DNA of 64,000 nucleotides. It comes from Candidatus Moraniibacteriota bacterium (GTDB lineage: Bacteria > Patescibacteriota > Minisyncoccia > Moranbacterales > UBA1568). This document shows positions 1 through 64,000 of the stretch, piece by piece. Where the stretch lies: NCBI GenBank assembly GCA_016699425.1, contig CP064975.1, positions 130,979 through 194,978 on the forward strand, given 5' to 3'. The notes beneath the pieces were generated by a model. The model saw only the letters and a list, made by a program, of their open reading frames with translations, made no database searches and was not told the origin of the DNA. How positions within the stretch are numbered: position 1 is the first letter of the stretch; the number at the start of each line of letters is the position of its first letter. A program made the position numbers and the translations under genes.

Positions 1-14
1 GCCTCCTCGGGCGG

Positions 15-482
15 GTGCTCACCTTTCTCCAGAGTTTCATCGTGATCCTCTCACTTATCTTCATCATCATCGGCGCCTTCATGTATATCACCTCGGGCGG
101 TGAATCCGGCCGCATCGAGACCGCCAAAAAATGCATCACCGCAGCGCTCATCGGTCTCGCCATCGGTATCGCGGCACCAGCCTTCCTTCGTCAGATATCC
201 GAGATCCTCGGTTGGACCGGACCGGATGCGGCACTGCCAGCGGGTGTCGGGACCAGCCTCACCCTCATCGAGATCGCAACCAATGTCCTGAACTTCCTCC
301 TTTCTATCGTCGGCGTGGTGGCGCTCATCATGCTCGTCGTCGGGGCCTTCATGTACCTGACCGCCGCGGGGGAGGAGGATCGCATCGATACCGGCAAGTC
401 GATTGTGAAGTATTCCATCATCGGTATCGCGGTTGCCTTGGCGGCGCTCGTCCTCGTCCGTCAGGTGGCCAGCTTCTTTTAG
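15..482 (+). CDS. Membrane protein with two tandem TrbC/VirB2-like pilin-type repeats (GTG start at 15; may extend upstream of the window)
   Basis: Two homologous ~75-aa halves (FMYITSGGESGRIETAKK.. and FMYLTAAGEEDRIDTGKS..), each with two TM helices, a pattern typical of T4SS/conjugative pilins. The frame is open back to base 1. Confidence 0.5.
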   Translation: MLTFLQSFIVILSLIFIIIGAFMYITSGGESGRIETAKKCITAALIGLAIGIAAPAFLRQISEILGWTGPDAALPAGVGTSLTLIEIATNVLNFLLSIVGVVALIMLVVGAFMYLTAAGEEDRIDTGKSIVKYSIIGIAVALAALVLVRQVASFF

Positions 483-517
483 CGATGCGGCGAAAAGGTG
501 TAAAGAAAAAAGAAAAA

Positions 518-558
518 CGGGCTTCGCAAAGTTACTTGCGAAGCCCGTCTGATTTTCC
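518..558. terminator. Rho-independent terminator hairpin (12-bp stem CGGGCTTCGCAA/TTGCGAAGCCCG) followed by a T-tract
   Basis: Perfect inverted repeat at 518-547 followed by TCTGATTTTCC. It lies between convergent genes and could act in both directions. Confidence 0.6.
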
Positions 559-574
559 TGACAGCTGTTGGCTG

Positions 575-2020
575 TCAGGTGGTGTGGCACTGCCGGATTT
601 CAACCCGGAGCGTCCCGTCCCCTTCATGATTCCGGACTCCTTGATACCGGTTTACGTTGAGGGCGACCGCGAACGGTTGGTCGAATTTCAACCGCGTCCG
701 CTGATTGGCGGGAGCGATGGGGAGACGTGCTCCCATCGCCTGGATGACGAGCGCCCCATAAGGTACTCGTGCTTCCCCCGGCTCCTCTGTGATGAGGAGT
801 GGTTCACTGCCCGGAACATTGGGCGGTGCGAACCAAGGTTGGCCATTCATGTTGCGTACGACCTTCTGACCGTCCGGATTCCAGCAGAATCCAATACGCC
901 CGTATGAGTCCATCTCACAGAGTTGCGTGGGCACCGGGTCCATTGCGGTCCCGGCGAAGAACATCTGCCGCCGCTTTCCGGTGGCAGTGACTTCATACCG
1001 TCCCGCGGGGAGCGAGCCGATATCGACCTCGCCAGGCTGATTGCTTGGCGTGTAGTCGACGACCTTGACGGTCGTATCGCAGCTCCAGGCAGTCTGGGTG
1101 ACTGCCGTTTCCGTTGGTGTCGTCGCAACTGCCGGAGCGGGTTTGGAGGCCGCCCCGGACTGTTGCTGTGCAGTGTCCGCATCTGGCTTGGAGGCCGGTA
1201 GTGACCAGTGGAAACCAGATGTTTCCTCGAACCCGATCTTTTCGCATTGCGCGAAGTCGGCCTGGGTCGGGAGGACTGGAGCAACCTTTTTGGCCGGGTT
1301 GCCCTTTGCCTTCTCTTTGATGTTGGCGAAGCAGGTTGCGCGCTCAGCGTTGATTGCTTCTTCTACTGCTCGCTTGGCGTCATCCTCGGCCTTGTGGGCT
1401 TTGGTCGCTGTCCGGGCCTGATCGACCCAGCGCGTGACAGTGATGCCGGCATTGCCCGGGAGGGCCATGCCGAGCATAGTGATGAGCAGGGCACAGTTGA
1501 TCCAGAACATCAGCCAGGGGAACAATACACTCTCTTGGAACAGTACTACGGAGAGTAGTATGACCAGGAGGCCGACCGCCAAGATTGGAACGACGAGGAA
1601 TATATTGTCCTCGATATTCCAGAGGGCGATGACTTCCAACGCGACTGCCGAATACGACATCGCCCAGAGCCAGATGCGCCAGAGCTTCTTCGTGGCCTGC
1701 TTTGCTGCCGCTAGGCCTTCTGGTATCTCATTTTCCTCGCCGAGAGTGCCGCGGAAGAGATTGTAGATCCACACTGGTGGTGTGAGAGCCAGCGTGTAGC
1801 CGAGGAGGCTCGCACCCGTGTAGACGATGACGACGAGCATCAGTGTCCACAGGAGCGGGGTCAGATGGAAGAACTTGAGGAGTACTCCCACCATGATGAC
1901 GCTTACAACGATGAAGCAGAATCTCAGACCCGCAGAACGGATCCGTCGGTTGATGCGACCTACGTCTGCGGTGGCCTGTTCGGCCATTGCGCGGGCGTAG
2001 GGGGTGAGTGTGGTAGCCAT
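575..2020 (-). CDS. Hypothetical polytopic membrane protein with a large Cys-containing extracytoplasmic C-terminal domain
   Basis: 481-aa ORF with about six N-terminal TM helices followed by a Thr/Ala/Pro-rich linker and a C-terminal domain. No recognisable catalytic motif. Confidence 0.5.
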   Translation of the reverse strand: MATTLTPYARAMAEQATADVGRINRRIRSAGLRFCFIVVSVIMVGVLLKFFHLTPLLWTLMLVVIVYTGASLLGYTLALTPPVWIYNLFRGTLGEENEIPEGLAAAKQATKKLWRIWLWAMSYSAVALEVIALWNIEDNIFLVVPILAVGLLVILLSVVLFQESVLFPWLMFWINCALLITMLGMALPGNAGITVTRWVDQARTATKAHKAEDDAKRAVEEAINAERATCFANIKEKAKGNPAKKVAPVLPTQADFAQCEKIGFEETSGFHWSLPASKPDADTAQQQSGAASKPAPAVATTPTETAVTQTAWSCDTTVKVVDYTPSNQPGEVDIGSLPAGRYEVTATGKRRQMFFAGTAMDPVPTQLCEMDSYGRIGFCWNPDGQKVVRNMNGQPWFAPPNVPGSEPLLITEEPGEARVPYGALVIQAMGARLPIAPANQRTRLKFDQPFAVALNVNRYQGVRNHEGDGTLRVEIRQCHTT

Positions 2021-2078
2021 TATAGCCCCTCCTTTTCTTTACGGTTACTCGAACAGACTCGTAAGAGCCTGCTATCGA

Positions 2079-3122
2079 TTACTTCAGTATTGCTTGGAAG
2101 CCACCGATGATCAGCACAGTGAGGATCGCGAGGCCGCCGACGATATAGATGAATCGCCATTGGCGCTCGCTGCGCTCTGCGTTGGTCTGGCCACTGGTAT
2201 TCTGCCGCCGTTCCTGATCGCGGAGAGCGCCCTTGCACTTCCGGATGGCGAGGACCTTCTCTTGCAGCCAAAGCTGCATCCCTTCTTGCAGCTCGCGCTG
2301 TTCGGCGGGATTTTCTTCAGCTGCGTCGATCTTCTGGATCCACTCGAGTGTTTCATCACTCTCGAGCAGGACATCAATCGCGGGTCGAGCATCGCTGCCT
2401 TCGCCGATCTTGTAGTCCTTGAGGAGATACCTGGCTGTTGTAAGGTGGATATCCGTGTCATGCTCACCGTACCATTCCCGCAGCCTGCCCCAGACCTTCG
2501 CTGCCTTTTCTTTGGTAGCATTGAGGCCGGCTGCTGCAGTGTCCTTTGCGTTGTCGAGGACGTGCATACCTAGCAGGGTCTTGGCGACTGCCTCAACCCG
2601 CTCATCCTCCGTACCTTGGCCCACTGTAGCGCGCCAAGTTAGGGCGTTTACGACCTGCTGACCTTTCAGGCCAGTCAGCTCTTCCCACTTTACCAGAATT
2701 GGAATCTGCTTCACCTTTGCAGGGTTTTTTGGATCCTCAATCTCGGTGTTTCCGGTTGTTTTCTGGTGGTGGATAGGCGTGACTTCGGCCGCGATTGTCC
2801 TCAAAAGCATGGTGATGGCTCCATTCGGGAGCTTCGCCACGATTTTCTCGAACAGGTCGCATTCCTCCGGCTTTACCTGGTAGTTAATCGCTCGCGTGGC
2901 ATCATCCACCCAGAGAGTGGACAACCAGATGTGGAGGGAGTTGAGTTCCCCCTCGCGCGAGGCGTTTTCCGCAATGGTTTCAGGTCCGCCTGGCCCCCCT
3001 TCACTGCTTTTGGGGGTCGCTTCACGCTTACCGAAGATATACCGGATGACTCCTAGGCCAATGTCGCCCCATTCCTTAATGCCCAACATTCGGTTGATTT
3101 CTTTGAATGAGAAATCTGCCAT
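2079..3122 (-). CDS. Hypothetical protein with C-terminal TM anchor
   Basis: 347-aa ORF with a soluble N-terminal domain and a single C-terminal TM helix (FIYIVGGLAILTVLIIGGF). It is co-directional with the upstream membrane protein. Confidence 0.45.
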   Translation of the reverse strand: MADFSFKEINRMLGIKEWGDIGLGVIRYIFGKREATPKSSEGGPGGPETIAENASREGELNSLHIWLSTLWVDDATRAINYQVKPEECDLFEKIVAKLPNGAITMLLRTIAAEVTPIHHQKTTGNTEIEDPKNPAKVKQIPILVKWEELTGLKGQQVVNALTWRATVGQGTEDERVEAVAKTLLGMHVLDNAKDTAAAGLNATKEKAAKVWGRLREWYGEHDTDIHLTTARYLLKDYKIGEGSDARPAIDVLLESDETLEWIQKIDAAEENPAEQRELQEGMQLWLQEKVLAIRKCKGALRDQERRQNTSGQTNAERSERQWRFIYIVGGLAILTVLIIGGFQAILK

Positions 3123-3351
3123 GATGATCTCCTTCTGATCTTTCGATCAAGTAGTAGTACATTTGATTGTAAAGGTACCCACAAGCAACGTACTGCCGCT
3201 CGGTTGTGCGCGGGTACCGACCCAAATTTCACAACAGTCCATTCTAGCATAAAACAGTCAGAAAGTCAATCCAAAAGAGGTATTCGTTTGTGGCTTGGAT
3301 AAAGCAAAATAATAGATTCTTTTGACATCAAAAAATGCTGCGAAGTATTGA

Positions 3352-3380
3352 TTGACAAGACTGTGTTCTCGCTGTACAAT
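3352..3380 (+). promoter_or_regulatory. Consensus sigma70 promoter (TTGACA-17 bp-TACAAT) upstream of nusA
   Basis: TTGACA at 3352-3357, a 17-bp spacer, then TACAAT at 3375-3380, about 100 bp upstream of the nusA ATG. Confidence 0.7.
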
Positions 3381-3479
3381 AGGCGTGTAAGTTGGTGAGG
3401 GAGTGGAAGTTCGCGGAAGCGGGCTTTTTTTGTCGGAAATCCCTTTTTGTTCAGTAAATAATTGGTGTAAACCAGAAAT

Positions 3480-4823
3480 ATGGCTAAGAAGAAAGTAGTA
3501 GAAGCGAGTGAGTCAGAAAGCCTCTCGGGCCGGCTCGGCGAATTCGGTAGTGCGGTGATGCAGATCGCCGAAGAAAAGAATCTCCCGCGTGAAAAAGTGT
3601 TTGAAATCGTCGAGGCGGCGCTCGCGGCGGCCTACAAGAAGGACTACGGCAAGAAAGGCCAAGTCATCAAAGCGAAGTTTGATGAAGTGACGAAGTCGGC
3701 GGATTTCTTCCTCGTGAAGGAAGTCGTAGATGAGACCTTGCGGGACTTCACCGTACCAGAAGAGACAGAAGAAGGTGTACCAGAGCAGGGAGGTACTCGT
3801 CCGGAGCTGGTTATCGAGACAAGCGAGACCGACGAGGAGCGACTGCCGCGCTTCAATGCTGAGCGCGATCTGACGCTGGACGAGGCGAAGCTCATCAAGC
3901 AGGATGCCGTTATCGGCGACAGCATCGAAATCCCGCTCGAAAGTCATGAAGACTTCGGCCGGGTCGCCGCGCAGACGGCCAAGCAGGTCATCATCCAGCG
4001 GATCCGTGAGGCAGAGCGCGAAACGATGTTCACTGAATACAAGGAGAAGGAAGGTCAGGCGGTGAATGGTATCGTCCAGCGCATCGAAGGCCGCAATGTC
4101 TTTGTCGATCTCGGTAAGTCCACCGGTATTCTCTTTCCGTCGGAGCAGATCCCGGGGGAGAACTATCGCATGGGTCAGCATCTGAAAGTCTTCCTCACCC
4201 GTGTCGAATCCGATCCGAAGGGGCCAGGATTGATCCTGTCGCGCGCCCATCCCGAGATGGTCCGCCACCTCTTCACACTCGAAGTGCCAGAAATCGCCAC
4301 CGGAACGGTCGAGATCAAAGCGATCGCCCGTGAGGCGGGGAGCCGCACCAAGATCGCGGTTTTGGCCAATGAGGATGGTGTCGATCCGATCGGTTCTTGT
4401 GTCGGCCAGAAGGGGACACGTGTCCAGACCGTCATCGATGAACTCGGCGGAGAGAAAGTCGATATCATCGAATGGAACGAGGATGTGCAGAAATTCATCA
4501 GCGCGGCGCTCTCACCGGCGAAAGTGCTGTCGGTTGAGCTGCGTGAGGCGGAGCAGCAGGCGATCGTCACGGTCCCAGCGGACCAGTTGTCGCTCGCGAT
4601 CGGCAAGCGCGGGCAGAACGTCCGACTGGCGGCCAAGCTCACCGGCTGGCGCATCGATGTAAAGAGTCCGGAGGAAGAGGAAGTCTCCGGGGCAGAGGTG
4701 GAGACTGAAACAGAGGCACTAGCTGAGAATGAGTCCATCACTGAAACCGCACCGGAAGCAACCGAAGTCACCCCGATCTCGGCCGAAGCTTCTCCGGAAG
4801 CTGTTGCAGAGGAGAAAGAATAA
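3480..4823 (+). CDS. nusA: Transcription termination/antitermination factor NusA
   Basis: N-terminal NusA domain, an S1 domain and tandem KH domains (VDPIGSCVGQKGTRVQTVIDELGGEKVDII) are present. The acidic C-terminal tail is typical. Confidence 0.9.
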   Translation: MAKKKVVEASESESLSGRLGEFGSAVMQIAEEKNLPREKVFEIVEAALAAAYKKDYGKKGQVIKAKFDEVTKSADFFLVKEVVDETLRDFTVPEETEEGVPEQGGTRPELVIETSETDEERLPRFNAERDLTLDEAKLIKQDAVIGDSIEIPLESHEDFGRVAAQTAKQVIIQRIREAERETMFTEYKEKEGQAVNGIVQRIEGRNVFVDLGKSTGILFPSEQIPGENYRMGQHLKVFLTRVESDPKGPGLILSRAHPEMVRHLFTLEVPEIATGTVEIKAIAREAGSRTKIAVLANEDGVDPIGSCVGQKGTRVQTVIDELGGEKVDIIEWNEDVQKFISAALSPAKVLSVELREAEQQAIVTVPADQLSLAIGKRGQNVRLAAKLTGWRIDVKSPEEEEVSGAEVETETEALAENESITETAPEATEVTPISAEASPEAVAEEKE

Positions 4824-4873
4824 AAAGAACAGTATTCTTTCAGCTCTAACCTAACCTTTAATCTCTTACTCCT

Positions 4874-5413
4874 ATGAACTTGTGGCATGATGTGAAACTT
4901 GGCGACAATGCCCCCGAGGAGATCAATGTCATCATTGAGATTCCCAAGGGCTCGCCCAACAAGTATGAAATCGACAAGGAAACCGGGCTGATCAAGCTCG
5001 ACCGCGCCAATTATTCAGCGGCGCCGTACCCGTTTGATTACGGTTTTGCGCCGCAAACGCTCTGGGACGATGGTGATGCGCTCGATGTCATCGTGCTCTC
5101 GACCTTCCCGCTCGCGCCCGGCATCCTCGTGAATGCCCGGCCAGTCGCTATCATGGAGATGATCGACGGAGGGGACTCTGACTACAAGGTGATCGCGGTG
5201 CCGGTTGACGATAAGCGCTGGGATGATGTGAAAGACCTGAAGGATGTAAACACGCACAATTTGAAAGAATATCAGCACTTCTTCGAGACCTACAAGGTTC
5301 TGAAGGGGAAGAAGAACGAGGTCGCGGTTCACGGTTTCAAAGGCCGCAAGGATGCGCTGGCTGCCGTGAAGCGTTCGGTGAAGCTCTATGCGAAGGAGTT
5401 TGGGAAGAAGTAA
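4874..5413 (+). CDS. ppa: Inorganic pyrophosphatase (family I)
   Basis: EINVIIEIPKGSPNKYEIDKETGLIKLDR...YGFAPQT...DGDALDVIVL core motifs and the right size (179 aa). Confidence 0.9.
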   Translation: MNLWHDVKLGDNAPEEINVIIEIPKGSPNKYEIDKETGLIKLDRANYSAAPYPFDYGFAPQTLWDDGDALDVIVLSTFPLAPGILVNARPVAIMEMIDGGDSDYKVIAVPVDDKRWDDVKDLKDVNTHNLKEYQHFFETYKVLKGKKNEVAVHGFKGRKDALAAVKRSVKLYAKEFGKK

Positions 5414-5437
5414 TTCAGCCTGATCGGAAGACATCAT

Positions 5438-6730
5438 ATGGAAGTCAAAGTACAGAAGCTCCCTGCCTCACGCTGGGAAATCACCGTGACGCTCCCGTGG
5501 GAGGAGTGGCAGACACATCGTGAACACGCGGTCGAACACCTGGCGGCGAATGTGAATATGGCCGGGTTCCGCCAGGGAAAAGTGCCAGAAGCGATGCTCG
5601 AGCAGCGTTTTGGGAAGGAAGCGATTCTCATCGAGACGGCGGAGCATGCGGTCCATCACACCTATCCGCAGGCGCTCCTGGAAGCCAAGGCAGAGGCGAT
5701 CGGTCGACCGGAAATCAAATTTGATGCCGTGAAGGCTGATGAGCCGCTGGTATTCACCATTACGACTGATGTGTTACCGGAAATAGTCCTGAGAGAATGG
5801 CGCAAAGATGTCGCGAAGATTAATGCGGCGGCAGCCGAGAAACACATCTCGGTCACAGACGAAGAAATGAACAAAGAGCTCGCCGAGTTGGCCAAGATGC
5901 GCGCCAGTTTCGTGCCCGTTGATCGAGCTGCTGCTCTGAGTGATACGGCCAAGGTTGATTTCACGGTGACGGTTGACGGCGTGATCATCGAGGGTGGTAC
6001 GAGTACGGATCACGCCATTGTACTCGGTTCGGGCGCTTTCATCCCAGGTTTCGAGGACCAGATCATCGGTCTGACGAGCGGAGAAGAAAAGACGTTCGAG
6101 TTGACTTTCCCCGCAGAGTATCATGCCAAACACCTCGCTGGAAAACCGGCTACGTTTGCGGTGAAGTTGAAGTCGGTCGAGGAACAGAAGATACCGGCGA
6201 TTGATGATGCTTTTGCTCAGACGATCGGCAAGTTCGAGAGTCTCGCAGCCGTGAAGGAGAATATGCAAAAAGGAATGCTCGAGGAGAAACAGCGCGCGGC
6301 TAAAGAAGAGCAGCGGACGCTCATTCTCGATGCGTTGATTGCTGCGGCCGACATGGAGTACCCAGTTGTCCTCGTCGAGGAAGAGGCGAAGCGCATGCTC
6401 TTGCAGTTTCGGTCACAGGTCGAATCGATGGGGTTCGAGTGGGAGAAATATCTGACCGAGACGAAGAAGTCGGAAGCAGAGCTCGGCCTCGAGTGGGAAC
6501 CACAGGCCAAGAAGCGAGTCGCAGCGGAACTCGTCCTCCAGAAACTCGCCGCCGATGAGTCGATCGATGTCGACACCGAAGCGGTCGAAGCCGAAATGAA
6601 CAAGGTCTTCCAGTATTACAAAAACACCAAGCAAATCGAGGAGAAGATCGATATGGGCAAGCTCTATACGTCCGTGCGGGGGCAAATGGTGAATGAAAAG
6701 GTATTGACCTGGCTTGAAGGTATACGTTAA
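5438..6730 (+). CDS. tig: Trigger factor (ribosome-associated PPIase chaperone)
   Basis: N-terminal ribosome-binding domain, a central FKBP-type PPIase segment ([37 protein letters not shown]) and a C-terminal arm. The classical tig-clpP order is preserved. Confidence 0.9.
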
Positions 6731-6764
6731 ACATGGTAGACTGTCGGGACTTGATAAATTACCA

Positions 6765-7364
6765 ATGTCTATGTCATCTGTCCAGAACAATTACCTCGTG
6801 CCGATGGTGATCGAGAAGACGAACATGGGGGAGCGGGCCTATGACATCTATTCGCGGCTCCTGAAGGACCGGATCATCTTCATCGGCTCGCCGATCGACG
6901 ATGGCGTCGCCAATACCGTCATCGCCCAGCTGCTCTTCCTCCAGTCACAGAGTACCAAGGACGATATCAAGATCTATATCAATTCCCCCGGCGGGTCGGT
7001 CACCTCGGCGATGGCTATCTATGACACGATGCAGCATGTGAAGCCTGATGTCGAGACGATCTGCATCGGACTGGCAGCGTCGGCAGCGTCCGTACTGCTC
7101 GCGGCGGGGGCCAAAGGGAAGCGCTTCACGTTGCCCAATGCGGAAGTCATGATTCATCAGGTGCTGGGAGGTGTCGAGGGGCAGGCGACGGATATCGATA
7201 TCCATGCCCGGCATATCCTGAAGGTGCGTGATCGGCTGAACCGAATCCTCGTGAAGCATACGGGACAGAAGTTGGCCAAGATCGAACATGACACGGATCG
7301 GGACTACTTCATGACCGCCGAAGAGGCGAAAACCTACGGAATCGTCGACAAAGTCTTGTCCTAG
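6765..7364 (+). CDS. clpP: ATP-dependent Clp protease proteolytic subunit ClpP (alternative upstream start at 6714 overlaps tig)
   Basis: [25 protein letters not shown]...[19 protein letters not shown]...MIHQVLGG contains the Ser-His-Asp catalytic context. No clpX follows. Confidence 0.9.
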
Positions 7365-7400
7365 CCAGGTTAAGAGTATATTCTCAGAGAAATCAAAAAA

Positions 7401-7425
7401 CTGCCCCGTGTGGGCAGTTTTGTTC
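7401..7425 (+). terminator. Rho-independent terminator after clpP (CTGCCC-CGTGT-GGGCAG + TTTTGTT)
   Basis: Six-bp GC stem followed directly by a T-tract, 37 nt after the clpP stop. Confidence 0.6.
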
Positions 7426-7456
7426 GATACATGATACTAGCCAGAGGGGAGTGCGC

Positions 7457-7879
7457 CTAGGCAGCTTCCATTTCGGTTGACCGTTCATGGTGGCAAATAT
7501 GGCGCGCCATGAAGAGAAGCCCCCCCACGATAGCGAGATTTTTCAGAATCATGGTGTACTGCGTCTGGTCTTTCATCGCGTCTCCAGTAAATGTCGTGTG
7601 ACCGATAATAGTCGCGGCAACCGTGAAGGCGATGAGCATATCGACGGCGAGGGCAGATTTCCAGTTGAAGAGAAGCATTAGCCCGCCACCGAACTCGAAA
7701 ATGATGGCCAGCACAGTGAGGAGTGGCGCGACAGATTCGTTGGTGAGCGATCCGACATAGCCGACAGTCGCATCGAACCCAGTAAGCTTACCGAAACCAG
7801 CCACCACGAATAACAGGGCAAGAAACACGCGCGCAACTGTCGGGGTCCAGGGCGCTGTCGCACAGGTCTTGGAGAACAT
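7457..7879 (-). CDS. DoxX-family membrane protein
   Basis: 140 aa with four TM helices and the DoxX signature (LRVFLALLFVVAGFGKL...). Confidence 0.7.
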   Translation of the reverse strand: MFSKTCATAPWTPTVARVFLALLFVVAGFGKLTGFDATVGYVGSLTNESVAPLLTVLAIIFEFGGGLMLLFNWKSALAVDMLIAFTVAATIIGHTTFTGDAMKDQTQYTMILKNLAIVGGLLFMARHICHHERSTEMEAA

Positions 7880-8046
7880 AGCGTATGCTTAGGGATTACT
7901 CCCTCAGTATATCATCACCCGAGCCAGCTGGGTTGATGCGGTGGTTGGGTGCTTCCTGGTCAGGAAGCAAGGACACTTCCGAGAGGCATGCTCGCCGGCA
8001 GGATCCCAGTCTCCTGTCCGATGACGTGTAGGTCATATTGTATCCC

Positions 8047-8071
8047 TGGAAGCCTGTCTGCCGGTAAACAG
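8047..8071. repeat. GC-rich hairpin repeat (family member a: CCTGTCTGCCGGTAAACAGGCAGG) just downstream of the tRNA-Arg(TCT) 3' end
   Basis: Eight-bp stem with one G-U pair. Homologous hairpins occur at 8203-8224, 34621-34641, 41598-41615, 52186-52206 and 56206-56228. Confidence 0.6.
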
Positions 8072-8092
8072 GCAGGGAACATTCATATTCTG

Positions 8093-8164
8093 TGCCCCGA
8101 GAGAGAATCGAACTCCCATCAAGACCTTAGAAGAGTCCTGCTTTATCCATTAAGCTATCGGGGC
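8093..8164 (-). tRNA. tRNA-Arg (anticodon TCT)
   Basis: Hand-folded cloverleaf with acceptor GCCCCGA/TCGGGGC, D-arm GCTT-AATGGATA-AAGC, anticodon stem GGACT/GGTCT with two G-U pairs, loop CTTCTAA and T-arm GGGAG-TTCGATT-CTCTC. CCA is not encoded. Confidence 0.8.
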
Positions 8165-8165
8165 G

Positions 8166-8274
8166 TATTCTTTTGTAAAAAATTTTTAGAAGACTCCTGC
8201 TCCCTGCCTGCCGGTAGGCAGGTATCCATTGAGCTACAGGGACGGTTCGAGCGGGGCAATCAAATATCCACAGG
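8166..8274 (-). pseudogene. Degenerate partial copy of the tRNA-Arg(TCT) 5' half (acceptor/D-arm/anticodon arm) interrupted by a family hairpin
   Basis: Minus-strand reading GTCCCTGTAGCTCAATGGATA-[CCTGCCTACCGGCAGGCAGG]-GAGCAGGAGTCTTCTAA parallels tRNA-Arg GCCCCGATAGCTTAATGGATAAAGCAGGACTCTTCTAA. There is no T-arm or 3' acceptor strand. Confidence 0.5.
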
Positions 8275-8346
8275 GGTGGCTAGAGGGAATCGGACCCTCG
8301 TTCACGGTACCACAAACCGTTGTCTTACCATTAGACGATAGCCACC
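8275..8346 (-). tRNA. tRNA-His (anticodon GTG) with encoded G-1
   Basis: G-1 pairs with C73, acceptor GTGGCTA/TAGCCAC, D-arm GTCT-AATGGTA-AGAC, anticodon stem ACGGT/ACCGT, loop TTGTGGT, T-arm GAGGG-TCCGATT-CCCTC. Confidence 0.8.
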
Positions 8347-8425
8347 ACTCTAGATACTTGATCGTCACCAAGATATTTTTGAGATACGCTCTAGCAGAAA
8401 AGGATTGTGAAAGGAGAATGGAATG

Positions 8426-8498
8426 TGGGTGCGGGGGGGATCGAACCCTCGACCGTTGGCTTAAGAGGCCACTGCTCTACCAACTGAGCTACGCACCC
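8426..8498 (-). tRNA. tRNA-Lys (anticodon CTT)
   Basis: Acceptor GGGTGCG/CGCACCC, D-arm GCTC-AGTTGGTA-GAGC, anticodon loop CTCTTAA and T-loop TTCGATC. One mismatch each in the anticodon stem and the T-stem. Confidence 0.7.
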
Positions 8499-8704
8499 AA
8501 TAAAAAACACACTGTCAGACAGTGGTTCCAGCTTAGCGAATAAGGGCGCCGGCGTCAATATAAAGAAGGAGGACCCATTGAACAGCGGTTCAGGGTCCTC
8601 GGGTTGTGGGCTGGCTCAGGGCGAGTCAGGGCTCTTCGGTGGGGGATGCCTATTCAGACATCCGTGGGATCGCGGTTGTGCAAGATCATGGTCCTCGCTC
8701 TCGA

Positions 8705-8887
8705 TCAGCTGGCCGAAGTCTCGCCCTTGGCGCCGATGGTCTTGCCGAAGGCCCAGGCCGGGTTGTCGGGGCCCATGGTGCCGGCAGGGGTGGCGGTCGG
8801 GTGGTCTTCGGCAGCATCGACGCGGAAATCTGTGCCATTACCACGGCAGGGAGACCCACGCGGGGCGGGAGCGATGTGTTTCATCAT
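8705..8887 (-). CDS. Small hypothetical protein (60 aa, MMKHIAPAPRGSPCRGNGTDFRVDAAEDHPT...) within the GC-rich block
   Basis: Strong SD (GAGGAG about 5 nt before the ATG). It lies downstream of and co-directional with vanW. No homology recognised, and the surrounding region yields many spurious GC-rich ORFs. Confidence 0.3.
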   Translation of the reverse strand: MMKHIAPAPRGSPCRGNGTDFRVDAAEDHPTATPAGTMGPDNPAWAFGKTIGAKGETSAS

Positions 8888-9080
8888 GATCTCCTCGAAG
8901 GAGTTGATGGGGAGGGTGTGGCCAATGGGCCGATGAGAGCGGACGCTCGCACTTCGCGGGCCCAAGCCGCGCGCTGGCGTTCAGGGTACTGCGGAGCGAA
9001 TGACAGGGATCACCTCCTCTCTGGTAGGAACTATAAAGCTATGGTACCGGGAACACCGAATAGCTGTCAAATGGCGATCT

Positions 9081-10361
9081 TTAGGGGTGGATCTTCTTAT
9101 AATCGCGCCACTGCTTCTCCGACCAGCCTTTCGGTTTCGTGGTGTAGTTCGGTTCATCACCCGGATGTGGGAAGAGACTCGGCGACTTGTAATTACTCCA
9201 GAACATATCATCGATGAGCGTATTGCCCGAGGCATCCTTCACCGTGTGGGTGAAGACGGTCTTCATACTGCCATCTGGGTGGCTTTCGAGGATATGCGGC
9301 CCATCGATGGTGACGGTGCGGCCATCTCGGGTGCCATACATGGAAAAGGTGAGGAGGGTGCCGTTTATTTCTGGCACGAGGAGGATGGTTCCGGGGGTGT
9401 TGTTGGTGAACTTCAGGTCCGGCCGGGGGACATAGACGGTCGCATCCATGCCATAGGGCTTGTAGTACTGGACGGGGTAGGCGTGGTTCCGGCGTTCGGT
9501 GATTTTCAAACCAGATTGGAGGGCAGCGCGGAAGACCGTCGTCGAGACTTGGCAGATGCCGCCACCGAATTCCGGCTCGGTCTTGTTGTTTTTGATGACG
9601 AGTTCAGGGAGATAGCCGTGTTCGCCGTCGACTTCTCCGAGATGATCGACGAAGGAGAAAGTCGCGCCAGGCTCAATAATGACACCGTCGAAGTCTTGGA
9701 TGGCGCGAGTGATGTTGTAGATGCGATTTTTCGGCGAACCACGGAAGTTCGTCGTGGCCGTCCCGATGAGCTCGGTGATGCCAAGGCTAGAGAGTGTTTC
9801 GGCCGAGACTTTGGCTGACGTGACGATGCTCGGGAGCCGGATGGTCAGGGTGGCCTGTTGAGCGGAGCGAAGAGCAGATTCCAATTGGGCCAGACTCGCT
9901 TCGATGTCTACTGTGATGCCATTTTCTGCGGGTACGGCGATGGCGACCGAGGCGTCTTGGACAGTGAGGCGAGCATCTTTCGGGTCGCGGTCGGCTTTGT
10001 CGGCGAAGCTCTCGATACTCATCCTCAGTCGATCAGGGAGGAGTTCGAGCGAATGAGCCAGGACGATGTGACTGCGAGTGGCGCGCGAGAGAAAGGCGTC
10101 GCAGAAACTCGGGAGCGGATCACAAGCCCGAGTCGTATCCTCAAACTCAGGCGACTTTCCTGGTTCGTAGGTGAGATGCGTCTTATCGGTATACCAGGAA
10201 AGGACCTCGGTGTGGTCCATAATCTGGACGAAGGCATCAGTTTGCAGGGTCAGGTCATCCGGAATCGTGAATGCTCGGACAATTCCGGGACAAAGAAAAA
10301 CAAGAGCAACAAAAGGTGCCGCATACAACAGCTGAAGATACCGAACAACGCGAATGGGCAT
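9081..10361 (-). CDS. VanW-family protein with N-terminal TM anchor
   Basis: Conserved VanW core (GATFSFVDHLGE...GGGICQVSTTVFRAALQSGLKITERRNHAYPVQYY). Confidence 0.8.
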   Translation of the reverse strand: MPIRVVRYLQLLYAAPFVALVFLCPGIVRAFTIPDDLTLQTDAFVQIMDHTEVLSWYTDKTHLTYEPGKSPEFEDTTRACDPLPSFCDAFLSRATRSHIVLAHSLELLPDRLRMSIESFADKADRDPKDARLTVQDASVAIAVPAENGITVDIEASLAQLESALRSAQQATLTIRLPSIVTSAKVSAETLSSLGITELIGTATTNFRGSPKNRIYNITRAIQDFDGVIIEPGATFSFVDHLGEVDGEHGYLPELVIKNNKTEPEFGGGICQVSTTVFRAALQSGLKITERRNHAYPVQYYKPYGMDATVYVPRPDLKFTNNTPGTILLVPEINGTLLTFSMYGTRDGRTVTIDGPHILESHPDGSMKTVFTHTVKDASGNTLIDDMFWSNYKSPSLFPHPGDEPNYTTKPKGWSEKQWRDYKKIHP

Positions 10362-10368
10362 GCGATAA

Positions 10369-10941
10369 TTAGAAACCTCTCACCTGGATCTTCTTTGTTT
10401 TGGTCGTATCAGCCTTGGGGAGACGAATCGTCAGAATGCCGTTCTTCAGTGCCGCATCAGCCTTTTCGGGGATGACATCGACAGGGAGGAGGACTGAGCG
10501 GGAAAAAGAACCCCAGTAGCACTCCTGGTAATAGTAGTTGCCGCTCTCGACGATTTCCTCGTTCTTGCGCTCGCCTTTGACGGTGACCATGTCGTTGTTG
10601 ATAGAGACATCGAGGTCCTCGGGCTTTACCCCGGCGATGGTCGACTTGATGACGATGTCGTTTTCCGTCTGGTAGACATCGATAGTGAGCTGCCCCTCGG
10701 CATTGTCATCGGCCATGCTGCCGCCACCCGTATAGGATGGGGTGCTCCAGGACGGCTCTTCTGGTTCGGGAGCATAGGTTGGCTCGGTATTCATCTGGAG
10801 CGGTGTTTCTTCTTCTTGGGCGTAGACGCTGACACTCTCCTCCTTGTAGGAAGGAGAACCATCAAGTTCGCGTGCGCCGGTGAGTCGTTCAAAAAAAGAG
10901 CGTTTCTGTTTCATGGTGGTGCTGTTTAATTGGTATTGCAA
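10369..10941 (-). CDS. Hsp20/alpha-crystallin family small heat-shock protein (probable true start at the internal Met, about 10914)
   Basis: Alpha-crystallin domain (QLTIDVYQTENDIVIKSTIAGVKPEDLDVSINNDMVTVKGERK...GSFSRSVLLPVDVIPEKADAALKNGILTIRLPKA). Confidence 0.8.
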   Translation of the reverse strand: MQYQLNSTTMKQKRSFFERLTGARELDGSPSYKEESVSVYAQEEETPLQMNTEPTYAPEPEEPSWSTPSYTGGGSMADDNAEGQLTIDVYQTENDIVIKSTIAGVKPEDLDVSINNDMVTVKGERKNEEIVESGNYYYQECYWGSFSRSVLLPVDVIPEKADAALKNGILTIRLPKADTTKTKKIQVRGF

Positions 10942-10998
10942 TACTCCTAGTATAGAGGAAGCCTGGCCACTCCGGCAAGAAGCCCGGGCATACCGCCC

Positions 10999-11436
10999 TT
11001 AGAGCGAGGAATTATAGAGGGTGTGAACCAGGATGGCTCCGAGGAGACCGACGAGTGGACTCAGGCTATAGCTTTCCTGGAGCCGGAGGCCACTGTAGAT
11101 GATCAGGGTGCCGAGGAGGTGAATACCGGCCATCGCCCCGAGGCTTGTAGGCTCGGAGAGAGCGGATGATGAGAGCATGACGAGGGCGATCTCAGCCGAG
11201 ACGAACCCGAGACCGAAGAGAGAGGCGTGGAGCCAGGATAGGGTATCCGGTGAACGTTTCCCGAGCTGGAGGAGAAACGCGAGCTTGGCTCCTTCTTCGA
11301 GCGTGGCGGCCCCGACGAGGAGGATGAGCGATGGTGCGTTCGTCAGTGGTGTGGTGAGAAACAGCGAGAAAAACACCTGAGCGAGGAGAGCGGCGGTGGC
11401 CGCAAAGAAACCAAAGATGAGTGCGAGGATGGGCAT
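10999..11436 (-). CDS. Hypothetical integral membrane protein (4 TM)
   Basis: 145-aa hydrophobic ORF whose start overlaps the valS stop, suggesting an operon. No motif recognised. Confidence 0.5.
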   Translation of the reverse strand: MPILALIFGFFAATAALLAQVFFSLFLTTPLTNAPSLILLVGAATLEEGAKLAFLLQLGKRSPDTLSWLHASLFGLGFVSAEIALVMLSSSALSEPTSLGAMAGIHLLGTLIIYSGLRLQESYSLSPLVGLLGAILVHTLYNSSL

Positions 11437-14102
11437 TATGAGGAGAGTTCTTGGATGGACTGAGAGAGGGTGATGAGCTTTGCCTCAGCGGTGGCGAGTG
11501 AGGTGCGCTGAGCAGAGATGATATTTTCCGGAGCCTTTTCGGTGAAGCCAGCGTCGGCGAGACGAGTCTTCAATCCAGCAATATATTTTCTGAGTTCGGC
11601 GGTTTCTTTTTCGAGCCGCGCTTTTTCAGCGGCGACATCGATCACATCACCGAGATGGACGAAGGCCCGGAGGCCGCCAGCGATGATACTGGCGCTCGCA
11701 GCCGGTCGGGCAGCGACAGCATCGGTGATGAGAACTTCAGCGACTCGGCCGAGACGTTCGATGATGGGCGTAAACGGCGTGAGTGTCACTGCATCGCCGA
11801 TGAGGGTCAGCGAAAGTGTTTCTTTCGGATCGATATGGTAGACGGCACGGACATTGCGGATTTTCTGGATGAGGTCGATGATGGTGAGAAAGTTGCCGGT
11901 CGGGGCAGAGTCTGGCTGATGTGGGGCTGCTGGCGTGTTCCAGCGCTGAACCATCAGCGGATACTTCTCGTTCGGGTAAAGCGATGTGTACAAGGCCTCG
12001 GTCACGAATGGCATGAAGGGATGCCAGAGCTTCAGGAGCTCATTGAAGACATGGACGAGGACAGTATCATGTTTTTCGATCTTGTGGATCTCGATATACC
12101 AATCGGCGAATTCATTCCACGTGAAGTCCCGCAGCGTTTCGGCTGCGAGCGAGATGTTGTAGGTGTCGAGTCGTTGAGAGACCGTGCTCCGGACTGTCTC
12201 GAGTCGCTCAAGTATCCATGTATCGGCAGGCGAGAGATGTCCGGACAGCCGAGCAGGTTGGTCCCAGCAGATGCTTTCGGGTGTGACCGAAGAGGTGAGG
12301 TAGCGCCCCATGTTCCAGAGCTTGTTCACGAAATTTCGCATCGCGATGGTCTTCTCAGTGGAGAGCTTCAGATCGTTTCCGGGAGTTGATCCGACGACTA
12401 AAGCTAAGCGGAGCGCATCGGCGCCGTTTTCGGCGATCACATCGAGGGGGTCAACGATATTGTCGAGAGACTTCGACATCTTGCGACCTTGCTCATCGCG
12501 CACGAGACCGTGGAGATAGACGGTCTGGAACGGGGCCTTCCCGAAGAAGTACTCGGACATGAGTATCATCCGCGCCACCCAGAAGAAGAGGATATCATAG
12601 GCGGTTTCAAGGAGTACAGTGGGGTGATAAGTCTTGAGATCCACGGCGGATTCGTCGGGCCAGCCGAGGGTGGAGAATGTCCAGAGTCCCGACGAGAACC
12701 AGGTGTCGAGTGTATCGGGGTCTTGCTGCCAGCCATCACCATCGGGCGCTTCGATCCCACAATACGTTTCATTACCGCGATACCACACTGGGATGCGGTG
12801 ACCGAACCAGATCTGGCGGGAGATACACCAGTCGCGGAGGTTGTCGATCCAGTGGAAATAGATTTTCTCAAAACGTTCAGGGAGGATGTCGACGGCTTTC
12901 GAACGTACCGCATCCTGCATGAGCGTCTTCAGGGTGACGGTCCGTCCCGCTCGTTCGAACTCTTTATTCACCGCGACGAACCACTGTCGCTTGATCTGTG
13001 GTTCGATCACGCCACCGCCGCGGCTATTGATGGCGACATTGTGGACATAGTCGGCTTCCGTCTTTACGACTAGTCCTTTGGCGATGAGCGCAGCGATGAT
13101 CTGTTCCCGCGCTTCGGCGATCGGCAGACCGGAGAATTCTCCGGCGATCGCGAGGAGCTTTCCGTCTTCACCGATGATTTGTTCTCGGTCGAGCCCATGG
13201 CGTTCGGCGATGTCGAAGTCGGTGTGGTCATGCCAGGGGGTGATAGTCATCACGCCAGTGCCAAAGGCCATGTCGATGACGGTGTCCTTCACGATCGTCG
13301 CCTCGATCGGGCCATTGATCCACTCGACGGTGAGTTTCTGGCCATCAGCATAGGCCGCATAGCGTTCGTCGTCCGGATGCATGACGACATATTTGTCGCC
13401 GAATTTTGTCTCAGGCCGGGCGGTCGAGATCACGAACGGTCCGTATTGCAGATAGTAGAAGGGGATCTTTTCCTCTCGCCACTCGATCTCGTCATCTGAG
13501 ACGGTGGTCTGGAGGTTCGGGTCCCAGTTCACGATGCGGTTGCCGCGGTAGATGAGACCGTCGTCATACATGCGCTTGAAGGCGGTGCGCACCGCGAGAC
13601 TGCGCTTATCATCGAGCGTATAGGCTTCGCGTGACCAGTCGAGCGAAGAGCCGAGCTTCTTCGTCTGGTGGACGATGGTGTCATGACTCTCTTGGGCAAA
13701 TGCCTCGACTCGGCGGAGGAGCTCTTCGCGGCCGAGGTCGTGGCGGGTCTTGCCCTCGGTCTGGTAGATGATTTTTTCGACTTTGCTCTGGGTGGCGATG
13801 GCGGCATGATCGGTGCCGGGGACCCAGAGAGTGCGATAGCCCTGCATCCGTTTGAAGCGCACGATCAGGTCCTCGATGGCGAGCATGCAGGCGCTGCCGG
13901 TGTGGAGGGTCCCGGTGACGTTCGGTGGTGGGAGGACGATAGAAAATGGCTCGGCATCGGCGGCCGTTACGCCACTCGTGACACAGGTGTCGGGATTGAA
14001 AAAGCCGCTCTTCTCCCAGCGGGCGTAGAGGCGGTCTTCCCACGCTTTGGGGTCATAGGCTTTGGGGAAATCGGTTGTCGCTGATTCATCGGACATATCC
14101 AA
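11436..14102 (-). CDS. valS: Valine--tRNA ligase
   Basis: 888 aa with a class I aaRS core (PPPNVTGTLHTGSA HIGH-like motif, KMSKSLDN), an editing domain and a C-terminal coiled coil. Confidence 0.95.
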   Translation of the reverse strand: MDMSDESATTDFPKAYDPKAWEDRLYARWEKSGFFNPDTCVTSGVTAADAEPFSIVLPPPNVTGTLHTGSACMLAIEDLIVRFKRMQGYRTLWVPGTDHAAIATQSKVEKIIYQTEGKTRHDLGREELLRRVEAFAQESHDTIVHQTKKLGSSLDWSREAYTLDDKRSLAVRTAFKRMYDDGLIYRGNRIVNWDPNLQTTVSDDEIEWREEKIPFYYLQYGPFVISTARPETKFGDKYVVMHPDDERYAAYADGQKLTVEWINGPIEATIVKDTVIDMAFGTGVMTITPWHDHTDFDIAERHGLDREQIIGEDGKLLAIAGEFSGLPIAEAREQIIAALIAKGLVVKTEADYVHNVAINSRGGGVIEPQIKRQWFVAVNKEFERAGRTVTLKTLMQDAVRSKAVDILPERFEKIYFHWIDNLRDWCISRQIWFGHRIPVWYRGNETYCGIEAPDGDGWQQDPDTLDTWFSSGLWTFSTLGWPDESAVDLKTYHPTVLLETAYDILFFWVARMILMSEYFFGKAPFQTVYLHGLVRDEQGRKMSKSLDNIVDPLDVIAENGADALRLALVVGSTPGNDLKLSTEKTIAMRNFVNKLWNMGRYLTSSVTPESICWDQPARLSGHLSPADTWILERLETVRSTVSQRLDTYNISLAAETLRDFTWNEFADWYIEIHKIEKHDTVLVHVFNELLKLWHPFMPFVTEALYTSLYPNEKYPLMVQRWNTPAAPHQPDSAPTGNFLTIIDLIQKIRNVRAVYHIDPKETLSLTLIGDAVTLTPFTPIIERLGRVAEVLITDAVAARPAASASIIAGGLRAFVHLGDVIDVAAEKARLEKETAELRKYIAGLKTRLADAGFTEKAPENIISAQRTSLATAEAKLITLSQSIQELSS

Positions 14103-14149
14103 AAAATACCACAGAAAAGGCTTGGATTCAAGGAAAAACAGTATTCCAG

Positions 14150-14211
14150 AAAAAAAACAGCCCCCGACTTGTCATACAGACCAAGTCAGAGGCTTTCATT
14201 CGGACGTTGCC
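14150..14211 (-). terminator. Putative terminator (imperfect hairpin GACTTG..CAAGTC followed by a T8 run on the minus strand) after ORF 14212..15243
   Basis: A stem is followed by GGGGGCTG and eight Ts on the minus strand. The stem-to-U-tract spacing is non-canonical. Confidence 0.35.
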
Positions 14212-15243
14212 CTAATCGATGGACCCCCGGCCGCCCCTCGAATACGTCTTAAGGAACCCGCCCAGACCGCCTCTTTTTTGCTTGAGGAGTCCATCTAAGT
14301 ATGTTCGAAGCTCAAGACGCAGCGGGGTACCGAGTCGTTCGCCAGCGATTCGATTCGTTTTCCACACGATACCGAACAAGCGCATCGTACCGAATATGGT
14401 GTCAGCTGTATCGTCTGACGTCGCCTCCTCCAGCGGCTTTGCGAGCCCGTAGTCAACGAGCAACTGCCACACCGGCTTCATGAGCCCGATTTCCATAAGC
14501 GCTGCCTGATACTTACGCTTCAGTTCCTCGACAGCCTGGGGTACGACCTCCTGCAAAGGAAGTCCCGGACGAGTACCGCCGATGATCCGATCCATTTCCA
14601 AAAAAGCGTTGGTCATGTCTTCGGACTGCTGCAACAGCAGGGCATGATCGCTTGCCAAGAGCCTCGCCCGCTGCTCCAAACCTACACTTGCTTCGGAGTT
14701 AGCTGCCAGAAGCGGCATGAGGATCTTGAGTACGGCTTCTGCCGACTCCTGTTCCTCTTGCTTCACCGCTGCCGCCTTGACGTCGTCAGCTGAAACATCA
14801 CCCATGAGGTACTGGCACAAGAGATCACCGTCCGGGACGTACGGTCCGTTGGTATATCCCTGTCCTGTGTGGTATTCTTCCCCGTCAATAGTGACGGAGA
14901 GTACTCCATGGTCGTAGACCTGACCTATCCGGCCGATCGGCGACACCCACATAGTATCGCCGTCTGCTTTGAACATGGGCACACCTTCTGCTGGATCTTT
15001 GACCGATGATATGCCGATGAAACACCCACGACGACGAGGCTTCTCATCAATCCACACAGCAACAATCCCGGCCTTGTCCGGATGAACCGTAAACATCGAC
15101 ACCGGAACACGTCTTTGGGTACTGACCGGCATACTTGACCCAAGGACAGTGACGCTCTCCACACCTCTCATTAACGAAATTGGAATCCCGGCGCCTGATT
15201 TAACCGACGTCATGGGGATAACAAGATTCGTGCTAGGTCTCAT
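14212..15243 (-). CDS. Hypothetical protein
   Basis: 343-aa ORF with even composition and no recognised motifs. Confidence 0.5.
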   Translation of the reverse strand: MRPSTNLVIPMTSVKSGAGIPISLMRGVESVTVLGSSMPVSTQRRVPVSMFTVHPDKAGIVAVWIDEKPRRRGCFIGISSVKDPAEGVPMFKADGDTMWVSPIGRIGQVYDHGVLSVTIDGEEYHTGQGYTNGPYVPDGDLLCQYLMGDVSADDVKAAAVKQEEQESAEAVLKILMPLLAANSEASVGLEQRARLLASDHALLLQQSEDMTNAFLEMDRIIGGTRPGLPLQEVVPQAVEELKRKYQAALMEIGLMKPVWQLLVDYGLAKPLEEATSDDTADTIFGTMRLFGIVWKTNRIAGERLGTPLRLELRTYLDGLLKQKRGGLGGFLKTYSRGGRGSID

Positions 15244-15417
15244 TTTCCTTCTCCTGGAAATACCCTCCGGCGGAGGGTGGAGTTAAAGAACTTCGGTACC
15301 CGCGGCGCGGCGTACCTCGGCAATTTGATTCTCCCATTGCCGTACGAGGAGGCTTATCTCAAGCGAAAAATCTGCCTTGGGAAAAGCATTATATTCTATA
15401 TGAAAATACAATTTGTG

Positions 15418-16512
15418 TCAATGGTCGACTGCGAGCGGCAGATGAGCCGAAGGTTCGAGTGTCGTCGCATTGGATCGGAGCGCCATGCGTTCGGTTTCGC
15501 TCATCCGGGCATAGCGCAGCATGCCGGCGGCGCCGATCATCGCGGCATTGTCGAGTGAATACTGGAATGGCGGCATGAGGAATTGGCAGTCGGAGTACGT
15601 GGCGACCATAGCTGTCATCCGCTCGCGCAGCCGTACGTTGGCCGAAACGCCGCCCGCGATGACGACAGTCTTCGGCTGATACTCCTGGAGGGCACGTTCC
15701 GTTTTCCCCACCAGCGTATCGACGACCGCTTCCTGGAACTCATGGGCGATGAGCGCGACGAATTCCCGATTGCTTTTCTTTTCGTCAGATTCTTTTTGCA
15801 GGGAGTACAGCACCGCCGTCTTCAGTCCGGAAAACGAGAAGCGATAATCGTCGGAGCTGAGCATGGGGCGAGGAAAGCGTTTGGCGGGCACACGTTCGGC
15901 TGCTGTCCGATAGGCATCAGCGCGTTTTCCGATCTCTGGCCCGCCGGGATAGGGGAGGTTAAGCATTTTCGCAACTTTGTCGAAAGCCTCGCCGGCGGCA
16001 TCGTCATCTGTCTCGCCGAGGAGTTTATACTCGAAATGATCGTGCATCAAGATGAGCTGGGTGTGGCCGCCCGAGACGATAAGAGCGAGGAGCGGAAATT
16101 CCAAATCTTTTTTGTGAGTCGTCGGTTGTGAGTCGTCGGTCAGCATGTTGGCATAGATATGGCCTTCGAGGTGATTCACGCCGAGGAGTGGTTTGTCCCA
16201 GGCGAGGGCGAGTGTCTTGGCGGCTGAGACACCGATGAGGAGTGCGGGGATGAGTCCGGGTCCCTGAGTCACGGCGACGCAATCGAGGTCCTGGGGAGTG
16301 ACCGAGGCTTCATGGAGCGCGGATTCGACGACGGGGATGATGTTCCGCACATGCTCACGCGCGGCGAGGTTCGGGATGACACCACCCCAGGCAGCGTGAA
16401 GTTCCGCTTGAGACGAGACGATGCTCGAGAGAACGGAAAGTGAAACGCCATCATAGCCGATGATGGCGGCGGCGGTTTCGTCACACGAGGTTTCGATGGC
16501 GAGGAGTTTCAC
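15418..16512 (-). CDS. tsaD: tRNA N6-adenosine threonylcarbamoyltransferase TsaD (Kae1/Gcp family)
   Basis: LAIETSCDETAAAI N-terminus, HxxGH-type metal site (VNHLEGHIYA) and ASKHD fold motifs. Confidence 0.9.
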   Translation of the reverse strand: MKLLAIETSCDETAAAIIGYDGVSLSVLSSIVSSQAELHAAWGGVIPNLAAREHVRNIIPVVESALHEASVTPQDLDCVAVTQGPGLIPALLIGVSAAKTLALAWDKPLLGVNHLEGHIYANMLTDDSQPTTHKKDLEFPLLALIVSGGHTQLILMHDHFEYKLLGETDDDAAGEAFDKVAKMLNLPYPGGPEIGKRADAYRTAAERVPAKRFPRPMLSSDDYRFSFSGLKTAVLYSLQKESDEKKSNREFVALIAHEFQEAVVDTLVGKTERALQEYQPKTVVIAGGVSANVRLRERMTAMVATYSDCQFLMPPFQYSLDNAAMIGAAGMLRYARMSETERMALRSNATTLEPSAHLPLAVDH

Positions 16513-16696
16513 AGGATGACGTTTAGGGCATTCCCACTCTAGCGGGCAGGGGACGAATAGACAAGTATCTCGTGTGGTTGCTTACAGTGGGAGGATAGCG
16601 ACGAGCGCGCCGATACCAACGAGCGTGGCGAGGAGTTTCAGGAGAATGGAAAGCCGGTGCTCGTGGAGGTAATGGAGCTCCTCTCGTATCCAGTTG

Positions 16697-17161
16697 TCAT
16701 TGCCGCGTCGAGCGACGAGCGCTTTCATTTCCTCGGGCGACCAAAGAGGTGATGAAGTGATCGAAATCATAATGGATCTCGCCGTCTTTGCTGGAAAAGA
16801 ATTTGTACCAGCGTGAGGAAAATGGCCAGAAGAGTCGGATGCCATAGCCCATACCGGAGAGGTCATGGACGAAGTGCCCAAACACTCCGAGGGCAAAGAG
16901 TAGCATCCAGGCCGGACCAGAGAGTGTGCCGACGAGGAGTGCGATGGGGATGTAGGGGATGGGATTGTGGAGGAGCGATCGGTGTGCGCCGAGGACTGTG
17001 CCGCCGACCGTCCCGCGCATGGCATACTCGATCCAGAAATCGATGTCGGGGAGCAGAGCAAAGACGACTCCGGCGAGCATCCAGCCAGAGGTGAGCTCCT
17101 GTCCGAACAAGAATCCTGTCAGAAAGGCCCAGAGGAGACCAAGTTTGATATCGAGAAACAT
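16697..17161 (-). CDS. Membrane-bound metal-dependent hydrolase (YdjM/DUF457-like), tentative
   Basis: Polytopic protein with conserved His residues (HRSLLHNP, HFVHDLSG). Confidence 0.4.
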   Translation of the reverse strand: MFLDIKLGLLWAFLTGFLFGQELTSGWMLAGVVFALLPDIDFWIEYAMRGTVGGTVLGAHRSLLHNPIPYIPIALLVGTLSGPAWMLLFALGVFGHFVHDLSGMGYGIRLFWPFSSRWYKFFSSKDGEIHYDFDHFITSLVARGNESARRSTRQ

Positions 17162-17257
17162 AAATCGCCAGAAGTGTAACAGGAAAAAGAAAAAGGCTCC
17201 AGTCGATTGGAACCCTATTTAGTGACGAAACAATTTGGTAGTTTTCCAATGTCACGA

Positions 17258-17467
17258 CTATCGATCCTCGTCATTGAGGAATTGCTGAACGCGATCGGGG
17301 TCGTTGTGACCAAGTTGGAGCGCTATGTCTCTCGCCTTTTCTTCTACAAACAATCTTGGCCGGTGGGTTTCGGTGCTGGGTTCGGGAGGACGATTTGATT
17401 TCTCTTTAGGCGCGGCCGGTTTCGCTTCTGAATCAAGCTTCTTGGGTACTTCAAACATACAGTACAT
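17258..17467 (-). CDS. Small hypothetical protein (69 aa)
   Basis: SD GAGGGAAA 8 nt upstream of the ATG. The product is hydrophilic and Pro/Glu-rich. Confidence 0.4.
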   Translation of the reverse strand: MYCMFEVPKKLDSEAKPAAPKEKSNRPPEPSTETHRPRLFVEEKARDIALQLGHNDPDRVQQFLNDEDR

Positions 17468-17529
17468 TATGCTTATTTCCCTCAGAGTATACTCCCTTTT
17501 GAGTCATGCTGTCCATTTTGGGCCCTGTT

Positions 17530-17778
17530 CTATCGGCGGAGCGCTTTGATGATAGCGATGAGGACGACCGCGCCGATGAGGGCGACAATGAAGCTTTGGA
17601 GATTGAAGCCGCTCACTCCACCGTAGCCGAAGAATCCAGCGAGCCAACTGCCGAGAGCGGACCCGACGACACCAACGACGACATTGAGCAGGATGCCTTG
17701 CTGGCCATCTGTTTTCATGATCATCGAGGCGACCCAACCGACGACACCACCGAAGATGATATAGATGAGAAAGCTCAT
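17530..17778 (-). CDS. GlsB/YeaQ/YmgE-family stress-response membrane protein
   Basis: 82 aa with a Gly-rich three-helix signature (GGVVGWVASMIM...GVVGSALGSWLAGFFGYGG). Confidence 0.75.
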   Translation of the reverse strand: MSFLIYIIFGGVVGWVASMIMKTDGQQGILLNVVVGVVGSALGSWLAGFFGYGGVSGFNLQSFIVALIGAVVLIAIIKALRR

Positions 17779-17819
17779 ATGATTACTATTAATGAATAAA
17801 AGTTACTGACTAAGAAGAA

Positions 17820-18044
17820 CTATTTCTTGATATTGACGTCAATTGTATCGGGAACATTGATCGTCGGGCTGCTCGGAGAGCTTTTCGTCTCTTGACTGCC
17901 TCGCATGGCGGGTAATCCGTACGCGAAGAAGAGAAACCCAACCACTACGAGGATCACGACACCGATGAGTACTCCTGCCAAACCGCTGCCTCCATCCGAT
18001 GGGGCGGGTGATTGCGCTGGTGGGTTGTTGATGATAGTGGCCAT
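17820..18044 (-). CDS. Small membrane protein (74 aa, single TM)
   Basis: Pro/Ser-rich N-terminus followed by a TM helix (LAGVLIGVVILVVVGFLFFAYGL). Confidence 0.4.
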   Translation of the reverse strand: MATIINNPPAQSPAPSDGGSGLAGVLIGVVILVVVGFLFFAYGLPAMRGSQETKSSPSSPTINVPDTIDVNIKK

Positions 18045-18058
18045 AAGAGAGGGTATAG

Positions 18059-18415
18059 TTACTGATCTTGCTGATCGAGTTTGACCGCGGCCTCAGGCGT
18101 CGAGACGCTCATGCTCATGACGAGGAGCTTGATGATACCCCAGGCGACGACGAAATATACGAACATCGCGAGGATAGTCGTCCACTCAAAGACACTGCCT
18201 TGGGCCTTGGAAACTCTGAAGACCGTCGCAAACGGCGCGGTGAACGGTGCCGTCACCATGTAGATGAAACTGGTGAACCCGGCTCCAGCATTGGCACCGA
18301 GGAGTTTCAGCACGAGGCGGAAAGCGAGAAGCACCTCGACCAGACCGAGGATATACCAGACGATCTGGGTCCCGCGGTAGAGGGGGCGAGTGCTGCTGGA
18401 TGACATGGCATCCAT
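18059..18415 (-). CDS. YggT-family membrane protein (tentative)
   Basis: 118 aa, two TM helices and topology typical of the YGGT family. The assignment rests on pattern only. Confidence 0.45.
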   Translation of the reverse strand: MDAMSSSSTRPLYRGTQIVWYILGLVEVLLAFRLVLKLLGANAGAGFTSFIYMVTAPFTAPFATVFRVSKAQGSVFEWTTILAMFVYFVVAWGIIKLLVMSMSVSTPEAAVKLDQQDQ

Positions 18416-18573
18416 AAGGGTGAGACTAATAATTACATACCAACGGTCCGAAAAGCACAGCTTTGGTCCATAGGGTGATGTAATTAAAAGGTTCTCTTGG
18501 TACCTCTAGTATACTCTTTTTTGGCGAAAGAAGTAGCGAGTGTTTAAGCTGTCTCTTGAGGCATTGGAGTCAT

Positions 18574-18607
18574 AAAAAAATTCAAGGCGTAAGATTGCTC
18601 TTACGCC
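18574..18607 (-). terminator. Rho-independent terminator (GGCGTAAGA-GCAA-TCTTACGCC followed by TTGAATTTTTTT on the minus strand)
   Basis: Nine-bp perfect stem followed by a U-tract, directly downstream of the secreted-protein gene. Confidence 0.7.
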
Positions 18608-18630
18608 CTGTAGTACGTGGACGATGTCCG

Positions 18631-19044
18631 CTATTTTCCGCTGAGGATCTCCGCGATCCGCGCTCGACCTTTAGCTTCGGTGGCCTTGGCCCGCTCGTGT
18701 TCGGCGGTCATGGCGTGGAAGCGCTTCTTGGAAGTGAAGAAGACGACACCGCTCGGGCATGGCGCGCCGAATGCCTGTCCCGGGATGCTGTAGCGGACCA
18801 GGACCAACTCCTCACCGCCTTCGCTCATGAACCCTACGGCGGTCACTTTGCCGGTCTCGTTGATAGAACAAGTTTCCCCGTAGGAAAACTCGTTGTTACC
18901 GCTTGCTACGGGTTCCGGATTCAGGACCTTGACCCACTCGTGGCCGGGGACCTTGGCTACGTCGCCTTTCTTGATGACTGCTTGTGCCGAAGCGATGGAA
19001 GCAAAGGCCCAGAGCACTGCGGTAATAAAGAACTTGGCTATCAT
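18631..19044 (-). CDS. Secreted hypothetical protein (signal peptide; the ORF extends to 19080 with an upstream Met)
   Basis: MIAKFFITAVLWAFASIASAQA signal peptide followed by a ~115-aa domain. Confidence 0.5.
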   Translation of the reverse strand: MIAKFFITAVLWAFASIASAQAVIKKGDVAKVPGHEWVKVLNPEPVASGNNEFSYGETCSINETGKVTAVGFMSEGGEELVLVRYSIPGQAFGAPCPSGVVFFTSKKRFHAMTAEHERAKATEAKGRARIAEILSGK

Positions 19045-19152
19045 GGAAACCTCCAGTAAGTTGTGTCTAGTGGTAATCACCAGACTCCATATACTAGCAC
19101 ACTTTTAACTCCCTGTCCAGTTGAAAATAGTCCTAGAAAAGCCTCGATTCTG

Positions 19153-19177
19153 TATATTTTCCGTAGCCCCAAGGGGA
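19153..19177. repeat. attR-like partial copy of the tRNA-Glu 3' end (left island boundary)
   Basis: 15/15 identity with 25274-25288, then 6/10 matches over the next 10 nt. Confidence 0.55.
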
Positions 19178-19275
19178 GTTTCGCCTTGCTGTCTGCTGAC
19201 AGCTTCGTTGTCCTGGGCAGCGCTGAATGCTCACTCGCATTCATCGACACTCGCCATGCCTTCACGGCAGGGCTC

Positions 19276-19296
19276 GCACCTGCCCGTTCGATTCCC
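19276..19296. repeat. Inverted partial copy of the tRNA-Glu T-arm/acceptor (CCCGTTCGATTCCCCTTGG)
   Basis: 16-nt exact match to the reverse complement of 25281-25296. This is an additional tRNA-derived scar at the island edge. Confidence 0.5.
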
Positions 19297-19511
19297 CTTG
19301 GTAAAAATACCAACAAAAAACACCGCTCCTCGCGGAGGGTGCTTTTATTGGTCACGTAGACCAAATAAGAAAGTCGTGGAATCAGATTATACCAGAGCTA
19401 AAGGAGTGGCAAACCCTTCAGAAGGAGGAAGTAGAATGCTCGGTATTGGCTTAATTACGCTTCCCCACTGCGGTCGCTAATCTACCCATAGGGAATAGAA
19501 ACGCCTAGAAA

Positions 19512-20222
19512 TCATCGACTTCTTAGTATCTCCTGTTTTTCAATCTTACTGGCTTCGGCGTTTTCTTCTAGTTCAGCGAGTATAATCTTCTTTTCTCGGT
19601 CAATTTCTTTCTTGTCTAGTTTTGGTCCTCTAGTCTTCAAGAAGACCGTCATTATTTTATTGCCTAGGGGTTTATCATACTTGATCTGTAAACGAACACG
19701 CGCCAGTAAAGTCACTATTTTATCCTGTAAGTGAATCAGAAAAGGTCGTAGCTGCTCATCAAGTGATCCAGCCAGCGATCCAACATTACTCCTGTAATCT
19801 TCTAGAGTTAGGTTCTTTTGAAGTAATGCTACACGAATCTCATCATACCCCTTTGATATATTCTCCACGTCATCATTTAACCTTCTTAAATCGTAGTGAT
19901 AAGCATAGAGTTCGTTCTTTAACGATAGATCGTACAGCATTTCGTAGTGAGATTTATCGATGGACAAGTAGCGCAGATGTTCAAAAGTAACATTATTTAT
20001 CTTGATAGCCGCTACAAACCGGCCTATTGTAAACAGATTATCTTGAATTACAGCCCCGTCTTCGAGGAGCTGCATCTCAAGACTTACTAAGGAGTTATAG
20101 TGTCTGACTTGTCTCTCATAAAGCTTTGTGAAGAACTCTGCTAGGCGCAAAAAAAGAAAAGCAAAAAAAGCTCCAGAAAATGCACTTATCATACTGAAAG
20201 CTATGTTGGATTCCATAGTCAA
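19512..20222 (-). CDS. Island cassette gene 4: hypothetical protein with N-terminal TM helix
   Basis: 236 aa, AT-rich codon usage, one N-terminal TM followed by a predicted coiled-coil/soluble domain. Its start overlaps the stop of the upstream gene by 4 nt. Confidence 0.55.
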   Translation of the reverse strand: MTMESNIAFSMISAFSGAFFAFLFLRLAEFFTKLYERQVRHYNSLVSLEMQLLEDGAVIQDNLFTIGRFVAAIKINNVTFEHLRYLSIDKSHYEMLYDLSLKNELYAYHYDLRRLNDDVENISKGYDEIRVALLQKNLTLEDYRSNVGSLAGSLDEQLRPFLIHLQDKIVTLLARVRLQIKYDKPLGNKIMTVFLKTRGPKLDKKEIDREKKIILAELEENAEASKIEKQEILRSR

Positions 20223-20497
20223 TCCCGTGTCTCTTTACAAATATATAGCCCCAGTTCTTTATCTTGGATCTTACACTTATAACCACATTCAAAAGTAGCA
20301 TTAGGTAAAGAGCGCTTAGAAAATTCGAAGCCCGCCAGACATTCTTCGAAAGACTCGTAAGAGTCTATGGCTTTGATAGCTTCTTCTGCTAACTCGCCAT
20401 TCGGATATACGAACAAAGACCATCTATCCTTCTGCAGGAAAGAAATTAAGAACCCTACGCCAATGACGATAAAGGCTACAACAAAAAACTTTTGCAT
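20219..20497 (-). CDS. Island cassette gene 3: small Cys-containing membrane-anchored protein (92 aa)
   Basis: N-terminal TM (FFVVAFIVIGVGFLISF) followed by a small domain with four Cys. Translationally coupled to its neighbours. Confidence 0.5.
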   Translation of the reverse strand: MQKFFVVAFIVIGVGFLISFLQKDRWSLFVYPNGELAEEAIKAIDSYESFEECLAGFEFSKRSLPNATFECGYKCKIQDKELGLYICKETRD

Positions 20498-20509
20498 AGA
20501 AGAAGGCTC

Positions 20510-20692
20510 TTAGCAGGCGGTAGTATAAGTAGATACCTCACCCTCCTTAATCTCAAGGGCTATTCGTCTTAACTCGGTAATCTCTTCTGCCTCTTCTCTT
20601 GTTACCTCTTCGGAAACTGCAGTATCTCTAAGGCTATCTTCCTTAGTTACCTCATCAAGTTTAGTGAATATGATACTAAAGTCTCTACTCAT
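20510..20692 (-). CDS. Island cassette gene 2: small acidic protein (60 aa)
   Basis: Glu-rich 60-aa ORF whose start overlaps the protease gene stop (ATGA). Confidence 0.4.
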   Translation of the reverse strand: MSRDFSIIFTKLDEVTKEDSLRDTAVSEEVTREEAEEITELRRIALEIKEGEVSTYTTAC

Positions 20693-21843
20693 ACGATTTT
20701 CTTTTTTGTTTGTGATTCTAGTTGCTGACGTAAATTACCCAGATCAATTTCTTTCTTACACGAAGGACACTTAATTTTATTGTCTGCTGGAAACTCTATA
20801 GTTCCAGCCTCCAGAGGCCTTTTCTGATCGAAGTCCACTTGAATTTTTGAAGTGTGATTACAGTTCTGGCACTTAGCTTCGACAACTGCTCCGTTTGCTT
20901 GAGCCGGATTAACGTTTGTATTTTGAGCTAAGAACCGATAAATCTGAGAATCTACTGTTTCGATTACCTTGTATATACTCGTTGAACTAAAGGTCATTTC
21001 TAGCAGGGTATAGTACCTTAGAATAGCTTCTTCTAATTCGGTCCCGGTGTAATCATTTATCTTCAGCTTCATTGAAGCTAAGTCTTGTATCTTGAGAGAC
21101 TTAGCGTGAGTTTTCCATCTAGAATGGTCGCTCAGACTTTTAGCAATCTCCTCAGCTCTTTTTTCCTTCTCTTCAGGTGTTACGGGTCGTCCGTCAGAAG
21201 AATGTGTCGTCCAGTCTTTGAACTTATATTTAACTAACCACTCCTTCACTAAAACTCGAGCAAACTCCATAGCATTCTGAGCGTTTTGAAGTTCTCCTGG
21301 AGATATATTCTGGAGAATAGGAACGTAGGCACGATTCAATATACCTGTTTCCAAGACTTCTTTCTTAATCTTTTCCATCCCTTCTAATAAAGCATCTGCA
21401 GAGAATTGCTTATTCTGGGCAAGCATTTGAGCATCAATTGGCCCAAGGCTGGATAGCGATCCCATTAATATTTCGTCTCCAGAAAGAGCGATGATGGTTC
21501 CGGCGCTTTTTGCGTAGCCAGGGATAATAACGGACACCTCTTCATACTTCCCTCGCAATAATCGGACAATATCTTCTGCCACCTCGCCAGAACCACCGGG
21601 AGTTTCTAAAATAAGATCAAGCTTTTTACCTTTTAGATTTGAAAGCTGATCACTTACTGGTAATAGATCAGCATAGCCAATAGCTATAAGGTTGGTTTGC
21701 TTGTTAAGATCGGCAGCATACACTAAAACATCCCTATTCCCTCTAAGGCTAGATATTTTTTGCAATTGCTTCTTCCTTTCCAGAGAAAGAGCCTCTAGGT
21801 TGGAAGCAATATTCATATTCAGATATTCGCTATAGTAGCCCAT
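20689..21843 (-). CDS. Island cassette gene 1: ClpP/S49-fold serine peptidase (SDH/prohead-protease-like) fused to a C-terminal CxxC...CxxC zinc ribbon
   Basis: LDLILETPGGSGEVAEDIVRLL...IIPGYAKSAGTIIALSGDEILMG matches the ClpP/SppA-type nucleophile context. The C-terminus has CQNC...CPSC. Confidence 0.6.
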   Translation of the reverse strand: MGYYSEYLNMNIASNLEALSLERKKQLQKISSLRGNRDVLVYAADLNKQTNLIAIGYADLLPVSDQLSNLKGKKLDLILETPGGSGEVAEDIVRLLRGKYEEVSVIIPGYAKSAGTIIALSGDEILMGSLSSLGPIDAQMLAQNKQFSADALLEGMEKIKKEVLETGILNRAYVPILQNISPGELQNAQNAMEFARVLVKEWLVKYKFKDWTTHSSDGRPVTPEEKEKRAEEIAKSLSDHSRWKTHAKSLKIQDLASMKLKINDYTGTELEEAILRYYTLLEMTFSSTSIYKVIETVDSQIYRFLAQNTNVNPAQANGAVVEAKCQNCNHTSKIQVDFDQKRPLEAGTIEFPADNKIKCPSCKKEIDLGNLRQQLESQTKKKIV

Positions 21844-22239
21844 TCTGATTTCTTTAAGTCAAGTTGATTTTAGCACTTTTTAAGCATCTAAAAAATAGAT
21901 TAAATTATCATTGAAATCATAGGCTTTGTAAAGTCATTTTTCAAAAACTGAAAAAATTATGGGGGACGTATTATACCGTATATCAGAGATCTGTTTTTAA
22001 TCCACCCCCCTCACCCCTGTAGCTCCTGTGGAATTTGAATGATCCAAAAAACCAGTTTTTTAATTAAAGAAATGGGGAGGATGTATTAGCTAAGATCTAA
22101 TCGCTAGGCCCATAACAAAGAAGTTACCTAGCAAAAGGATAAAGGCCCTGATATAAAGCTTCTTTAACAATTACTACTCTAACCTTGAACGCAGAAGCAA
22201 GCGAACACATAAACGCTTGAAGCGAACTCTGTTTCGCTT

Positions 22240-22386
22240 CTAGTTATTGTCCTTAGACACTCTTTTTCTTTCTTCTAACCAGTGGCATACAAGCCAAATA
22301 CCACCAATGATAAGCGTCAGTAAGCCTACGACGCGCAAGAGGTTGTCAAACCATACCGAGAAACTAACGGTCCCTAGTTCTTCCAT
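22240..22386 (-). CDS. Candidate 48-aa hydrophobic peptide (MEELGTVSFSVWFDNLLRVVGLLTLIIGGIWLVCHWLEERKRVSKDNN) in the island non-coding spacer
   Basis: ORF found by hand (below the 60-aa cut-off of the ORF track) with a single TM helix. No clear SD. Confidence 0.2.
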   Translation of the reverse strand: MEELGTVSFSVWFDNLLRVVGLLTLIIGGIWLVCHWLEERKRVSKDNN

Positions 22387-22622
22387 AAACAGTACTTAAT
22401 GCTTAGGCTCTCCACATCGGACGCAAAACAAAAGGACGCCCGACTGGTTAGCCACGTTCGGTGTCCTTGCGGAAGCCTACTTATGACGTCGAGCGCCCCT
22501 TTCAGGCCACAAATAGGCCAAAAAAGACGCAAAGACGTCTAATTTCCGCAAAAACACAACGTAGCTAACCACCTTGATATTATCTTTTAAAAAGTCTTAA
22601 ATCAAGGTTAGGGGGATTTCTT

Positions 22623-23264
22623 ATGAGAATGAGTATGATACTGGACACCAGGAAAGCTTTTAATGCTGGCCGTTTTCAAAGCCAAGAGGAGTTCCTTGCC
22701 TTTCTGCTCGGCGATACACTGTACGAGCACAGAAATATTTATTTTCAATGCGATAGCCAGATCTATTATTCTATTGAGGAGAGCCTACGTGATAAAGAAA
22801 GGAAGAGATGTTTCCGCGTGGAAGTCTCTAGGCTAGAGGGCTATACCGGATATTTTTTTCTGACAAATATCAGCAGAACAGCCCTAGAGAAGAATGATTC
22901 CGAATGGCCGAAAGCAAAGATTAATCGAAGCCTGAAAAACGAGGCTCTAATGTTTGATACAGAAAAGTCATTGATCGCGGGGAAGACTGCCGTTAGTAAA
23001 ATCAAACCTAATACTAAGGAGAATGGGCTTTGCGTCTTTTTGTTTAAGCAGAAGACAGACCACTTTGTTGATTGGTCTCTCTTTATGGAGCACTGCACTG
23101 GGAGTGAGTACAATATGACAAAAGATGACAAAGCAAAAAATAACAGTGACAAGAAGATGATTAAAGATACTATCGATCGAATAAACAAAAGGGTTCAGAA
23201 GGACTTTGATGTAACGGATGAACTGTTTCAGTTCGAGAGAAATTGTATCAAAAGAAACTTTTAG
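22623..23264 (+). CDS. Island hypothetical protein (213 aa)
   Basis: AT-rich ORF upstream of and co-directional with the recombinase. No motif recognised. Confidence 0.5.
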   Translation: MRMSMILDTRKAFNAGRFQSQEEFLAFLLGDTLYEHRNIYFQCDSQIYYSIEESLRDKERKRCFRVEVSRLEGYTGYFFLTNISRTALEKNDSEWPKAKINRSLKNEALMFDTEKSLIAGKTAVSKIKPNTKENGLCVFLFKQKTDHFVDWSLFMEHCTGSEYNMTKDDKAKNNSDKKMIKDTIDRINKRVQKDFDVTDELFQFERNCIKRNF

Positions 23265-23343
23265 ATAAGCCAAAAATCTTTTGTCGGAAGTGAGTCACGG
23301 GGGTAAGGCGTAGAGTTGGGGCATAAAACCTCAACTCTTTTTT

Positions 23344-23583
23344 ATGCAGGACAATCACTTTTCTACTTCTGACTTTTACCTAGCCGCCTATTGTGTCGCC
23401 CAAGGGATGAAGATAGCAGGTATCAGCCGGAGCGGATCCGGTAAGGCAACTTTTCTTTTGGAGGGTGCGCCAAAAGGAAGAGAACTAATGAAAGAGTTCT
23501 TATTTAGTGACCCGAATGTAGAGGCCAAGCGTTTTGTTTCGGCAATCAAGGAACTGAAGCAATTACTTTATTCGGTAGCGTAG
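23344..23583 (+). CDS. Island small protein (79 aa), possible recombinase accessory or directionality factor
   Basis: Small basic protein immediately upstream of the serine recombinase. The functional call rests on position only. Confidence 0.35.
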   Translation: MQDNHFSTSDFYLAAYCVAQGMKIAGISRSGSGKATFLLEGAPKGRELMKEFLFSDPNVEAKRFVSAIKELKQLLYSVA

Positions 23584-23587
23584 CGTG

Positions 23588-23764
23588 ATGATCTCCATTG
23601 AAAGATGCCGACAACTAGTACCTGATCTCAAAAATCTCTCTGATGAAGAGGTTATTGAGATTAGAGAGAATCTCTATGAGGCAGGCTTGCTTGCTTTAGA
23701 GGTTTGGGCCGAAGAGAATAGTGGTTCCAAAAATCCCCCTTGGGTATTGCCCGCCAGGCCTTAA
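23588..23764 (+). CDS. Island small protein (58 aa; MISIERCRQLVPDLKNLSDEEVIEIRENLYEAGLLALEVW...)
   Basis: Hand-found ORF between the 79-aa gene and the recombinase. It is acidic, helical and tightly packed against its neighbours. Confidence 0.3.
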   Translation: MISIERCRQLVPDLKNLSDEEVIEIRENLYEAGLLALEVWAEENSGSKNPPWVLPARP

Positions 23765-23788
23765 GGAGTACCATAGTAGTAAACAAAA

Positions 23789-25312
23789 ATGAGTATGAAA
23801 AGTTCTGATACAAAAACTGGGATTATATACTGCCGAGTGTCTTCACTGGAGCAAGTGGAGGGCACAAGTCTTGGAACGCAGGAGAAGATCTGTCGCGAAT
23901 ACGCCAACAAAGAAGAGATCAAAATCCTTAAGGTATTTGTAGAAAAAGGAGAATCTGCAAAAACAGCTAATAGAACAGAGTTTAATAAAGCCATCGCTTT
24001 TTGTGCAGACAAGAAGAATCAAACAACTTTCTTCATTGTTCACAAAGTAGATAGGTTTGCGCGTAACCAGGACGATCACGCCATTGTAAGGAGTAGCTTA
24101 AAACGTCTAGGTGTTGAGCTAAGATCAGCGACCGAGCCAATCGATGAGACTCCTATGGGGCGTTTTATGGAAGGGGTCTTGTCGGCCACTGCAGAGTTTG
24201 ATAATAGTGTCCGTTCAATTCGTACCACACAAGGTATGAAAGAACGTCTCAAAAATGGCATCTGGGTATGGCAAGCCCCACTTGGGTACCACAGACCCTA
24301 CAGGGGTTCAAATCTCTTTCCTGAACCAAATATAGCCCCTCTCATTAAGCTAGGGTTTGAGGAATACTCAAAAGGAACCTACACCTACGAAAAGCTTGCC
24401 TTGTTTCTTTCTGAAAGGGGTCTTAGATCTAGAGCCGGAAAAGCTATCACTCCTCAGTTAATGGAGAAAATCATAAAGAACCCTCTCTATTGTGGAGTCA
24501 TCAAAACCTGGGGTGAGTCCGAGGGAGCTTTCGAGCCCATCATATCGAAGGAGTTATTTTTCAAGTGCCAGCCGGAAGGCATAAGATCAGCACAACCGAA
24601 TCCGCGCTCACTCAATAACCCTCTTTTTCCGTTAAGGCGTTTCATACAGTGTAGCAACTGCGAAACACCTCTTACAGGTAGTACGTCGAAAGGCAGGGAC
24701 GGGAAAGGGTATCCATACTATCATCATCACCATAAGGGCTGTGAGGAGGCTAAATCTGTACCCAAAGAAGCTTTCGAGCAGCTCTTCATCCAATTTTTAG
24801 ATGATATTTCTCCGGATGCAAAGTATGAGAAGCTTTTCAAGGCTATTGTTCTGGATATTTGGAAGAATAACTATAAGAGAATTGATGAGGAAAATGCCAA
24901 AATAAATAGAGCTGTTACTGCTTTAGAGAAGGATAGACAAAAAATCTTTGATCTCCATCGTTCTGGAAAGTATTCCGATGAAGACTTTGATGAGCAAAGG
25001 AAACTAATCTCTGTAAAGATAAATCAGAAACGACTCCTACTAAGGGAGAAATGGGATGAAGAGTTTGAAATGGAAAAAGTTTTAGACTACTGCTTTATCT
25101 ATGTTCGAAACAGTGCTGAGGCGTGGAAGAAGGCCCGGTATGAACGAAGAATAAGACTACAGAAGCTAGTCTTCGCCGGAAGGATAGATTATGACGGAAA
25201 GAAACTTGGAACCACCGAATTACGGCAGATCTATCGGATAAATCAGGCATACCAGTCTGATAAATCCTCTTTAGTAGCCCCAAGGGGAATCGAACCCCTC
25301 TTACCAGGATGA
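23789..25312 (+). CDS. Large serine recombinase (integrase)
   Basis: N-terminal resolvase catalytic domain (IIYCRVSSLEQ with the catalytic Ser, KVDRFARN), a recombinase domain and a C-terminal Zn-ribbon region (CSNCETPL...HHHHKGC). The last 38 nt are tRNA-Glu sequence. Confidence 0.85.
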   Translation: MSMKSSDTKTGIIYCRVSSLEQVEGTSLGTQEKICREYANKEEIKILKVFVEKGESAKTANRTEFNKAIAFCADKKNQTTFFIVHKVDRFARNQDDHAIVRSSLKRLGVELRSATEPIDETPMGRFMEGVLSATAEFDNSVRSIRTTQGMKERLKNGIWVWQAPLGYHRPYRGSNLFPEPNIAPLIKLGFEEYSKGTYTYEKLALFLSERGLRSRAGKAITPQLMEKIIKNPLYCGVIKTWGESEGAFEPIISKELFFKCQPEGIRSAQPNPRSLNNPLFPLRRFIQCSNCETPLTGSTSKGRDGKGYPYYHHHHKGCEEAKSVPKEAFEQLFIQFLDDISPDAKYEKLFKAIVLDIWKNNYKRIDEENAKINRAVTALEKDRQKIFDLHRSGKYSDEDFDEQRKLISVKINQKRLLLREKWDEEFEMEKVLDYCFIYVRNSAEAWKKARYERRIRLQKLVFAGRIDYDGKKLGTTELRQIYRINQAYQSDKSSLVAPRGIEPLLPG

Positions 25313-25346
25313 AAACCTGGCGTCCTAACCGATAGACGATGGGGCC
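25275..25346 (-). tRNA. tRNA-Glu (anticodon TTC); its 3' end is overlapped by the serine recombinase ORF
   Basis: Acceptor GGCCCCA/TGGGGCT, D-arm GTCT-ATCGGTTA-GGAC, anticodon stem CCAGG/CCTGG, loop TTTTCAT, T-arm AGGGG-TTCGATT-CCCCT. Confidence 0.8.
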
Positions 25347-25554
25347 GTCCTGCGCTAAAGCTTCGGAACGGCAAGCCTTCAATAGAGACGAAAAAAGCCT
25401 CTAGAAAGGCATGGCTACTGTATCATACGGGATGATTTTGGCAAGCCACTAAGAGCGATGAGAGAGCAGAGTTGACAGCAATCGTATACCGTGATACACT
25501 CCACAAGTTATTTTGGTTCCTTTTTCAACAGCAAGACCTCAAGGGGGGTAGAAG

Positions 25555-25797
25555 ATGCAGGAAATAATTCAGCAGGTGAACCAGCTGGCGATGCTGGTCG
25601 GCTACGGGGTTTTCGTAGCGGGTGCCGGGTACATCGCCTGGCAGGCAAATCGAGCCTTGGCTCGCCGCCGTAAGAGGAGGCTTGCCAGTGCTCCGCTGGA
25701 AACAGTACTCTTCAACCCGTTCGGAGAGCAAGAAATTCCTCTCGGGACCGAAAGCTGGGGAGCGGCGGCTGCAATGCAGAGCCAGACGAACAACTAA
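25555..25797 (+). CDS. Small membrane protein (80 aa)
   Basis: SD AAGGGGGGTAGAAG upstream of the ATG. One TM helix (LAMLVGYGVFVAGAGYIAW) and a basic stretch. Confidence 0.45.
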   Translation: MQEIIQQVNQLAMLVGYGVFVAGAGYIAWQANRALARRRKRRLASAPLETVLFNPFGEQEIPLGTESWGAAAAMQSQTNN

Positions 25798-25875
25798 ACG
25801 CCAGTCAGAACTAGAAGGCTGGCAAGACAAAGATCCCTGCTACGCATTGCGCGGCAGGGGTCTTCACTTTTTTAC

Positions 25876-27117
25876 TCAATTTTCCGCGCGGTATTTTGTG
25901 ATGAGATCAGCGTAGAGCCGGGCGCTCGGGCGGATGGTGCGTTTCTGGGTGATGCGGTCGACATGGACGAGGCCAAATTTCAACCAATAGCCCTTGTCCC
26001 ATTCGAAATTGTCGAGGAGCGACCAATAGAAGTATCCACGGACATCGACACCGTCATGGATCGCACGCTCCATTGCAGTCAGCGCGGCGGGGATGAACTT
26101 CTGGCGCAGTTCATCGCTTGCATCAGCGATACCATTTTCTGTCACATAGATCGGCTTGCCATATGACTTCAATTCGACGAGGGCGTGGTAGAGCGACTCT
26201 GGATAGTATTCCCAGCCGAAGTCGGTCTGGATTTTGTTTTCATTTTGGTCGAACCAGCCGTCGATGCGGTGGTGATTGTAGTGATTGAGCCCGATGAAAT
26301 CTTGCTCAGCGTCAATCTTGTTGAGGAACCAATGATTCCAAAGCTGATCAGCAACTTTCTTGAGCAGGCGGTTCCACATCGTACTGCCTGCTGCTTCGAA
26401 CCAGATATTATGTTTGGCGATACCGACTTCGGCGTGTGGGAAGTGGTTCTTGATGGTTCGGTAGGCGAGCCGGTGGGCACGGATCAGGTTGCGGAGGACA
26501 GCGAAATACAAAATTGGATTTCTTCGTTGCGGAGGCCAAGCGCCTTTCAGATACCCATGTGAGGCGACGACATCGGGCTCATTGAGCGTGACCCAATACC
26601 GTACGTCATTACCGAAAGCCAAAACCATTTTTTCAACGAAATATTCGAAGTAACATGGAAAATTTTTTGCGGCAATTCCACCCTCTTTGGAGAGCCAGAG
26701 CGGGAGTGTCCAATGCCAAAGGGTGACGAAGGGCTCGATACCTCGGGCGCGGAGAGCCTGAATCATTTGTCGGTAATGTTCGATGGCGGCTTCATCAAAT
26801 TTCCCCATTTCTGGTTCAATACGCGACCATTCGATGGAAAAACGATAAGCACTGAGGTTGAGTGATTTCAGAATGTCGAAATCCTCCCTGTACCGATTCC
26901 AGTGATCGCAGGCGGTGCCGGAGATATAGTTGGCCGGATCGGTCGCTTCAGACTCGAATTTTTTCCAATGCGGATTCCATCGGAAAGACGCCTCTGACTC
27001 GCGAGCCAGTCGGTTGGCATTCTGTTTCTCCCACTCGCTCCAGTCATTGTGCTGGCCGCCTTCGACTTGATGCGCTGCAGTCGCAGCACCCCAGAGAAAG
27101 CCTTTTGGAAACGGCAT
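25876..27117 (-). CDS. Beta-glucosidase, glycoside hydrolase family 1
   Basis: GH1 signatures: FLWGAATAAHQVEG N-terminus, the acid/base TLNEP motif and the nucleophile YVTENG motif. Confidence 0.9.
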   Translation of the reverse strand: MPFPKGFLWGAATAAHQVEGGQHNDWSEWEKQNANRLARESEASFRWNPHWKKFESEATDPANYISGTACDHWNRYREDFDILKSLNLSAYRFSIEWSRIEPEMGKFDEAAIEHYRQMIQALRARGIEPFVTLWHWTLPLWLSKEGGIAAKNFPCYFEYFVEKMVLAFGNDVRYWVTLNEPDVVASHGYLKGAWPPQRRNPILYFAVLRNLIRAHRLAYRTIKNHFPHAEVGIAKHNIWFEAAGSTMWNRLLKKVADQLWNHWFLNKIDAEQDFIGLNHYNHHRIDGWFDQNENKIQTDFGWEYYPESLYHALVELKSYGKPIYVTENGIADASDELRQKFIPAALTAMERAIHDGVDVRGYFYWSLLDNFEWDKGYWLKFGLVHVDRITQKRTIRPSARLYADLITKYRAEN

Positions 27118-27186
27118 AGGAAGGGTTGCTTTGGAGGATTATTGCTGCTATCATACCACGTCTGTCTGCACCTTTTGACGTATACT

Positions 27187-28911
27187 ATGAGTATGCAAGC
27201 AACTGTGTCGAAAAGCGTTTTCACGTTCCCAAATCCGAAAACGATTGTGCCGAGGGAACGGCGCATACAACGTGCACTCGAAATGATCCCGGGTACGCTC
27301 ACTTGGGGTACGCTCATCGGAGTGATTGTGTTGTCCTTCTTTGCGCCAGTGTATGCCGCCGTGTTCATCATGGTCTTTGATACGTACTGGATCTATCGGG
27401 CGATCTATATCTCCATCTTTTCTCTCCAAGCACAATGGAATATCGCTGAGGGGAAACGGATCGACTGGCGGGAACGCTACGAGGAATCGGTGCATCCGGT
27501 AGCATATGTGGAGAAATTGAAAGCACGGATCAGGTCACTCCGGACTGAGATGAAGGCGTCGCATGGTATCGGCGAATGGAAGAAACGGCGTGGGCTCCGT
27601 CAGGCGATAGGCCGAACGAAGCGCATCCTCCGTGAGACCGAGCGGCTCATTCCGCTCGAGCCAGTCATCATGGATTGGCATGACGTGATCCACGTCGTGC
27701 TCCTCCCGACCGCGGGGGAGCCAGTCGAGGTGATCGAGCCAGCGATCGAGTCGCTCACCAAGTCACGCTTCCCGTTGGACCAGATCATCGTCCTCCTGGC
27801 GACCGAAGAGCGCGAAGACCCGGCGACTCGATTGCCGAAAGTTGAAGCGCTGCGGGCGAAATTCGGGCACTTGTTCAAAGACTTCCTCGTCACGACGCAT
27901 ATCGTGGAAACCGGCGAGATGAAGTGCAAGGCGTCCAATGCGACGTTTGCGGCAAAGGAATTGATGCAGTATCTCGACGGAAAGGGGATCGATTATAAGC
28001 GGGTGGTGTTTTCTAACTTCGACTGTGATTCAGTCATCCATCCCGAGTACTTCGCGGCCCTGACCTATCACTATACGACCAGCCCCAATCGGCTGCGTCG
28101 CGCGTATCAGCCGCTTCCTATGTACCACAACAATCTCTGGGATACGAACGCGTTCGTCCGGGTCGTCGTGACGGGGTCATCGTTCTGGCATCTGTATCAG
28201 TCGACGCGGCGCGAGATGGTGACATTTTCCTCGCACTCGGAGCCGTTTGATACGCTGGTGAAGGTCGGATTTTGGCCGGTCAACATGATTAGTGAGGACT
28301 CAGTCATTTATTGGAAATGCCTCGCCTATTTCCATGGTGACTATGAGGTACAGCCGATCCATTTGCCCGTTTCGCTCGACGCCGTGCTCGCGCCGACGTA
28401 TTGGAAGACGATCGTGAATCAGTACAAACAGAAACGACGCTGGGCTTATGGGATCGAAAATTTCCCGGTGACGATGCGCGCGATCTGGCCGGACGCCGGG
28501 ATTCGCACTAGGACCAAGCTCCGCATCATGTTTGAAATGCTCGAGGGCCACTACTCCTGGGCGACGACTTCATTCCTTCTAACCTTCCTCGGCTGGTTGC
28601 CGCTGTTCCTCGGTGGGGGCATCTTCAAAGAAAGCGTCCTCGCCCACAATCTCCCATTTTTCACGCGCACGCTCATGACACTCGGCATGTCGGGGCTGCT
28701 CGTCTCGATCCCGATGTCACTTCTGACACTACCACCGCGGCCCAAACGCTATCACTGGTCACGCAATCTCCTCATGTTTTTCCAGTGGTTCTTGGTGCCG
28801 ATCGTGGCTTTCCTCTCGGCGATCCCGGCGATTGATTCGCAGACCCGCATCCTCACCAAGCGCTACTTCGGTGAATTCTGGGTGACCGAAAAGATGCGGA
28901 AACAAGGGTAA
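27187..28911 (+). CDS. Processive family-2 glycosyltransferase (cellulose/chitin-synthase-like, polytopic)
   Basis: Multiple TM helices flank a cytoplasmic GT-A domain with D, DxD and QKRRW (QxxRW) motifs. The Met at 27187 is chosen because the ORF-track start at 27049 overlaps the GH1 gene. Confidence 0.75.
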   Translation: MSMQATVSKSVFTFPNPKTIVPRERRIQRALEMIPGTLTWGTLIGVIVLSFFAPVYAAVFIMVFDTYWIYRAIYISIFSLQAQWNIAEGKRIDWRERYEESVHPVAYVEKLKARIRSLRTEMKASHGIGEWKKRRGLRQAIGRTKRILRETERLIPLEPVIMDWHDVIHVVLLPTAGEPVEVIEPAIESLTKSRFPLDQIIVLLATEEREDPATRLPKVEALRAKFGHLFKDFLVTTHIVETGEMKCKASNATFAAKELMQYLDGKGIDYKRVVFSNFDCDSVIHPEYFAALTYHYTTSPNRLRRAYQPLPMYHNNLWDTNAFVRVVVTGSSFWHLYQSTRREMVTFSSHSEPFDTLVKVGFWPVNMISEDSVIYWKCLAYFHGDYEVQPIHLPVSLDAVLAPTYWKTIVNQYKQKRRWAYGIENFPVTMRAIWPDAGIRTRTKLRIMFEMLEGHYSWATTSFLLTFLGWLPLFLGGGIFKESVLAHNLPFFTRTLMTLGMSGLLVSIPMSLLTLPPRPKRYHWSRNLLMFFQWFLVPIVAFLSAIPAIDSQTRILTKRYFGEFWVTEKMRKQG

Positions 28912-28998
28912 ATCTGACCCTTGCGAGAATGTAGAAAACGTGCTACGATATAGTGTCGTCAATTTTGGCGTCGTGAAGTTCCTTGAGGGGGTGGAAAA

Positions 28999-29295
28999 AT
29001 GGACGAAAGGGATCAAGCCGAACTCGAAGAGTATCGGCGGCAAGAACGAGGAGGTCGCGTGCTCGCACTGGTCATCCTCGCGGCAATGGTGACATTGGTT
29101 GGCGGCTGCACCATCGCCGCATACAAGGCTGATGCCTTGTACTCGATTGGCACGGGCTTTGGGCTCGACGCCGCGAAGATGGTGCGGTACTTTTCCGCGC
29201 CGAGGCAGCTGCCTCCAGACAAACCGAGCGCTACCCCTGGCAAGTGGGAGCACGGTGGGGGAGTACCCCGTGCGGCTAAGGGCACTCGCATCTGA
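28999..29295 (+). CDS. Small membrane protein (98 aa)
   Basis: SD GAGGGGGTGG upstream of the ATG. Acidic N-terminus followed by a TM helix (VLALVILAAMVTLVGG). Confidence 0.45.
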   Translation: MDERDQAELEEYRRQERGGRVLALVILAAMVTLVGGCTIAAYKADALYSIGTGFGLDAAKMVRYFSAPRQLPPDKPSATPGKWEHGGGVPRAAKGTRI

Positions 29296-29388
29296 GTCGC
29301 CTCACCGGGAGAGAGTGGCCAGGAAAGAAAGAAGCAGCGTATCAGTCCAAGACTGGCACGCTGTTTTCAATTCCTTGAATTTGATTAT

Positions 29389-29421
29389 TCCAAGTGGATC
29401 CGTTCTTCGACGGTCCGGAGA
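29389..29421. repeat. Displaced, synonymously re-coded copy of the recG 3' end (direct repeat of 30506-30538)
   Basis: 31/33 nt identical to the true recG terminus. Read on the minus strand it still encodes ...TVEERIHLE-stop, using GAA/TAA where recG has GAG/TAG. Confidence 0.7.
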
Positions 29422-29426
29422 AAGAA

Positions 29427-30449
29427 TCAGATCGGGTAGCTGTTGATCACTTTGAGAAACCGCTCCTCGGTCTCGGGAGTGATGGCATCAAGGAATTTAT
29501 TCATATCGTTATCGAGTCCCGTGTCTGCTACATAATGCTCGCGGGCGTGTTTCAAATGCGTAGCAGTAAACTGTTCATCGGCAACGAAACCGAAATAGTT
29601 TTTCAATTGAGACATTCTTTCGACGATTTCATCGGCCTGGAGAATATAATTTCGTTTGCCCGCTATGGCTTCCGGATCGAGCGCCTGTTTTATTTCAGTT
29701 GACATCTGTCCGGAGAATTTTCTTACGGCGTGACCCTTCTCGTGCGCTTCAATGATATTCTTTTGTCTGGGTGTAAGGGGCATGTTCTCCCGTGTCGAAG
29801 CGTCGGAAAATACGACACCTGAATGAATAAGTTCATCTTTGCTTGTTTGAGCATCGATTCTGTGTTGAGATACCCCCAATGCTTTTTCTGTTTTCCCATA
29901 TTCGCTCGCCTTGCCCACGCCTGTCGCCTGGAATCTATCCCGTACGCGCGCTGAAAAATCTTGAACCTGCTGTTTCTGGAAAGAGAGAAACTGGTCCGCT
30001 TTATCTAGCGGCCCGGGTTCCTCGTCGGGAAACGAGTCTGCATGGGTCGCGAAAGTACCTTCCAGCTTCATCTGGGTTGCAGGGTGGAGAAGCCGTTCGT
30101 GCAACAAGAGTGTCCAATCGCCGGGATAATTCGCCTCTGCTTCAACGATCTTTGCTTCCACTTCCAGTATCCGCTTCTGGGTTATCGTTTGGGCAGGTGA
30201 ATTTGCGACGCTTCCCTCTAGTCCTAGTGTGGTGCGGGCAGTTGTGAGAGCGGCCTGAGTTTCTTCATAAGTAACTTTCGTGGCATCAAGTCCCTTTTTG
30301 AGCATCTCGATTTTCTGAGTTCTCGCGCCCAGTACTGCTGGGTCATCGACGACGGAGGTGAGTGGTTTTTGCTCGACTGCTTCCGGTGGGGCCTGCTCTT
30401 CGCTTGGAGATGGTATCTTTTCTACGGTTCCCTTTCCTTCAAAGTCCAT
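29427..30449 (-). CDS. Hypothetical protein with an HExxH (HEKGH) zinc-metallopeptidase-like motif, carried on a ~1.1-kb insertion
   Basis: 340-aa ORF with IIEAHEKGHAV. It lies between recG and the displaced copy of the recG 3' end. Confidence 0.55.
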   Translation of the reverse strand: MDFEGKGTVEKIPSPSEEQAPPEAVEQKPLTSVVDDPAVLGARTQKIEMLKKGLDATKVTYEETQAALTTARTTLGLEGSVANSPAQTITQKRILEVEAKIVEAEANYPGDWTLLLHERLLHPATQMKLEGTFATHADSFPDEEPGPLDKADQFLSFQKQQVQDFSARVRDRFQATGVGKASEYGKTEKALGVSQHRIDAQTSKDELIHSGVVFSDASTRENMPLTPRQKNIIEAHEKGHAVRKFSGQMSTEIKQALDPEAIAGKRNYILQADEIVERMSQLKNYFGFVADEQFTATHLKHAREHYVADTGLDNDMNKFLDAITPETEERFLKVINSYPI

Positions 30450-30502
30450 ACGGTGCTGTCTTTTACCTTATTGTAGTGCTTTGGTGGGGATATCTTCCTA
30501 TT

Positions 30503-32590
30503 CTACTCCAAGTGGATCCGTTCTTCGAAGGTCTGGAGGGCCCGGCGGAGAAGGGGATGACTCGCGAGTGTCGGGTCGGCGGCGAGGACGGCAGCAGCTT
30601 TTTCGCGAGCGATTTGGATGAGCTTCACATTGGACAGGTGCTCCATGGCGATGTCGGGGAGGCCGGACTGGCGCGTGCCCAGGAAGGCACCGGGACCGCG
30701 CAGTTTCAAATCAATCTCAGCGAGTTCAAAACCACTCGTGGTTTCTTCCAGTGCTTGCAGTCTCGCACTCTCAGGACTTTTGCCGTCGCTCGGAAAGAGA
30801 AAACAGTAGCTCTGCTCGCTCCCACGCCCGACGCGGCCGCGGAACTGGTGGAGCTGGGACAGGCCGAAGCGCTCGGCGCCCTCGATGAGCATCACCGCCG
30901 CATTCGGGATATCGATGCCCACCTCGACGACGGCGGTCGCGACGAGGACGTCGAGTTTTCCGTTCTTGAAAGCCTGCATGACGGCCTCTTTTTCTTTCGC
31001 CTTGAGTCGGCCGTGAACGAGTCCGAGCGAACGATCAGGGAAAATATCTTTAGCGAGGCGTTCGTGTTCGGATGTCGCGGCCTTCACCTCTTCCATCGCT
31101 TTGCTTGCTTCGACCAAGGGGAGGATGACGAAGGCCTGCCGGCCCTTCTGGATTTCCTCTTCGATGAAGGCGTAGACTTTTTCCCGGGCGGTCTCGCTCG
31201 CGGCGACACGAGTGATGATGGGCTTCCTGTCCCGAGGCATCTCATCGAGGAGAGAGAGGTCGAGATTGCCGAAGAGCGTGAGGGCGAGCGTACGCGGGAT
31301 GGGTGTGGCGGTCATGGTGAGGAAGTGCGGGATGGTCGACTCTGAACCATCTTCGCTCGCGAAGGCTTGTTCTTGGAGCCGGGCGCGTTGGGCGACACCA
31401 AAGCGATGCTGTTCATCGACGACGATGAGGGCGAGCGACTGGAAGCGAACGGCGTCCTCGAGGATGGCGTGGGTGCCGATGACGATATCCGGTATCCCGG
31501 CCTCGATCGCTTTGATGAGCGACCGGCGACTGATGGTCTCGCCCGAGAGGGTCGAAGTACTGCCGGTGAGGAGGGCGACGTTTTTTCCGAGGGGCGCAAA
31601 GAGCCGTTCAAAGGTCTGGGCGTGCTGTGTGGCCAGGACTTCGGTCGGAGCGAGGAGCGCGGATTGGTATCCGTTTTGGACAGTCGCGTACATTGCGGTC
31701 GCGGCGACGACAGTCTTGCCACTGCCGACATCGCCATTTAGGAGTCGGTTCATGGGGTGCGATTCGCGGAGGTCGGCGAGGATTTCAGCGATGGCTTTTT
31801 CCTGGGCAGCAGTCAGGGCGAAGCCGAGTGTCGTGAGGAAGGCTTGGTGGTCAGCGGGGGAGAGAGGAATATTTACAGCCTGACCCTCTGCGGCGGTGGC
31901 GCGGACGGCGAGGCTTTTCAGCTGGAGAAAAAACATCTCCTCGAAGGCGAAGCGTTTTTTGGCGAGGAGGACTTGCTTTTCGGTCTTGGGGAAATGAATA
32001 TAGGCGAGCGCAGTGCGGAGGTCGGGGAGGTGGAGGTCGGTGATGATCGCGGTATCGAGCGGATCGGGGATGGCTTTCAGTTTTCCGAAAATGGTCGCAA
32101 TCTGCCAGCGTAGGAATTTCGAGGTGAGGCCCGTCGTCTCGGGGTAGACAGGCACGAGGCGCCCTGTGTGCGTCGCGGCCCGCTCAGCTCGCTCAAAGGC
32201 CGGTGATTGTATGACGAGGCTGTCCCGGTCGCGGACGACTTTACCGGAGAGCCGGACTGTCTGCCCCTCTTTCAAGACCGTCTGTACGAAGCGCTGATTG
32301 AACCATATGGCGCGAAGCGTGCCGGTGGCATCTTCGATCGTCGCTTCGGTCAGGAGGAGTTTCTTTTTCCAGGTGCGCTCGGCCGAGAGGGTGGTGACGG
32401 TGCCTTCGACGGTGACGCGGGTGTCGGGCATCAGGTCAGCGATCGGCGTCGTGACCGAGTAATCCTCGTAACGGGCCGGGAAATGATAGAACAAGTCGCG
32501 CACCGTTTCGATACCGAGGCGCTTCAGGGCGTACCAGTGGGCCTTCTTGATCGTGGGGGAGGTGTCGAGTCGGGTCGTGAAGTCAAGCAT
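30503..32590 (-). CDS. recG: ATP-dependent DNA helicase RecG
   Basis: Wedge domain plus SF2 helicase with Walker A (GDVGSGKT), DEQH box, motif VI (QLHQFRGRVGRG) and an intact C-terminus. Confidence 0.95.
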   Translation of the reverse strand: MLDFTTRLDTSPTIKKAHWYALKRLGIETVRDLFYHFPARYEDYSVTTPIADLMPDTRVTVEGTVTTLSAERTWKKKLLLTEATIEDATGTLRAIWFNQRFVQTVLKEGQTVRLSGKVVRDRDSLVIQSPAFERAERAATHTGRLVPVYPETTGLTSKFLRWQIATIFGKLKAIPDPLDTAIITDLHLPDLRTALAYIHFPKTEKQVLLAKKRFAFEEMFFLQLKSLAVRATAAEGQAVNIPLSPADHQAFLTTLGFALTAAQEKAIAEILADLRESHPMNRLLNGDVGSGKTVVAATAMYATVQNGYQSALLAPTEVLATQHAQTFERLFAPLGKNVALLTGSTSTLSGETISRRSLIKAIEAGIPDIVIGTHAILEDAVRFQSLALIVVDEQHRFGVAQRARLQEQAFASEDGSESTIPHFLTMTATPIPRTLALTLFGNLDLSLLDEMPRDRKPIITRVAASETAREKVYAFIEEEIQKGRQAFVILPLVEASKAMEEVKAATSEHERLAKDIFPDRSLGLVHGRLKAKEKEAVMQAFKNGKLDVLVATAVVEVGIDIPNAAVMLIEGAERFGLSQLHQFRGRVGRGSEQSYCFLFPSDGKSPESARLQALEETTSGFELAEIDLKLRGPGAFLGTRQSGLPDIAMEHLSNVKLIQIAREKAAAVLAADPTLASHPLLRRALQTFEERIHLE

Positions 32591-32723
32591 AGTCGGGAGT
32601 GTTCATGGCTCCAGTATAGCGTATGAAAAAAAAGAACCCTGAAACCGCGGATGCGGCCAGGGCCTGAAGTCTGCGCTGTACGACGCAGAGGGGAGGGAGG
32701 GAAGCGCGGTTGGAATGCTGCCG

Positions 32724-33185
32724 CTACCGTGATGCGCGGCGTGAAACGTGCTCTTTGTTCCGGCGATTGATCGCCGGGAGTGAAGTGGTTGTCGACGTCG
32801 AGACGTCGGGGATGTTGAACTCAAGTTCGTTCATGAGACCGTCGAAGTGTGGCTTTGTGGGCGCTTCGGTCATGGATGCCTGGCGGATGGTAACCTGTGG
32901 GCCATCGAATGTGAGTGAATACCTCGGTTTGAGTTTTCCACCCGGACTGGAAAGATTGAACTTTTCAACCAGTTGATTGAGCCTCTGTTGCTGCTCCAGA
33001 GAGAGTACGTCCTCGAACGTTACAATGCACAAGCGTGCATTGAACCTGTCAAAAGCAGTTGAATCTGTAACCGTTGGTAACGTCATTTTCTTTCTTGCCC
33101 CCATAAAAGTATTGAGGCGCATTCCCTGTTCCCTTATATTTTTAAACAACGTCCCTATGGTACTGGATAAATGAGAGTTCGTCAA
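32724..33185 (-). CDS. Hypothetical protein (153 aa)
   Basis: Moderately plausible ORF. No motif recognised. Confidence 0.4.
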   Translation of the reverse strand: MTNSHLSSTIGTLFKNIREQGMRLNTFMGARKKMTLPTVTDSTAFDRFNARLCIVTFEDVLSLEQQQRLNQLVEKFNLSSPGGKLKPRYSLTFDGPQVTIRQASMTEAPTKPHFDGLMNELEFNIPDVSTSTTTSLPAINRRNKEHVSRRASR

Positions 33186-33257
33186 GGGTAAATCGAGTAA
33201 AAAATTCCCGCCGCAGAGGGTGTTGCATCTCTGGGCGGGGGAGTTCCTGTGTCGGCG

Positions 33258-33653
33258 TTATTGCTTCAACAGAGGCGTGGCGCTGACATATATCGGTCGG
33301 TTATCGTCAGTTTCTTCGACGATGGGACATTGACCGTGACCAAGAAACGGTAGGTCTCCGTCTGGGGATTCGTAGCCGAAATGTTTGGCTACTGCCTTGA
33401 AGTCCTCTTGTCCTAGAGGAAGTTTCTTTAGTGGTCTTAGGAGGACGACAGCACCATGGAAATCAGGTGAAAACGTCGGCCCTTTCTTCTGGAGGACATA
33501 GGCGCCGAGCGAACTGAGCACGATGCCTTGTTCAGTTGATTCGAGGTCTCGATCAAAGTGGAGGTGGAGCGCCAAGCATCCGGTGCTCCGATGCTGAAGG
33601 CCAGCATGGCGCACAGCGGGGAGTCTGGAATACATGGAGGAGTCTCCTTTCAT
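33258..33653 (-). CDS. Hypothetical protein (about 125-131 aa)
   Basis: ORF with internal candidate starts. No motif recognised. Confidence 0.4.
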   Translation of the reverse strand: MKGDSSMYSRLPAVRHAGLQHRSTGCLALHLHFDRDLESTEQGIVLSSLGAYVLQKKGPTFSPDFHGAVVLLRPLKKLPLGQEDFKAVAKHFGYESPDGDLPFLGHGQCPIVEETDDNRPIYVSATPLLKQ

Positions 33654-33767
33654 CTGTGGGGTTGAAAATATTCTTGTTTTTAACGAGCGCCATCACTATA
33701 GCCGAGAAAAGGCGCTTCGTCAAGGTTTCGGTTTGAATCCCGCTCGGCGGGGTGTTAGCATAGGTGC

Positions 33768-34598
33768 ATGCCAAAAGCGTATTGGAACGGAAGCTATTGC
33801 GATGAGTCAGCCATCCATATCAGCCCGCGAGACCTCGGCCTCTTGCGCGGGTATGCGGTGTTTGACGTGATGCCGGTGTACCGGGGCCGCCCCTTTCATA
33901 CTGATCGGCACTACGCGCGGCTCGCTCGTTCGGCCGAGACGCTCCGTCTCCAGTTGCCGGTGGATGCCGCCGCATTTACCGTGATCGCGACTGAATTGTC
34001 CCAACAAGCGGGTTTGACCGAAGCGACCATCCGCACCGTCCTCTCGGGTGGCTCGAGTGAAAATGGTTTTCGGCCGGCGTCGGGCCGAGAGAATTTTTTC
34101 ATGCTCGTCGAATCAGTCCATGCGCCGCACCCATCGACCTATCAAGACGGCGTGCGGCTCATCACACTCGAATACGGACGCTCCTTGCCGCAGGTGAAAT
34201 TCGCCAATCATGCAATAGCGATCCAGGATCTGGGCAGACGAGATGCAGCTGGTGCATACGAGACGTTGTATGTGAACGGAGGAATGGTCTCGGAGTGTTC
34301 GCAGAGCAATCTCTTTTGGGTTCGGGATGGTCAGATCGGCACGACTTGGGATGATGTGCTCTGGGGGATCACACAGGGATTGGTGATGGAGTTGGCGGCA
34401 GCGCGGGGGAACGCTGTCAGGAAAACCTCTATCACCCTCGAGGAATTATTTCAAGCCGATGAAATTTTCATTACGGGTAGTAGTAAAGCGCTCGTCCCAG
34501 TCGTCGAGATCGACGGTCGGAAAATTGGGAACGGTACGGTCGGATCGATTACACGAGAACTGATGGTGGCGTATCGGGAGTATTGCGTGAAGTATTGA
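33768..34598 (+). CDS. Class IV aminotransferase (branched-chain or D-amino-acid aminotransferase family)
   Basis: 276 aa with fold-type IV hallmarks (RGYAVFD, ETLYVNGG, EIFITGS). Confidence 0.75.
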   Translation: MPKAYWNGSYCDESAIHISPRDLGLLRGYAVFDVMPVYRGRPFHTDRHYARLARSAETLRLQLPVDAAAFTVIATELSQQAGLTEATIRTVLSGGSSENGFRPASGRENFFMLVESVHAPHPSTYQDGVRLITLEYGRSLPQVKFANHAIAIQDLGRRDAAGAYETLYVNGGMVSECSQSNLFWVRDGQIGTTWDDVLWGITQGLVMELAAARGNAVRKTSITLEELFQADEIFITGSSKALVPVVEIDGRKIGNGTVGSITRELMVAYREYCVKY

Positions 34599-34602
34599 GA
34601 AT

Positions 34603-34648
34603 GTGTCCCCGCGTGGAGTCCCTGTCTGCCGACAGGCAGGGAACCACG
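34603..34648 (-). pseudogene. Duplicate of the last ~25 nt of tRNA-Arg(CCG) with a family hairpin inserted in its T-loop
   Basis: GTGTCCCCGCGTGGAGTC at 34603-34620 is an exact copy of 34663-34680. It is followed by CCTGTCTGCCGACAGGCAGG and then AACCACG. Confidence 0.6.
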
Positions 34649-34664
34649 ATACGATACTGCTTGG

Positions 34665-34736
34665 TGTCCCCGCGTGGAGTCGAACCACGGTCTCTTCCTT
34701 CGGAGGGAAGTGTCCTATCCGTTGAACTACGGGGAC
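34665..34736 (-). tRNA. tRNA-Arg (anticodon CCG)
   Basis: Acceptor GTCCCCG/CGGGGAC, anticodon stem CTTCC/GGAAG, loop CTCCGAA, T-arm with TTCGACT loop. Confidence 0.8.
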
Positions 34737-34809
34737 GGAAAAATTGAAATATATCTACTTGGTCTGACTGGAATCCCAGCCCGTAGAAGCTACGCTTCAA
34801 GCGTTGCTG

Positions 34810-34890
34810 GCGGGGAACCACGATTTCATCCTTCGGAGGTATGTGCCTCCCGCCCGAACGACGGACATCGTTCAGTCGGGCGGGTATCCA
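34810..34890 (-). pseudogene. Degenerate pseudo-copy of the tRNA-Arg(CCG) T-arm/anticodon region with a long imperfect hairpin
   Basis: GAACCACGATTTCATCCTTCGGAGG parallels tRNA GAACCACGGTCTCTTCCTTCGGAGGG. It continues into the palindrome CCCGCCCGA...TCGGGCGGG. Confidence 0.45.
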
Positions 34891-35069
34891 TTATACGACG
34901 AGCGCGAAGTACGACAGAGTATTTTCTTAAACAGAAACACAAAAACCCTATCACACATCGTGACCGAAAGGCAAACTGATTGTAACACAGAGGGATGTTT
35001 TTTCGATTGACAGCTCTGGACAGATGGGAGATAGTTGTCACGTGACATATTTCAAGGAAGGAGAAAATC

Positions 35070-35264
35070 ATGCGTGTGTTGGAGCGTCCGCGTGGTCGTC
35101 CGTGCGGTATTCTCGAGTTACTCTCTGGTGGTGTAGGAAAATCGACGCCAGAGTTACTCGAACAGGGAGTCCGTGTCCTAGTCCCTCCGCGAGAGAATAA
35201 TACAGGAGGGAGACTGAGTCAGTCCTTTGATCCCGATCGATGGGAGCAGGTAGCCGCTCAGTAA
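35070..35264 (+). CDS. Small hypothetical protein (64 aa)
   Basis: Strong SD AAGGAAGGAG 7 nt upstream of the ATG. Basic product. Confidence 0.35.
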   Translation: MRVLERPRGRPCGILELLSGGVGKSTPELLEQGVRVLVPPRENNTGGRLSQSFDPDRWEQVAAQ

Positions 35265-35366
35265 TAAGCAGTATCGGTGGCCTAGAGGCGCTTGAGGGAT
35301 TCCCTTTGGCGCCTCTCTCTATATCCATACATCCCGTCGAGCACAGTCCTGTGGCGCGTGTTTGAG

Positions 35367-36569
35367 CTAATGTTCGGGGACAAGGGTGGACCGGTCTTGG
35401 TAGAGGTAGAGATAGAGGTAAAAGGGGAGAAGTACTGCTACGAATAGAATGGCGATGCACAGAAATCCCAGTCGATAGGAGAGATGCTGAATCGCGAAAC
35501 CGAGTCCGAAACTGGCCACGGCGGTGACGGCCATGTCAATCTGTCCGGGTATGGAGAGGAGGGTTGCTTTGAACCGACTGTCCTTGATGATTTCGACGAG
35601 AAAGCTGGTACCGACCTGGCTCAGTCCCCATTGGAAGGCATTGATAGTGAGGAAGAGCGTCACGACAACCCAAGGGGAAGCGATGATCCCCAGGAGGAGG
35701 AGTTGGAACGCAAAGATGATCAACAGAAAAGCTTGGAAGTTGTAAATATCTCTGAAAGCCGTATGCAGTTTGCCGCTGTAGGCGAGCATCAGTGAAGCGA
35801 GTGCGCGGCCGATACCAAAGAAAACGCCGAACCAGATCACGGGGACCTCGAGTAATGATTGGTATGGGGCGCGGAATACCCCGACCGATACGAGAGTCCC
35901 AGTGATGATTCCCATGAAAATGGCGTGTCGAAAGTATCGCAAACGGAAACCCTCTCGGAGGACATCTCGAAAGTTTGTCACGCCCATTTCCTCGACATGT
36001 TCGGGGGTGACGGGTGGTTTGATCAGGGAGAAAGAAATGATCAAACCGATCACATCCAAGATGAGTCCGACCAAGAAAGGGAGCTTGTAGCTGAATTCGA
36101 CCAAGAAGGGGACGAGCACCATCAGGACGACGGGTACGGCAAATCCGAGCGAACTCGCTTTCCCCATCACTTTTGAATATTCCTTTTCTCGTCCCAGGGC
36201 ACGGAGCGTTTCGTGCATGAAGGCGCTGCCGGTGCCACTATGAAACGCCTGACTGAGACTGAGGAAAACTCCGCCCAAGATGAGGAGGTATACATGGTTG
36301 GCGATGAGGAGGAAAAAAGAGGAGAGCACCATAAAGACTCGGGCGACGATGAGGGTTTCCTTGTGTCCGAGCTTGTCTGCGAAATATCCACTAGGTACTT
36401 GAAAGAGGAAACCAGCAATGCTTCCGATGAGCAGTATGGTGCCGATCCATTGAGGGGTGACTTCGGGGATAGTGAGATAATAGGCACCCAAGATTGCCAC
36501 GAAAACACGCTTATTCGTGATGAGGATAAGCGTGTACTTCCAAATGTTACTCTGGAGTCCGGATCGCAT
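35367..36569 (-). CDS. MFS-family transporter
   Basis: About 12 TM helices. The start is placed at the Met at 36569 because the longer ORF (to 36626) would overlap tRNA-Arg(GCG). Confidence 0.7.
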   Translation of the reverse strand: MRSGLQSNIWKYTLILITNKRVFVAILGAYYLTIPEVTPQWIGTILLIGSIAGFLFQVPSGYFADKLGHKETLIVARVFMVLSSFFLLIANHVYLLILGGVFLSLSQAFHSGTGSAFMHETLRALGREKEYSKVMGKASSLGFAVPVVLMVLVPFLVEFSYKLPFLVGLILDVIGLIISFSLIKPPVTPEHVEEMGVTNFRDVLREGFRLRYFRHAIFMGIITGTLVSVGVFRAPYQSLLEVPVIWFGVFFGIGRALASLMLAYSGKLHTAFRDIYNFQAFLLIIFAFQLLLLGIIASPWVVVTLFLTINAFQWGLSQVGTSFLVEIIKDSRFKATLLSIPGQIDMAVTAVASFGLGFAIQHLSYRLGFLCIAILFVAVLLPFYLYLYLYQDRSTLVPEH

Positions 36570-36584
36570 GATACAAATAAATGG

Positions 36585-36657
36585 TGCGCTCGGCAGGAAT
36601 CGAACCTGCGACCCTCTGGACCGCAACCAGATGCTCTATCCACTGAGCTACGAGCGC
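36585..36657 (-). tRNA. tRNA-Arg (anticodon GCG); CCA encoded (to 36582)
   Basis: Acceptor GCGCTCG/CGAGCGC, D-arm GCTC-AGTGGATA-GAGC, anticodon stem TCTGG/CCAGA, loop TTGCGGT, T-arm GCAGG-TTCGATT-CCTGC. Confidence 0.75.
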
Positions 36658-36747
36658 AAAAAAAGAGTCGAGAACGAAGAATCTTGAATCTGGGTTATCG
36701 TCTCTCTTTCGAAATTCTAGATTCTACACTCTAGACCCTTTCGAGAA

Positions 36748-37227
36748 CTAAATATGCAGCATTTTCTCCAGGGTGTCAATGATGGTCGGTTCGTGCTTCT
36801 CCTCCGGGACATAATCAAGCAAGAGGTTTCGGAGCTCTTCGGCCGGGACATCACCGATCGGGATATGGATGTAGGGTGAGATGATGCCGTTGGAGTGGAG
36901 GCTGAGCACGCCCTCGAGCGGTGACTCTTCATAGATCCAAAATGAATGAATGTCTTCGAAGTCGTAGAGTGTCTTGCCGCCGAGTATGCCCTTGCTCGTG
37001 ACGGCGAACTCGAACTCGCGCGGGTCACGGGTGAGGAAGAGATAGCCGACGATACCGATCAAGAAGAACGTGATCGCCATGATCGGGCTATTGGTGAAGA
37101 TCGCGTAGGCGATGATGAGCGCGAGGAGAACAGTCGAAACCATCAAACCGCGCGGGTTGGGCCGGACATGGATGTGTTCCGGCGCGCGCCACGACAAGAG
37201 GGGAGTACCGGCGAGCATTGGTTCCAT
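36748..37227 (-). CDS. Hypothetical membrane protein (2 TM plus soluble C-terminal domain)
   Basis: 159-aa ORF with TM helices near residues 30-75. No motif recognised. Confidence 0.5.
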   Translation of the reverse strand: MEPMLAGTPLLSWRAPEHIHVRPNPRGLMVSTVLLALIIAYAIFTNSPIMAITFFLIGIVGYLFLTRDPREFEFAVTSKGILGGKTLYDFEDIHSFWIYEESPLEGVLSLHSNGIISPYIHIPIGDVPAEELRNLLLDYVPEEKHEPTIIDTLEKMLHI

Positions 37228-37332
37228 AGAGTATGTGAATATTTCTTTTTATTCACTATACCATGATTTGTCCTGTCCGCGATCCCGTCAGAGAGCGGGG
37301 AACCTTCGGTACCTTGCCCTATCCAATCAAAG

Positions 37333-37419
37333 CGGAAGCGGAAGGATTCGAACCTTCGGTACCGTTTCCGGTACTGCAGTTTTCAAGACTGCTGCCTTCA
37401 ACCGCTCGGCCACGCTTCC
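37333..37419 (-). tRNA. tRNA-Ser (anticodon TGA), class II long variable arm
   Basis: Acceptor GGAAGCG/CGCTTCC, anticodon stem GCAGT/ACTGC, loop CTTGAAA, a variable arm of about 18 nt and T-loop TTCGAAT. Confidence 0.8.
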
Positions 37420-37487
37420 GCTCTGATAAGATAGTTTAGTTTTTCCGCCAGAGGCGGGATTGCTGTTTATAACTACATTGTAATGAC

Positions 37488-37606
37488 ATGTAGATAAACA
37501 GGGAACAAGACTGCTGCCTTCCCTGCCCGCCTTCGGAGGGAACCACTCGGCCACTCCTCCGCTTTCATAAGATACCCTTCAATCCCACCCGGCGGACCAC
37601 GCTTCC
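37488..37606 (-). pseudogene. Two degenerate partial copies of the tRNA-Ser(TGA) 5' region separated by a hairpin
   Basis: GACTGCTGCCTT-[CCCTGCCCGCCTTCGGAGGG]-AACCACTCGGCCACTCCTCCGC parallels the tRNA segment GACTGCTGCCTTCAACCGCTCGGCCACGCTTCCGC. A second copy (GGCGGACCACGCTTCC) lies at about 37590-37606. Confidence 0.5.
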
Positions 37607-37626
37607 CTTAGGTTATTTATCCTAGG

Positions 37627-37698
37627 TGCCCCGAGAGAGAATCGAACTCCCATTGCCGGTTCCGAAGACCGGAGCTTTATCCATTAAGCTATCGGGGC
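37627..37698 (-). tRNA. tRNA-Arg (anticodon TCG)
   Basis: Acceptor, D-arm and T-arm are identical to tRNA-Arg(TCT). The anticodon arm differs: stem CCGGT/ACCGG, loop CTTCGGA. Confidence 0.8.
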
Positions 37699-37745
37699 AT
37701 GTTCTGCGGGTAGGGAGGTCAGGTATCCTACCACTGAGCCCCGCC
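37699..37745 (-). pseudogene. tRNA 5'-half-like fragment (GCGGGCGGGGCTCAGTGGTAGGATACC...) immediately upstream of tRNA-Arg(TCG)
   Basis: It has acceptor- and D-arm-like sequence but no matching 3' half. Confidence 0.3.
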
Positions 37746-37889
37746 CGCACCGCATTCGCCAGCCCGACAAGAGTGTCATTCTGGCGGGCGGAGCGATTCG
37801 GGCAGGTACGAGCGCATACGGTTCTCCCGCTATGGGATGCATAGCCTTCTTTTTGTAGCCTGAAACGGATGATCCGTCCAGACCCCAGA

Positions 37890-39482
37890 CTATTTCTTCA
37901 CCTCGAGGATGGGCCGGAGTGACGCGCCATTCATGACTTCGGGTTTCTCCAGACCGAGGATATCGAGGATCGTCGGCGCGACATCGGAGAGGAGACCATG
38001 AACTTCATTTTGCTCGCGGATCATCTCGGCTGAGGTTTTCTCGCGGTGATTGCCGGCGGTGATATACCAGAGCGGGATCGGATTGGTCGAATGCTCTGTG
38101 TCGCGTTCGCCGGTTTGGAGGTTGGTGACTTCCTCGACATTGCCGTGGTCCGCCGTGACCATGAGCGCGCCGCCGGCTTGCAAGATGGCAGGGATGAGCC
38201 GCGACAGGCTTTTGTCGGTCGCCTCGACGGCTTTGATGGAAGCGGCTTCGTTGCCGGTGTGGCCGACCATGTCGGGGTTGGCATAATTCACCAGGATGAA
38301 ATCATAGATGTTCTCCTGAATCTTATTGATGACCATGTCGGTTACTTCGGGGGCGCTCATCTCGGGCTGCTCATCGAAATGCGCGACTGCAGGCGAGGGG
38401 ATGAGGATGCGGTCTTCATTGGGAAATGCCTCTTCATTGCCCCCATTGAAGAAATAGGTGACATGGGCATACTTCTCGGTCTCGGCGATGCGGAGCTGGC
38501 GCAGACCGGCCTTCGAGAGAGTTTCACCCAAGCTATCATGGACATCTTCGGGTGGATAGGCGACATGCACGGGCAGGCCCTTCTCATATTCAGTCATCGT
38601 GACGAAGTGGAGATCGAGCAGTTTCTCGCGGATGAAGCCGTCGAATTCTGGGAGAACGAATGCCTTGGTGATTTCGCGGGCCCGGTCTTCGCGGAAATTG
38701 AAGAAAATAACCGCATCGCCATCTTGCACAACGCCGACGGGCGTGCCGTCCTTCTCGATGACGGTCGGTTCGATGTATTCGTCGGTGATGTTCTTGGCAT
38801 AGGATTGCTCGAGGTGGAGCAGCGGATCATTGGTTCGTTCACCGATACCTTTGGTCAGCATGAGATAGGCTTTTTCCACGCGGTCCCAGTTGTTGTTGCG
38901 GTCCATCGCGTAGTGGCGACCGACGAGACTGCCAATTTCGCCGACACCGACGAGTTTCATCTCACGGGCGAGTTCGCGGAGATGGACGATGCCAGACGTC
39001 GGCGCAGAATCCCGGCCATCCATGAAGGCATGGACCACGACTTTCGTGAGGTTTTGTTCTTTGGCGAGGCGGAGGAGCGCGAGGATATGGTCTTTGTGTG
39101 AGTGGACGGAACCCGGACTGATGAGTCCCATGAGGTGCAGTGTCGAATCATGCGCCTTCACGGCGTCGACGGCCTCGAGAAGCGTCGGGTTCAGGTTGAA
39201 ACTACCGTCCTGAATCGCGAGGGCGATCCGAGGCATGTTTTGATAGATGATGCGGCCGGCGCCCATGGTCATGTGGCCGACTTCGGAGTTGCCGGCGGTG
39301 TTCCAGGGCAAACCGATTGAAATCCCCGAGGCTTGGAGGGTCGTCATCGGGTAATAGCGATTGAGTTTGTCGAAGGTCGGCAGCTTGGCCTCACGGATCG
39401 GGTTGCCCTGGGTGGTATTGGAGATACCCCAACCATCGAGAACGACGAGGACAAAAGGCCGAAAAGTATTTTCTGTCGGCAT
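37890..39482 (-). CDS. gpmI: 2,3-bisphosphoglycerate-independent phosphoglycerate mutase
   Basis: 530 aa. The N-terminal VLVVLDGWG, the metal-binding Ser/His/Asp residues and the C-terminal domain are all present. Confidence 0.9.
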   Translation of the reverse strand: MPTENTFRPFVLVVLDGWGISNTTQGNPIREAKLPTFDKLNRYYPMTTLQASGISIGLPWNTAGNSEVGHMTMGAGRIIYQNMPRIALAIQDGSFNLNPTLLEAVDAVKAHDSTLHLMGLISPGSVHSHKDHILALLRLAKEQNLTKVVVHAFMDGRDSAPTSGIVHLRELAREMKLVGVGEIGSLVGRHYAMDRNNNWDRVEKAYLMLTKGIGERTNDPLLHLEQSYAKNITDEYIEPTVIEKDGTPVGVVQDGDAVIFFNFREDRAREITKAFVLPEFDGFIREKLLDLHFVTMTEYEKGLPVHVAYPPEDVHDSLGETLSKAGLRQLRIAETEKYAHVTYFFNGGNEEAFPNEDRILIPSPAVAHFDEQPEMSAPEVTDMVINKIQENIYDFILVNYANPDMVGHTGNEAASIKAVEATDKSLSRLIPAILQAGGALMVTADHGNVEEVTNLQTGERDTEHSTNPIPLWYITAGNHREKTSAEMIREQNEVHGLLSDVAPTILDILGLEKPEVMNGASLRPILEVKK

Positions 39483-39509
39483 TTTTGTTATTTATTTGGC
39501 TTTCTTTAG

Positions 39510-39560
39510 CGCAGTATAGCAGCACTTGCCTTTTGACAAAAGGCAAGAATGGGAGTAGTC
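39510..39560 (-). promoter_or_regulatory. Candidate promoter for gpmI embedded in a 10-bp-stem palindrome (TTGCCTTTTGACAAAAGGCAA)
   Basis: On the minus strand, TTGTCA is followed after 15 nt by TGCTATACT (an extended -10). The palindrome also presents TTGACA on the plus strand. Confidence 0.35.
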
Positions 39561-39795
39561 TGCCTCTGCAGATACTAATTTTCAATTCGCTCTTCATGTG
39601 TCGCGTTTTCCGATTGGTACCGAAGGAGAGAAAGCTATGATTCCTCGGATTTTCCCAGTTTCCTACACAACTCTCTTTGGGGAGGCGGGCCGCCCGTAAT
39701 GTGTGCCTGACCCTCGTGCTCGTGCTCATGTTATTGCGTTTGCACCCATACTGATCGGAAGCGAGGCGGCGCCTGAGGCAGCGTCATTTTCGTGT

Positions 39796-41322
39796 ATGAC
39801 CCCGCTCACCATTATTCTCGCCCTTGCTGCACTCGGCATCGGCGTCCTTGTCGGATACCTCATCCGTCAAAACCTGGCCAAGAAGCAGCTCTCCACGGCT
39901 GAGGGCCAAGCGGCCAAAATCATCGAAGAAGCCAAGAATACATCAAACACTCTCACACTCGAGGCCAAGAATAAGGCCGTCGAGATTCTTGAAGTTGCCA
40001 AGAAAAACGAACAGTCCCGAGAGGAGAAGATCGGCCATCAGGAATCCCGGCTCGAAAAGCGCGAAGAGCAGATTGAAAAGGAGGCGCAAGCGATCGATGA
40101 TGAGAAGAAGCGGCTCCTCAGCCGGGCCGAAGAGATTCAGGCGATCAAGGCTGAGGTCGAAAAGCTGAAGCAACAAGAAGTCGAAGAGTTGCAGCGCACC
40201 GCCAAGCTCAGTCATGAGGAGGCTGAGAGCCGGCTCATGAAGCTCGTCGAGGAAGAGAGCAAGGATGCCCTCGTCGCCCGGATGTCGAAGCTCGAAAATG
40301 AGGCGCATGATGAGCTCGAAAAACGCTCGTTCCAGATCATGGCGACGATCATCCAGAAGTACTCGCGCACCCATGTGTCCGAGTTCACCACGACCACGAT
40401 CACCATCCCGTCGGACGATATCAAGGGTAAGATCATCGGCAAGGAAGGTCGCAATATCCGCGCGCTGGAAAAGGAAACTGGGGTGGAACTCATCGTCGAC
40501 GATACGCCGGAGTCCATCATTATCTCGGGTTTTGACCCGGTGCGTCGCGAGGTGGCCCGCATCGCGCTCGAGAAGCTGATCGCGGACGGTCGTATCCATC
40601 CGGCCCGCATTGAAGAGGCGGTCGCGGAGGGGCGCAAGGAAATCGACAACAAGATCAAGGAAGCTGGCGAGGCCGCGGCCTATGAAGCGGGGGTAGCCGG
40701 TCTCCATCCGAAACTCCTTTACATCCTCGGGCGGCTCCGTTTCCGCTACAGTTACAAACAAAATGTGCTCCTCCACTCACTCGAAGTGTCCTATCTCTCG
40801 GCAGCGCTCGCGGCCGAACTCGGCGCGGATGTCGCGACGGCTCGCAAGGCTGGACTCATGCATGATATCGGCAAGGCGGTGGATCATGAAATCGAGGGGA
40901 CCCATGTGAAGATTGGGATGCGCATCTTGGAGAAATTTGGGATCGGGCAGAGTGTCATCGACGGGATGAAGTCACATCATGACGAATACCCGCACGCGAC
41001 GATCGAGAGCTATATCGTGACGGCGGCGGATGCCCTGTCGGCGGCTCGGCCCGGAGCGCGCAAGGAAACAGCCGAGAAGTATATCAAGCGGCTCGAAGAA
41101 CTCGAATCCCTCATCAATACCTTTCCGCAGGTGGAGAAGTCCTATGCGATCCAAGCTGGTCGTGAGGTTCGCATCTTCGTCAATCCCGAAAAGACCGACG
41201 ACTACGGCGCGATGACCCTCGCCCGCGACGTATCAAAGCGCATCCAAGAAGAGCTCCAATATCCTGGAGAAATAAAAGTGGTGGTATTTAGGGAAACAAG
41301 AGCAGTAGAATATGCGCGATAA
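39796..41322 (+). CDS. rny: Ribonuclease Y
   Basis: N-terminal TM, a coiled coil, a KH domain (IIGKEGRNIRALEKETGVELIVDD) and an HD domain (HSLEVSYLSAALAAELG...LMHDIGK). Start placed at MTPLTIIL. The last 13 codons use atypically AT-rich codons. Confidence 0.9.
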   Translation: MTPLTIILALAALGIGVLVGYLIRQNLAKKQLSTAEGQAAKIIEEAKNTSNTLTLEAKNKAVEILEVAKKNEQSREEKIGHQESRLEKREEQIEKEAQAIDDEKKRLLSRAEEIQAIKAEVEKLKQQEVEELQRTAKLSHEEAESRLMKLVEEESKDALVARMSKLENEAHDELEKRSFQIMATIIQKYSRTHVSEFTTTTITIPSDDIKGKIIGKEGRNIRALEKETGVELIVDDTPESIIISGFDPVRREVARIALEKLIADGRIHPARIEEAVAEGRKEIDNKIKEAGEAAAYEAGVAGLHPKLLYILGRLRFRYSYKQNVLLHSLEVSYLSAALAAELGADVATARKAGLMHDIGKAVDHEIEGTHVKIGMRILEKFGIGQSVIDGMKSHHDEYPHATIESYIVTAADALSAARPGARKETAEKYIKRLEELESLINTFPQVEKSYAIQAGREVRIFVNPEKTDDYGAMTLARDVSKRIQEELQYPGEIKVVVFRETRAVEYAR

Positions 41323-41365
41323 AAGTGGCCTGCCCGTCCGAAGCTGGAATTTTCAGCGAAGGCGG

Positions 41366-41407
41366 GTCGTGTTCCGCGAGACCCGCGCGGTCGAGTACGC
41401 CAGGTAG
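41366..41407. repeat. Displaced GC-rich re-coded copy of the rny 3' end (encodes VVFRETRAVEYAR-stop out of frame with rny)
   Basis: The hand translation of 41366-41407 is identical to the final 13 residues of RNase Y plus a stop. It lies 44 nt downstream of the real stop, and its codon usage matches the bulk genome. Confidence 0.65.
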
Positions 41408-41488
41408 TGAAATTTCGACGAGCGAAGCTTGATTGCTATAAAAACAACACTTGGGAGTTGTTTTTATATGTCGAAATTCTACTACCTG
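41401..41488. repeat. 88-bp MITE-like palindromic element (19-bp terminal inverted repeats CAGGTAGTGAAATTTCGAC / GTCGAAATTCTACTACCTG, inner 9-bp-stem hairpin)
   Basis: Near-perfect 19-bp inverted repeats (two mismatches) enclose a core with AAAAACAAC...GTTGTTTTT. The left repeat starts inside the displaced rny end. Confidence 0.55.
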
Positions 41489-41679
41489 GTACGCCCGCTA
41501 ATACAGCTTCTAGGTTGTAGTGGGTAGCTTGTAGGCGGTAGCTGGTTGCGTGTGGGTTGTAAGCGGGTAGGGATGAGAAAATACAGAAAAGAGCAGGTTC
41601 CCGAGATGGGCTTGCCTGCCGGTAGGCATGAATTTTGCTTTATGTAAAGCAAAAATACTGATTCTAGTGGCAGCGGTTC

Positions 41680-41708
41680 TTGACAGAATCCCTGCGGGGT
41701 GCTACCAT
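41680..41708 (+). promoter_or_regulatory. Sigma70-like promoter (TTGACA-17 bp-TACCAT)
   Basis: Consensus -35, a 17-bp spacer and -10 TACCAT. It predicts a transcript start near 41715. Confidence 0.5.
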
Positions 41709-41714
41709 GTGGCT

Positions 41715-41979
41715 ACCTTTGATTCGCGCTTCCATGAGAAGACGGTCAGGGGGTGGTAGTGTCCCATTGTCGTTCTTGTTTGTGTTACTGTTCTCACTGT
41801 TTGTTCTGTTTGTTCGCAGGAGTTCGCAGGGGCCTGGTGCGCACCGCGCCCCGAAACCATTCTGGTACCCTTTGCACCACCCATATCGCCGCGTCTGATC
41901 AACGCAGCACCCAACGTCCGTAGTGGATTACTTGAGGGACTCCAAACCCCTCGGAATCGTCTACGGACTTTTCTTTATT
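41715..41979 (+). ncRNA. Candidate ~265-nt small RNA or short-ORF transcript bounded by a promoter and a terminator
   Basis: The unit runs from the predicted transcript start to a terminator at 41916-41979 (GTCCGTAG...CTACGGAC followed by TTTTCTTTATT, with an inner GAGGG/CCCTC stem). The only ORF is a 72-aa Arg-rich low-complexity one. No homology recognised. Confidence 0.3.
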
Positions 41980-42268
41980 ACTGCATTGTTGACTAGATAG
42001 CACATGGGTGCTATTTTTTCTTTTCATTAACAACAGGAGATTTTCATGGACAGGGAATGGGACTGGTGGGTGAAGTCATTTATCTTGCTTCCGATCGAAC
42101 AAGGCCGGAAAGACTTGGAAACGCGACCCAATCGCGGTGAGGCGGCACGAGTTCAGGTTGGGGACATCATCTGTTTCAACCGGTCTGTCCGTCGACGAGT
42201 CATCGCAATCCGGCACTACCAATCGTTCAAAACGATGCTTGTGGTTGAAAAGTCTGAACGTTTCTATC

Positions 42269-43473
42269 GTTACCGTTACCTTTTCAGTTGATAGTAGGGC
42301 GCTTTTTTTCAAAAAGTTTTACTGCTTCTACGCCTAGTTTTACTAATGTCTCAGGCCAGCGAGCCTGTTTTTTGATACTCAAAGAGAGTGAAGGGTAACC
42401 GTTCAAATATTTAAATTTAGCTTCACAATCTGTAAAAAGGCTTGGTTCTCCTCCGTATCATCCACGCATTCAACCAACACTGAGCCGAAGCAAAACTCTG
42501 AAAACCCTTGATCGTCTTCAGCCTCCCATTGAGATGGGAATTGTAGAGTTCAATGAGATTGGTGTTGTTGGGACAGCCTGGCAGCAGCAAGTAATTGAAG
42601 AGTTCCTCCTGCCGGTACGCTATCTCACTTACGATGTTTTTGAGCAGACGTTTCTCTCTCTTGATGCTCGCGGCAAAAGATCGAATGGCGTTCGTCACAT
42701 CCTCTCGTTCTCCAAACACGCTCTCCTTGAGAGCGTAAAAGAAGGGCCGGTATCGCTCTTCACTCCGCACCCGTAAAGCCACCCGGATATTCTCCAGGTA
42801 GTGGTTGTGGCAGAGCTGCAGCCGAGCCGACGGAAAAACCTTCAGGAGAGCCTTTTTCAGGCCAGAGCGGTCATCGGCGACCACGATCTGAAGATCATAG
42901 CCAAGTTGCTTCACTTGATGGAAGAAACGTGAGAAGGACACCTCATCTTCCGCTGTATACAAAGCCCCGAAGGGAATATCGTGGGTCAAGTAATCAATGC
43001 CGTAGAGAAAAGGAATCTTTCTCGCAAAGCCTTTGACCGCCACATACTTCCCATCCATGACAAGGATGCCCGAGAAGCGTCTCGGGTCACAGAGGGTTTG
43101 CGTCAGAGCGTCATTGGAAGGAAGTTGTGCTAATTCTCTTGTAACTCTCACGAAGGCTTGTTTTCCCGAGAGACCATATTCATCTCCTAATTTACGAAAC
43201 GGTACCCCATCAATATGCTCGATCCACAGCAGTCTCGGATCATGCCCGAAGTAACGAGAAAAAGAATGTTCACAAGCACGACACAGGTAGTGATGGCTGT
43301 AGCCTTGGGAGCCATTCTTCACCGTCTCACGACTGCTGCAGCGGGGACAGTGACGTGACCATTTTTTTTGACATGCTGAATGAAATTTAAGGCTTAAAGT
43401 CAACTTTACAGCCGGTTTGAGGCTCTAGTCTAACAAGAACAACACTTTCCATCAACTGAAAAGGTAACGGTAT
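42269..43473. mobile_element. Complete ~1.2-kb IS element with 22-bp terminal inverted repeats (TACCGTTACCTTTTCAGTTGAT) and a ~10-bp target-site duplication (CGTTTCTATC)
   Basis: The left repeat at 42271-42292 is the reverse complement of 43451-43472. The direct repeat CGTTTCTATC lies at 42259-42268 and 43474-43483. The element holds a single transposase ORF. Confidence 0.75.
42423..43403 (-). CDS. IS transposase with N-terminal zinc ribbon plus DDE domain (IS1595/ISNCY-like; family call tentative)
   Basis: CPRCSSRETVKNG...CRAC zinc ribbon. Candidate catalytic acidic residues in ILVMDGKYV, IVVADDRSG and HNHYLEN. Confidence 0.7.
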   Translation of the reverse strand: MTLSLKFHSACQKKWSRHCPRCSSRETVKNGSQGYSHHYLCRACEHSFSRYFGHDPRLLWIEHIDGVPFRKLGDEYGLSGKQAFVRVTRELAQLPSNDALTQTLCDPRRFSGILVMDGKYVAVKGFARKIPFLYGIDYLTHDIPFGALYTAEDEVSFSRFFHQVKQLGYDLQIVVADDRSGLKKALLKVFPSARLQLCHNHYLENIRVALRVRSEERYRPFFYALKESVFGEREDVTNAIRSFAASIKREKRLLKNIVSEIAYRQEELFNYLLLPGCPNNTNLIELYNSHLNGRLKTIKGFQSFASAQCWLNAWMIRRRTKPFYRL

Positions 43474-43861
43474 CGTTTCTATCCGGGCGCCACGAGAGAT
43501 GTCATTCTCGGAGCCCTCAGAGAAATGTATCGGACTGATCCCGAGCAGGGAGTGTTCTGCTTCGAACTCGAACGAATTAGTTAAGGGGGCATCATGTACC
43601 AATCGTGATGCCCTTTGAAATTTCGATTCTTGACAGAAATCCCAGAGGAGAGCCAAAAACTCCTGCCCGAAATGCGAAGTTCGTTTCAACTGAAAAATGA
43701 GTAAAGGTTTTTTCTTCAGGAGCAGGTTTCCCTAGAGTAGATTCGTATAACGTGGCAGGCGGGGCTTGCGCACTTCTAGATTTTGGCTTATTCTCGGGGC
43801 AAGGAGGCTGAGGTCTCCAAAAAGAATGAAACAATAAGCTAGAAAGAGAGGTGGAAAAATT

Positions 43862-44143
43862 ATGGGTAATGTAAACAAAGATTCATTGGTGCACTCAATC
43901 GTCGACAAGACCAGCCTTTCCAAGAAGGATATCGAACTCGTACTCGAAGCTTTCGAGGATGTGGTGACGGCGGAACTCCGCAAGGGAAACAAGGTCACGC
44001 TGACCGGCTTCGGGACTTTCAAGGTCTCGAATCGGGCGGCGCGTGAAGGCATCAATCCGCAGACCAAGGCCAAGATCATGATTCCGGCCATGACGGTGCC
44101 AAAGTTTACCGCAGGTAAGGGTCTGAAGGAAGCTGTCAAGTAG
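43862..44143 (+). CDS. hupB: DNA-binding protein HU
   Basis: 93 aa with the HU/IHF signature (GFGTFKVSNRAAREGINPQTKAKIMIPAMTVPKF). Confidence 0.9.
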   Translation: MGNVNKDSLVHSIVDKTSLSKKDIELVLEAFEDVVTAELRKGNKVTLTGFGTFKVSNRAAREGINPQTKAKIMIPAMTVPKFTAGKGLKEAVK

Positions 44144-44320
44144 CCGAGAGTCAGCTCCATTTGAGAGCAGCAGTTTCGGTAGTCAAGAAGGAAGCCAAGA
44201 AAAAAGATAGAGACGGCATCCCGTTTTCCATTTAGGGGCGGGATGCTTTCTTTTGGCGTTCAGTTTCGGCGCCCTATTTTGGCGCCCAGAAGGGAAGAAA
44301 TGCTACTATAACGGTATACA

Positions 44321-45025
44321 ATGAACCGTGCAGCTAAAGGCGAGTGCTGGTTCGGATTGGGGATTAATCCAGAGAGAATAAGAGATATGTCTCGTATGAA
44401 AACGACATTTGCTTCCATGCTCCGGCGACCGGTATCACAGAAAGAGAGAATCGCATGGTTCATCCTATTTCTCATCGTCGTGGTGGGGGTGCGCTACTTC
44501 GCTCCACATTTCCGTCCCGTGACGCTAGTGGAAGCACCGATCATGCCTGGTTTGCGGATAGAAGATGCCGCTGTCTCCGGTCTGCCACAGCCGGTGCTTC
44601 ATGCAGAGAGTACGCTGTCATTTGATCCGGCGGAAGTACAGACGAATATCGGCAAGACCTTCACGCTGACGGCGGCCGTGGATTCCGCGGCTAATCAGGT
44701 GAGTGGCGCAGAATTGTATGTGCATTTCGACGCGACCAAACTCAAACTCGTTAGTATCGCGGCCTCACCAGTATTTTCTCTCAGTCTTCAGTCGCCCGTG
44801 ATCGACAATCGGCAGGGGACGGGCTCGATAGCGATTGGTGTCCCGCTCGATCAGCCAGCGGTCGTTGGGCGCCAAGCCATCGCTACCTTTTCGTTTCGGG
44901 CACTCGCGCTGGTTTCGAGCACGGAGGTCACTTTTTCTGAACGGACTATCGTCGCAGCTGACGATGAGCCAGGGAGCGTCATCCGCGAGACGAAGCCAGC
45001 TCATGTGATCATTTTGGCCCGGTAG
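44321..45025 (+). CDS. Secreted/membrane-anchored cohesin-like module protein (paralog 1; alternative start 44387)
   Basis: N-terminal TM followed by a ~140-aa module homologous to those in 46228..48267, 48309..48962 and 50182..51045 (LSFDPAEVQTNIGKTFTLTAAVDSAANQVSGAELYVHFDATKLKLVSIAAS...SIAIGVPL...ATFSFRALA). Confidence 0.6.
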   Translation: MNRAAKGECWFGLGINPERIRDMSRMKTTFASMLRRPVSQKERIAWFILFLIVVVGVRYFAPHFRPVTLVEAPIMPGLRIEDAAVSGLPQPVLHAESTLSFDPAEVQTNIGKTFTLTAAVDSAANQVSGAELYVHFDATKLKLVSIAASPVFSLSLQSPVIDNRQGTGSIAIGVPLDQPAVVGRQAIATFSFRALALVSSTEVTFSERTIVAADDEPGSVIRETKPAHVIILAR

Positions 45026-45041
45026 ACTTGGAGAAGGGATT

Positions 45042-46030
45042 CTAAATAGGGAGGGGCTCCGTACAGATGAGTTGTCCTGTAGAGCGTAAAATGAAAAGAA
45101 TACCATCATATCGGAGACATATCTTCACTGCGCGTACGCAGGAATTGTTCTCTGTCTGAGTATGTGGCCCGTGTCGGTGGTGCGAGCGACAGAGTTCGTC
45201 CATGAGGATTGGGACACTGGCACCCCACCGGCCAGTTGGCCGTACAAGGATGCTCCTGGCGTTTGTCCGGCTGGCTGGAAGGGGAATGTATTCCATGGAT
45301 GGGGCCCTGGTCTAGCAGGGTATTGCCAGTCGTTTTCTGAATGGGCACAGACTGGTCTTTCTACAACACACGCGTACAGCGGGACACGGTCGTTCTTCAT
45401 CAAGCGAGTCGCGGGGTGTCTGAGTCAGGGGTCATCGATATTGCCCTCCCCACCCCATACCCAAGCAAGATTTACGTAGCCTTCCGGCTCTGGCTGGATA
45501 GTAATTTCATCAACTTCAACACCCCGACTTCGCGTGAGCCGAGCTATCACTTCCTGTTTACGAATAGCGCACAATCGGGAACGGGCCTGCGGGTGAATAT
45601 GCTCTCGAAGGTTCCGTATATTGTGAATCATAGCTGCGGAGCCAATGAAGGCGGTTTCCCCTATAATCGACCCTACACTTTTTTCGATTTTCAAGATTAC
45701 ACTACGAGTCACTTTCGAGGAGGGTTCTTTCCGGGGTGCTATAACCTGCTTGATCACCTGAACGAATGGCTTGCGGTAGAATTCATGTTTGATTCACCTG
45801 GCGGCCATATCACAGCATGGATTAATGGTACGGTCGTCTATGATTATGACGACACGATTACGGACTCGAACTTTACATCACTCCAGATATCGAACTACAT
45901 GTCGAGTGAAGATGGGACAGGTTTCGATACGAGTTACTACATTGATGACTTCGTTGTCGCCGATACGTTCATTTCGCTAGCGGCCGACACCACCCCACCC
46001 GCCGCCCCAACGGGGCTCGCTGCGACATGA
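45042..46030 (+). pseudogene. Frameshifted gene for a ConA-like/LamG-type jelly-roll domain protein (fragments in at least three frames)
   Basis: MKRIPSYRRHIF... (45042..45107), MWPVSVV...SQGSSIL (45162..45479) and a 229-aa fragment (45341..46030) overlap in different frames. The C-terminal part ends in a Pro/Thr linker. Confidence 0.5.
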
Positions 46031-46227
46031 CCATGAGAGAACGGGACACGGGGCGCGAGTCCATTGACAAGAATTAGGGGAGGGACTAGGCGTTTGGACG
46101 AGTGAAGTGCTAAGATAGGCGTATATATTTTCTGAAAGTAGAGTCAGGTGGGTGTTTTTTCTGTTCGGTTTCAGACAATGGATGGGGGAGAGCGGCGATT
46201 TAATAAAGATAATAAACAAGGTAACTT

Positions 46228-48267
46228 ATGCTGAACTCAAATCTCGAGAAGAACGTCGAAAAGGGGTACCAATCACTCGGACGGTCAATACTCCTCGTGG
46301 GGAGGCAGAAGGTTCGGTTTTCTCTGGCGCTCCTTAGCATCATGTTCGTGGGCGGGGCGCTCGCGATGCTCATCTGGAACGTCTCAAGTACCTTCAACAA
46401 TGACTCAATCCAAGGCTCGCTCGCTTTGTTGCCGGGGGTGGAGTTGAATACCACGCAGGCAGCCGCGAATTCGACCTTGCTTTTCAATCCGGCCAGTGTG
46501 TCTGTCGCTGGTGATCAGCAGTTCTCCCTGGATGCGCGGATCAATCCTGGTACCAACGCAGTGAGTGCGGTCGAGCTGCATGTCACCTATGATCAAACAA
46601 AATTCCGACTGGATAGCATCACGGCTTCATCCCCGTTCACTCTCGAGCTGGCTGCGGCGTCAATCAACAATACAAATGGTACGGCCTCTATCGCGTTGGC
46701 GGTTCCTTTGACAAGCCCGTCGGTCACGACGACATCGACGATCGCGACGTTCTCGTTTCATTCCCTGGCGTCCGTGACAGGTTCTTCGATTGCGTTTACC
46801 GCAGCGTCGATCGCTTCTGCTGATGGCGAATCTGGCAATGCGATCATTACTCGTACACCAGCGACCGTTACGGTCGATGGCACAGCGCCCACCATCACCA
46901 CCATCACCTCGTCCCAAGCCAACGGAACATACACGACTGGTGCCGTCATCCCGATCAATCTCACCTTCTCCGAAGCAGCGACCTCGACTGGCAATGTCAC
47001 GGTCACACTGGAAACTGGTACGACCGATCGCACCTGCACGTTCACTGTGTCGAATTCGACGACGGGGAGCTGTAACTACACGGTCCAAGCCGGAGATACC
47101 ACAACTGATCTCAACGTGAATACGGTCTCTGGTGTCATCCGGGACCAGGCTGGGAATGCGATGACCAACTTCGTTCCGACGACGAACCTGGCTGCTAACA
47201 AGGCACTGGTGATTGATACGACTGCTCCGACCAATCAGCAAACTGTCTTTTCGACGAGTGTTTCGGTAGCGGGCGGAGCAAGTGTCACGATCGTTTCGTC
47301 AGGAGACTCCACGAACAATGTCTGGTTTGCCCCATCGGGTACCACAAACTTCGTAGCGAGCGCGACTATGACCAAAGCCGCGAATGGCTCATCGACCACC
47401 ATCCTCGCCCCAGCTACAGGTGGAAGCTACAAGCTGTTTGTGATCGATGCGGCCGGCAATGTGTCTACAGCCTCAACAGCAACCTTGACGGTTGATAGCG
47501 TGCCGCCCACCATCACCACCATCACCTCGTCCCAAGCCAACGGAACATACACGACTGGTGCCGTCATCCCGATCAATCTCACCTTCTCCGAAGCAGCGAC
47601 CTCGACTGGCAATGTCACGGTCACACTGGAAACTGGTACGACCGATCGCACCTGCACGTTCACCGTATCGAATTCGACGACGGGGAGCTGTAACTACACG
47701 GTCCAAGCCGGAGATACCACAACTGATCTCAACGTGAATACGGTCTCTGGTGTCATCCGGGACCAGGCTGGGAATGCGATGACCAACTTCGTTCCGACGA
47801 CGAACCTGGCTGCTAACAAGGCACTGGTGATTGATACGACAACGCCGGTGATCTCTGTGGTATCGGCGATCCCGAGCATTACCCGGGACTCTACACCGTA
47901 CTATGTGTTCAATGCGACAAAGCCCGGAACGATCACGTATGGGGGCGGCTGTTCATCGAGTACGACTGCCGCCGTATCGGGCAGCAACACCGTCACTTTC
48001 AACACACTGAGTCCAGGTACGTACGCGAGCTGCACACTCTTCATCACGGATGCATCGAGCAATTCGAGTAACACGCTCAGTATCGCTTCGTTCGTTGTGA
48101 CATACGCGAGTGATCTCAATTTGGACCGGACGGTAAATGTTATCGACTTCGGTGTTCTGAAGACAAACTACGGCACCACCAATGCTGCGGGCGATATCAA
48201 TAGCGATGGCCAGGTCAATGTGCTGGACTTCGGCGTCCTGCATGGTCAGTATGGGAGCAGTGTGTAA
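46228..48267 (+). CDS. Scaffoldin-like surface protein: TM anchor, cohesin-like module, two identical 112-aa Ig-like repeat modules, further beta-rich modules and a C-terminal dockerin
   Basis: 679 aa. The cohesin-like module is residues ~85-215. An exact protein repeat is encoded by a 336-bp DNA tandem repeat. The C-terminal dockerin reads DLNLDRTVNVIDFGVLKTNYG / DINSDGQVNVLDFGVLHGQYG, two DxNxDxxVNxxD Ca-loop repeats. Confidence 0.7.
   Translation: MLNSNLEKNVEKGYQSLGRSILLVGRQKVRFSLALLSIMFVGGALAMLIWNVSSTFNNDSIQGSLALLPGVELNTTQAAANSTLLFNPASVSVAGDQQFSLDARINPGTNAVSAVELHVTYDQTKFRLDSITASSPFTLELAAASINNTNGTASIALAVPLTSPSVTTTSTIATFSFHSLASVTGSSIAFTAASIASADGESGNAIITRTPATVTVDGTAPTITTITSSQANGTYTTGAVIPINLTFSEAATSTGNVTVTLETGTTDRTCTFTVSNSTTGSCNYTVQAGDTTTDLNVNTVSGVIRDQAGNAMTNFVPTTNLAANKALVIDTTAPTNQQTVFSTSVSVAGGASVTIVSSGDSTNNVWFAPSGTTNFVASATMTKAANGSSTTILAPATGGSYKLFVIDAAGNVSTASTATLTVDSVPPTITTITSSQANGTYTTGAVIPINLTFSEAATSTGNVTVTLETGTTDRTCTFTVSNSTTGSCNYTVQAGDTTTDLNVNTVSGVIRDQAGNAMTNFVPTTNLAANKALVIDTTTPVISVVSAIPSITRDSTPYYVFNATKPGTITYGGGCSSSTTAAVSGSNTVTFNTLSPGTYASCTLFITDASSNSSNTLSIASFVVTYASDLNLDRTVNVIDFGVLKTNYGTTNAAGDINSDGQVNVLDFGVLHGQYGSSV
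46887..47840 (+). repeat. Tandem direct repeat inside the scaffoldin gene: two 336-bp copies (46887-47222 and 47505-47840), >99% identical, period 618 bp
   Basis: The copies differ at only about two positions. Each encodes APTITTITSSQANGTYTTGAVIPINLTF...NLAANKALVIDTT. Confidence 0.85.
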
Positions 48268-48308
48268 GAAGTGGTGGAGTGAAGATGGTTATCTCGTGAA
48301 AACATAAA

Positions 48309-48962
48309 ATGACTAAAACTATCATTATGGACGACCTCCGAAAAACGGATGCGGGAGGAATGGGCAGTGCCGTGGGATTGGGAGCAGTGATTCTCGTCTT
48401 GGTCGTCGTGGGGATAGTCGTGTGGAAGTATAGTGCGACCTCACTCGCCCCGTCATCGCCCCAGGTGGTGACTGGTGTAAAGGAGACACCGCTGCCACCG
48501 GAGGAACTGGTCCGCGTCACTCCGGCGCTTGGGCATGCAGAAAGCACACTGGAATTCACCCCGGAAAAGTCGTCAGTGGCCGTGAGTCAGCGCTTCTCGT
48601 TGGATGCGGTCGTTCAACCAGGCAGCAATCGGGTCAGTGGTGCCGAACTTCACGTTCGGTTTGATCCGAAAATGGTTCAGTTGGAAGGGATCCAGGCGTC
48701 ACCCGCCTTCTCCCTCGAATTGCAGGCAGCGAAGATAGACAATGCCGCTGGGACGGCAGTCATCGCTTTGGGTACCTCGCTCAACGAATCGTCCGTCGTT
48801 GCAGAACAGACGGTGGCGAAGTTTTCCTTCCTCGCGCTGGATTCAGTCGGCACGACGCGTGTCGAGATCGTCGATACATCGCTTGTCTCGGCTGATAATG
48901 AAGCACAGAATGTTCTGAAAGCAATAAAGGCGGCACAAGTCACGATTTCAACGGGAGACTAA
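48309..48962 (+). CDS. Membrane-anchored cohesin-like module protein (paralog 2)
   Basis: N-terminal TM plus one module (LEFTPEKSSVAVSQRFSLDAVVQPGSNRVSGAELHVRFDPKMVQLEGIQAS...). Confidence 0.6.
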   Translation: MTKTIIMDDLRKTDAGGMGSAVGLGAVILVLVVVGIVVWKYSATSLAPSSPQVVTGVKETPLPPEELVRVTPALGHAESTLEFTPEKSSVAVSQRFSLDAVVQPGSNRVSGAELHVRFDPKMVQLEGIQASPAFSLELQAAKIDNAAGTAVIALGTSLNESSVVAEQTVAKFSFLALDSVGTTRVEIVDTSLVSADNEAQNVLKAIKAAQVTISTGD

Positions 48963-48974
48963 TTCTTGGACCGG

Positions 48975-49490
48975 ATGATAGCAATGCATATGGATGAGGC
49001 AATCGCAGGAAAGTGCGTACGGGATATCATGCGGCATGACGTGGTCTCGGTCGCTTCGGACCAGACAATTCAGGATGTCGCGGAAGCGCTGACGAAGCGA
49101 AGCATCCATGGCGTTCCCGTCATCGACAGGGACTCTACGGTGGTTGGGATCGTGACAGAATCGGATTTCTTCATGAAGGACCGGGCCACTCTGCATATCC
49201 CTTCGTTTATGGATATCATGCAAAAGACGATGGTCGCGAAGGCACTGGGGGATACCGATCGCGCCACCATCGACCGGGTCCTCTCGGCTCGAGTGAAGGA
49301 TATCATGACGGCCGAGTGCATGACCGTGTATGAGGGGACTCCTCTGCATGATCTGCTGCAGATATTTGCGACGACTCACTTCAAGACCATCCCAGTCGTT
49401 GACGACCAGCGCCGGTTGGTGGGTGTCGTGACCGTGATGGATATGTTGACCGCGATCACTCCTCCTGTTGGGCGGGTTTCGGGAGCGTGA
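48975..49490 (+). CDS. CBS-domain pair protein
   Basis: Two CBS motifs (VRDIMRHDVVSVASDQTIQDVAEALTKRSIHGVPV and VKDIMTAECMTVYEGTPLHDLLQIFATTHFKTIPVV). A TTG alternative start lies at 48966. Confidence 0.75.
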   Translation: MIAMHMDEAIAGKCVRDIMRHDVVSVASDQTIQDVAEALTKRSIHGVPVIDRDSTVVGIVTESDFFMKDRATLHIPSFMDIMQKTMVAKALGDTDRATIDRVLSARVKDIMTAECMTVYEGTPLHDLLQIFATTHFKTIPVVDDQRRLVGVVTVMDMLTAITPPVGRVSGA

Positions 49491-49586
49491 ATAGTGCAGC
49501 AGCGGGTGGGAGATTGAAACATTATATGGGGTCGTGTTATATTATGATTCATGTGAGCAAACGGTAGCTCAGTCGTGCGTTGATTC

Positions 49587-50108
49587 GTGAAAGATACTAT
49601 GAACAGGAAATATTTCAGTACTATGCAGTGGGTGTTCGGACTCGTGGCATTTGCGGTGCTTCCGGGTGTGGCGAATGCTGGTACGGCGCATTTGACCTGG
49701 AATGCGAACAGCGAAGGTGATCTCGCTGGATATACGATTTACTATGCGACGTCATCTCACTCGGGGACATGCCCGACGGGGTATACGAGCAACCAGAACG
49801 CTGGAAATGTTACTTCTTACTATTTCGACAACTTGACCGCTGGGCAAACATACTATTTCCAGCTGACCGCCAAAGACACGTCAAATAACGAGAGCGGGTG
49901 TTCGACGAGCCCGGGTGAAGTTTCGAAGCTCATCACTTACCGTAGTGATTTGAATACGGACCATGCGGTGAACGTCCTCGATTTCGGGGTACTCCATACG
50001 AACTATGGGAATACGACGCCGGGCAATGTCGCCGACATCAACCGGGATAGCGCGGTGAACGTCCTCGATTTCGGAATCCTTCATGGAGAATACGGTGGCA
50101 GTTTCTAG
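49587..50108 (+). CDS. Secreted fibronectin-type-III plus dockerin protein
   Basis: Signal peptide, an FN3-like module (LTWNANSEGDLAGYTIYYA...TYYFQLTAKDTSNNES) and a C-terminal dockerin (DLNTDHAVNVLDFGVLHTNYG / DINRDSAVNVLDFGILHGEYG). Confidence 0.7.
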   Translation: MKDTMNRKYFSTMQWVFGLVAFAVLPGVANAGTAHLTWNANSEGDLAGYTIYYATSSHSGTCPTGYTSNQNAGNVTSYYFDNLTAGQTYYFQLTAKDTSNNESGCSTSPGEVSKLITYRSDLNTDHAVNVLDFGVLHTNYGNTTPGNVADINRDSAVNVLDFGILHGEYGGSF

Positions 50109-50181
50109 GATTGGAGTGGAGAGATAGCTTCCACGAACACGGTGTCGAGACACACAGCACAACAAGTTAAACGAAAATAAT

Positions 50182-51045
50182 ATGGATCTGATGAGTATTA
50201 CAAAGAGAGGAACGCGGTCTTCTTCTTCGCTCGCCCTACTCGTGTTTGTGCTGCCGATGTTTCTGTCTCTCACTTTGCCAGTTCATGCGGCCGCCGACAC
50301 GACTCTCTATTTCAATCCAGCGAGTGCTGCTCAGACAGTCGGAGATGACTTCAGCTTGGTCGCAACGATTAACCCAGGAGCGAACGCGGTCAGCGCTGTT
50401 GAGTTGCATGTGACCTTTGATCAGACCAAGCTCCGACTGGATAACATCACGGCTTCAGGGACTTTCTCACTGGAGCTTGCGGCTGCTGTAATCAATAATA
50501 CCGACGGCACTGCCTCAATCGCTCTTGCTGTCCCGCTCGCGAGTCCGTCGGTGACGACCACGTCTGCGGTGGCGACCTTTGCCTTCCATGCACTTGCAAA
50601 CGGGACGGATTCACCGGTGGCCTTCACGACTGCTTCTCTTGCTTCGGCAGATAGTGAGTCCGGCAATGCAATCTCGGTCCGGACATCGGCTTCGGTGACT
50701 ATCACAGGGGGTTCTTCATCGAGTAGCGATGATGATGGTGATGGCGGTGGACACAAGAAAAAGAAAAAGGTCTCCCCACGGAAAATCACGAATTCAGTAA
50801 AATCGGTTCATCGGGGGGGTACGTTGACCCAGCGCGGGAAAAAGTTTTCCAAGAATTCCCTCGTCGCGCTCTATTTCTCCAAGCCGAACGGGACGTACTA
50901 TCCGCCGATGATGGTGAAGACGAGCGGGAGTGGTGCATTTATGATCAAGTATCGGGTCACTAAGCCAGCGGGGAAATATAGCTGGTATGTCGTCGATACC
51001 AAGACTGGCAAAAAGAGTAAGGTTATGACATATACGGTCAAATAA
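50182..51045 (+). CDS. Secreted cohesin-like module protein (paralog 3) with an Asp/Gly/Lys-rich linker and a C-terminal beta domain
   Basis: Signal peptide, then a module 70-80% identical to the scaffoldin module (LYFNPASAAQTVGDDFSLVATINPGANAVSAVELHVTFDQTKLRLDNITAS...), then SSSSDDDGDGGGHKKKKK and a ~90-aa C-terminal domain. Confidence 0.65.
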   Translation: MDLMSITKRGTRSSSSLALLVFVLPMFLSLTLPVHAAADTTLYFNPASAAQTVGDDFSLVATINPGANAVSAVELHVTFDQTKLRLDNITASGTFSLELAAAVINNTDGTASIALAVPLASPSVTTTSAVATFAFHALANGTDSPVAFTTASLASADSESGNAISVRTSASVTITGGSSSSSDDDGDGGGHKKKKKVSPRKITNSVKSVHRGGTLTQRGKKFSKNSLVALYFSKPNGTYYPPMMVKTSGSGAFMIKYRVTKPAGKYSWYVVDTKTGKKSKVMTYTVK

Positions 51046-51061
51046 GCGAGCCAAGCGGACT

Positions 51062-52081
51062 ATGGGAAGGCAGGAAATTGTGAAGTATGCACTATTAGCG
51101 GCCGCTGCGTTGGCGGTCGCTTTTGTTGTGTATTTTTATTTTTTGCGATCGTCAGAGCAGACGGCACCAGTGAGTAACACGACACGTGATTCAGCGTCTT
51201 TGGAATCGCCTGGGGCGTCTGACGATCAGCGCCCGGAAGGGCGAGAAACGATCATAGCTGAAATTGATGGTGTTATCAGGCAGGTAAGTTTGCCTAGTGG
51301 TAAACTGGAACCGATGACTGATTTTGTCGAGGCACTTCCGATGGAACTCCAGCTGGAGTCCTATACCGGAGTCGACCCGGCATTCCAGAAACCAGAAGCT
51401 CCAGATCTTTGGTTTCAACCCCGGGTAGGGAAGTTGATCTTCGGACATGTCGTGACCCCTGATGGGCGAGATGTGGCACCGGTGTATGTCTGTGATACGG
51501 AAGCCCACCGATGCGAACATACTGGACCAGGAGCGGACCTCGGAGCCGCAACCGTGCCGCAGGGAGCGGTGAGTGGTACTGGCGAGAGGCTCGTGGTGAT
51601 CAATCAGCATGATACCCCCAATACCGAGACTGGCGCACACTGGGATCTGTTGGTCTATGCGACGAACCGGCTCGATACCCCGGAACGGACCATCGATATC
51701 TCGGCGGCGATCGATCGAAGCCCGGAAGCCGCTTACGACAGTGTCTCGTCGGTAGCGTGGAGCCCAGACGGAACCCAAGTGGCTATCGTGTCATCTCGGA
51801 GAATCGTCATCGTCGATATCCGATCCGGTACCGTCACGCAGGTGTTTGAGGCGCCAGCACCGGTCGACGAAGACGCCAATCCGTCATGGGACAATAGCCT
51901 GCTCGTCTGGTCACCTGGCGGCCGGTATCTCGCCTTTGCGAGCTATTCAGAAGCGGCGGGTGCGAGCGATGAGTCCGACGAGGAAACCGCTGATACATTG
52001 ACGGCCATCGATCTGGAGCAGGGGAATGCACTCCAGACACTCGTCCGAGGGGAAAGCGTCCGTCTCGTCACCGGAGAGTGA
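51062..52081 (+). CDS. Membrane-anchored beta-propeller (PD40/TolB-like repeat) protein
   Basis: N-terminal TM plus a domain with WSPDG/WSPGG repeats (VAWSPDGTQVAIVS, LVWSPGGRYLAFAS). Confidence 0.55.
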   Translation: MGRQEIVKYALLAAAALAVAFVVYFYFLRSSEQTAPVSNTTRDSASLESPGASDDQRPEGRETIIAEIDGVIRQVSLPSGKLEPMTDFVEALPMELQLESYTGVDPAFQKPEAPDLWFQPRVGKLIFGHVVTPDGRDVAPVYVCDTEAHRCEHTGPGADLGAATVPQGAVSGTGERLVVINQHDTPNTETGAHWDLLVYATNRLDTPERTIDISAAIDRSPEAAYDSVSSVAWSPDGTQVAIVSSRRIVIVDIRSGTVTQVFEAPAPVDEDANPSWDNSLLVWSPGGRYLAFASYSEAAGASDESDEETADTLTAIDLEQGNALQTLVRGESVRLVTGE

Positions 52082-52185
52082 AGTCAGATGGATGCCGGGT
52101 TGACTCTCGGGGAGGAGACCGGTACACTGGGCAGGCACTAAGCGTTTATTTAGAGCGAGCGGGGCATCGTATACCGGTAGTACCT

Positions 52186-52206
52186 GCCTACCGGCAGGCA
52201 GGCGTC
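52186..52206. repeat. GC-rich hairpin repeat (family member e: CCTGCCTACCGGCAGGCAGG, the exact reverse complement of the copy at 8203-8222), 28 nt upstream of tRNA-Pro
   Basis: Exact reverse complement of the hairpin between tRNA-Arg(TCT) and tRNA-His. Confidence 0.6.
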
Positions 52207-52233
52207 TGCTCCTTGTCCTGTCACACAAAATAT

Positions 52234-52304
52234 CGGAGCGTAGTATAGTGGTAGTACGCCTGGTTTGGGACCAGGTGGTCCGAGTCCGATTCTCGGCGCT
52301 CCGA
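52234..52304 (+). tRNA. tRNA-Pro (anticodon TGG)
   Basis: Acceptor CGGAGCG/CGCTCCG, D-arm GTAT-AGTGGTA-GTAC, anticodon stem CCTGG/CCAGG, loop TTTGGGA, T-arm CCGAG-TCCGATT-CTCGG. It is flanked by the 10-bp inverted repeats TGTCACACAA (52218-52227) and TTGTGTGACA (52311-52320). Confidence 0.8.
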
Positions 52305-52419
52305 CTACAAAGTTGTGTGACGGGGTGAAGGAGCAGATAGTCTGGGTTCCCCGCCTGCAACGCTGTTGCGTAGCAATTGCGGGCAGGAATTCCCAGTGCC
52401 CCGACAGAATTTCTTCTCT

Positions 52420-52752
52420 ATGAGGAAGCAATACCGAAAGCTGGTGCGCGATCGTATCCCGGACATCATCCGAAAAAAGGGAGGGATACCGGAAATTCGG
52501 ACTCTGCCGGAAGGGGAGTACCTTCAGGCACTCAAAGAGAAGTTTAAGGAAGAACTCGCTGAATATCTCGCCGCTGAGACTCCAGAGGCACGGCTCGAAG
52601 AGATGGCGGATATCTTTGAAGTTATTACAGTCTTGAATGCCACCGAAGGGCGCAGTGTCGAGCAGGTGATTGAGACGCAGAAAAAGAAGCGTGAAGACCG
52701 AGGCGCCTTCGAGGAGCGGATCTTCTTGGAGTCAGTAGAGGAACCGGAATGA
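52420..52752 (+). CDS. MazG/PRA-PH-like nucleoside triphosphate pyrophosphohydrolase (small all-alpha NTP-PPase)
   Basis: KLVRDRIPDII...EELAEYL...EEMADIFEVI pattern typical of PRA-PH/MazG-type house-cleaning NTPases. A TTG alternative start lies at 52366. Confidence 0.55.
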   Translation: MRKQYRKLVRDRIPDIIRKKGGIPEIRTLPEGEYLQALKEKFKEELAEYLAAETPEARLEEMADIFEVITVLNATEGRSVEQVIETQKKKREDRGAFEERIFLESVEEPE

Positions 52753-53765
52753 AAAAAGTCGTCACGATCGGTGGAGGGACGGGGAGCTTCATGCTCCTGT
52801 CCGGACTGAAAGAGTACCCGATCGAACTGTCGGCGATCGTCTCCATGGCGGACGATGGCGGCTCGACCGGAGTGCTTCGTGATGAGCTCGGTGTCTTGCC
52901 GCCGGGCGATGTACGCCAGTGTCTGGTGGCGCTTTCGGATACCCCCGAGCGGCTGCGTGAGCTGATGAATTACCGTTTCGAAAATGGCGGTCTCGAGGGG
53001 CATAATTTCGGTAATCTCCTCCTCTCGGCGCTTGAGAAAATCACCGGTGACTTCGGTGATGGCGTCCGTGAAGCAGCTCAGATCCTCAATGTCCGCGGTG
53101 AAGTCATTCCTGTCACACTTTCGGATACCCGGCTCTATATGGAGCTAGTGGATGGCAGACGCCTTTCTGGTGAGCACGAGATCAATACTGATACGAAGTT
53201 CGAGCGGGTCGGTGTGAAGCGAGTCTCTCTCAAGCCTGTGCCCCGAGCGAATCCGCTGGCCGTCGAGCGCATCCTCGCCGCCGACCTCATCGTCATCGGT
53301 CCAGGGAGTCATTACTGCGCGATCATCCCGAGCCTCATCGTCCCCGGTATCGCTGAGGCCCTGCGCAAGACGAGGGCAAAGGTGGTATACAATTGCAATC
53401 TCGTTTCCAAACACGGGCAAACTGACCGATTCGCGCTCGAAGACTATGTCGACGCGCTGCATACGCTCATTGGGAAGCCGCGGATTGATTTCGTTACGTA
53501 CAATACGTCCCGACCGACCGAACGGCTCCTGAAGAAGTATGCCCATGAGGGGAGTATCGTGCCGTTCCGCCAAGATGATCCCAAGCGCCGGTACCGAGTA
53601 ATCCAGACGGACCTCTTGAGCCAAGAAAAAGTCAGGCGTCGGCGTGCGGACAAGATCGCCCATACCCGCGCTTTCATCCGCCATGATCCGAAGAAACTCG
53701 CTCGGGTACTGATGCTCCTCCTCGAGATCGGGGAGTATGAAAATATCCTGAATGATATCGTGTAG
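52749..53765 (+). CDS. yvcK: Gluconeogenesis factor YvcK/CofD-family protein (UPF0052)
   Basis: VVTIGGGTGSFMLLSGL...MADDGGSTGVLR are the family N-terminal motifs. 338 aa. Confidence 0.8.
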   Translation: MKKVVTIGGGTGSFMLLSGLKEYPIELSAIVSMADDGGSTGVLRDELGVLPPGDVRQCLVALSDTPERLRELMNYRFENGGLEGHNFGNLLLSALEKITGDFGDGVREAAQILNVRGEVIPVTLSDTRLYMELVDGRRLSGEHEINTDTKFERVGVKRVSLKPVPRANPLAVERILAADLIVIGPGSHYCAIIPSLIVPGIAEALRKTRAKVVYNCNLVSKHGQTDRFALEDYVDALHTLIGKPRIDFVTYNTSRPTERLLKKYAHEGSIVPFRQDDPKRRYRVIQTDLLSQEKVRRRRADKIAHTRAFIRHDPKKLARVLMLLLEIGEYENILNDIV

Positions 53766-53942
53766 TCCTCGACCGCACCTTGTCATGGTGGGACGGATTG
53801 ATTAGTATGGATGTAGTTCTTTCGGGATCGTAGAGAGTAGGCGGACCAGTGTGGCCTCGGGTGGGTATATACCCTCGGAGGCTATAGTGGCCCGCTTGCT
53901 TGCCTCTTTGGCTAGTACGGGACTCCTACAAGGAGAAATGCC

Positions 53943-54116
53943 ATGAGAAAGATGTCCCCCCACGATCCCCCCGTCGCTGACTTCGAGACTTTCGCTGCTG
54001 CTTCGGTCGAGGACCGTCCGCCCGACACCAGCAAGTTCGAGAATGCAGTTCACGCCAGCGCCATTACTGGCCGACACGCCGACACCGACGACAACCGCGT
54101 GGCCGTCGTCATCTGA
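53943..54116 (+). CDS. Small acidic hypothetical protein (57 aa)
   Basis: Hand-found ORF with SD AAGGAG 7 nt upstream of the ATG. Asp/Ala-rich. Confidence 0.3.
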   Translation: MRKMSPHDPPVADFETFAAASVEDRPPDTSKFENAVHASAITGRHADTDDNRVAVVI

Positions 54117-54262
54117 GCCCAAGCCCGTCGGAGGACCCCCAAAGACAATTGTCTGCGGGGGCCCGAACTTTTTTCTCGCTTTGCACGGAGGCGTTATTCT
54201 GGGGAGAGTAGTCGTGATTTTTGGCTTACGAGAGGGGAAAAGGAGCCCAGAGTCAGCGGATG

Positions 54263-54291
54263 TTGACAGGATGGTTCGGCTGTGCTATACT
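54263..54291 (+). promoter_or_regulatory. Consensus sigma70 promoter (TTGACA-17 bp-TATACT)
   Basis: Perfect -35, a 17-bp spacer and a near-consensus -10. It predicts a transcript start near 54298. Confidence 0.6.
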
Positions 54292-54297
54292 CCCTCT

Positions 54298-54586
54298 TCG
54301 AGATAGAAGGCTTGAATCCCTGAGAGAGAAAGCCGTACCGAAGTTTGTATGCCCCAAGGTGTCAGCGAATATGCTGGGCACGCGGCGACACAAAAGATAG
54401 AGCCGTACCGTTTTTCTCTCACGGATTCAAGAATTGACCGTTCCTTGCTCACAGGCTGTGCTACGAGACGAGTGGATGGACCGATGCCGCTTTCCAAGTG
54501 TCAAGGAAGGCCGTAGCTGTCCGTTCGCTCACTCTTTGTGGTAGCGAAGAGAATTTTCCCGCAACTGACCGAAAGGAGGTCGCCAC
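54298..54586 (+). ncRNA. Candidate ~290-nt structured 5' leader or sRNA between a strong promoter and a perfect-SD ATG at 54587
   Basis: Long-range complementary arms (CTTGAATCCCTGAGAGAGAAAGCCGTACCG at about 54307-54340 and AGCCGTACCGTTTTTCTCTCACGGATTCAAG at about 54401-54432) with AGCCGTACCG repeated. The ORF downstream of the SD (AAAGGAGGT) is basic, low-complexity and runs antisense into the VOC gene. Confidence 0.3.
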
Positions 54587-54698
54587 ATGTCCGCCCATGA
54601 ATACGCCATATTGAAAGCGCATCGCCATCGTAGACACCCCTTGAACAAGATTCGTTGGGGTGTTCACTTTTTATGGCGCTTAAGGACACTTGAGAGAT

Positions 54699-55139
54699 TC
54701 AGAGTGCGAGTGGCCGCGTCGGTCGTGCGACCGCACCGGGATCGGTCTTCCATTCGTCCGAGACATCGACGTAGAGTTCGAGCTCATTGCCATCGGGATC
54801 GAGTATGTACAGGCTGTGCGTCACCGTGTGATCAGCCAGACCGATAATCGTCACGCCAGCCTTTTCGAGCTCGGCCTTTGCCTGTCGCAATTCCTCGTCC
54901 GTGTTGCCGATTTTCAAACCAATATGGTAGAGGCCGGGTTCGGGTACGTGTTTGGGCCGGGGAATGCCACCAATACCGATGAGGAGTAATTCGTGATGGG
55001 TCCGGCCGGTGGTGAAGAGCGCCGCGCCAGGCATGTCGCTCGCGATTTCGGGAAAGCCGAGCGTATCGCGATAGAATGTGCGGGAGCGCTCGAGATCCGA
55101 GACATACAGGACGATATGGCCGAGTTCGTGGATGTTCAT
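54699..55139 (-). CDS. VOC-family protein (glyoxalase/bleomycin-resistance/dioxygenase fold)
   Basis: 146 aa with paired beta-alpha-beta-beta-beta modules (HIVLYVSDLERSRTFYRDTLGF...HIGLKIGNTDE...LYILDPDGNELELY). Confidence 0.75.
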   Translation of the reverse strand: MNIHELGHIVLYVSDLERSRTFYRDTLGFPEIASDMPGAALFTTGRTHHELLLIGIGGIPRPKHVPEPGLYHIGLKIGNTDEELRQAKAELEKAGVTIIGLADHTVTHSLYILDPDGNELELYVDVSDEWKTDPGAVARPTRPLAL

Positions 55140-55246
55140 AATGATCCGACTAACGGGTAAAAGGTTTGTGTTTTCAAGAGCTTGGGGAACGCCATCCCCA
55201 GCATATCTGCCTCTGACAGTATTGGGAAGCCTCCTTTGACGATTGG

Positions 55247-56023
55247 TTGGAGAATGGCTACAATGGTTTCGTTATGCCCAATTCCCTGCTGAAATTCAGA
55301 AACAAGGTCCAGGTCGCGGACGGCACCTGGGCATTTCACTTTGAGAAGCCGGCAGACTTCACTTTTGAAGCCGGACAATATGTCGCGCTTGTTTTGCCAC
55401 GTCTCCTCGTACCAGACAAACGCGGTCCGGTCCGCTCACTTTCGATCTGCTCGGCCCCGTCCGAAGCTGACTTGATGTTTGCTGTCCGTATCACCGACAG
55501 CGGTTTCAAGCAGACACTCATGTCGCTCGAGCCGGGCGAAGTCGCTCAGGCGACGCCACCCATTGGACATTTCACTTTGTCGCATGCGGCGGATGGGAAA
55601 CGGGTCGTATTCCTGGCTGGCGGTATCGGGATCACGCCGGTGAGGAGTATCTTGATAGAGGCGGCCCAGGCGCAAGTAGTTCGGCCGTTCACTTGTTTCT
55701 ACTCGAACCGGATGCCGAAGGACGCGGCGTTCCATGAAGAATTGAAAACCCTCTCGCTCCCAGACTATTCCTATGTGGCGACTTTTACCCAGGAGACGTC
55801 GGTCAGTACCGGAGCTGCTGATGAGCGCGGCTACATCACTGCGGAAATGCTCCGCAAGTATGTGCCCGCCGGAGAGATCTTGACGAGCTGGTACTATCTC
55901 GTCGGTACGCCGGCGTTTGTCGAGGCGATGGAGGCGATGCTCGAGAGCATGGGAATCCTGAAGGACCGTTGTGTGAATGATCTGTTCACCGGTATGACGT
56001 CCGTAACGCAGGCTGTGAAGTAG
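55247..56023 (+). CDS. Ferredoxin-NADP reductase-like FAD/NAD(P)-binding oxidoreductase
   Basis: FAD-binding beta-barrel (RSLSICSAP, an RxYS-type motif) plus an NAD(P)-binding domain (VVFLAGGIGITP). Confidence 0.65.
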   Translation: MENGYNGFVMPNSLLKFRNKVQVADGTWAFHFEKPADFTFEAGQYVALVLPRLLVPDKRGPVRSLSICSAPSEADLMFAVRITDSGFKQTLMSLEPGEVAQATPPIGHFTLSHAADGKRVVFLAGGIGITPVRSILIEAAQAQVVRPFTCFYSNRMPKDAAFHEELKTLSLPDYSYVATFTQETSVSTGAADERGYITAEMLRKYVPAGEILTSWYYLVGTPAFVEAMEAMLESMGILKDRCVNDLFTGMTSVTQAVK

Positions 56024-56105
56024 GCTGATCGCGAGAACCCTCCTTCGCTCATGTAGCATGAGCTTGGGCGGGTAAATAGTACCGTTGTGTAGATAGCCAG
56101 AACAA

Positions 56106-56176
56106 GCGGGATTAGTATAATGGTAGTACATCACCCTTCCAAGGTGAGGGCGCCGGTTCGATTCCGGTATCCCGCT
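56106..56176 (+). tRNA. tRNA-Gly (anticodon TCC)
   Basis: Acceptor GCGGGAT/ATCCCGC, D-arm GTAT-AATGGTA-GTAC, anticodon stem TCACC/GGTGA, loop CTTCCAA, T-arm GCCGG-TTCGATT-CCGGT. Confidence 0.8.
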
Positions 56177-56194
56177 CAAAGAACGTAGTGTGAC

Positions 56195-56290
56195 TCGCGG
56201 GTTCCCTGCCCGCCGGCAGGCGGGGATTCCCGTCTCTCGCTCACGGTATGGCAGGCGGGGATTCCGGTATCCTCTCAAGATACGATAAAC
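56195..56290 (+). repeat. Hairpin (CCCTGCCCGCCGGCAGGCGGGG) plus two tandem degenerate copies of the tRNA-Gly 3' end (T-loop to CA)
   Basis: GGCAGGCGGGGATTCCCGTCTCTCGCTCA and GGCAGGCGGGGATTCCGGTATCCTCTCA both parallel the tRNA 3' segment GATTCCGGTATCCCGCTCA. Confidence 0.55.
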
Positions 56291-56364
56291 TCAATACAAT
56301 TAAGAGATTCCCGCTTGCCCTGCCAAAGCTTGCAGAGCGGTGGCGGGTCTCTCGCTCAGTGTAA

Positions 56365-57678
56365 TTGCCTCGCTCGAGGTTTTTTTTGTTTCTGCGGTAT
56401 ACTAACAACACCAATATGCTTGCCTTTCGCCAAAACATGGACCGGAGGGAAAAGCGTTTTCTTTCCTTTCAGGCCCTCATCGTTGCCCTTATTGTGGTCT
56501 TTGCTTTGGGCGGGACCTATCTCTTCATGCGGCCGAAGCCGGCTCCGGCAGTGGAGCCAGCGCCGAATCCGCAGCCACTGTCCGAGTGGGTGAATCCGGC
56601 GGTCGTCTGGGATGAGGCTGCTGGGGAAGCCGAAGAGGCTGAAAAACCGATTGAGGAATTGCTCGAGTTGCCGCCCTTGCCTCCGCCTCCACCGCCATCG
56701 ATGGATCGGATGAAGTACAAGGGTTGCGTGGCGGATGGCTTTCTCTCGGGTTACGGTGATGATATCAACAGCGCCATCGCGCTCGTCAATCGGTCCGAAT
56801 GCTACTACTTGCACCGCGCGCTCGAGACGTGGCTCAAGCCGCCGGATTTCAAGTTGGCCCGGAAGATCGTCTCGAAGATCGAACGCAAGGATATCGTCTA
56901 TGGCATGTTCATCGCCGAGGCGATCTCAACGAATGAGGATTATTATTTCCCGGCCGAGGAGCGCGAGTTTGAGTTCAAGGAGATGTGTCGCAACGGGACG
57001 AAGAACGTGTGGGGTGAACACACCTGCAAGCCATCCTTTGAACGACTCGAATATCGCAAGTACCTGAAATACATCACCGAGCGAGCGATGGATATGGGTG
57101 TTCAGAGCTTTCTGTTCGGGCAAATATTTTATCAGGAGAAGAGTGATCTGTCTCAGGCGATCATCCCGGATATCATCCGCGGAATGCGTGAGTATGCGGA
57201 GTTTCGCGGGATGGAGATCATCATTGGGGCACAGACAAACGATATCACCGATCCGACGTATCTCGGCTATTTTGATTTTATCGAAGGCGGGGTGGGGATT
57301 GACAGCACGGGTGAAGTTCAGGACAACTCATGCCATAGCCGCTGGTGGCAAGAGCCGGGCGACTGGTGTTGGGCGCTCCTCTGGCATCCAACCTACAAGG
57401 ACAAGGCGAAAAATGTTTTCGTTCATTTCGATTGGAGCGGGAAGATTGGTGATGATATGAGCGTCTTCACCCGGATGAGTCAGGACCGGCGAGCGAGTAC
57501 GATGCGTCGGCTCCATGACCGTTTCCGTCGGGAACGGGTCGGTTTCCTCCTGCCACTCATGGCGACACTCCACCGTGAGAACAATGGTTGTTACGGGCCA
57601 AAGAAACGCTACTATTCAGCTCATCGCAAGTACTCGTGCCAGGATGAGGACGCCATCAATGACATCCTGAAAAAGTGA
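56365..57678 (+). CDS. Hypothetical membrane-anchored protein with a poly-Pro linker (alternative starts 56416/56437)
   Basis: N-terminal TM (ALIVALIVVFALGG), a Pro-rich linker (LPPLPPPPPPS) and a ~330-aa Cys/Trp-rich domain. No motif recognised. Confidence 0.5.
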   Translation: MPRSRFFLFLRYTNNTNMLAFRQNMDRREKRFLSFQALIVALIVVFALGGTYLFMRPKPAPAVEPAPNPQPLSEWVNPAVVWDEAAGEAEEAEKPIEELLELPPLPPPPPPSMDRMKYKGCVADGFLSGYGDDINSAIALVNRSECYYLHRALETWLKPPDFKLARKIVSKIERKDIVYGMFIAEAISTNEDYYFPAEEREFEFKEMCRNGTKNVWGEHTCKPSFERLEYRKYLKYITERAMDMGVQSFLFGQIFYQEKSDLSQAIIPDIIRGMREYAEFRGMEIIIGAQTNDITDPTYLGYFDFIEGGVGIDSTGEVQDNSCHSRWWQEPGDWCWALLWHPTYKDKAKNVFVHFDWSGKIGDDMSVFTRMSQDRRASTMRRLHDRFRRERVGFLLPLMATLHRENNGCYGPKKRYYSAHRKYSCQDEDAINDILKK

Positions 57679-57748
57679 GTCGGGCGAGACAGTGCACCCT
57701 GGTATATCAACACACCCGGGGCATGGGTGGGGTGATATACTGAAGACT

Positions 57749-58090
57749 ATGGATGAACCTCTCCCGACCAAGCGTTTTCAGAAATGTGCTGAGGATTTCC
57801 GTTGCGCCCAGTGCTCGTTCCATGTCGTTGGTAATGGGTTTACCAATCACTGCCCGCGCTGCCTCTACAGCCAGCATGTTGATATTCACCCCGGTGATCG
57901 TACAGCGGTATGTGGCGGGATGATGGCGCCGGTCGGTATCGAGCCCTTCGGTCATGGATGGAAGATCCTGCACCGTTGCCAGACCTGTGGCCATGAGCGC
58001 AAGAATAAGGTCGTCGCAGCCGATGATTTTGAGGCCGTGCTCGCGCTTCAGCAGGCAGCCAATCGGAAGCGGTTCTATACTGGGAGGTGA
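57749..58090 (+). CDS. RNHCP-domain protein (zinc-ribbon family)
   Basis: FRCAQC...GFTNHCPRC...CQTCGH contains the RNHCP signature (FTNHCP) and two CxxC pairs. Confidence 0.65.
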   Translation: MDEPLPTKRFQKCAEDFRCAQCSFHVVGNGFTNHCPRCLYSQHVDIHPGDRTAVCGGMMAPVGIEPFGHGWKILHRCQTCGHERKNKVVAADDFEAVLALQQAANRKRFYTGR

Positions 58091-58216
58091 ACGCTGTGCG
58101 TTGCACTGAGACTTATTTCCTTCGGTGGCAGTGAGAGAGCAGGTAGGGAGAAAAAAATAAAAAATAATGGCGACGGATATTCCTGCGTGGAATATCGAAA
58201 GGCTACATAACCAGGT

Positions 58217-60751
58217 ATGCAGTGGAAAAAGATGGCTCTGCCGGAGTCGGAAGACATCATCATCGAGCTCGGCTCGCGGAAAAGCGGCCTGTCACAGGCA
58301 GAAGTCCGGGAACGGCTCAATGAATACGGTCCGAATCGCCTGACGGAAGAGGTTTCGCCGTGGCCGGCGATGCTCAAGCGACGCTTCCGCTCGTCTTTTC
58401 TTTACCTATTGCTTGCGGCGGCGCTTCTGTCGTTCATTCTCGGCGAGCGGCTCGAGGCCGCGCTCATCCTCGTCTTCGTCTTCATCAATGTCGCGCTCGA
58501 GAGCTATCAGGAATATCATTCGGAACAGAGTATCCGTCTCCTCCGCCGATACCTCGTCTCGCATGTACGGGTTCGGCGGGGAGGGGAAGTTCTCTTGGTC
58601 GAAAATGAAAGCGTCGTACCCGGGGATATCGTGCTGGTCGAAGCGGGGGATCGTTTAGCGGCGGATATCCGATTCATTTCTTCGACCGCACTCATGCTCG
58701 ATGAGAGTGTGATGAGTGGTGAGTCAGTACCGGTCGCGAAGACACATGCTCCGCTCATTTTTCCTAAGGCGGAGCAGTCAGAAGCGGCAAATATCGGATT
58801 TGCCGGAACCGTCGTTACCTCGGGCCGTGGAGAAGGTATCGTCATTGCGACTGGTAAGGAGACATCGCTTGGAGATATCGCGACCATGACCGAAGAACCG
58901 CGTCATGAGACGACCTTCGAAAAGGGGATCAATCATTTCAGTCGCTTCATCCTTCGTCTCGTCGCTGGGACACTGTTCTTCATTTTCATCGCCAATATTT
59001 TCCTCCGGCGTGGGGAGACGAATGTGGCTGAGTTGCTTATTTTCTCCTTGGCACTGGCTGTCTCCGTCATCCCCGAGGCGCTACCCGTTATCACGACCGT
59101 GACGCTTTCACGCGGGTCGATCCGTCTGGCCCAGAAGAAGGTTGTTGTGAAGCGCTTGTCAGCGATCGAGGATCTGGGCAGCATCAGCGTCTTGTGCACG
59201 GACAAGACCGGAACACTGACCGAGAATGCGCTGGCGGTGGCAGATGTGCAGGCAGTTGATCGCGCGGCCTGTCTCCGTATGGCGAGTATCGCCTCGGTTC
59301 AGACGCCGATCAATCGTGCGCTTTTGCATGACCCGTTTGATCTCGCCATCTGGCACGCGCTCTCGGAAGCGGAAAAGATCAGCGTGGCGGGCGTCGCCCG
59401 GATCGATTCACTCCCGTTCGATCCAGGACGTCGCCGCAACAGCGTGTTGGTTCAGCTCGAACGAAAGACGACCTTGATCGTGCGGGGGGCGTTCGAGGAA
59501 ATCATCGGGCGTTGCGCTGATCTCTCGGATTCAGATCGATCCCGCCTCATCGGCTGGGGGAATGCTGCGGGCAAAGAAGGGAAACGCGTGCTTGCAGTCG
59601 CGACCCGGTTGTTGCCAAGGAAACGTGTCATCAATGCTACAGCTGAGGACGCCTTAACCTATGTGGGGATGGTCGCCTTCCTCGATCCACTCAAGAAATC
59701 TGCCACCAAGACTATCTCTGACGCTCGGGCGCTCGGTATCTCGGTGAAGATCCTTACTGGGGATAGCCTCGATGTGGCCGCAGCGGTCGCCAAATCCGTC
59801 GGATTGGTGAATGACGTCGCTGAGGAGGTTATCACCGGAGCTGAGTTGGAGGCCCTTTCGGCGGCGCTCCAGCGGGAGCAAGTCGAGCGCTGTCATGTCT
59901 TCGCTCGGGTATCGCCCCAGCAGAAGCACCTCATCATCAGTCTCTTGCAAGAGAAACACGAGGTCGGATTCCTCGGCGAAGGCATTAACGATGCGCCGGC
60001 GCTGAAACTGGCGAATGTCGGGCTTGTTGTCCAGGGCGCGGCGGACATCGCCAAAGAAGCAGCGGATATCGTCCTCCTCCAGCGTAACCTGGGCACGGTC
60101 ATCGAGGGTGTGCGGGAAGGACGGATCATCTTTGCGAATATCCTGAAGTATCTCCGTATTACGCTCACTTCAAACTTCGGAAACTTCTATTCTGTCGCGC
60201 TCGCGTCTCTATTCCTTCCATTTGTCCCGCTCTTACCGATTCAGATCCTCCTCCTCAACCTTTTGTCAGATTTCCCGATGATCGCTGTTGCGACTGACAA
60301 TGTCGATCAGGAGGAACTCGGAAACCCGCGCTCTTATCAGGTCGGTTCGGTGGTCCTCATGACCATTTTTTTCGGTTTTGTAAGTTCGCTCTTCGATTTT
60401 GCACTTTTCGCGATGTTCTACCGCGAGGGAGCGCCGGCGCTTCAGACAGCATGGTTCATGCTCTCGCTTGTGACGGAGATCATCCTGATCTTTTCGCTTC
60501 GGACCAAGTCATTTTTCCTCGCCGCCCGGCGGCCTTCGTGGGCGCTCATCGGACTCTCCTTCCTCGCACTTGTAGCAGCTTTTGGAGTTGTCGAAACGAG
60601 GGTCGGGCGAGAGGTATTACACTTTTCCCCCGAGAGCGGGCACATCATCATGGTTGTGATGATGCTCGCGGGGCTCTACTTCGTCGCCACGGAGGGGGTG
60701 AAGCGCTACTATGTCCGTCACTTTGAGGCCGCTCGAGGCAAAGCTATATGA
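58217..60751 (+). CDS. Cation-transporting P-type ATPase (MgtA/Ca-ATPase-like, type II/III)
   Basis: 844 aa with CTDKTGTLTEN phosphorylation motif, TGDSLDVAAAVAKSVGL, GEGINDAPALK and about 10 TM helices. Confidence 0.9.
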   Translation: MQWKKMALPESEDIIIELGSRKSGLSQAEVRERLNEYGPNRLTEEVSPWPAMLKRRFRSSFLYLLLAAALLSFILGERLEAALILVFVFINVALESYQEYHSEQSIRLLRRYLVSHVRVRRGGEVLLVENESVVPGDIVLVEAGDRLAADIRFISSTALMLDESVMSGESVPVAKTHAPLIFPKAEQSEAANIGFAGTVVTSGRGEGIVIATGKETSLGDIATMTEEPRHETTFEKGINHFSRFILRLVAGTLFFIFIANIFLRRGETNVAELLIFSLALAVSVIPEALPVITTVTLSRGSIRLAQKKVVVKRLSAIEDLGSISVLCTDKTGTLTENALAVADVQAVDRAACLRMASIASVQTPINRALLHDPFDLAIWHALSEAEKISVAGVARIDSLPFDPGRRRNSVLVQLERKTTLIVRGAFEEIIGRCADLSDSDRSRLIGWGNAAGKEGKRVLAVATRLLPRKRVINATAEDALTYVGMVAFLDPLKKSATKTISDARALGISVKILTGDSLDVAAAVAKSVGLVNDVAEEVITGAELEALSAALQREQVERCHVFARVSPQQKHLIISLLQEKHEVGFLGEGINDAPALKLANVGLVVQGAADIAKEAADIVLLQRNLGTVIEGVREGRIIFANILKYLRITLTSNFGNFYSVALASLFLPFVPLLPIQILLLNLLSDFPMIAVATDNVDQEELGNPRSYQVGSVVLMTIFFGFVSSLFDFALFAMFYREGAPALQTAWFMLSLVTEIILIFSLRTKSFFLAARRPSWALIGLSFLALVAAFGVVETRVGREVLHFSPESGHIIMVVMMLAGLYFVATEGVKRYYVRHFEAARGKAI

Positions 60752-61284
60752 CGGTGCTGCGGCGGGTGTTGGGAGAGAAAATGTATCAGGTTCTCCTCGC
60801 GGGGCTCCTCCTTGCTGCACTCTTGTATCAGAAAGAAACTGGTATCCTTCCTGAGTGGCGTGTCCCGGATGCGATACCAGAGAGTACGGCAGAGGTCCGA
60901 GTCACCCGTGTTATCGATGGCGATACTTTTGAAATCGAAGGCGGGGAACGGGTGCGGCTCATCGGTGTCGATACGCCGGAGAGCGTGAAGCCGAATACGC
61001 CGGTCGAGTGCTATGCGCGGGAGTCGAGCGAGTATCTCAAGGGTTTGATAGAGGGGAAAGCCGTGAGGCTCGAACGTGATCGAACAGACCGCGACCGATA
61101 TGCGCGGCTCTTGCGCTACGTCTATCAGGGCGATGTATTTGTGAACGAGAGAATTGTCCGTGAGGGGTATGCGAAGTCGGTGGCGTATCGTCCGGACATT
61201 CAGAATCAGGCGCGTTTGGACGATGCGGAACGCCAAGCGAAAGCGGAGCAGCAAGGCCGTTGGGCTACCCAGGCTTGTCCGTAG
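60748..61284 (+). CDS. Thermonuclease (SNase-like) family nuclease with N-terminal TM anchor
   Basis: IDGDTFEIEGGERVRLIGVDTPE...RYARLLRYVY matches the SNase OB-fold active-site context. Confidence 0.75.
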   Translation: MTVLRRVLGEKMYQVLLAGLLLAALLYQKETGILPEWRVPDAIPESTAEVRVTRVIDGDTFEIEGGERVRLIGVDTPESVKPNTPVECYARESSEYLKGLIEGKAVRLERDRTDRDRYARLLRYVYQGDVFVNERIVREGYAKSVAYRPDIQNQARLDDAERQAKAEQQGRWATQACP

Positions 61285-61300
61285 GCGCGTTGCTCGACCG

Positions 61301-61342
61301 CGAAAAACAAAGAGTCCCAGGAACTGAGTGGTTCCTGGGACT
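61301..61342 (-). terminator. Rho-independent terminator (12-bp stem AGTCCCAGGAAC/GTTCCTGGGACT followed by CTTTGTTTTTCG on the minus strand)
   Basis: Perfect 12-bp stem with a U-tract on the minus strand, downstream of 61366..61644. It may also terminate the convergent nuclease gene. Confidence 0.65.
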
Positions 61343-61365
61343 CTCGCCTTCTGACCGATGAGACT

Positions 61366-61644
61366 CTAGAGTTTGCGGCGGAGCTCTTCCTCAACCTTCT
61401 TCAAATTCTCATCTGAGAAGTGGCCTGGCGCATTGGTTTTCAGGTTCTCAACAAGCCGGTCAATTTCTTTCTCTGATATTCCACTTTGCATCCCGTCTTC
61501 ATTCAAATCACCATCCAGCACGGCGCGGACATAACGGATATCATCCTCGGACAGACCGCGATCACGAAGCCTCGGAATGACCGATTCGCGGAATTCTTCT
61601 CGGGTCACCTTTTTGCTGTCGCTGTCACCAAAAAGCCAGAACAT
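61366..61644 (-). CDS. Hypothetical acidic protein (92 aa)
   Basis: Helical, Glu/Asp/Arg-rich ORF upstream of the terminator. Confidence 0.45.
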   Translation of the reverse strand: MFWLFGDSDSKKVTREEFRESVIPRLRDRGLSEDDIRYVRAVLDGDLNEDGMQSGISEKEIDRLVENLKTNAPGHFSDENLKKVEEELRRKL

Positions 61645-61703
61645 AGAGTAAGTCGTTAGTAGTTAGCTGATAGCGTCGGAGAAATTCAAAGTGAGCGACT
61701 CAG

Positions 61704-63437
61704 TTATTTCTTTTCAGTAATTTCAGTTTGGTGGCGACTGAGAAAATCTGACAGTGTCAGGGCCCCGATCTTGCCTTCACTCCGATGCTCGACGCTAAGG
61801 GTCTCAGCAGTGACTTCTTGGTCACCGACGACGACGATGTAAGGGACTTTCTCGACTTTGGCATTGCGGACTTTCTTCCCGAGGGACTCATCACTTCGGT
61901 CGAGTTCGACCCGGATGTCGGATTTCCAGAGCTCGGTCACGATACCTTCGGCATAGGTGAGGTGCTTCTCGCTAATTGGGAGAACCTTCACCTGGACCGG
62001 CGCGAGCCAGAGCGGGAATATGCCTGCGGTGTGCTCGATGTAGACGGAGAGAAAGCGTTCGAGTGATCCAAGGAGTGCCTTGTGAATCATCACCGGCCGT
62101 TTTTCTGCCCCATCAGAGTCGACGTAGGCGAGACCGAAGCGTTCTGGTTGGACAAAATCCAGCTGCACGGTGGCACACTGCCATTCTCGTCCTAAGGAAT
62201 CCCGGACCATGAAATCAATTTTCGGGCCATAGAAGGCGGCTTCTCCTGGGCCGGGAATCGCTTCGAGAGATTCTTCTTTGGCTACTTTCGTTATGACAGA
62301 CTCTGCCAATTCCCAGGTTGCGGCATCGCCTAAGAATTTGTCAGAATCATCGCGGAACGAGAGTCTCGCGTAAAAATCGAGCCGGAGCGTAGTGTAGAGT
62401 TCCTTGACCATGAGGACGACATTTCGAAGTTCCGTTTCCATGTCTTTTTCCTGGCAGAAGACGTGGCCATCGTCCTGAGAAAGCGATCGGACGCGCGCGA
62501 GTCCATGGAGTTCGCCGCTTTTTTCGTCACGGTAATTGGTGGTGTTCTCCATGTAGCGCACGGGGAGTTCGCGATAACTCCAAGGTTTTCTCGCAAAGAG
62601 CTGAGCGTGGTGCGGACAATTCATCGGTTTCAACATGAAAACATCGTCGGATTCAGCGCTTGTCACCTCGAAACGCTCGGGGTATTTCTCATAGTGGCCG
62701 GAGTGTTTGTAGAGCTCGGTGCGAGCCATATGCGGAGTCCAGACTCGTTCGAAACCGTACTTGGCCTGGAGTTCTTGGGAATAGCCAGCGAGCGTGTCGC
62801 GGAGGAAACAGCCTTTGGGAGTGAAGAGCGGAAGGCCGGAACCGACGAGTTCGGAAAGTGTGAAAAGATCAAGCTCTCGGCCTAGCTTGCGATGGTCGCG
62901 CTTCTTGGCTTCTTCTTGCTGGGCGAGATAGGTTCGCAAATCAGTCTCTGTTTCGAAAGCCAGTCCGTACACTCGGGTGAGCATAGGATTCTTCTCATCA
63001 CCCCGCCAATATGCTCCGGCCAAATGAGTGAGCATAAAACTCTGCGCATCAATCTCGCTGGTATTTTCTACATGCCCACCCGCGCAAAGATCGGTAAAGT
63101 CACCGGTTGTGTACAGGGTGATGGGCGTGCCGACCTGAGCTAGATCATCGATGATGGCTAGTTTGAATGGGTTGCCTTTGAAGTGGGTTCGAGCTTCTTC
63201 TACCGAGACATCTTGGCGGACAAAGGGCAGTTTCTTGTTGACCTGCTTGCGCATGGTCTTTTCAAAAGCCCGAAAATCTTCCGGGATAGGTGTTCGGCCT
63301 TCAGAAAATTGAATATCGTAATAGAATCCGTTTTCCGTTACTGGACCGACCGAGAGCAGGGCCTTCGGATCGTGCTCGAGCGCGGCGATGGCCAAGAGGT
63401 GAGCTAGAGAATGTCGTTTTTCTTGTATCGAAGCCAT
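61704..63437 (-). CDS. thrS: Threonine--tRNA ligase, lacking the N-terminal TGS domain (TTG alternative start at 63476)
   Basis: Class II aaRS motifs (HRKLGRELDLF, FRDESS-like motif 2 region, GxGxGxER-type motif 3) and a C-terminal anticodon-binding domain. Confidence 0.9.
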   Translation of the reverse strand: MASIQEKRHSLAHLLAIAALEHDPKALLSVGPVTENGFYYDIQFSEGRTPIPEDFRAFEKTMRKQVNKKLPFVRQDVSVEEARTHFKGNPFKLAIIDDLAQVGTPITLYTTGDFTDLCAGGHVENTSEIDAQSFMLTHLAGAYWRGDEKNPMLTRVYGLAFETETDLRTYLAQQEEAKKRDHRKLGRELDLFTLSELVGSGLPLFTPKGCFLRDTLAGYSQELQAKYGFERVWTPHMARTELYKHSGHYEKYPERFEVTSAESDDVFMLKPMNCPHHAQLFARKPWSYRELPVRYMENTTNYRDEKSGELHGLARVRSLSQDDGHVFCQEKDMETELRNVVLMVKELYTTLRLDFYARLSFRDDSDKFLGDAATWELAESVITKVAKEESLEAIPGPGEAAFYGPKIDFMVRDSLGREWQCATVQLDFVQPERFGLAYVDSDGAEKRPVMIHKALLGSLERFLSVYIEHTAGIFPLWLAPVQVKVLPISEKHLTYAEGIVTELWKSDIRVELDRSDESLGKKVRNAKVEKVPYIVVVGDQEVTAETLSVEHRSEGKIGALTLSDFLSRHQTEITEKK

Positions 63438-63532
63438 AATGCTATGTATCTTAGCCAAAACTGTGACTTTGCGCAAAAAACCGCCCCATCGGAAAGGGCG
63501 GCTTCGGGCGAGGAGTAGCGACAGTCAGAGAA

Positions 63533-64000
63533 TTACTTCTTCTCTTCGACTTCCTGGAACGAGAGAACGAGGTCTTTTTTCAGGTCGACGGACTGGCTCA
63601 CGACACTGCCATCCTTGCGCTTGATGGTGATGGTCACGGGGGTAGTGCCGACACCGGACTGCTTCTGGAGCAAGAGTTGATAGCCTTCTTCCTTGATGGT
63701 GTCGGGCAGCTCATACTTGATCATGCCCGGCGTCTCGTGATTCATGACTGCATCGACGAAGACACCAAAAAACGTCTTATTGAAGGCCTCATCGGTCAAG
63801 GGGTAACTCACGAGCTGACGCTCGAGGAGCTTCGCCCCTTTCGGGACATATGCACGTAAGTACGAGTGATAGTCGCTCGTCCGCCAGTCCCCATAGGTCG
63901 CGCGATGTTTGTAGGTGTGGGTGAGCGTGGCGATTGGTTTCTCGCCCGTGAAGTCCACTGTGTAGTCGACGGAACGACTGACGAAGTAGTCACTCTTTAG
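63533..64000 (-). CDS. Hypothetical protein, 5'-partial (the frame stays open to the window edge)
   Basis: The ORF continues in frame beyond base 64000. No motif recognised. Confidence 0.4.
   Translation of the reverse strand, partial: LKSDYFVSRSVDYTVDFTGEKPIATLTHTYKHRATYGDWRTSDYHSYLRAYVPKGAKLLERQLVSYPLTDEAFNKTFFGVFVDAVMNHETPGMIKYELPDTIKEEGYQLLLQKQSGVGTTPVTITIKRKDGSVVSQSVDLKKDLVLSFQEVEEKK

Follow-up and report, generated by a model that had tools for sequence, protein, structure and literature searches.

Insertion of a single gene for a putative zincin-like protein between recG and its terminator in a Candidatus Moraniibacteriota genome, bracketed by a duplicated recG terminus

In the window, the 64,000-nt stretch of DNA that was analysed (Candidatus Moraniibacteriota bacterium GCA_016699425.1, contig CP064975.1, positions 130,979-194,978 of the forward strand), a 1.1-kb unit carrying one gene, here called gene X, has been inserted between the end of recG and the recG terminator, and the old recG terminus now lies behind gene X as a second copy. 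The chances are about even that the unit entered by a homology-anchored, integrase-independent insertion, through either homology-facilitated illegitimate recombination (HFIR) or one crossover with a circular fragment, and it looks like an ordinary recombination scar rather than a new kind of mobile element. The locus offers a clean, datable case of accessory-gene gain in a streamlined Patescibacteria genome, with empty site, filled site and plausible donors all known.

Layout of the locus and the duplicated recG tail

The locus comprises the following features (window coordinates).
27049..28911, (+), glycosyltransferase-2-like membrane protein, convergent with recG; weak Pfam Glyco_trans_2_3 match
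28999..29295, (+), small ORF of 98 aa with a single predicted TM helix; lies between the hairpin and the glycosyltransferase-like gene
29322..29363, (-), terminator-like hairpin (stem-loop 29335-29363) plus U-rich tract CUUCUUUCUUUCC; dG -22.2 kcal/mol, z -3.2
29385..29420, (-), copy 2, displaced ancestral recG terminus (LRTVEERIHLE-TAA), untranslated; position matches the empty sites L183 and L187
29421..29426, (-), junction TTCTTT, 6 nt, between the X stop codon TGA and copy 2
29427..30449, (-), gene X, 340 aa, the single ORF between the repeat copies
30450..30502, (-), spacer from the recG stop to the X start, 53 nt; 52/53 identical in L081
30503..30538, (-), copy 1, last 11 codons of recG plus TAG stop, the terminus in present use
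30503..32590, (-), recG, 695 aa, intact; Pfam RecG_wedge/DEAD/Helicase_C/RecG_dom3_C

The inserted unit measures 1,118 nt and consists of the 53-nt leader, gene X, the 6 nt and one copy of the recG tail. The naming of recG and of a single HEKGH-encoding gene between the copies, both part of the original prediction, was borne out by the four Pfam domains and by the single ORF at 29427..30449 (-), respectively, and the recG C-terminus, ...LQTFEERIHLE, is conserved in 12 relatives.

The last 36 nt of recG (30503-30538) are repeated at 29385-29420 with 32/36 identical positions when read in the register of the stop codon, and a repeat search returned 29386-29420 versus 30504-30538 (35 nt, 91%, spacing 1118); such a repeat is unique within the 64-kb window. 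A 33-nt repeat had been claimed at 29389-29421 and 30506-30538: the repeat is real, and the coordinates were 1-4 nt off. Its 22-nt exact core, TCCAAGTGGATCCGTTCTTCGA, lies twice in the window (29389-29410 and 30507-30528) and was matched in 0/100 dinucleotide shuffles; the repeat is not due to chance. Base for base, the recG tail, X, copy 2 and the hairpin read the same in an independent Logan assembly (L182, SRR11674038), which rules out misassembly. Since the variant sister strain L081 also has the same layout, chance similarity or assembly artefact was rejected as a practically negligible explanation.

Copy 1 reads LQTFEERIHLE-TAG and copy 2 LRTVEERIHLE-TAA. The two synonymous substitutions that had been reported, GAG>GAA and TAG>TAA, are indeed the only differences within the 24 nt of EERIHLE-stop, but the claimed 33 nt contain two more, both non-synonymous, TTC>GTC (F>V) and CAG>CGG (Q>R). 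With two of the four differences changing the peptide, and with copy 2 of L081 ending in ...IHLD-stop (E to D) out of frame with gene X, the idea of a re-coded but still coding copy is not supported and over-reads a pattern of neutral decay. Copy 2 is best explained as a non-functional scar that is under neutral decay and can favour a precise deletion of X. A read-through fusion joining X to copy 2 was also considered and rejected, since the two are in frame in the window but not in L081.

The hairpin at 29322..29363 is the ancestral recG terminator, now 3' of X; the consensus terminator scanner made no call on it. The 53-nt spacer between recG and X neither contains a hairpin (fold dG -2 kcal/mol, z +0.74) nor gave a match in a promoter/terminator scan. 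The repeat search found no terminal inverted repeats at the ends of the unit, and the copy 2 region has no attC-like fold (dG -9.4 kcal/mol, z -0.45). A structured RNA in the 474-nt flank or the unit was rejected after an Rfam search of both returned nothing even at E <= 1, z values of about -4 on both strands being uninformative, and a dif- or Xer-like site was rejected as the cumulative GC skew shows no switch at the locus.

Empty sites, donor lineages and route of insertion

Relatives whose recG is 93, 93 and 89% identical at the amino acid level (L183-L192) are without X and retain the small ORF, the glycosyltransferase-like gene and GH1. X is absent at 80/80 species-level recG loci, and none of the 80 has a duplicated tail. 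These aligned loci uphold the insertion first proposed from the repeat; the empty sites come solely from other strains or species. In L183-L188, which represent the two 93% relatives, 9-10 nt separate recG-TAG from ATTGAAAACAGCGTGCCAGTCTTGGACTGATACGCTG, the same hairpin that stands 3' of copy 2 in the window; L189-L192 have a different hairpin. Because this hairpin follows the recG stop in both 93% relatives, within 10 nt of it in L183 and L187, copy 2 is the displaced original terminus, in agreement with the proposal that one copy is in use and the other displaced. Gene calls in the closest relatives (L183-L191) place a 95-105-aa gene at the position of the small ORF 28999..29295, which is highly divergent between strains and is a resident flank outside the insertion. 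Synteny over 13 relatives identifies the glycosyltransferase-like gene as the conserved right-hand flank of a variable slot. The 38-nt perfect repeats of L012 in this slot are palindromic operator-like sites around a regulator and were rejected as insertion scars.

The closest homologues of X, L082 (57%) and L083 (55%), are separated from recG by 24 and 48 nt. They come from distant Moraniibacteriota in which the C-terminal part of recG shares only 61-67% identity with that of the window. Since these homologues too lie directly 3' of recG, recG-X donors exist; X stands behind recG in four lineages. No significant second recG-tail copy was found in L082 or L083; a stretch of L082 at an equal distance 3' of X (TTC..AATTCAC-TTTTGG), possibly a decayed copy, is not above shuffles.

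The adjacency of recG and X at such low recG identity, the possible decayed copy in L082 and the direct repeats, which would permit precise deletion, could also be taken as signs of an ancestral X behind recG in this clade, with many later losses, for instance through recombination that joined the two copies; the duplication would then be old and made in situ, and gene conversion would have kept its copies alike. This is quite unlikely, given that X is missing from the 80 species representatives and the three closest relatives without any pseudogene remnant, that other relatives have something unrelated in the slot (a HAM1-like gene, an ABC transporter or a regulator), that the GC3 of X is far below that of its neighbours in every genome, and that the L082 match does not exceed shuffles.

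Identity of the window to L001, L187 and L183 swings between ~60 and 100% per 100-200 nt, and X itself is mosaic relative to L081, being ~99% identical over its first 650 nt and ~75% beyond, with the 3' part of the L081 gene resembling L083. The lineage is a fine recombination mosaic in which recombination is pervasive. A donor-derived 3' half of recG was considered as a test of HFIR and discarded, the drop in identity to L001 at ~nt 950 being part of the genome-wide mosaic and uninformative.

For a homology-anchored insertion, the donor would be a Moraniibacteriota lineage with X already directly behind recG. Its DNA, perhaps taken up by natural transformation, would pair with the resident recG as homologous anchor, and the other end would be joined illegitimately ~36-48 nt upstream of the resident stop codon, through HFIR or, equivalently, through one crossover, within the recG tail, of a fragment that had re-circularised. 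The illegitimate joint has a possible TTCTCCG microhomology, in an ambiguous alignment. The outcome would be an intact recG followed by X, the displaced resident tail and the old terminator, and X would most likely be co-transcribed with recG and ended by the former recG terminator. Displacement of the HFIR type has left orphaned 3' ends in T6SS and Rhs loci (PMC5361080), and a single crossover of re-circularised DNA has duplicated 109-950 bp of the homologous locus (PMC3240628). At L121 a membrane-protein gene is surrounded by a 64-nt repeat, 95% identical, that comprises the final 32 nt of the gene upstream together with its terminator, the same architecture with an unrelated gene. Across CPR the com genes are conserved, and Saccharibacteria have been shown to be competent (PMC10633639).

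Several points count against homology-anchored insertion. Classical HFIR is rare and usually yields a deletion rather than a duplication (PMC3240628), and the competence evidence concerns Saccharibacteria only, not Moraniibacteriota. Both window copies share ATC-CAC-TTG where the empty-site relatives have ATT-CAT-CTG, a pattern that in-situ duplication of the target, or gene conversion, would explain at least equally well. The right edge of the 22-nt core is exactly where the block of 99% identity between the window and L081 starts, as would also be expected from a site-specific crossover, and an excess of flanking repeats in the X family, described below, hints at something family-specific.

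The block edge is also what a non-autonomous, cis-mobilisable remnant would leave, the tail copies then being the attL and attR sites for a tyrosine or serine recombinase whose gene lies elsewhere in the genome or has been deleted; we consider this doubtful. Such a unit would integrate into the recG 3' end with restoration of that end, as in the original prediction. Direct repeats do bracket the unit, one of them reconstituting the end of the ORF; the presence of X behind recG in four lineages could reflect a site preference; the distant homologue L088 adjoins a large serine recombinase; and ICESt1/3 in fda provide a precedent for integration at a housekeeping gene's 3' end (PMC3234194). Against these stand the lack of a recombinase domain in X, the only ORF of the unit, and of a recombinase adjoining the unit, which is flanked by recG and the small membrane ORF; the lack of a significant second copy in L082 and L083; the strong difference between the window and L081 in the arms of copy 2; the single occurrence of such a repeat in 64 kb; and the differing repeats at other X loci. 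An element that integrates itself and supplies a replacement end is not supported: the unit has one zincin-like ORF and neither recombinase nor inverted ends, the argument from synonymous changes fails, and no att core is shared.

Gene X and the repeats around its homologues

The X protein is predicted to combine an N-terminal coiled-coil hairpin with a C-terminal zincin-like domain (H236-E-K-G-H240, E274), and residues H236, E237, H240 and E274 (HExxH plus a third ligand downstream) are invariant in 60 sequences. It belongs to an uncharacterised, unannotated, widespread, Patescibacteria-only family of putative zincin-like proteins. X is compositionally foreign, with a GC3 of 0.50 as against 0.74 in recG and 0.71 in the other neighbour. 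No nuclease features were found in X, Pfam gave no transposase domain in the unit, and a PDB sequence search with X returned nothing. A defence function was rejected after PADLOC gave no match for X, and a functional link to DNA repair (recG, ruvB) was rejected because the remaining genes found upstream of X have unrelated housekeeping roles.

Most X genes follow an unrelated housekeeping gene of the same orientation at a distance of 2-150 nt; these upstream genes are dUTPase, Pth, HtpX, MreC, ClpB-like, GrpE, PK, TGT, arcC, ruvB and recG. Direct repeats bracket X-family genes at 6/54 distinct loci (window excluded; 7/55 with it) compared with 3/190 control ORFs (Fisher p = 0.0045). The repeats around other family members are unrelated in sequence, so there is no common att; they consist of terminator hairpins, AT-rich spacers and, in several cases, plain terminators or promoter-like intergenic motifs. 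The repeat at L096 is a REP-like palindrome and not a tRNA end, so that tRNA-fragment att sites around other X genes were rejected.

The repeat excess, the position behind housekeeping genes and the allele states common to both window copies and missing from the empty sites could be explained if the X family were a promoterless cassette that an undescribed mechanism targets to the interval between stop codon and terminator, with long, variable target duplications of ~20-125 nt. We regard this as rather improbable. In arrays, neighbouring non-X genes share the same flanking repeats (9/83), so these are a property of the locus and not of X; several repeats are the ordinary terminators or promoter-like motifs noted above; X has no nuclease or recombinase features; and a 1.5-Mb survey yielded just two clear 3'-end duplications. 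The proposition that an integrase-less X cassette lands repeatedly behind recG, ruvB, arcC, clpB-like, grpE and other genes and that the recG-tail copy is a fresh footprint is likewise improbable.

With homology-anchored insertion as the preferred reading, gene X would have slipped between a housekeeping gene and its terminator, leaving the host gene unharmed and borrowing its transcription. The case lends weight to the view that Patescibacteria genomes are shaped not by classical mobile elements but by recombination, homologous and illegitimate, of DNA that the cell has taken up, and it flags an unannotated, widespread family of putative zincin-like proteins.

Comparison with known systems

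For protein X, the closest known systems are the zincin (gluzincin) metallopeptidases (M13 PepO/neprilysin, PPEP, minigluzincins). Unlike an IS or transposon, the unit has neither a transposase domain nor inverted repeats at its ends, and its duplication is at least 36 nt instead of a short target duplication of fixed length. Integron cassettes resemble it in being a single, apparently promoterless ORF oriented with the upstream gene, and some X relatives lie in repeat-gene-repeat arrays; here, however, no site folds in the manner of attC, each locus has repeats of its own (gene tails, terminators), no IntI or attI is present among the local ORFs, and the upstream gene is recG.

Integration at the 3' end of a protein-coding gene is also found with phage 21/e14 in icd. 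Because ICESt1/ICESt3 are integrated into the 3' end of the housekeeping ORF fda (PMC3234194), integration at such a site is not a new concept. As in those elements, direct repeats bracket the unit and one restores the end of the housekeeping ORF, but the 1.1-kb unit has no integrase/excisionase and no conjugation or phage genes, and no att core is conserved at other X loci.

In the Campbell-type single crossover at E. coli lacZ (PMC3240628), a direct duplication likewise brackets foreign DNA without site-specific enzymes; the duplications there are 109-950 bp, compared with a homology that would be only ~36-48 nt here, where the unit is known in its integrated form. HFIR C-terminal displacement (Rhs and the V. 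cholerae T6SS effector-immunity modules; PMC5361080) differs in that here both termini encode the same peptide with no swap of a toxin domain, the displaced piece is 36 nt only, the cargo is one zincin-like gene instead of an effector-immunity pair, and the pathway is inferred, not demonstrated. The likeness lies in an upstream conserved gene that anchors the incoming DNA, in a resident 3' end pushed downstream as an orphan contiguous with the resident flank (copy 2 plus hairpin, compared with L183/L187), and in an integrase-free process in recombining and, for this lineage presumably, transformable populations. Mechanistically, the locus goes little further than the known cases of C-terminal displacement and Campbell-type scars, except if the excess of flanking repeats across the family turns out to be specific.

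The repeated end of recG

The minus-strand gene recG is followed by a single gene, here called X, whose product carries an HEKGH motif, and then by a second copy of the recG tail lying 1,118 nt downstream of the recG end.

30503..32590, minus strand: recG, 695 aa (Pfam RecG_wedge, DEAD, Helicase_C and RecG_dom3_C)
30503..30538, minus strand: copy 1, the recG tail in use
Between recG and X: spacer of 53 nt
29427..30449, minus strand: X, single ORF, 340 aa
Between X and copy 2: 6 nt
29420..29385, minus strand: copy 2, the second recG tail

The repeat search paired the copies over 35 nt at 91%. Their 22-nt exact core occurred only twice and was matched in none of 100 dinucleotide shuffles, which upholds the 33-nt repeat originally noticed, with its coordinates shifted by 1-4 nt. 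The pair was the sole repeat of its kind within the 64-kb window, and an independent Logan assembly (SRR11674038) was identical over the whole structure. In codons, the recG end is CTC CAG ACC TTC GAA GAA CGG ATC CAC TTG GAG TAG and copy 2 is CTC CGG ACC GTC GAA GAA CGG ATC CAC TTG GAA TAA. From CTC to the stop codon, the re-coding held to be purely synonymous comprises two synonymous changes (GAG to GAA and TAG to TAA), but also two non-synonymous ones, CAG to CGG (Q>R) and TTC to GTC (F>V). Given these changes, and since the second copy of the sister strain L081 ends in HLD-stop and lies in a different frame from X, there is no sign that the coding capacity of copy 2 is under selection. The recG protein is unaltered by the insertion.

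Elsewhere in the window, a 300-nt direct repeat (46856-47155 and 47474-47773, 96% identity, 618 nt apart) lies near a 33-nt family of four copies (48130, 48211, 49965 and 50052), and 46577-46629 pairs with 50405-50457 (53 nt, 87%).

Empty sites and the displaced terminus

Neither X nor a duplicated recG tail was found at any of 80 species-level recG loci. Insertion was borne out by the nearest relatives in recG (P0122 and P0123, 93%; P0125, 89%), which share the window's order of recG, small ORF, glycosyltransferase-like gene and GH1 but have no X. In L183-L188, loci of the two 93% relatives, ATTGAAAACAGCGTGCCAGTCTTGGACTGATACGCTG with a T-run comes 9-10 nt after the recG TAG; the window has this same hairpin at 29335-29363 (dG -22 kcal/mol, z -3.2), where it stands 3' of copy 2, not copy 1. 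The ancestral layout was therefore recG tail then terminator; the X unit now lies between them, and copy 2 is the displaced original end, in agreement with the original prediction that one copy is displaced. A different hairpin occupied the position in L189-L192. Neither a terminator nor a promoter-like site was present in the 53-nt spacer, and transcription therefore probably runs from recG into X and stops at recG's old hairpin.

In this clade recG converges on the glycosyltransferase-like gene, with a gap of 11-22 nt in L003, L006 and L007; in other relatives the gap holds a HAM1-like gene (L001), an ABC transporter (L004 and L010), a regulator (L012) or a small ORF (L009 and L013), and the slot is therefore variable. 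In L012, two perfect 38-nt palindromic sites (TATCACTATTTTATGACGACCGCACAATTATAGTGATA; 8188-8225 and 8917-8954) surround the 197-aa regulator-like gene; they are probably operators, not scars of an insertion. The small membrane ORF of the window (28999-29295, plus strand) and its counterparts in L183-L191 are hypervariable: nucleotide identity is only 44-67% between strains that match at 90-100% in the flanks.

The X family and its surroundings

X matched no family in Pfam, PHROG, NCBIfam or PADLOC. Homologues numbered 218, every organism-named match being a Patescibacteria MAG and all named ones being annotated as hypothetical protein. Ten viral contigs (L172-L181, IMG/VR) gave weak matches (28-41% identity) to the C-terminal ~70-130 residues, the HExxH-containing part, and this domain thus occurs in putative phages too. 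H236, E237, K238, H240, E274 and R278 were invariant across 60 sequences. The AlphaFold model, of high confidence (pLDDT 90.7 at full length, 93.4 for residues 104-340), had coiled coils as its sole full-length structural matches, and neither Foldseek nor sequence search found a match in the PDB. The description that fits X best is that of a divergent, predicted gluzincin-like protein whose N-terminus forms a coiled-coil hairpin. At 0.50, its GC3 was far lower than that of recG (0.74) and of the glycosyltransferase-like gene (0.71); in L082 and L083, too, X has a lower GC3 than the recG beside it.

X follows recG in L081 (86% identical, with the same spacer and second tail copy), L082 (57%, 24 nt downstream) and L083 (55%, 48 nt downstream); no significant second tail copy was found in the latter two. 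Because the C-terminal part of recG in L082 and L083 is only 67% and 61% identical to that of the window, and the recG nearest to L082's (L012, 79%) is without X, the distribution is patchy. More distant members lie, in the same orientation, downstream of ruvB, arcC, dUTPase, Pth, HtpX, MreC, ClpB-like (twice), GrpE, pyruvate kinase, TGT and other genes, and X has no specific tie to DNA repair. A homologue in L084 (2976-6093) is inserted after ruvB and before yebC-ruvC, the second case of X standing immediately downstream of a gene for a Holliday-junction helicase; given the other contexts, this is probably coincidence. The L160 homologue, with carbamate kinase on one side and an ornithine carbamoyltransferase-like gene on the other, looks like an insertion within an arginine-deiminase-type operon; a 50-nt AT-rich intergenic repeat occurs there three times (2809, 3888 and 4837). 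Homologues in L088 (2649-6876) and L091 (1296-2060) adjoin defence-type ABC/AAA_21 ATPases (PADLOC mad3-, AriA-, PtuA- and GajA-like), the former also a large serine recombinase and the latter lying 200 nt after tRNA-Gly; both settings resemble variable regions or defence islands.

Direct repeats in both flanks were found at 6 of 54 distinct X loci, compared with 3 among 190 ORFs of matched size taken from recG loci (Fisher p = 0.0045), and also around non-X neighbours in the same arrays (9/83). The repeats share no sequence with one another, being terminator hairpins, AT-rich spacers and a gene fragment. In L121, a repeat (2458-2521 and 3673-3736; 64 nt, 95%) joins the final 32 nt of a preceding gene (1848-2489) to its terminator hairpin and brackets a single inserted membrane-protein gene (2526-3620), followed by an X homologue and a third hairpin copy (4684-4712); L121 is a true analogue of the window architecture with an unrelated gene inside. 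In L113, a 73-nt repeat (359-431, 1747-1819 and 3402-3474; also in L117 and L118) separates a Fic-domain gene, a sigma-70-like gene and an X homologue in an apparently cassette-like array; its opposite strand encodes the recurring peptide GxVVEDVRTVFE, and a related repeat in L111/L112 flanks X in L111 as a 125-nt version. In L096, the tRNA-Arg 3' end (GATTCCTGGTGAGGGCACA, 3555-3577) is duplicated ~155 nt downstream (3710-3732), and a REP-like palindrome (ACGAGGTCGAACCTCGT) is scattered about the X homologue (3404, 3481, 3743 and 4769).

Route of insertion and known systems

Identity of the window to L001, L187 and L183 alternated between ~60 and 100% per 100-200 nt (window ~26500-37300), which indicates very frequent short-tract homologous recombination in the Moraniibacteriota population. 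X itself is mosaic, being ~99% identical to that of L081 and then ~75% from about residue 215 to ~20 nt beyond copy 2, a part in which L081 resembles L083.

The X unit has no recombinase, inverted ends or attC-like fold. With donors already carrying recG-X, homology-anchored insertion is the simplest route, to which we give an even chance. The donor recG would pair with the resident recG and the far end be attached by illegitimate joining shortly before the resident stop codon, or a re-circularised fragment would cross over once inside the recG tail; ordinary two-sided homologous recombination could later spread or remove the unit. Three other readings draw jointly on the ATC-CAC-TTG of both window copies versus ATT-CAT-CTG in the empty-site relatives, on the 99% block common to L081 starting exactly at the core edge, and on X standing behind recG in four lineages. 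It is unlikely that a site-specific recombinase acted in trans on a remnant like a cis-mobilisable element (CIME), for which ICESt1/3 in fda is the comparison (PMC3234194); ancestral recG-X synteny with repeated loss and a cassette mechanism of an undescribed kind with long target duplications are both less likely still, with nearly equal odds.

The first of the two routes proposed here would be homology-facilitated illegitimate recombination, or 'C-terminal displacement' (PMC5361080); in experiments, re-circularised-fragment crossover gave homologous-locus duplications far more often than the true process (PMC3240628). Conserved com genes occur across CPR, and Saccharibacteria have been shown to undergo natural transformation (PMC10633639). 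The novelty lies in this instance, in a clear empty/filled/donor series from Patescibacteria, and in a zincin-like family that lacked annotation. The event itself is of known kinds, displaced 3' ends and Campbell-type duplications, and integration at the 3' ends of housekeeping ORFs is already known from ICESt1/3 in fda (PMC3234194).

Follow-up and report, generated by a model that had tools for sequence, protein, structure and literature searches.

The recoded end of the RNase Y gene rny and the palindrome downstream of it are the scar of layered insertions and do not define a new class of elements bringing replacement gene ends. Within the window, the 64-kb stretch of Candidatus Moraniibacteriota DNA that was analyzed, the interval between rny and hup is an insertion hot spot with two independent layers. 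The first is an 85-bp foreign segment in which the homologous last 13 codons of an AT-rich rny of the Moranbacteria type are followed by a stop codon and by 43 nt that include a hairpin. This segment lies exactly at codon −13 and has pushed the native GC-rich tail 85 nt downstream as an out-of-frame relic. The second is a 90-bp MITE that inserted at TACG in the native tail, duplicated those 4 bp and, by happenstance, re-encoded Ala-Arg-stop through its own end, CC AGG TAG. Neither layer serves as a functional device; both are tolerated, since they leave the RNase Y protein unaltered.

The end of rny is encoded twice

In the list of open reading frames, rny occupies 39796–41322 on the plus strand and encodes 508 amino acids. 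Pfam domains RNase_Y_N, KH_1 and HD were found on products identical to its protein, and one source names the product ribonuclease Y of Candidatus Moraniibacteriota. GC3 and comparison with relatives mark the functional end of the gene, at 41281–41322 (plus strand), as an AT-rich replacement tail of 13 codons and TAA: GTG GTA TTT AGG GAA ACA AGA GCA GTA GAA TAT GCG CGA TAA. The same residues, VVFRETRAVEYAR followed by a stop, are encoded again at 41366–41407 as GTC GTG TTC CGC GAG ACC CGC GCG GTC GAG TAC GCC AGG TAG. This GC-rich copy starts 44 nt past the rny stop and 85 nt after the start of the AT-rich copy, in the +1 frame. All 14 codons differ while the residues and the stop are the same; aligned in register, the two copies match at 25/42 nt and never over more than 2 nt in a row. 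The AT-rich tail has a GC3 of 3/13 versus 13/13 for the GC-rich copy; with a GC3 of 0.70 for the whole of rny, the binomial P for the AT-rich tail is 6.5e-4. These values bear out the observation in the initial annotation that 13 residues and a stop are encoded twice, first in AT-rich and then in GC-rich codons.

A chance peptide match was ruled out. When the suggested search for other duplicated gene tails was made by tblastn with all 56 gene ends in the window, duplicates were recovered for rny (E = 2.4e-6) and recG only, that is, in 2 of the 56.

The displaced tail itself is in pieces. Its first part, VVFRETRAVEY and the first base of the Ala codon (41366–41399, plus strand), agrees with the functional ends seen in relatives, lies out of the rny frame and is not translated with it. 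The remainder, TAC GCC CGC TAA (Tyr-Ala-Arg-stop), lies at 41490–41501 on the plus strand, begins with the right copy of a TACG direct repeat, and is identical to the last codons of rny in the relative L007.

Two copies of the same 13 residues 85 nt apart could come from a tandem duplication of the tail in situ, after which one copy diverged or was recoded locally by mutation or selection. We consider this very improbable. Every codon is replaced, Arg codons even by two steps (CGC to AGG and AGA), yet no residue is altered, and most of the changes are C-to-A transversions, which deamination does not explain. The recoded block is 100% identical among strains that are about 4% different elsewhere, which leaves no time for saturation; the sequence that follows the AT-rich stop has no counterpart after the GC-rich copy, and none of 19 rny loci has a partly recoded, intermediate tail. 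Diversity-generating retroelements are common in CPR bacteria, and the two tails might be read as a similar template and variable repeat pair at the 3' end of rny. The substitution pattern refutes membership in that group and makes such a likeness exceedingly improbable: the substitutions are synonymous at all third positions and do not keep to the adenines of the downstream copy, GAG, ACC and TAC of the GC-rich copy retain their A's in the gene copy, and the neighbourhood holds no reverse transcriptase.

The GC-rich copy is probably native and the AT-rich block foreign

Relatives L004–L010 and L087 each have one GC-rich rny end. Those whose RNase Y is 97, 96, 92 and 91% identical have that single end 190–600 nt from hup, and the AT-rich tail is absent from these 91–97% identical relatives. 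When reconstructed, the GC-rich tail of the window is 40/42 identical to that of L007, and removal of the palindromic element with one TACG gives 18/18 identity over the last six codons of L007. Because relatives with 91–97% identical RNase Y have one GC-rich end, the GC-rich copy is judged to be the ancestral rny end. Thus the comparison of rny 3' ends proposed at the outset came out as predicted, as did the suggestion that the GC-rich copy is the original. The AT-rich end is accordingly derived; it is foreign-looking and forms part of an 85-bp foreign insertion, with RNase Y completed by a foreign tail without change to the protein sequence.

The 85-bp block (41281–41365) consists of the AT-rich tail and a 43-nt spacer (41323–41365, plus strand), which strain identity indicates arrived together. 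The spacer is 60% GC and has a weak hairpin at 41333–41366, whose fold (z-score −1.8) is weakly better than that of shuffled sequences. The whole block is identical in the window and in eight independent contigs from other samples (L001–L003 and L088–L092); the spacer is 100% identical in these and otherwise single-copy. An assembly artefact is ruled out by these eight contigs, and the block, an insertion of single origin, is fixed in one species-level clade of Moraniibacteriota, represented by the window and these contigs. It is a pure insertion at one point, exactly at codon −13, and both tail copies begin at the same Val codon. Its junctions share only GGT, long enough for the 2-nt crossover of a serine recombinase and equally consistent with chance or microhomology. 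No terminal repeats, target duplication or family relatives of the block were found.

Two further features adjoin the tail. A repeat search returned an exact 10-nt direct repeat, ATAAAAGTGG, which brackets the AT-rich tail (41272–41281 and 41319–41328, plus strand) and is possibly due to chance; it was rejected as an att core or target duplication, as deleting the bracketed segment restores no rny reading frame. The 17 codons 5' of the replaced tail (41230–41280, plus strand) have a patchy surplus of lineage-unique A-ending codons (GTA, TCA, CAA, ATA). Four of the 17 are unique A/T-ending codons, placing this stretch in the upper ~5% of 17-codon windows across rny, and it is still 89% identical to L087. 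The stretch may be a partial conversion tract.

A comparable AT-rich tail (GTT TTT CGC GAG ATG AGA GCT GTA GAG TAT GCT CGT TAA) is present in a Moranbacterium of 40% GC whose iPGM-rny-hup synteny is the same. A metagenome search for a donor with a 26-mer of the AT-rich tail matched only rny genes of Firmicutes; this 26-mer is exactly what AT-rich Firmicutes use for RETRAVEYA. No second copy of the block or the spacer was present in the loci compared or in viral contigs. The latter gave no match to the tail/spacer junction, the tail, the spacer or the MITE end, and no rny-bearing viral contig was found; the single match in the phage database was an AT-rich Staphylococcus rny.

The palindrome is a MITE inserted into the relic

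Comparison with its family defines the element as 90 bp (CCAGG...CCTGG) at 41400–41489, a short member of a palindromic-element family of Patescibacteria lying on the minus strand relative to the family model. The family profile detects it by nhmmer at full length on that strand (E = 3.7e-7). Its terminal inverted repeats, CCAGGTAGTGAAATTTCGAC (41400–41419) and GTCGAAATTCTACTACCTGG (41470–41489), are 20 nt each and complementary at 18/20 positions. Inside them, a perfect 12-bp hairpin, TATAAAAACAAC/GTTGTTTTTATA (41437–41448 and 41457–41468), encloses an 8-nt loop, as found by repeat search and folding, and the palindrome folds with a z-score of −8.2. The element is flanked by a 4-bp duplication, TACG, at 41396–41399 and 41490–41493. 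Strains of the L001 type have a single TACG and no MITE, an empty site, and removing the element with one TACG from the window restores GAG TAC GCC CGC TAA, as in L007. Because of the duplication, the empty site and the full-length family membership, the palindrome is judged to be a true MITE. No covariance model of the curated RNA families in Rfam 15 matched the region 41200–43800 at E ≤ 1.

The palindrome had initially been described as an 88-bp MITE-like element with 19-bp terminal repeats and a 9-bp stem, for which further copies were expected. Its MITE-like nature holds, with 76 loci elsewhere, and so do the inverted repeats and the hairpin, at the larger sizes given above. It does overlap the GC-rich copy as was stated, though its position is not beside the displaced tail: it sits inside it, two codons before the native end, with the third fragment at 41490–41501 on its 3' side. 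AGG TAG, the last two codons of the apparent 13-codon match, belong to the MITE, whose left end, CC AGG TAG, re-encodes the Ala-Arg-stop of the displaced tail.

The AT-rich block and the MITE are separate events, because eight sister contigs have the block and lack the MITE. Between the window and the L001-type strains the flanks are at least 99.3% identical and 41390–43625 is unrelated. At this synteny break, a 2.2-kb segment of the window (41401–43625) replaces 275 nt of the L001-type strains. It includes an IS256-family insertion sequence with 25-bp inverted ends (42268–43475, minus strand; Pfam Transposase_mut, E = 1.5e-11). The last five relic codons differ between the window and these strains by three synonymous changes only. 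The AT-rich block would have spread or persisted in the species, and the downstream cassette may later have been swapped by recombination with a lineage whose GC-rich tail was still coding.

A class of tail-carrying elements is improbable

The initial annotation read the 85-bp block as one of a class of small mobile elements that target gene 3' ends and carry a replacement end, with the palindrome and an insert in recG as members or partners. Two gene-tail duplications do occur within 64 kb, and one small element family does preserve flanking open reading frames. We nevertheless regard this model as improbable. The block is single-copy, has no terminal repeats, target duplication or relatives, and stands without the MITE in the eight contigs. 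The MITE family profile does not detect the spacer, and what motif similarity the spacer has to other inserts is no greater than expected by chance. Nor could the spacer be accepted as a degenerated MITE or as a small element in common with other inserts: the motifs CGAAGGCGGG and CCTGCCCG and an alignment to a 104-nt insert in the hup promoter did not rise above chance.

Nor does recG belong to the same class. Its 36-nt direct repeat consists of near-identical DNA (32/36) around a 1.1-kb insert, and the two copies share derived bases absent from relatives, so that this case is an in-situ duplication. The recG case differs in kind from rny.

Entry of the 85-bp block

Two routes of entry were weighed. 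The one that we favour, tentatively and somewhat short of even likelihood, is that the block came in a single step, by homology-guided copying from, or recombination with, the DNA of an AT-rich relative. On its left side the donor DNA would have been aligned through rny homology, which would account for a junction in register and for the patchy A-ending codons on the 5' side. Copying would then have run past the stop and the hairpin, and its end would have been joined to the recipient at the GGT microhomology, with no second homologous crossover; the native tail would thereby be kept rather than replaced. Several points weigh against this route. No donor was found; the spacer is single-copy in the sequence compared and absent from viral contigs. 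At 60% GC the spacer is odd for an AT-rich donor unless it is a terminator stem, and its hairpin folds only weakly better than shuffled sequences; homeologous invasion at ~65–90% identity is inefficient, and the upstream surplus of A-ending codons is modest (about the top 5% of windows).

In homology-facilitated, or short-patch, illegitimate recombination after DNA uptake, a near-identical anchor is used and recipient DNA is usually deleted. The proposed event is like it in having one homologous side, one microhomology joint and inserted foreign DNA, and this likeness would explain both the in-register left junction and the GGT right junction. It is unlike the described cases in that, from the sequence alone, the rny block loses no recipient DNA and the donor is strongly diverged.

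The other route, possible and to our minds rather doubtful, is integration of a phage or island, AT-rich and equipped with a site-specific recombinase, probably a large serine one. This element would have entered codon −13 and brought its own tail, and its body would later have been deleted, leaving 43 nt. Classical scars of integrative elements are demonstrably common in these genomes, which speaks for this route and against copying. In the same window, a 15-nt repeat of the 3' end of tRNA-Glu flanks a 6.1-kb AT-rich island (~19178–25273, GC 0.41) that encodes a large serine recombinase. An AT-rich recombinase element is also present in L004, as is a duplicated tRNA 3' end whose copies are only ~190 nt apart, and recG has its repeat-flanked insert. 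An in-register junction is inherent to the mechanism, and a 2-nt crossover (GT) can be placed at both junctions. There is also a known analogue: in icd/e14/icdC, the gene is completed by a foreign, synonymously diverged 3' end and the original C-terminal fragment remains downstream as a pseudogene (PMC13626634).

Like icd with e14 (and phage 21) and icdC, rny is completed by a foreign 3' end and keeps the displaced native fragment downstream. In E. coli icd, however, the copies are separated by a 15-kb integrase-bearing prophage whose excision restores the native end, whereas only 43 nt, with no open reading frame or recombinase-bearing body, lie between the rny copies. At rny neither an integrase nor cargo is present, no att-type repeat exceeds 3 nt, and the divergence of the two ends (25/42 nt identical) is far higher. 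A second, nearly complete deletion would be needed, and no other copy of tail plus spacer occurs in the viral contigs or loci compared. As in CIME-like scars and genomic islands at tRNA or gene 3' ends, a 3'-end duplication flanks the inserted DNA; the examples in the window (the tRNA-Glu island and recG) and in L004 keep near-identical repeats of 15–36 nt, while rny has none, its identical run in register being at most 2 nt. Taken together, two layers with homology-guided entry of the first are the best overall explanation, one that we hold provisionally and at a likelihood approaching even.

A MITE family of Patescibacteria

The same MITE ends were found at the 76 other loci in species-representative genomes, and at least 70 relatives of the element occur in other genomes of Patescibacteria, with up to 5 copies per 8 kb; the 64-kb window has one. 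Members are 58–177 nt long and have no coding capacity. Their ends are CCAGGTAGTRRAATTTCGAC, and the arms are invariant across 64 aligned copies. Full-length copies mostly have TATG as the duplication, and in ~90% of them the element adjoins the T|ATG of a downstream gene, in one orientation. Short variants have other duplications of 4–5 bp (TCA A, (C)AAAG, TTTA/TTAA). The interior has a conserved AGAAAGGA, a ribosome-binding-like motif, and two inner helices covary in crossing, pseudoknot-like order. Full-length members also have a GAGATTTCGA/TCGAAATTTC hairpin.

A small element that preserves open reading frames, as first proposed, does exist in this family. In at least 7 of 70 members, the in-frame TAG of the end also terminates an upstream open reading frame. 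The MITE keeps reading frames via its target duplication and the stop codon in its end, not via 13 replacement codons, and that part of the proposal falls away.

Near their ends, bacterial MITEs are known to carry stop or start codons by which fusions with adjacent genes can form (PMC6382973). Like Correia/NEMIS of Neisseria, ERIC/IRU, RUP, the Rickettsia palindromic elements and MITEAba12, the present family is small, with terminal inverted repeats, a short duplication and many copies, and it sits in transcribed intergenic DNA with stop or start codons near its ends. It differs from them in its end sequences, its Patescibacteria hosts, the one-way T|ATG abutment and the two crossing covarying helices. 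Rfam gave nothing above noise for full-length members. The end sequences appear in no paper found, nor does any paper found describe MITEs in Patescibacteria; the family appears to be unreported so far.

To our knowledge, the family has no autonomous partner. Insertion sequences of the IS1380 family have CC ends and 4–5-bp duplications. As a lead, the CC...GG ends and 4(–5)-bp duplications of the MITE are similar, although no transposase with MITE ends was found in the loci searched: in ~600 kb, no arms lie 1–3 kb apart and none enclose a transposase.

The crossing helices would point to a structured RNA or a single-stranded DNA form rather than plain protein-binding ends, as far as covariation can tell. 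It is conceivable, though at present speculative, that the elements constitute an undescribed Patescibacteria-wide family of ~140 nt adapted to tightly packed genes by its TAG end, regeneration of T|ATG, AGAAAGGA and crossing helices. If true, this would be a mobile element compatible with operons, equipped with an expression or processing module of its own and perhaps transposing by an unusual chemistry.

Implications

A striking recoded gene end need not mean a new class of mobile element. At the end of rny, the capture of foreign DNA, a MITE insertion and a cassette swap have left their layers at a single conserved gene boundary of a reduced CPR genome. With its displaced relic, the recoded tail marks where genes have passed between AT-rich and GC-rich Moranbacteria, and it offers a natural example of an RNase Y gene tolerating insertions when the protein end is recreated. 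Through the MITE family one could approach transposition, operon architecture and RNA processing in Patescibacteria, organisms that are not yet easily cultured or manipulated.

RNase Y carries a recoded tail upstream of its native end

The rny gene (39796–41322, + strand) of this Candidatus Moraniibacteriota (CPR/Patescibacteria) bacterium encodes a 508-aa RNase Y and closes with 13 AT-rich codons and a stop (41281–41322, + strand; GTG GTA TTT AGG GAA ACA AGA GCA GTA GAA TAT GCG CGA TAA). The tail peptide, VVFRETRAVEYAR, is encoded a second time, with a stop, at 41366–41407 (+ strand; GTC GTG TTC CGC GAG ACC CGC GCG GTC GAG TAC GCC AGG TAG), 85 nt downstream of the first copy, which puts it out of frame. 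The copies differ at every one of the 14 codons without a single amino-acid change; in register, 25 of 42 nt are identical and the longest identical run is 2 nt. Third codon positions are G or C in 3 of 13 codons of the first tail and in 13 of 13 of the second, compared with 0.70 for the gene (P = 6.5e-4). The initial annotation, which described the last 13 codons as atypical for rny and as re-encoded out of frame in GC-rich codons, was accurate in both respects. A tblastn search covering every gene end of the window (56 genes) returned duplicated ends for rny (E = 2.4e-6) and recG only. The rny tail duplication is real and no chance match. In-situ duplication and divergence of the tail, or a DGR-like repeat pair, are poorly supported as explanations of the two copies.

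Relatives L004–L010 and L087 (RNase Y 97, 96, 92 and 91% identical) each have one GC-rich rny end, such as GTC GAG TAC GCC CGC TAA in L007, followed by a terminator and then hup, 190–600 nt downstream of rny. Synteny in a 77% identical relative is as in the closer ones. The window and eight sister contigs from other samples (L001–L003 and L088–L092, here L001-type strains) all carry the AT-rich tail and, between it and a GC-rich tail, an identical 43-nt spacer. Because relatives have a single GC-rich end and the AT tail plus spacer is confined to the window and these eight contigs, the GC-rich copy is ancestral and the AT-rich copy derived, as had been proposed. Judging by this distribution, the AT tail and spacer (the AT block; 41281–41365, 85 nt) are a derived insertion that arose once and is fixed in a single species-level clade. 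The sharply foreign part starts at codon −13, as also first described, since rny upstream of 41280 is still 89% identical to L087. The 17 codons before the AT tail contain four lineage-unique A-ending codons, placing them in about the top 5% of gene windows. In one sister contig, L090, a nonsynonymous CGC to AGC change (Arg to Ser; ~3905–3915) lies in the displaced GC tail, which is consistent with a relic free of selection.

Origin of the AT block

A 26-mer of the AT tail matches Firmicutes rny genes exactly, and a Moranbacterium of 40% GC has a similar rny tail; the codon usage of the tail is that of an AT-rich genome. The block is a pure one-point insertion: both copies start at the same Val codon, the junctions have only GGT in common and no recipient DNA is missing. 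We tentatively favor a single homology-guided event over the scar of an integrative element. The left side would have aligned with a foreign rny, copying would have continued past the stop and across a hairpin, and the copied end would have been joined to the recipient by microhomology. Such an event would explain the in-register junction, the patchy upstream A-ending codons and the retained native tail.

The main alternative, which we consider somewhat less likely, is that an AT-rich integrative element carried its own rny end and then lost its body. The E. coli prophage e14 likewise carries its own icd end and completes the gene with this foreign copy (PMC13626634). The window does hold a classical integrative element, a 6.1-kb AT-rich island (19163–25346; GC 0.41 vs 0.55) with a large serine recombinase (23789–25312), flanked by a 15-nt direct repeat, GTAGCCCCAAGGGGA (19163–19177 and 25274–25288), that is the 3′ end of tRNA-Glu. 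A tRNA 3′-end duplicate in L004 just ~190 nt from the tRNA and the repeat-flanked 1.1-kb insert of recG also speak for such a scar. However, the rny block has neither recombinase nor att repeat, a second deletion is required, and no further copy of the block was found in the sequences searched.

Partial tRNA fragments lie beside intact tRNA genes at 37300–37560 (minus strand), namely a tRNA-Ser 5′ piece and an GGTACCGAAGGTTC 3′ piece. These and the 17-nt duplicate of L004 (1620–2100) resemble minor scars left by earlier integrations.

A MITE is inserted within the displaced tail

The palindrome at the displaced tail has 20-nt arms (41400–41419 and 41470–41489; 18/20 complementary), an inner perfect stem of 12 bp and a whole-element fold z-score of −8.2. 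The near-perfect inverted repeats and hairpin of the initial annotation stand, but its dimensions (88 bp, 19-bp repeats, 9-bp stem) do not; family comparison sets the ends at CCAGG...CCTGG and the window copy at 90 bp. TACG is duplicated on both sides (41396–41399 and 41490–41493), L001-type strains have an empty site with one TACG, and removal of the element plus one TACG gives GAG TAC GCC CGC TAA, the L007 sequence. Other short variants (58–158 nt) have 4–5-bp duplications of their own. The palindrome occurs once in the window, and a scan of species-representative genomes for CCAGGTAGTRRAATTTCGAC returned 76 loci, nearly all in Gottesmanbacteria and other Patescibacteria MAGs. These are mostly inverted pairs of 134–145 nt, with at most five copies per 8 kb and contigs breaking within copies. 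Duplication, empty site and further loci bear out the suspected MITE-like nature: the element is a genuine MITE, inserted within the displaced tail. The CC AGG TAG with which it begins supplies the Ala-Arg-stop of that tail, while the remainder of the original (TAC GCC CGC TAA; 41490–41501, + strand) lies 3′ of the MITE. The conserved RNase Y ...EYA always encodes TAYG, so insertion there is silent in the protein for a gene ending in ...EYAR-stop.

Family members (L011–L086; window 41400–41489) are ~140-nt palindromic elements with invariant 20-nt ends, wedged between tandem genes (for example L015 2428–2566, and L078 with five copies). The AGAAAGGA motif is kept in the interior, and two helices covary among copies in the crossing order X, Y ... 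X′, Y′. With copies oriented by the conserved AG/GA asymmetry of the arms, ~62–67 of 71 full-length copies (~90%) directly adjoin T|ATG of a real downstream ORF. An upstream ORF on the same strand usually ends 7–8 nt short of the element (TAA plus AGGAG), overlaps with it (TATGA), or reads into it and terminates at the TAG of its end; this third arrangement holds for at least 7 of the 70 copies, and its frame is that of the rny case. A second subfamily of ~205–211 nt (L020 5333–5536, L055 3095–3305) has only the outer 12 nt in common. Bacterial MITEs are known to carry stop and start codons near their ends (PMC6382973); strict start-codon adjacency and crossing covariation are not known features. 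No Rfam family matched, a literature search found no paper on the family and no autonomous partner was found. This Patescibacteria MITE family is apparently undescribed.

Two strain types differ between rny and hup

L001-type strains have the AT block without the MITE, and the two layers are thus independent. Identity between the strain types is at least 99.3% across the final 650 nt of rny and across hup, whereas 41390–43625 is unrelated, with 2.2 kb in the window and 275 nt of other sequence in L001. The 2.2 kb contain the MITE, a G/T-rich stretch, a promoter-plus-terminator unit and an 81-aa ORF (starting at 42046) interrupted by an IS256-family insertion sequence (42268–43475; 25-bp inverted ends, 326-aa Mutator-type transposase). 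In its last five codons, the relic shows only three changes between the types, all synonymous (GTC/GTT, GCC/GCT, CGC/CGT), so this piece diverged while still coding. As read from these sequences, recombination must have swapped the intergenic cassette with that of a lineage in which the GC tail would have been functional.

Relative to L001, a ~104-nt insertion (43660–43763) with short inverted ends CCTGCC/GGCAGG lies between the −35 and −10 of the hup promoter. A 15–21-nt copy of the hup promoter start (CGGTTCTTGACAGAA; 41674–41688), 1.95 kb upstream, brackets the IS-containing segment, and three degenerate copies of a 14–15-nt G/T-rich unit (GCTTCTAGGTTGTA...), at 21-nt spacing, directly follow the ancestral rny stop (41506–41561). 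Each strain type also has its own unrelated GC-rich unit (window ~41680–41980; L001 ~6620–6860) with a TTGACA-17-TAnnAT promoter-like site and a terminator-like hairpin. Both look like non-coding RNA genes, with no Rfam match for either.

The recG end and the rny locus are separate cases

In relatives, which lack the 1.1-kb insert, recG ends in ...CGG ATT CAT CTG GAG TAG, then AAAAAAGGAATTGAAAACAGCG. In the window, at 29385–30540 (− strand), a 36-nt stretch of the recG end occurs twice (32/36 identical) around 1.1 kb, such that LQTFEERIHLE plus stop is repeated as LRTVEERIHLE plus stop beyond the insert; both copies have ATC CAC TTG, absent from relatives. The 340-aa ORF of the insert contains an HExxH motif and matched nothing in Pfam. 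An insert bounded by a direct repeat at the DNA level, the recG case involves no recoded replacement.

Elsewhere in the window, a 679-aa gene (46228–50110) has an internal direct DNA repeat of several hundred nt. Its C-terminal dockerin-like motif, VNVLDFGVLH, also occurs in neighboring paralogues, and its neighbors have cohesin/dockerin Pfam matches in relatives.

The initial annotation had joined the rny end, the palindrome and recG into one class of tail-carrying small elements. That class finds no support, since the AT block occurs without the MITE and recG is a DNA-level repeat; recG and the rny block do not form one class, and a dedicated tail-carrying mini-element is poorly supported for the block itself. 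The rny–hup site is an insertion hot spot, and the rny locus is a new instance of known events, a foreign 3′-end replacement with displaced relic and a MITE insertion, with the new MITE family as a by-product of its analysis.

Follow-up and report, generated by a model that had tools for sequence, protein, structure and literature searches.

Insertion sequences of the IS256 family are described in ISfinder as elements of ~1.2-1.5 kb with inverted repeats of ~20-40 bp and target duplications of 8-9 bp. The prototype, IS256, is from Staphylococcus, and structures (PDB 6xg8/6xgx/6xgw) have been solved for the family member ISCth4 of Clostridium thermocellum. Family members carry a single transposase gene of the Mutator-type DDE class (PF00872), with the stop codon located in the terminal repeat. 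Patescibacteria, the source of the element analysed here, are usually considered poor in mobile elements.

Full-length transposase is made by slippage at a homopolymer in (i) the IS1447/IS120 subgroup of IS3 and (ii) an IS630 element of Roseiflexus. In both, the run lies at a frame junction, joins a substantial OrfA to OrfB to give two functional proteins, and is adjoined by a hairpin. On its A9 run, IS1447 shows slippage in both directions (+1 and -1) at about 16% each, and a run of 7 A's is enough (PMC6211511). Among prokaryotic Mutator-like elements, the ISMich2 group has a conserved and apparently programmed frameshift in the transposase gene (Guerillot et al. 2014, PMC3942029), in which a mid-gene -1 shift connects two long ORFs.

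The element described here is from a 64-kb window (the whole stretch of DNA that was analysed) of CP064975, a circular Moranbacterales MAG of 1.2 Mb assembled from Nanopore R9.4.1 data. The best explanation of the locus, held at a probability of roughly 80%, is that an IS256-type copy interrupts an ASCH-like gene with a 9-bp duplication, that transposase synthesis in its clade is gated by a run of eight adenines (A8), and that one extra T is specific to this copy.

Ends of the element and the interrupted gene

The insertion sequence spans 42269-43474, with the transposase on the minus strand, and is 1206 bp as assembled and 1205 bp in its canonical form. Its ends, set by alignment with 40+ relatives, have the common form 5'-GATACCGTT...AACGGTAAC-3'. 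The terminal inverted repeats are 24 bp, with 23 of the 24 bases matching and the position-2 mismatch kept across the clade. The repeat at the transposase 5' end (43451-43474) reads GATACCGTTACCTTTTCAGTTGAT on the coding strand, and the repeat at the 3' end (42269-42292; GTTACCGTTACC...) includes the stop codon at which the full-length transposase terminates (42284-42286). Inside them lie the perfect 22-nt repeats of the preliminary description, TACCGTTACCTTTTCAGTTGAT at 42271-42292 and its exact reverse complement at 43451-43472, which survived exact alignment and are the only two matches to this sequence in the window at up to three mismatches (0 expected from shuffles).

The flanking direct repeat of ~10 bp noted in that description is also real, with CGTTTCTATC found at 42259-42268 and 43474-43483 (10 matching bases); the true inverted repeats are, however, 24 bp and the true duplication is 9 bp, the C at 43474 that makes up the tenth match being the last base of the element itself. 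The target-site duplication is GTTTCTATC, with the left copy at 42260-42268 and the right copy at 43475-43483, and is single in uninterrupted genes. Exact 9-bp duplications occur at 13 clade loci, and duplications of 8 or 10 bp at none. Sizes of 10 bp and 7 bp for this copy are ruled out, as the clade-wide ends give 9 bp. An Rfam scan of 38-46 kb had no match, and a sigma-70 promoter scan of the element found none.

The insertion point is at about codon 75 of a 107-aa ASCH-like gene on the plus strand, whose 5' part occupies 42046-42268 and whose 3' part, including the stop codon, occupies 43484-43584. The present ORF is a chimera of 81 aa that extends to 42291 and ends, as earlier noted, within the left inverted repeat (TGA 42289-42291). 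In-silico excision of the element restores the 107-aa ORF, as had been claimed, and uninterrupted ORFs of the same length in relatives that lack the insertion (P0121, 91% amino acid identity; P0122, 75%) confirm the restored gene; their DNA has one CGTTTCTATC at the insertion junction. Pfam and NCBIfam searches of the restored protein returned no match and Pfam found no ASCH match in P0121, which sets this protein and its closest homologues, below the Pfam detection limit, apart from recognized ASCH proteins. Pfam ASCH (PF04266) is matched by 17 of 60 family members (best E = 2.3e-13), and the profile of the 60-member family matches 2z0t (Pyrococcus PH0355), 1s04 (PF0455) and 1xne (PF0469) end to end (E = 6e-22 to ~1e-21), all of which are likewise ~110-aa single-domain proteins. 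The interruption of an ASCH-like gene is upheld, with the ASCH label holding by transitive homology only. The insertion itself is a matter of routine annotation, in which one small accessory gene is knocked out in one strain.

Family and fold of the transposase

The transposase frame as assembled (42423-43361, minus strand) runs from the TGG after the A8 run to a premature TGA. The protein has an N-terminal four-Cys zinc ribbon and a Mutator-type DDE domain, as first described. The evidence includes matches to Pfam PF00872 (Transposase_mut; 44.3 bits, cut-off 21) and to the IS256 N-terminal four-Cys domain of NCBIfam (NF048018; 28.3 bits, threshold 27), and invariant D117, D177/D178 and E285 residues (numbering of the 326-aa listed ORF), which by their position probably form the catalytic triad. 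The Pfam MULE model scores 27.3 bits against a cut-off of 27.6. An AlphaFold model of the transposase (pLDDT 85) has as its best Foldseek matches chains of the ISCth4 transposase (E = 1e-8 to 4e-6, TM 0.47-0.50), at 15% sequence identity.

Scores well under the NCBIfam equivalog cut-offs count against the IS256 call, with weak matches of 58.3 bits against 150 for the IS256 equivalog (NF033543) and 47.9 against 150 for the full-length model of the Zn-binding IS256 variant (NF048019). The latter proteins likewise have a zinc ribbon ahead of a Mutator-type core; the present clade appears to be separate and more distant, not an equivalog of NF048019 and a distant IS256 relative at best. Profile matches and the modelled fold place the element in a divergent IS256/Mutator-type clade, found here in Patescibacteria/CPR genomes. 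The IS1 and IS1595 families are rejected on the basis of the Mutator-type catalytic core; on that side, only the shared N-terminal Zn model NF050000 passes (28.5 bits, cut-off 28), and the IS1 equivalog scores 21 against 100.

The element has the IS256 dimensions (1205/1206 bp, 24-bp repeats, 9-bp duplications at 13 loci) and the single transposase gene with its stop codon in the terminal repeat. By contrast with IS256 members, the protein of this clade is shorter (362 aa compared to about 400), has an N-terminal four-Cys ribbon, and has its start codon split from the ORF by the A8 run. A tblastn search against plasmids found no plasmid-borne relative, which differs from IS256 and weighs against the overall explanation. 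By analogy with ISCth4 and IS256, the window element should move by copy-out/paste-in via a circular intermediate.

The start codon and the A8 run

The transposase ATG (43372-43374, minus strand) and the transposase ORF are out of frame by one base. Two nucleotides after the ATG comes the A8 run (43362-43369, minus strand; T8 on the plus strand), where slippage or recoding is proposed to occur. With one A fewer, the sequence reads ATG TCA AAA AAA TGG (MSKKW...) and continues in the zinc-ribbon frame; annotated proteins of sibling copies begin MSKKWSRHCPRC, and more distant relatives have the same N-terminus in frame (MKKKWHH in L040, MKKHNPRCPAC in L081). In a survey of 61 elements, comprising the window copy and 60 relatives of 44-84% identity, the ATG-NN-A8 arrangement with a 1-nt offset is present in 49, and 57 are without an in-frame canonical start. 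The first Cys codon is always 12 nt past the run, and codon periodicity begins directly after the run in the startless frame, with none upstream. The ATG frame meets a stop within 30 codons in most cases (41 of 43 elements). AAG, which accounts for 33% of Lys codons elsewhere, is never found within the run. Runs of A7 and A9 are noted at a few surveyed loci. The locus has the features of a slippage site, namely a run of at least 7 A/T at a frame junction, conserved in length and phase among diverged homologues, most of which have no alternative in-frame start.

Upstream of the ATG by 10-14 nt, many relatives have a Shine-Dalgarno-like GAAAGGA or TAAGGA. An in-frame TTG (43401-43403) is located 30 nt upstream in the window copy; it is rejected as the true start, as it is missing in the nearest relatives (L001, L017-L019).

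The 5' offset is, judged across the clade, its native state and not damage particular to the window copy. Programmed slippage at the A8 run is the mechanism suggested by comparative sequence alone, and it is most likely transcriptional. To encode the full-length protein (MSKKWSRHCPRC...), the mRNA would have to lack one A or carry two more. Such a change would most likely come about through RNA polymerase slipping on the run, with a +1 ribosomal shift or ribosome sliding on lysine codons as the alternative. Without slippage, only a 15-aa peptide would be made. Only a minority of transcripts (or translation events), those in which one A is lost, would give rise to the protein, and such gating would hold transposase levels low. 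A clade-wide recoding device of this kind, start-proximal and without a second ORF product or a stimulatory RNA structure, is considered moderately probable. Compared to IS1447 and IS630, the run lies next to the start codon and not between two substantial ORFs, the unshifted peptide is 5-18 aa, and the usual correction would be the loss of one base; compared to ISMich2, the poly-A run is start-proximal. RNAalifold predicts 0 pairs in 28 leaders and no conserved hairpin beside the run; thus, hairpin-stimulated slippage is unsupported.

The slippage model has points against it: A8 is at the short end of run lengths known to slip, the flanking hairpin of IS630 and IS1447 is not conserved here, the window copy has the upstream TTG (though the nearest relatives do not), and three sibling copies in CP064975 are annotated with an in-frame start, implying A7, which could represent a DNA-level switch or Nanopore under-calling. 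If the mRNA were unaltered and the ribosome instead shifted +1 or slid on the AAA AAA A after the ATG, use would be made of the sliding and frameshifting that lysine AAA runs allow (reviewed in PMC5009743) and of the perfect re-pairing of the P-site tRNA-Lys after a +1 slip. This translational route is unlikely, as about 4 A's would be enough for a +1 shift and yet the clade keeps 8, the zero-frame codon that follows the run is variable (ATG, ACG, ACA, ATA) and no slow or stop codon is conserved there, and two relatives (L029 and L030) require the opposite correction on the same A8 run, polymerase slippage being able to supply both directions (PMC6211511). Phase variation, in which DNA replication slippage to A7 switches a copy on, is in keeping with the A7 and A9 variants and with the three in-frame siblings. 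It is nonetheless improbable: fresh insertions with perfect duplications carry A8 and not A7, all ten short-read copies are A8, the three A7 loci of the survey are still out of frame, and the in-frame siblings are from an assembly prone to homopolymer under-calling. While an out-of-frame start is normally read as damage, it is barely credible that these genes are dead pseudogenes, given that the same geometry is found in 49 of 61 elements, down to 44% identity, that the downstream frame is under purifying selection, and that identical copies have spread to new sites.

State of the window copy and implications

The preliminary description of the transposase as intact does not stand. In addition to the out-of-frame ATG, a T5 homopolymer (42434-42438, minus/coding strand), situated some 165 nt in from the end of the element, has one base more than the canonical T4; this 1-nt insertion shifts the frame and truncates the protein, and a tblastn frame switch reveals the loss of a conserved 49-aa C-terminal tail. 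The tail persists as an out-of-frame remnant of 49-50 residues (F/TDCEAKFKYLNG...KKRPTIN) plus stop (42284-42436, minus strand); it is modelled at pLDDT 84-92 and holds invariant residues. T4 is found in every other copy examined, including L001 and ten short-read copies, and T5 in the window copy only. Aligned to the window element, the ten short-read contigs have 0 mismatches and 1 gap. The sibling copies in CP064975, compared as proteins only, each have a different lesion that breaks the frame, in most cases a single base lost from a short run. The extra T may be an inactivating mutation or an uncorrected Nanopore homopolymer error; the R9.4.1 source and the differing single-base lesions among siblings suggest that the 3' defect may be an artefact, whereas neighbouring unique genes have no frameshifts, indicating that polishing was good outside repeats.

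Whether the copy is intact, autonomous and currently active, with a single uninterrupted transposase ORF as first proposed, is evenly balanced. In favour, the target duplication is perfect and so are the two ends, a single homopolymer base separates the copy from the canonical element, and that base may be an assembly error of the type suspected in the siblings; yet the ORF as assembled is without its conserved tail, no single open frame runs on from the ATG in the canonical element either, and the clean neighbouring genes speak against a poor assembly. A real frameshift, which would make this a freshly disabled, non-autonomous copy movable only by sibling-supplied transposase, is held tentatively and at somewhat less than even odds. 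The T5 unique to this copy, the conservation and confident fold of the lost tail, and the commonness of decay among insertion-sequence copies are consistent with it, but the extra base is the sole difference from the consensus over 1205 bp, and its setting is a homopolymer within a repeated element of a Nanopore assembly in which other copies have similar single-base lesions. If the extra T is real, siblings could still mobilise the copy in trans, since both ends are intact. Single-base 'frameshifts' in repeats of Nanopore R9 assemblies need read-level support before they are read as biology.

A recent insertion, as earlier claimed, is supported by the perfect duplication, the otherwise undamaged state of the split gene, and the lack of any substitution relative to the copies of ten other datasets. 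Additional copies are present in the genome, with at least seven annotated versions of the transposase in CP064975, and the copies with 0 substitutions in the ten other datasets occupy at least seven different flanking contexts. The multiple copies, and identical copies in differing contexts, indicate that the family is active. Of the earlier statement that the element is probably still active, the part concerning the family is thus well supported, while the part concerning the window copy turns on whether the additional T is genuine.

The literature on recoding, zinc variants and Patescibacteria with IS256 yielded nothing relevant beyond general precedents, and no description of a start-proximal A8 device was found in the literature searched. 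Gene callers mis-annotate the clade, either by internal starts that split the zinc ribbon or by pseudogene calls, and recognition of the A8 recoding site would correct this. The locus documents an active multi-copy insertion sequence, with at least seven copies, in a Patescibacteria genome reduced to 1.2 Mb. If true, the A8 device would constitute a distinct type of programmed slippage, located close to the start codon, and could serve as a natural, ready-made reporter of how faithfully the polymerase or the ribosome works in organisms not culturable by themselves. If confirmed, it would represent an unusually simple transposition attenuator and extend programmed slippage to the IS256/Mutator superfamily.

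Insertion into an ASCH-like gene

The insertion itself is ordinary. Inverted repeats of 22 bp (TACCGTTACCTTTTCAGTTGAT at 42271-42292, with its exact reverse complement at 43451-43472) are the only matches to this sequence at up to three mismatches in the 64-kb window (0 in 100 shuffles), and are flanked by the direct repeat CGTTTCTATC at 42259-42268 and 43474-43483, both as reported in the preliminary description. The target duplication of about 10 bp proposed there is real, but its length is 9 bp. The ends 5'-GATACCGTT...AACGGTAAC-3' (coding orientation) are common to more than 40 related elements, and the duplication, where detectable, always measures 9 bp (13 loci, the window among them; 8 or 10 bp in none). 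Thus, the element spans 42269-43474 with GTTTCTATC as its target duplication, the tenth matching base of the direct repeat being the terminal base of the element itself. The two 24-bp terminal repeats of the element have a mismatch at position 2 (GA vs GT) that is conserved clade-wide. The window contains this one copy, with no further copies or solo ends. The G+C content of the element (47% vs 53% for the window) would fit acquisition from a lower-GC donor, and related elements are present in MAGs of Doudnabacteria and Saccharibacteria. A target duplication is missing from about half of the related copies, among them L012 and numerous short contigs from metagenomes (L014, L017, L019, L024 and others), which may reflect inter-copy recombination or chimeric assembly joins at repeat boundaries; L012 may be a genuine inter-copy rearrangement, as it sits in a long-read-scale contig.

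In-silico removal of the insert and one direct-repeat copy restores the predicted 107-aa ORF, whose product has the full-length 107-aa homologues P0121 (91% identity; JGI name 'ASC-1-like (ASCH) protein') and P0122 (75%). On the contigs of both, as in the window, the genes run iPGM, RNase Y, 107-aa gene, HU, and ...GAACGTTTCTATCCGG... is single, precisely at the junction, in the homologous DNA (92% and 75% nucleotide identity); thus, the insertion is real and an empty site exists. The split gene (42046-43584, plus strand) now encodes 81 aa (QQR78812.1, IPJ68_00835 of CP064975) in an ORF (42046-42291) that ends, as first noted, inside the left inverted repeat, at a TGA. The approximately 720 bp between RNase Y and this gene (41323-42045) contain no ORF conserved with relatives and no Rfam match, and include short tandem repeats (units of 21 nt, x3.1, at 41505-41570, and of 9 and 10 nt at 41797-41830); the 92%-identical relatives share part of this stretch (a gap of 580 bp), but the 75%-identical ones have a gap of about 93 bp only.

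Family and fold of the transposase

The 326-aa ORF (42423-43403, minus strand) scores 44 bits with Pfam Transposase_mut (cut-off 21) and falls slightly under the threshold of the MULE model. The reconstructed full-length protein passes the NCBIfam domain IS256_N_4Cys (28.3 vs 27), while the NCBIfam equivalogs IS256 and 'IS256 Zn-binding variant' score 58 and 48 bits, under their cut-offs of 150. The AlphaFold model of the canonical transposase (pLDDT 85, pTM 0.82) has as its top five PDB matches the ISCth4 transposase (E = 1e-8 to 4e-6, TM ~0.5, 15% identity), a solved IS256-family member. Judged by domain matches and modelled fold, the element belongs, as a distant member, to the IS256/Mutator group and is predicted to work like it; by analogy with the IS256 family, it would move by copy-out/paste-in transposition. 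Membership of IS1 or IS1595 is rejected, despite a zinc ribbon of the same type as theirs. A tblastn search found no plasmid-borne relative, and a literature search found nothing on this IS256-type clade. In a more distant relative with an in-frame start (P0048, 52% identity), a reverse-transcriptase gene overlaps the transposase 3' end by about 47 nt on the opposite strand (L081 1482-1928; L082 1262-1708, minus); the L081 product matches Pfam RVT_1.

Frame break in the assembled 3' end and sibling copies

The transposase was initially termed intact; its zinc ribbon and Mutator-type core are present, but its ATG is out of frame and, as assembled, its 3' frame is broken by an extra T. All relatives carry a conserved tail (TDCEAKFKYLNG...KKRPTIN) after ...RRRTKPF, which in the window copy sits in another frame (42284-42436), the listed ORF ending ...TKPFYRL. 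The break is one extra coding-strand T (A5 at 42434-42438, plus strand). Loss of the tail would probably matter, given its invariant residues and AlphaFold pLDDT of 84-92. A 1205-bp form of the element occurs in ten short-read contigs, each from a different sequencing run; it shows no mismatch to the window copy and a single gap, exactly at this run (T4 in the contigs), in agreement with the proposed recent insertion. Further copies are also found, as CP064975 encodes at least seven versions of the transposase, of 345, 375, 299, 247, 247, 225 and 208 aa. The element is thus multi-copy and has spread very recently, and the preliminary description is confirmed in its observation and partly supported in its interpretation.

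CP064975 is the circular MAG EsbW_18-Q3-R4-48_MAXAC.278_cln (1,217,328 bp; Patescibacteria, Moranbacterales, UBA1568; Singleton et al. 2021), assembled with CANU from Nanopore R9.4.1 reads, with Racon, medaka and Illumina reads used for polishing. Each transposase version (proteins QQR78061, 78101, 78284, 78813, 78886, 79195 and 79197) bears a different frame-disrupting lesion. The five with breakpoints readable from the protein show 1-nt changes in short runs relative to the canonical form, and the 225-aa version is missing its N-terminal part through a lesion not locatable from the protein alone. Such differing lesions suggest uncorrected Nanopore homopolymer errors inside repeats, and the unique genes neighbouring the element are unbroken, the pattern expected if polishing with short reads succeeds in unique sequence but not within repeats. 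The extra T of the window copy is slightly more likely an assembly artefact than real.

Out-of-frame start and the A8 run

The coding strand begins ATG TC AAAAAAAA TGG TCA CGT CAC TGT CCC CGC TGC, in which the ATG (43372-43374, minus) is offset by one base from the frame of the zinc-ribbon ORF; translated in its own frame, it yields a 15-aa peptide. Among 61 elements (the window copy and 60 relatives at 37-84% identity), 49 share ATG-NN-A8 with the identical one-base offset, 57 have no in-frame ATG, GTG or TTG ahead of the first CxxC, and in several a main-frame stop codon overlaps the ATG. The distance from the run to the first Cys codon is invariably 12 nt, and in many leaders GAAAGGA or TAAGGA precedes the out-of-frame ATG by 10-14 nt. 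Across 43 distinct elements, codon periodicity is absent upstream of the run and begins directly after it, in the frame without a start codon (third positions 1.58 bits of variability vs 0.94 and 0.90); the ATG frame stops within 30 codons in 41. Of the Lys codons outside the A run in these genes, 33% are AAG, but AAG never breaks the run, and copies with perfect duplications, which are recent insertions, carry A8. In more distant relatives the same N-terminus is in frame with its ATG, as in L040 (ATG A9 TGG = MKKKWHH) and L081 (ATG AAG AAA CAC ... = MKKHNPRCPAC). On this survey, in which the A8 offset is conserved and coding constraint acts downstream of it, the out-of-frame ATG ahead of A8 is not damage, and ATG-NN-A8 (43362-43374, minus, and the same region of L001 and L009-L070) looks like a recoding site shared across the clade.

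Synthesis of full-length transposase (MSKKWSRHCPRC...) would require that one A be lost or two be gained. RNA-polymerase slippage on the A8 run (43362-43369, minus) is the favoured route, as the codon that follows the run in the zero frame varies, the L029 and L030 elements have to be corrected in the opposite direction on this run, and IS1447 provides a precedent in which slippage was shown experimentally in both directions (~16% each) on an A9 run, with seven A's sufficient (PMC6211511). Counting against it are the short length of A8 and the lack of a conserved hairpin adjoining it. Ribosomal sliding at the run is possible; yet about four A's would do for a +1 slip of the ribosome and eight are conserved, which again favours the polymerase. 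A DNA-level switch at the run is also possible. Three sibling copies in CP064975 seem in frame here, and these annotations may reflect genuine A7 alleles or under-calling in the Nanopore reads. The window has tRNA gene clusters at 8092-8498 and 34662-37698 (minus strand; Arg-His-Lys, and Arg-Arg-Ser-Arg); its Lys tRNA has anticodon CTT, and presence of a tRNA-Lys(UUU) would bear on A-run decoding.

Gating of transposases by slippage or frameshifting is well known (IS1, IS3, IS630 and IS1447). Among prokaryotic members of the Mutator superfamily, a -1 shift between two ORFs is conserved in the ISMich2 group (PMC3942029). The large recoding surveys consulted make no mention of IS256 or Mutator transposases. 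The window clade differs from known gated insertion sequences in the position of the run, two bases past the start codon, and in making no OrfA product, the device being an attenuator only. The proposed start-site device is a variation on known slippage/frameshift gating. Gene callers treat the A8 offset by starting at internal codons, which splits the zinc ribbon.
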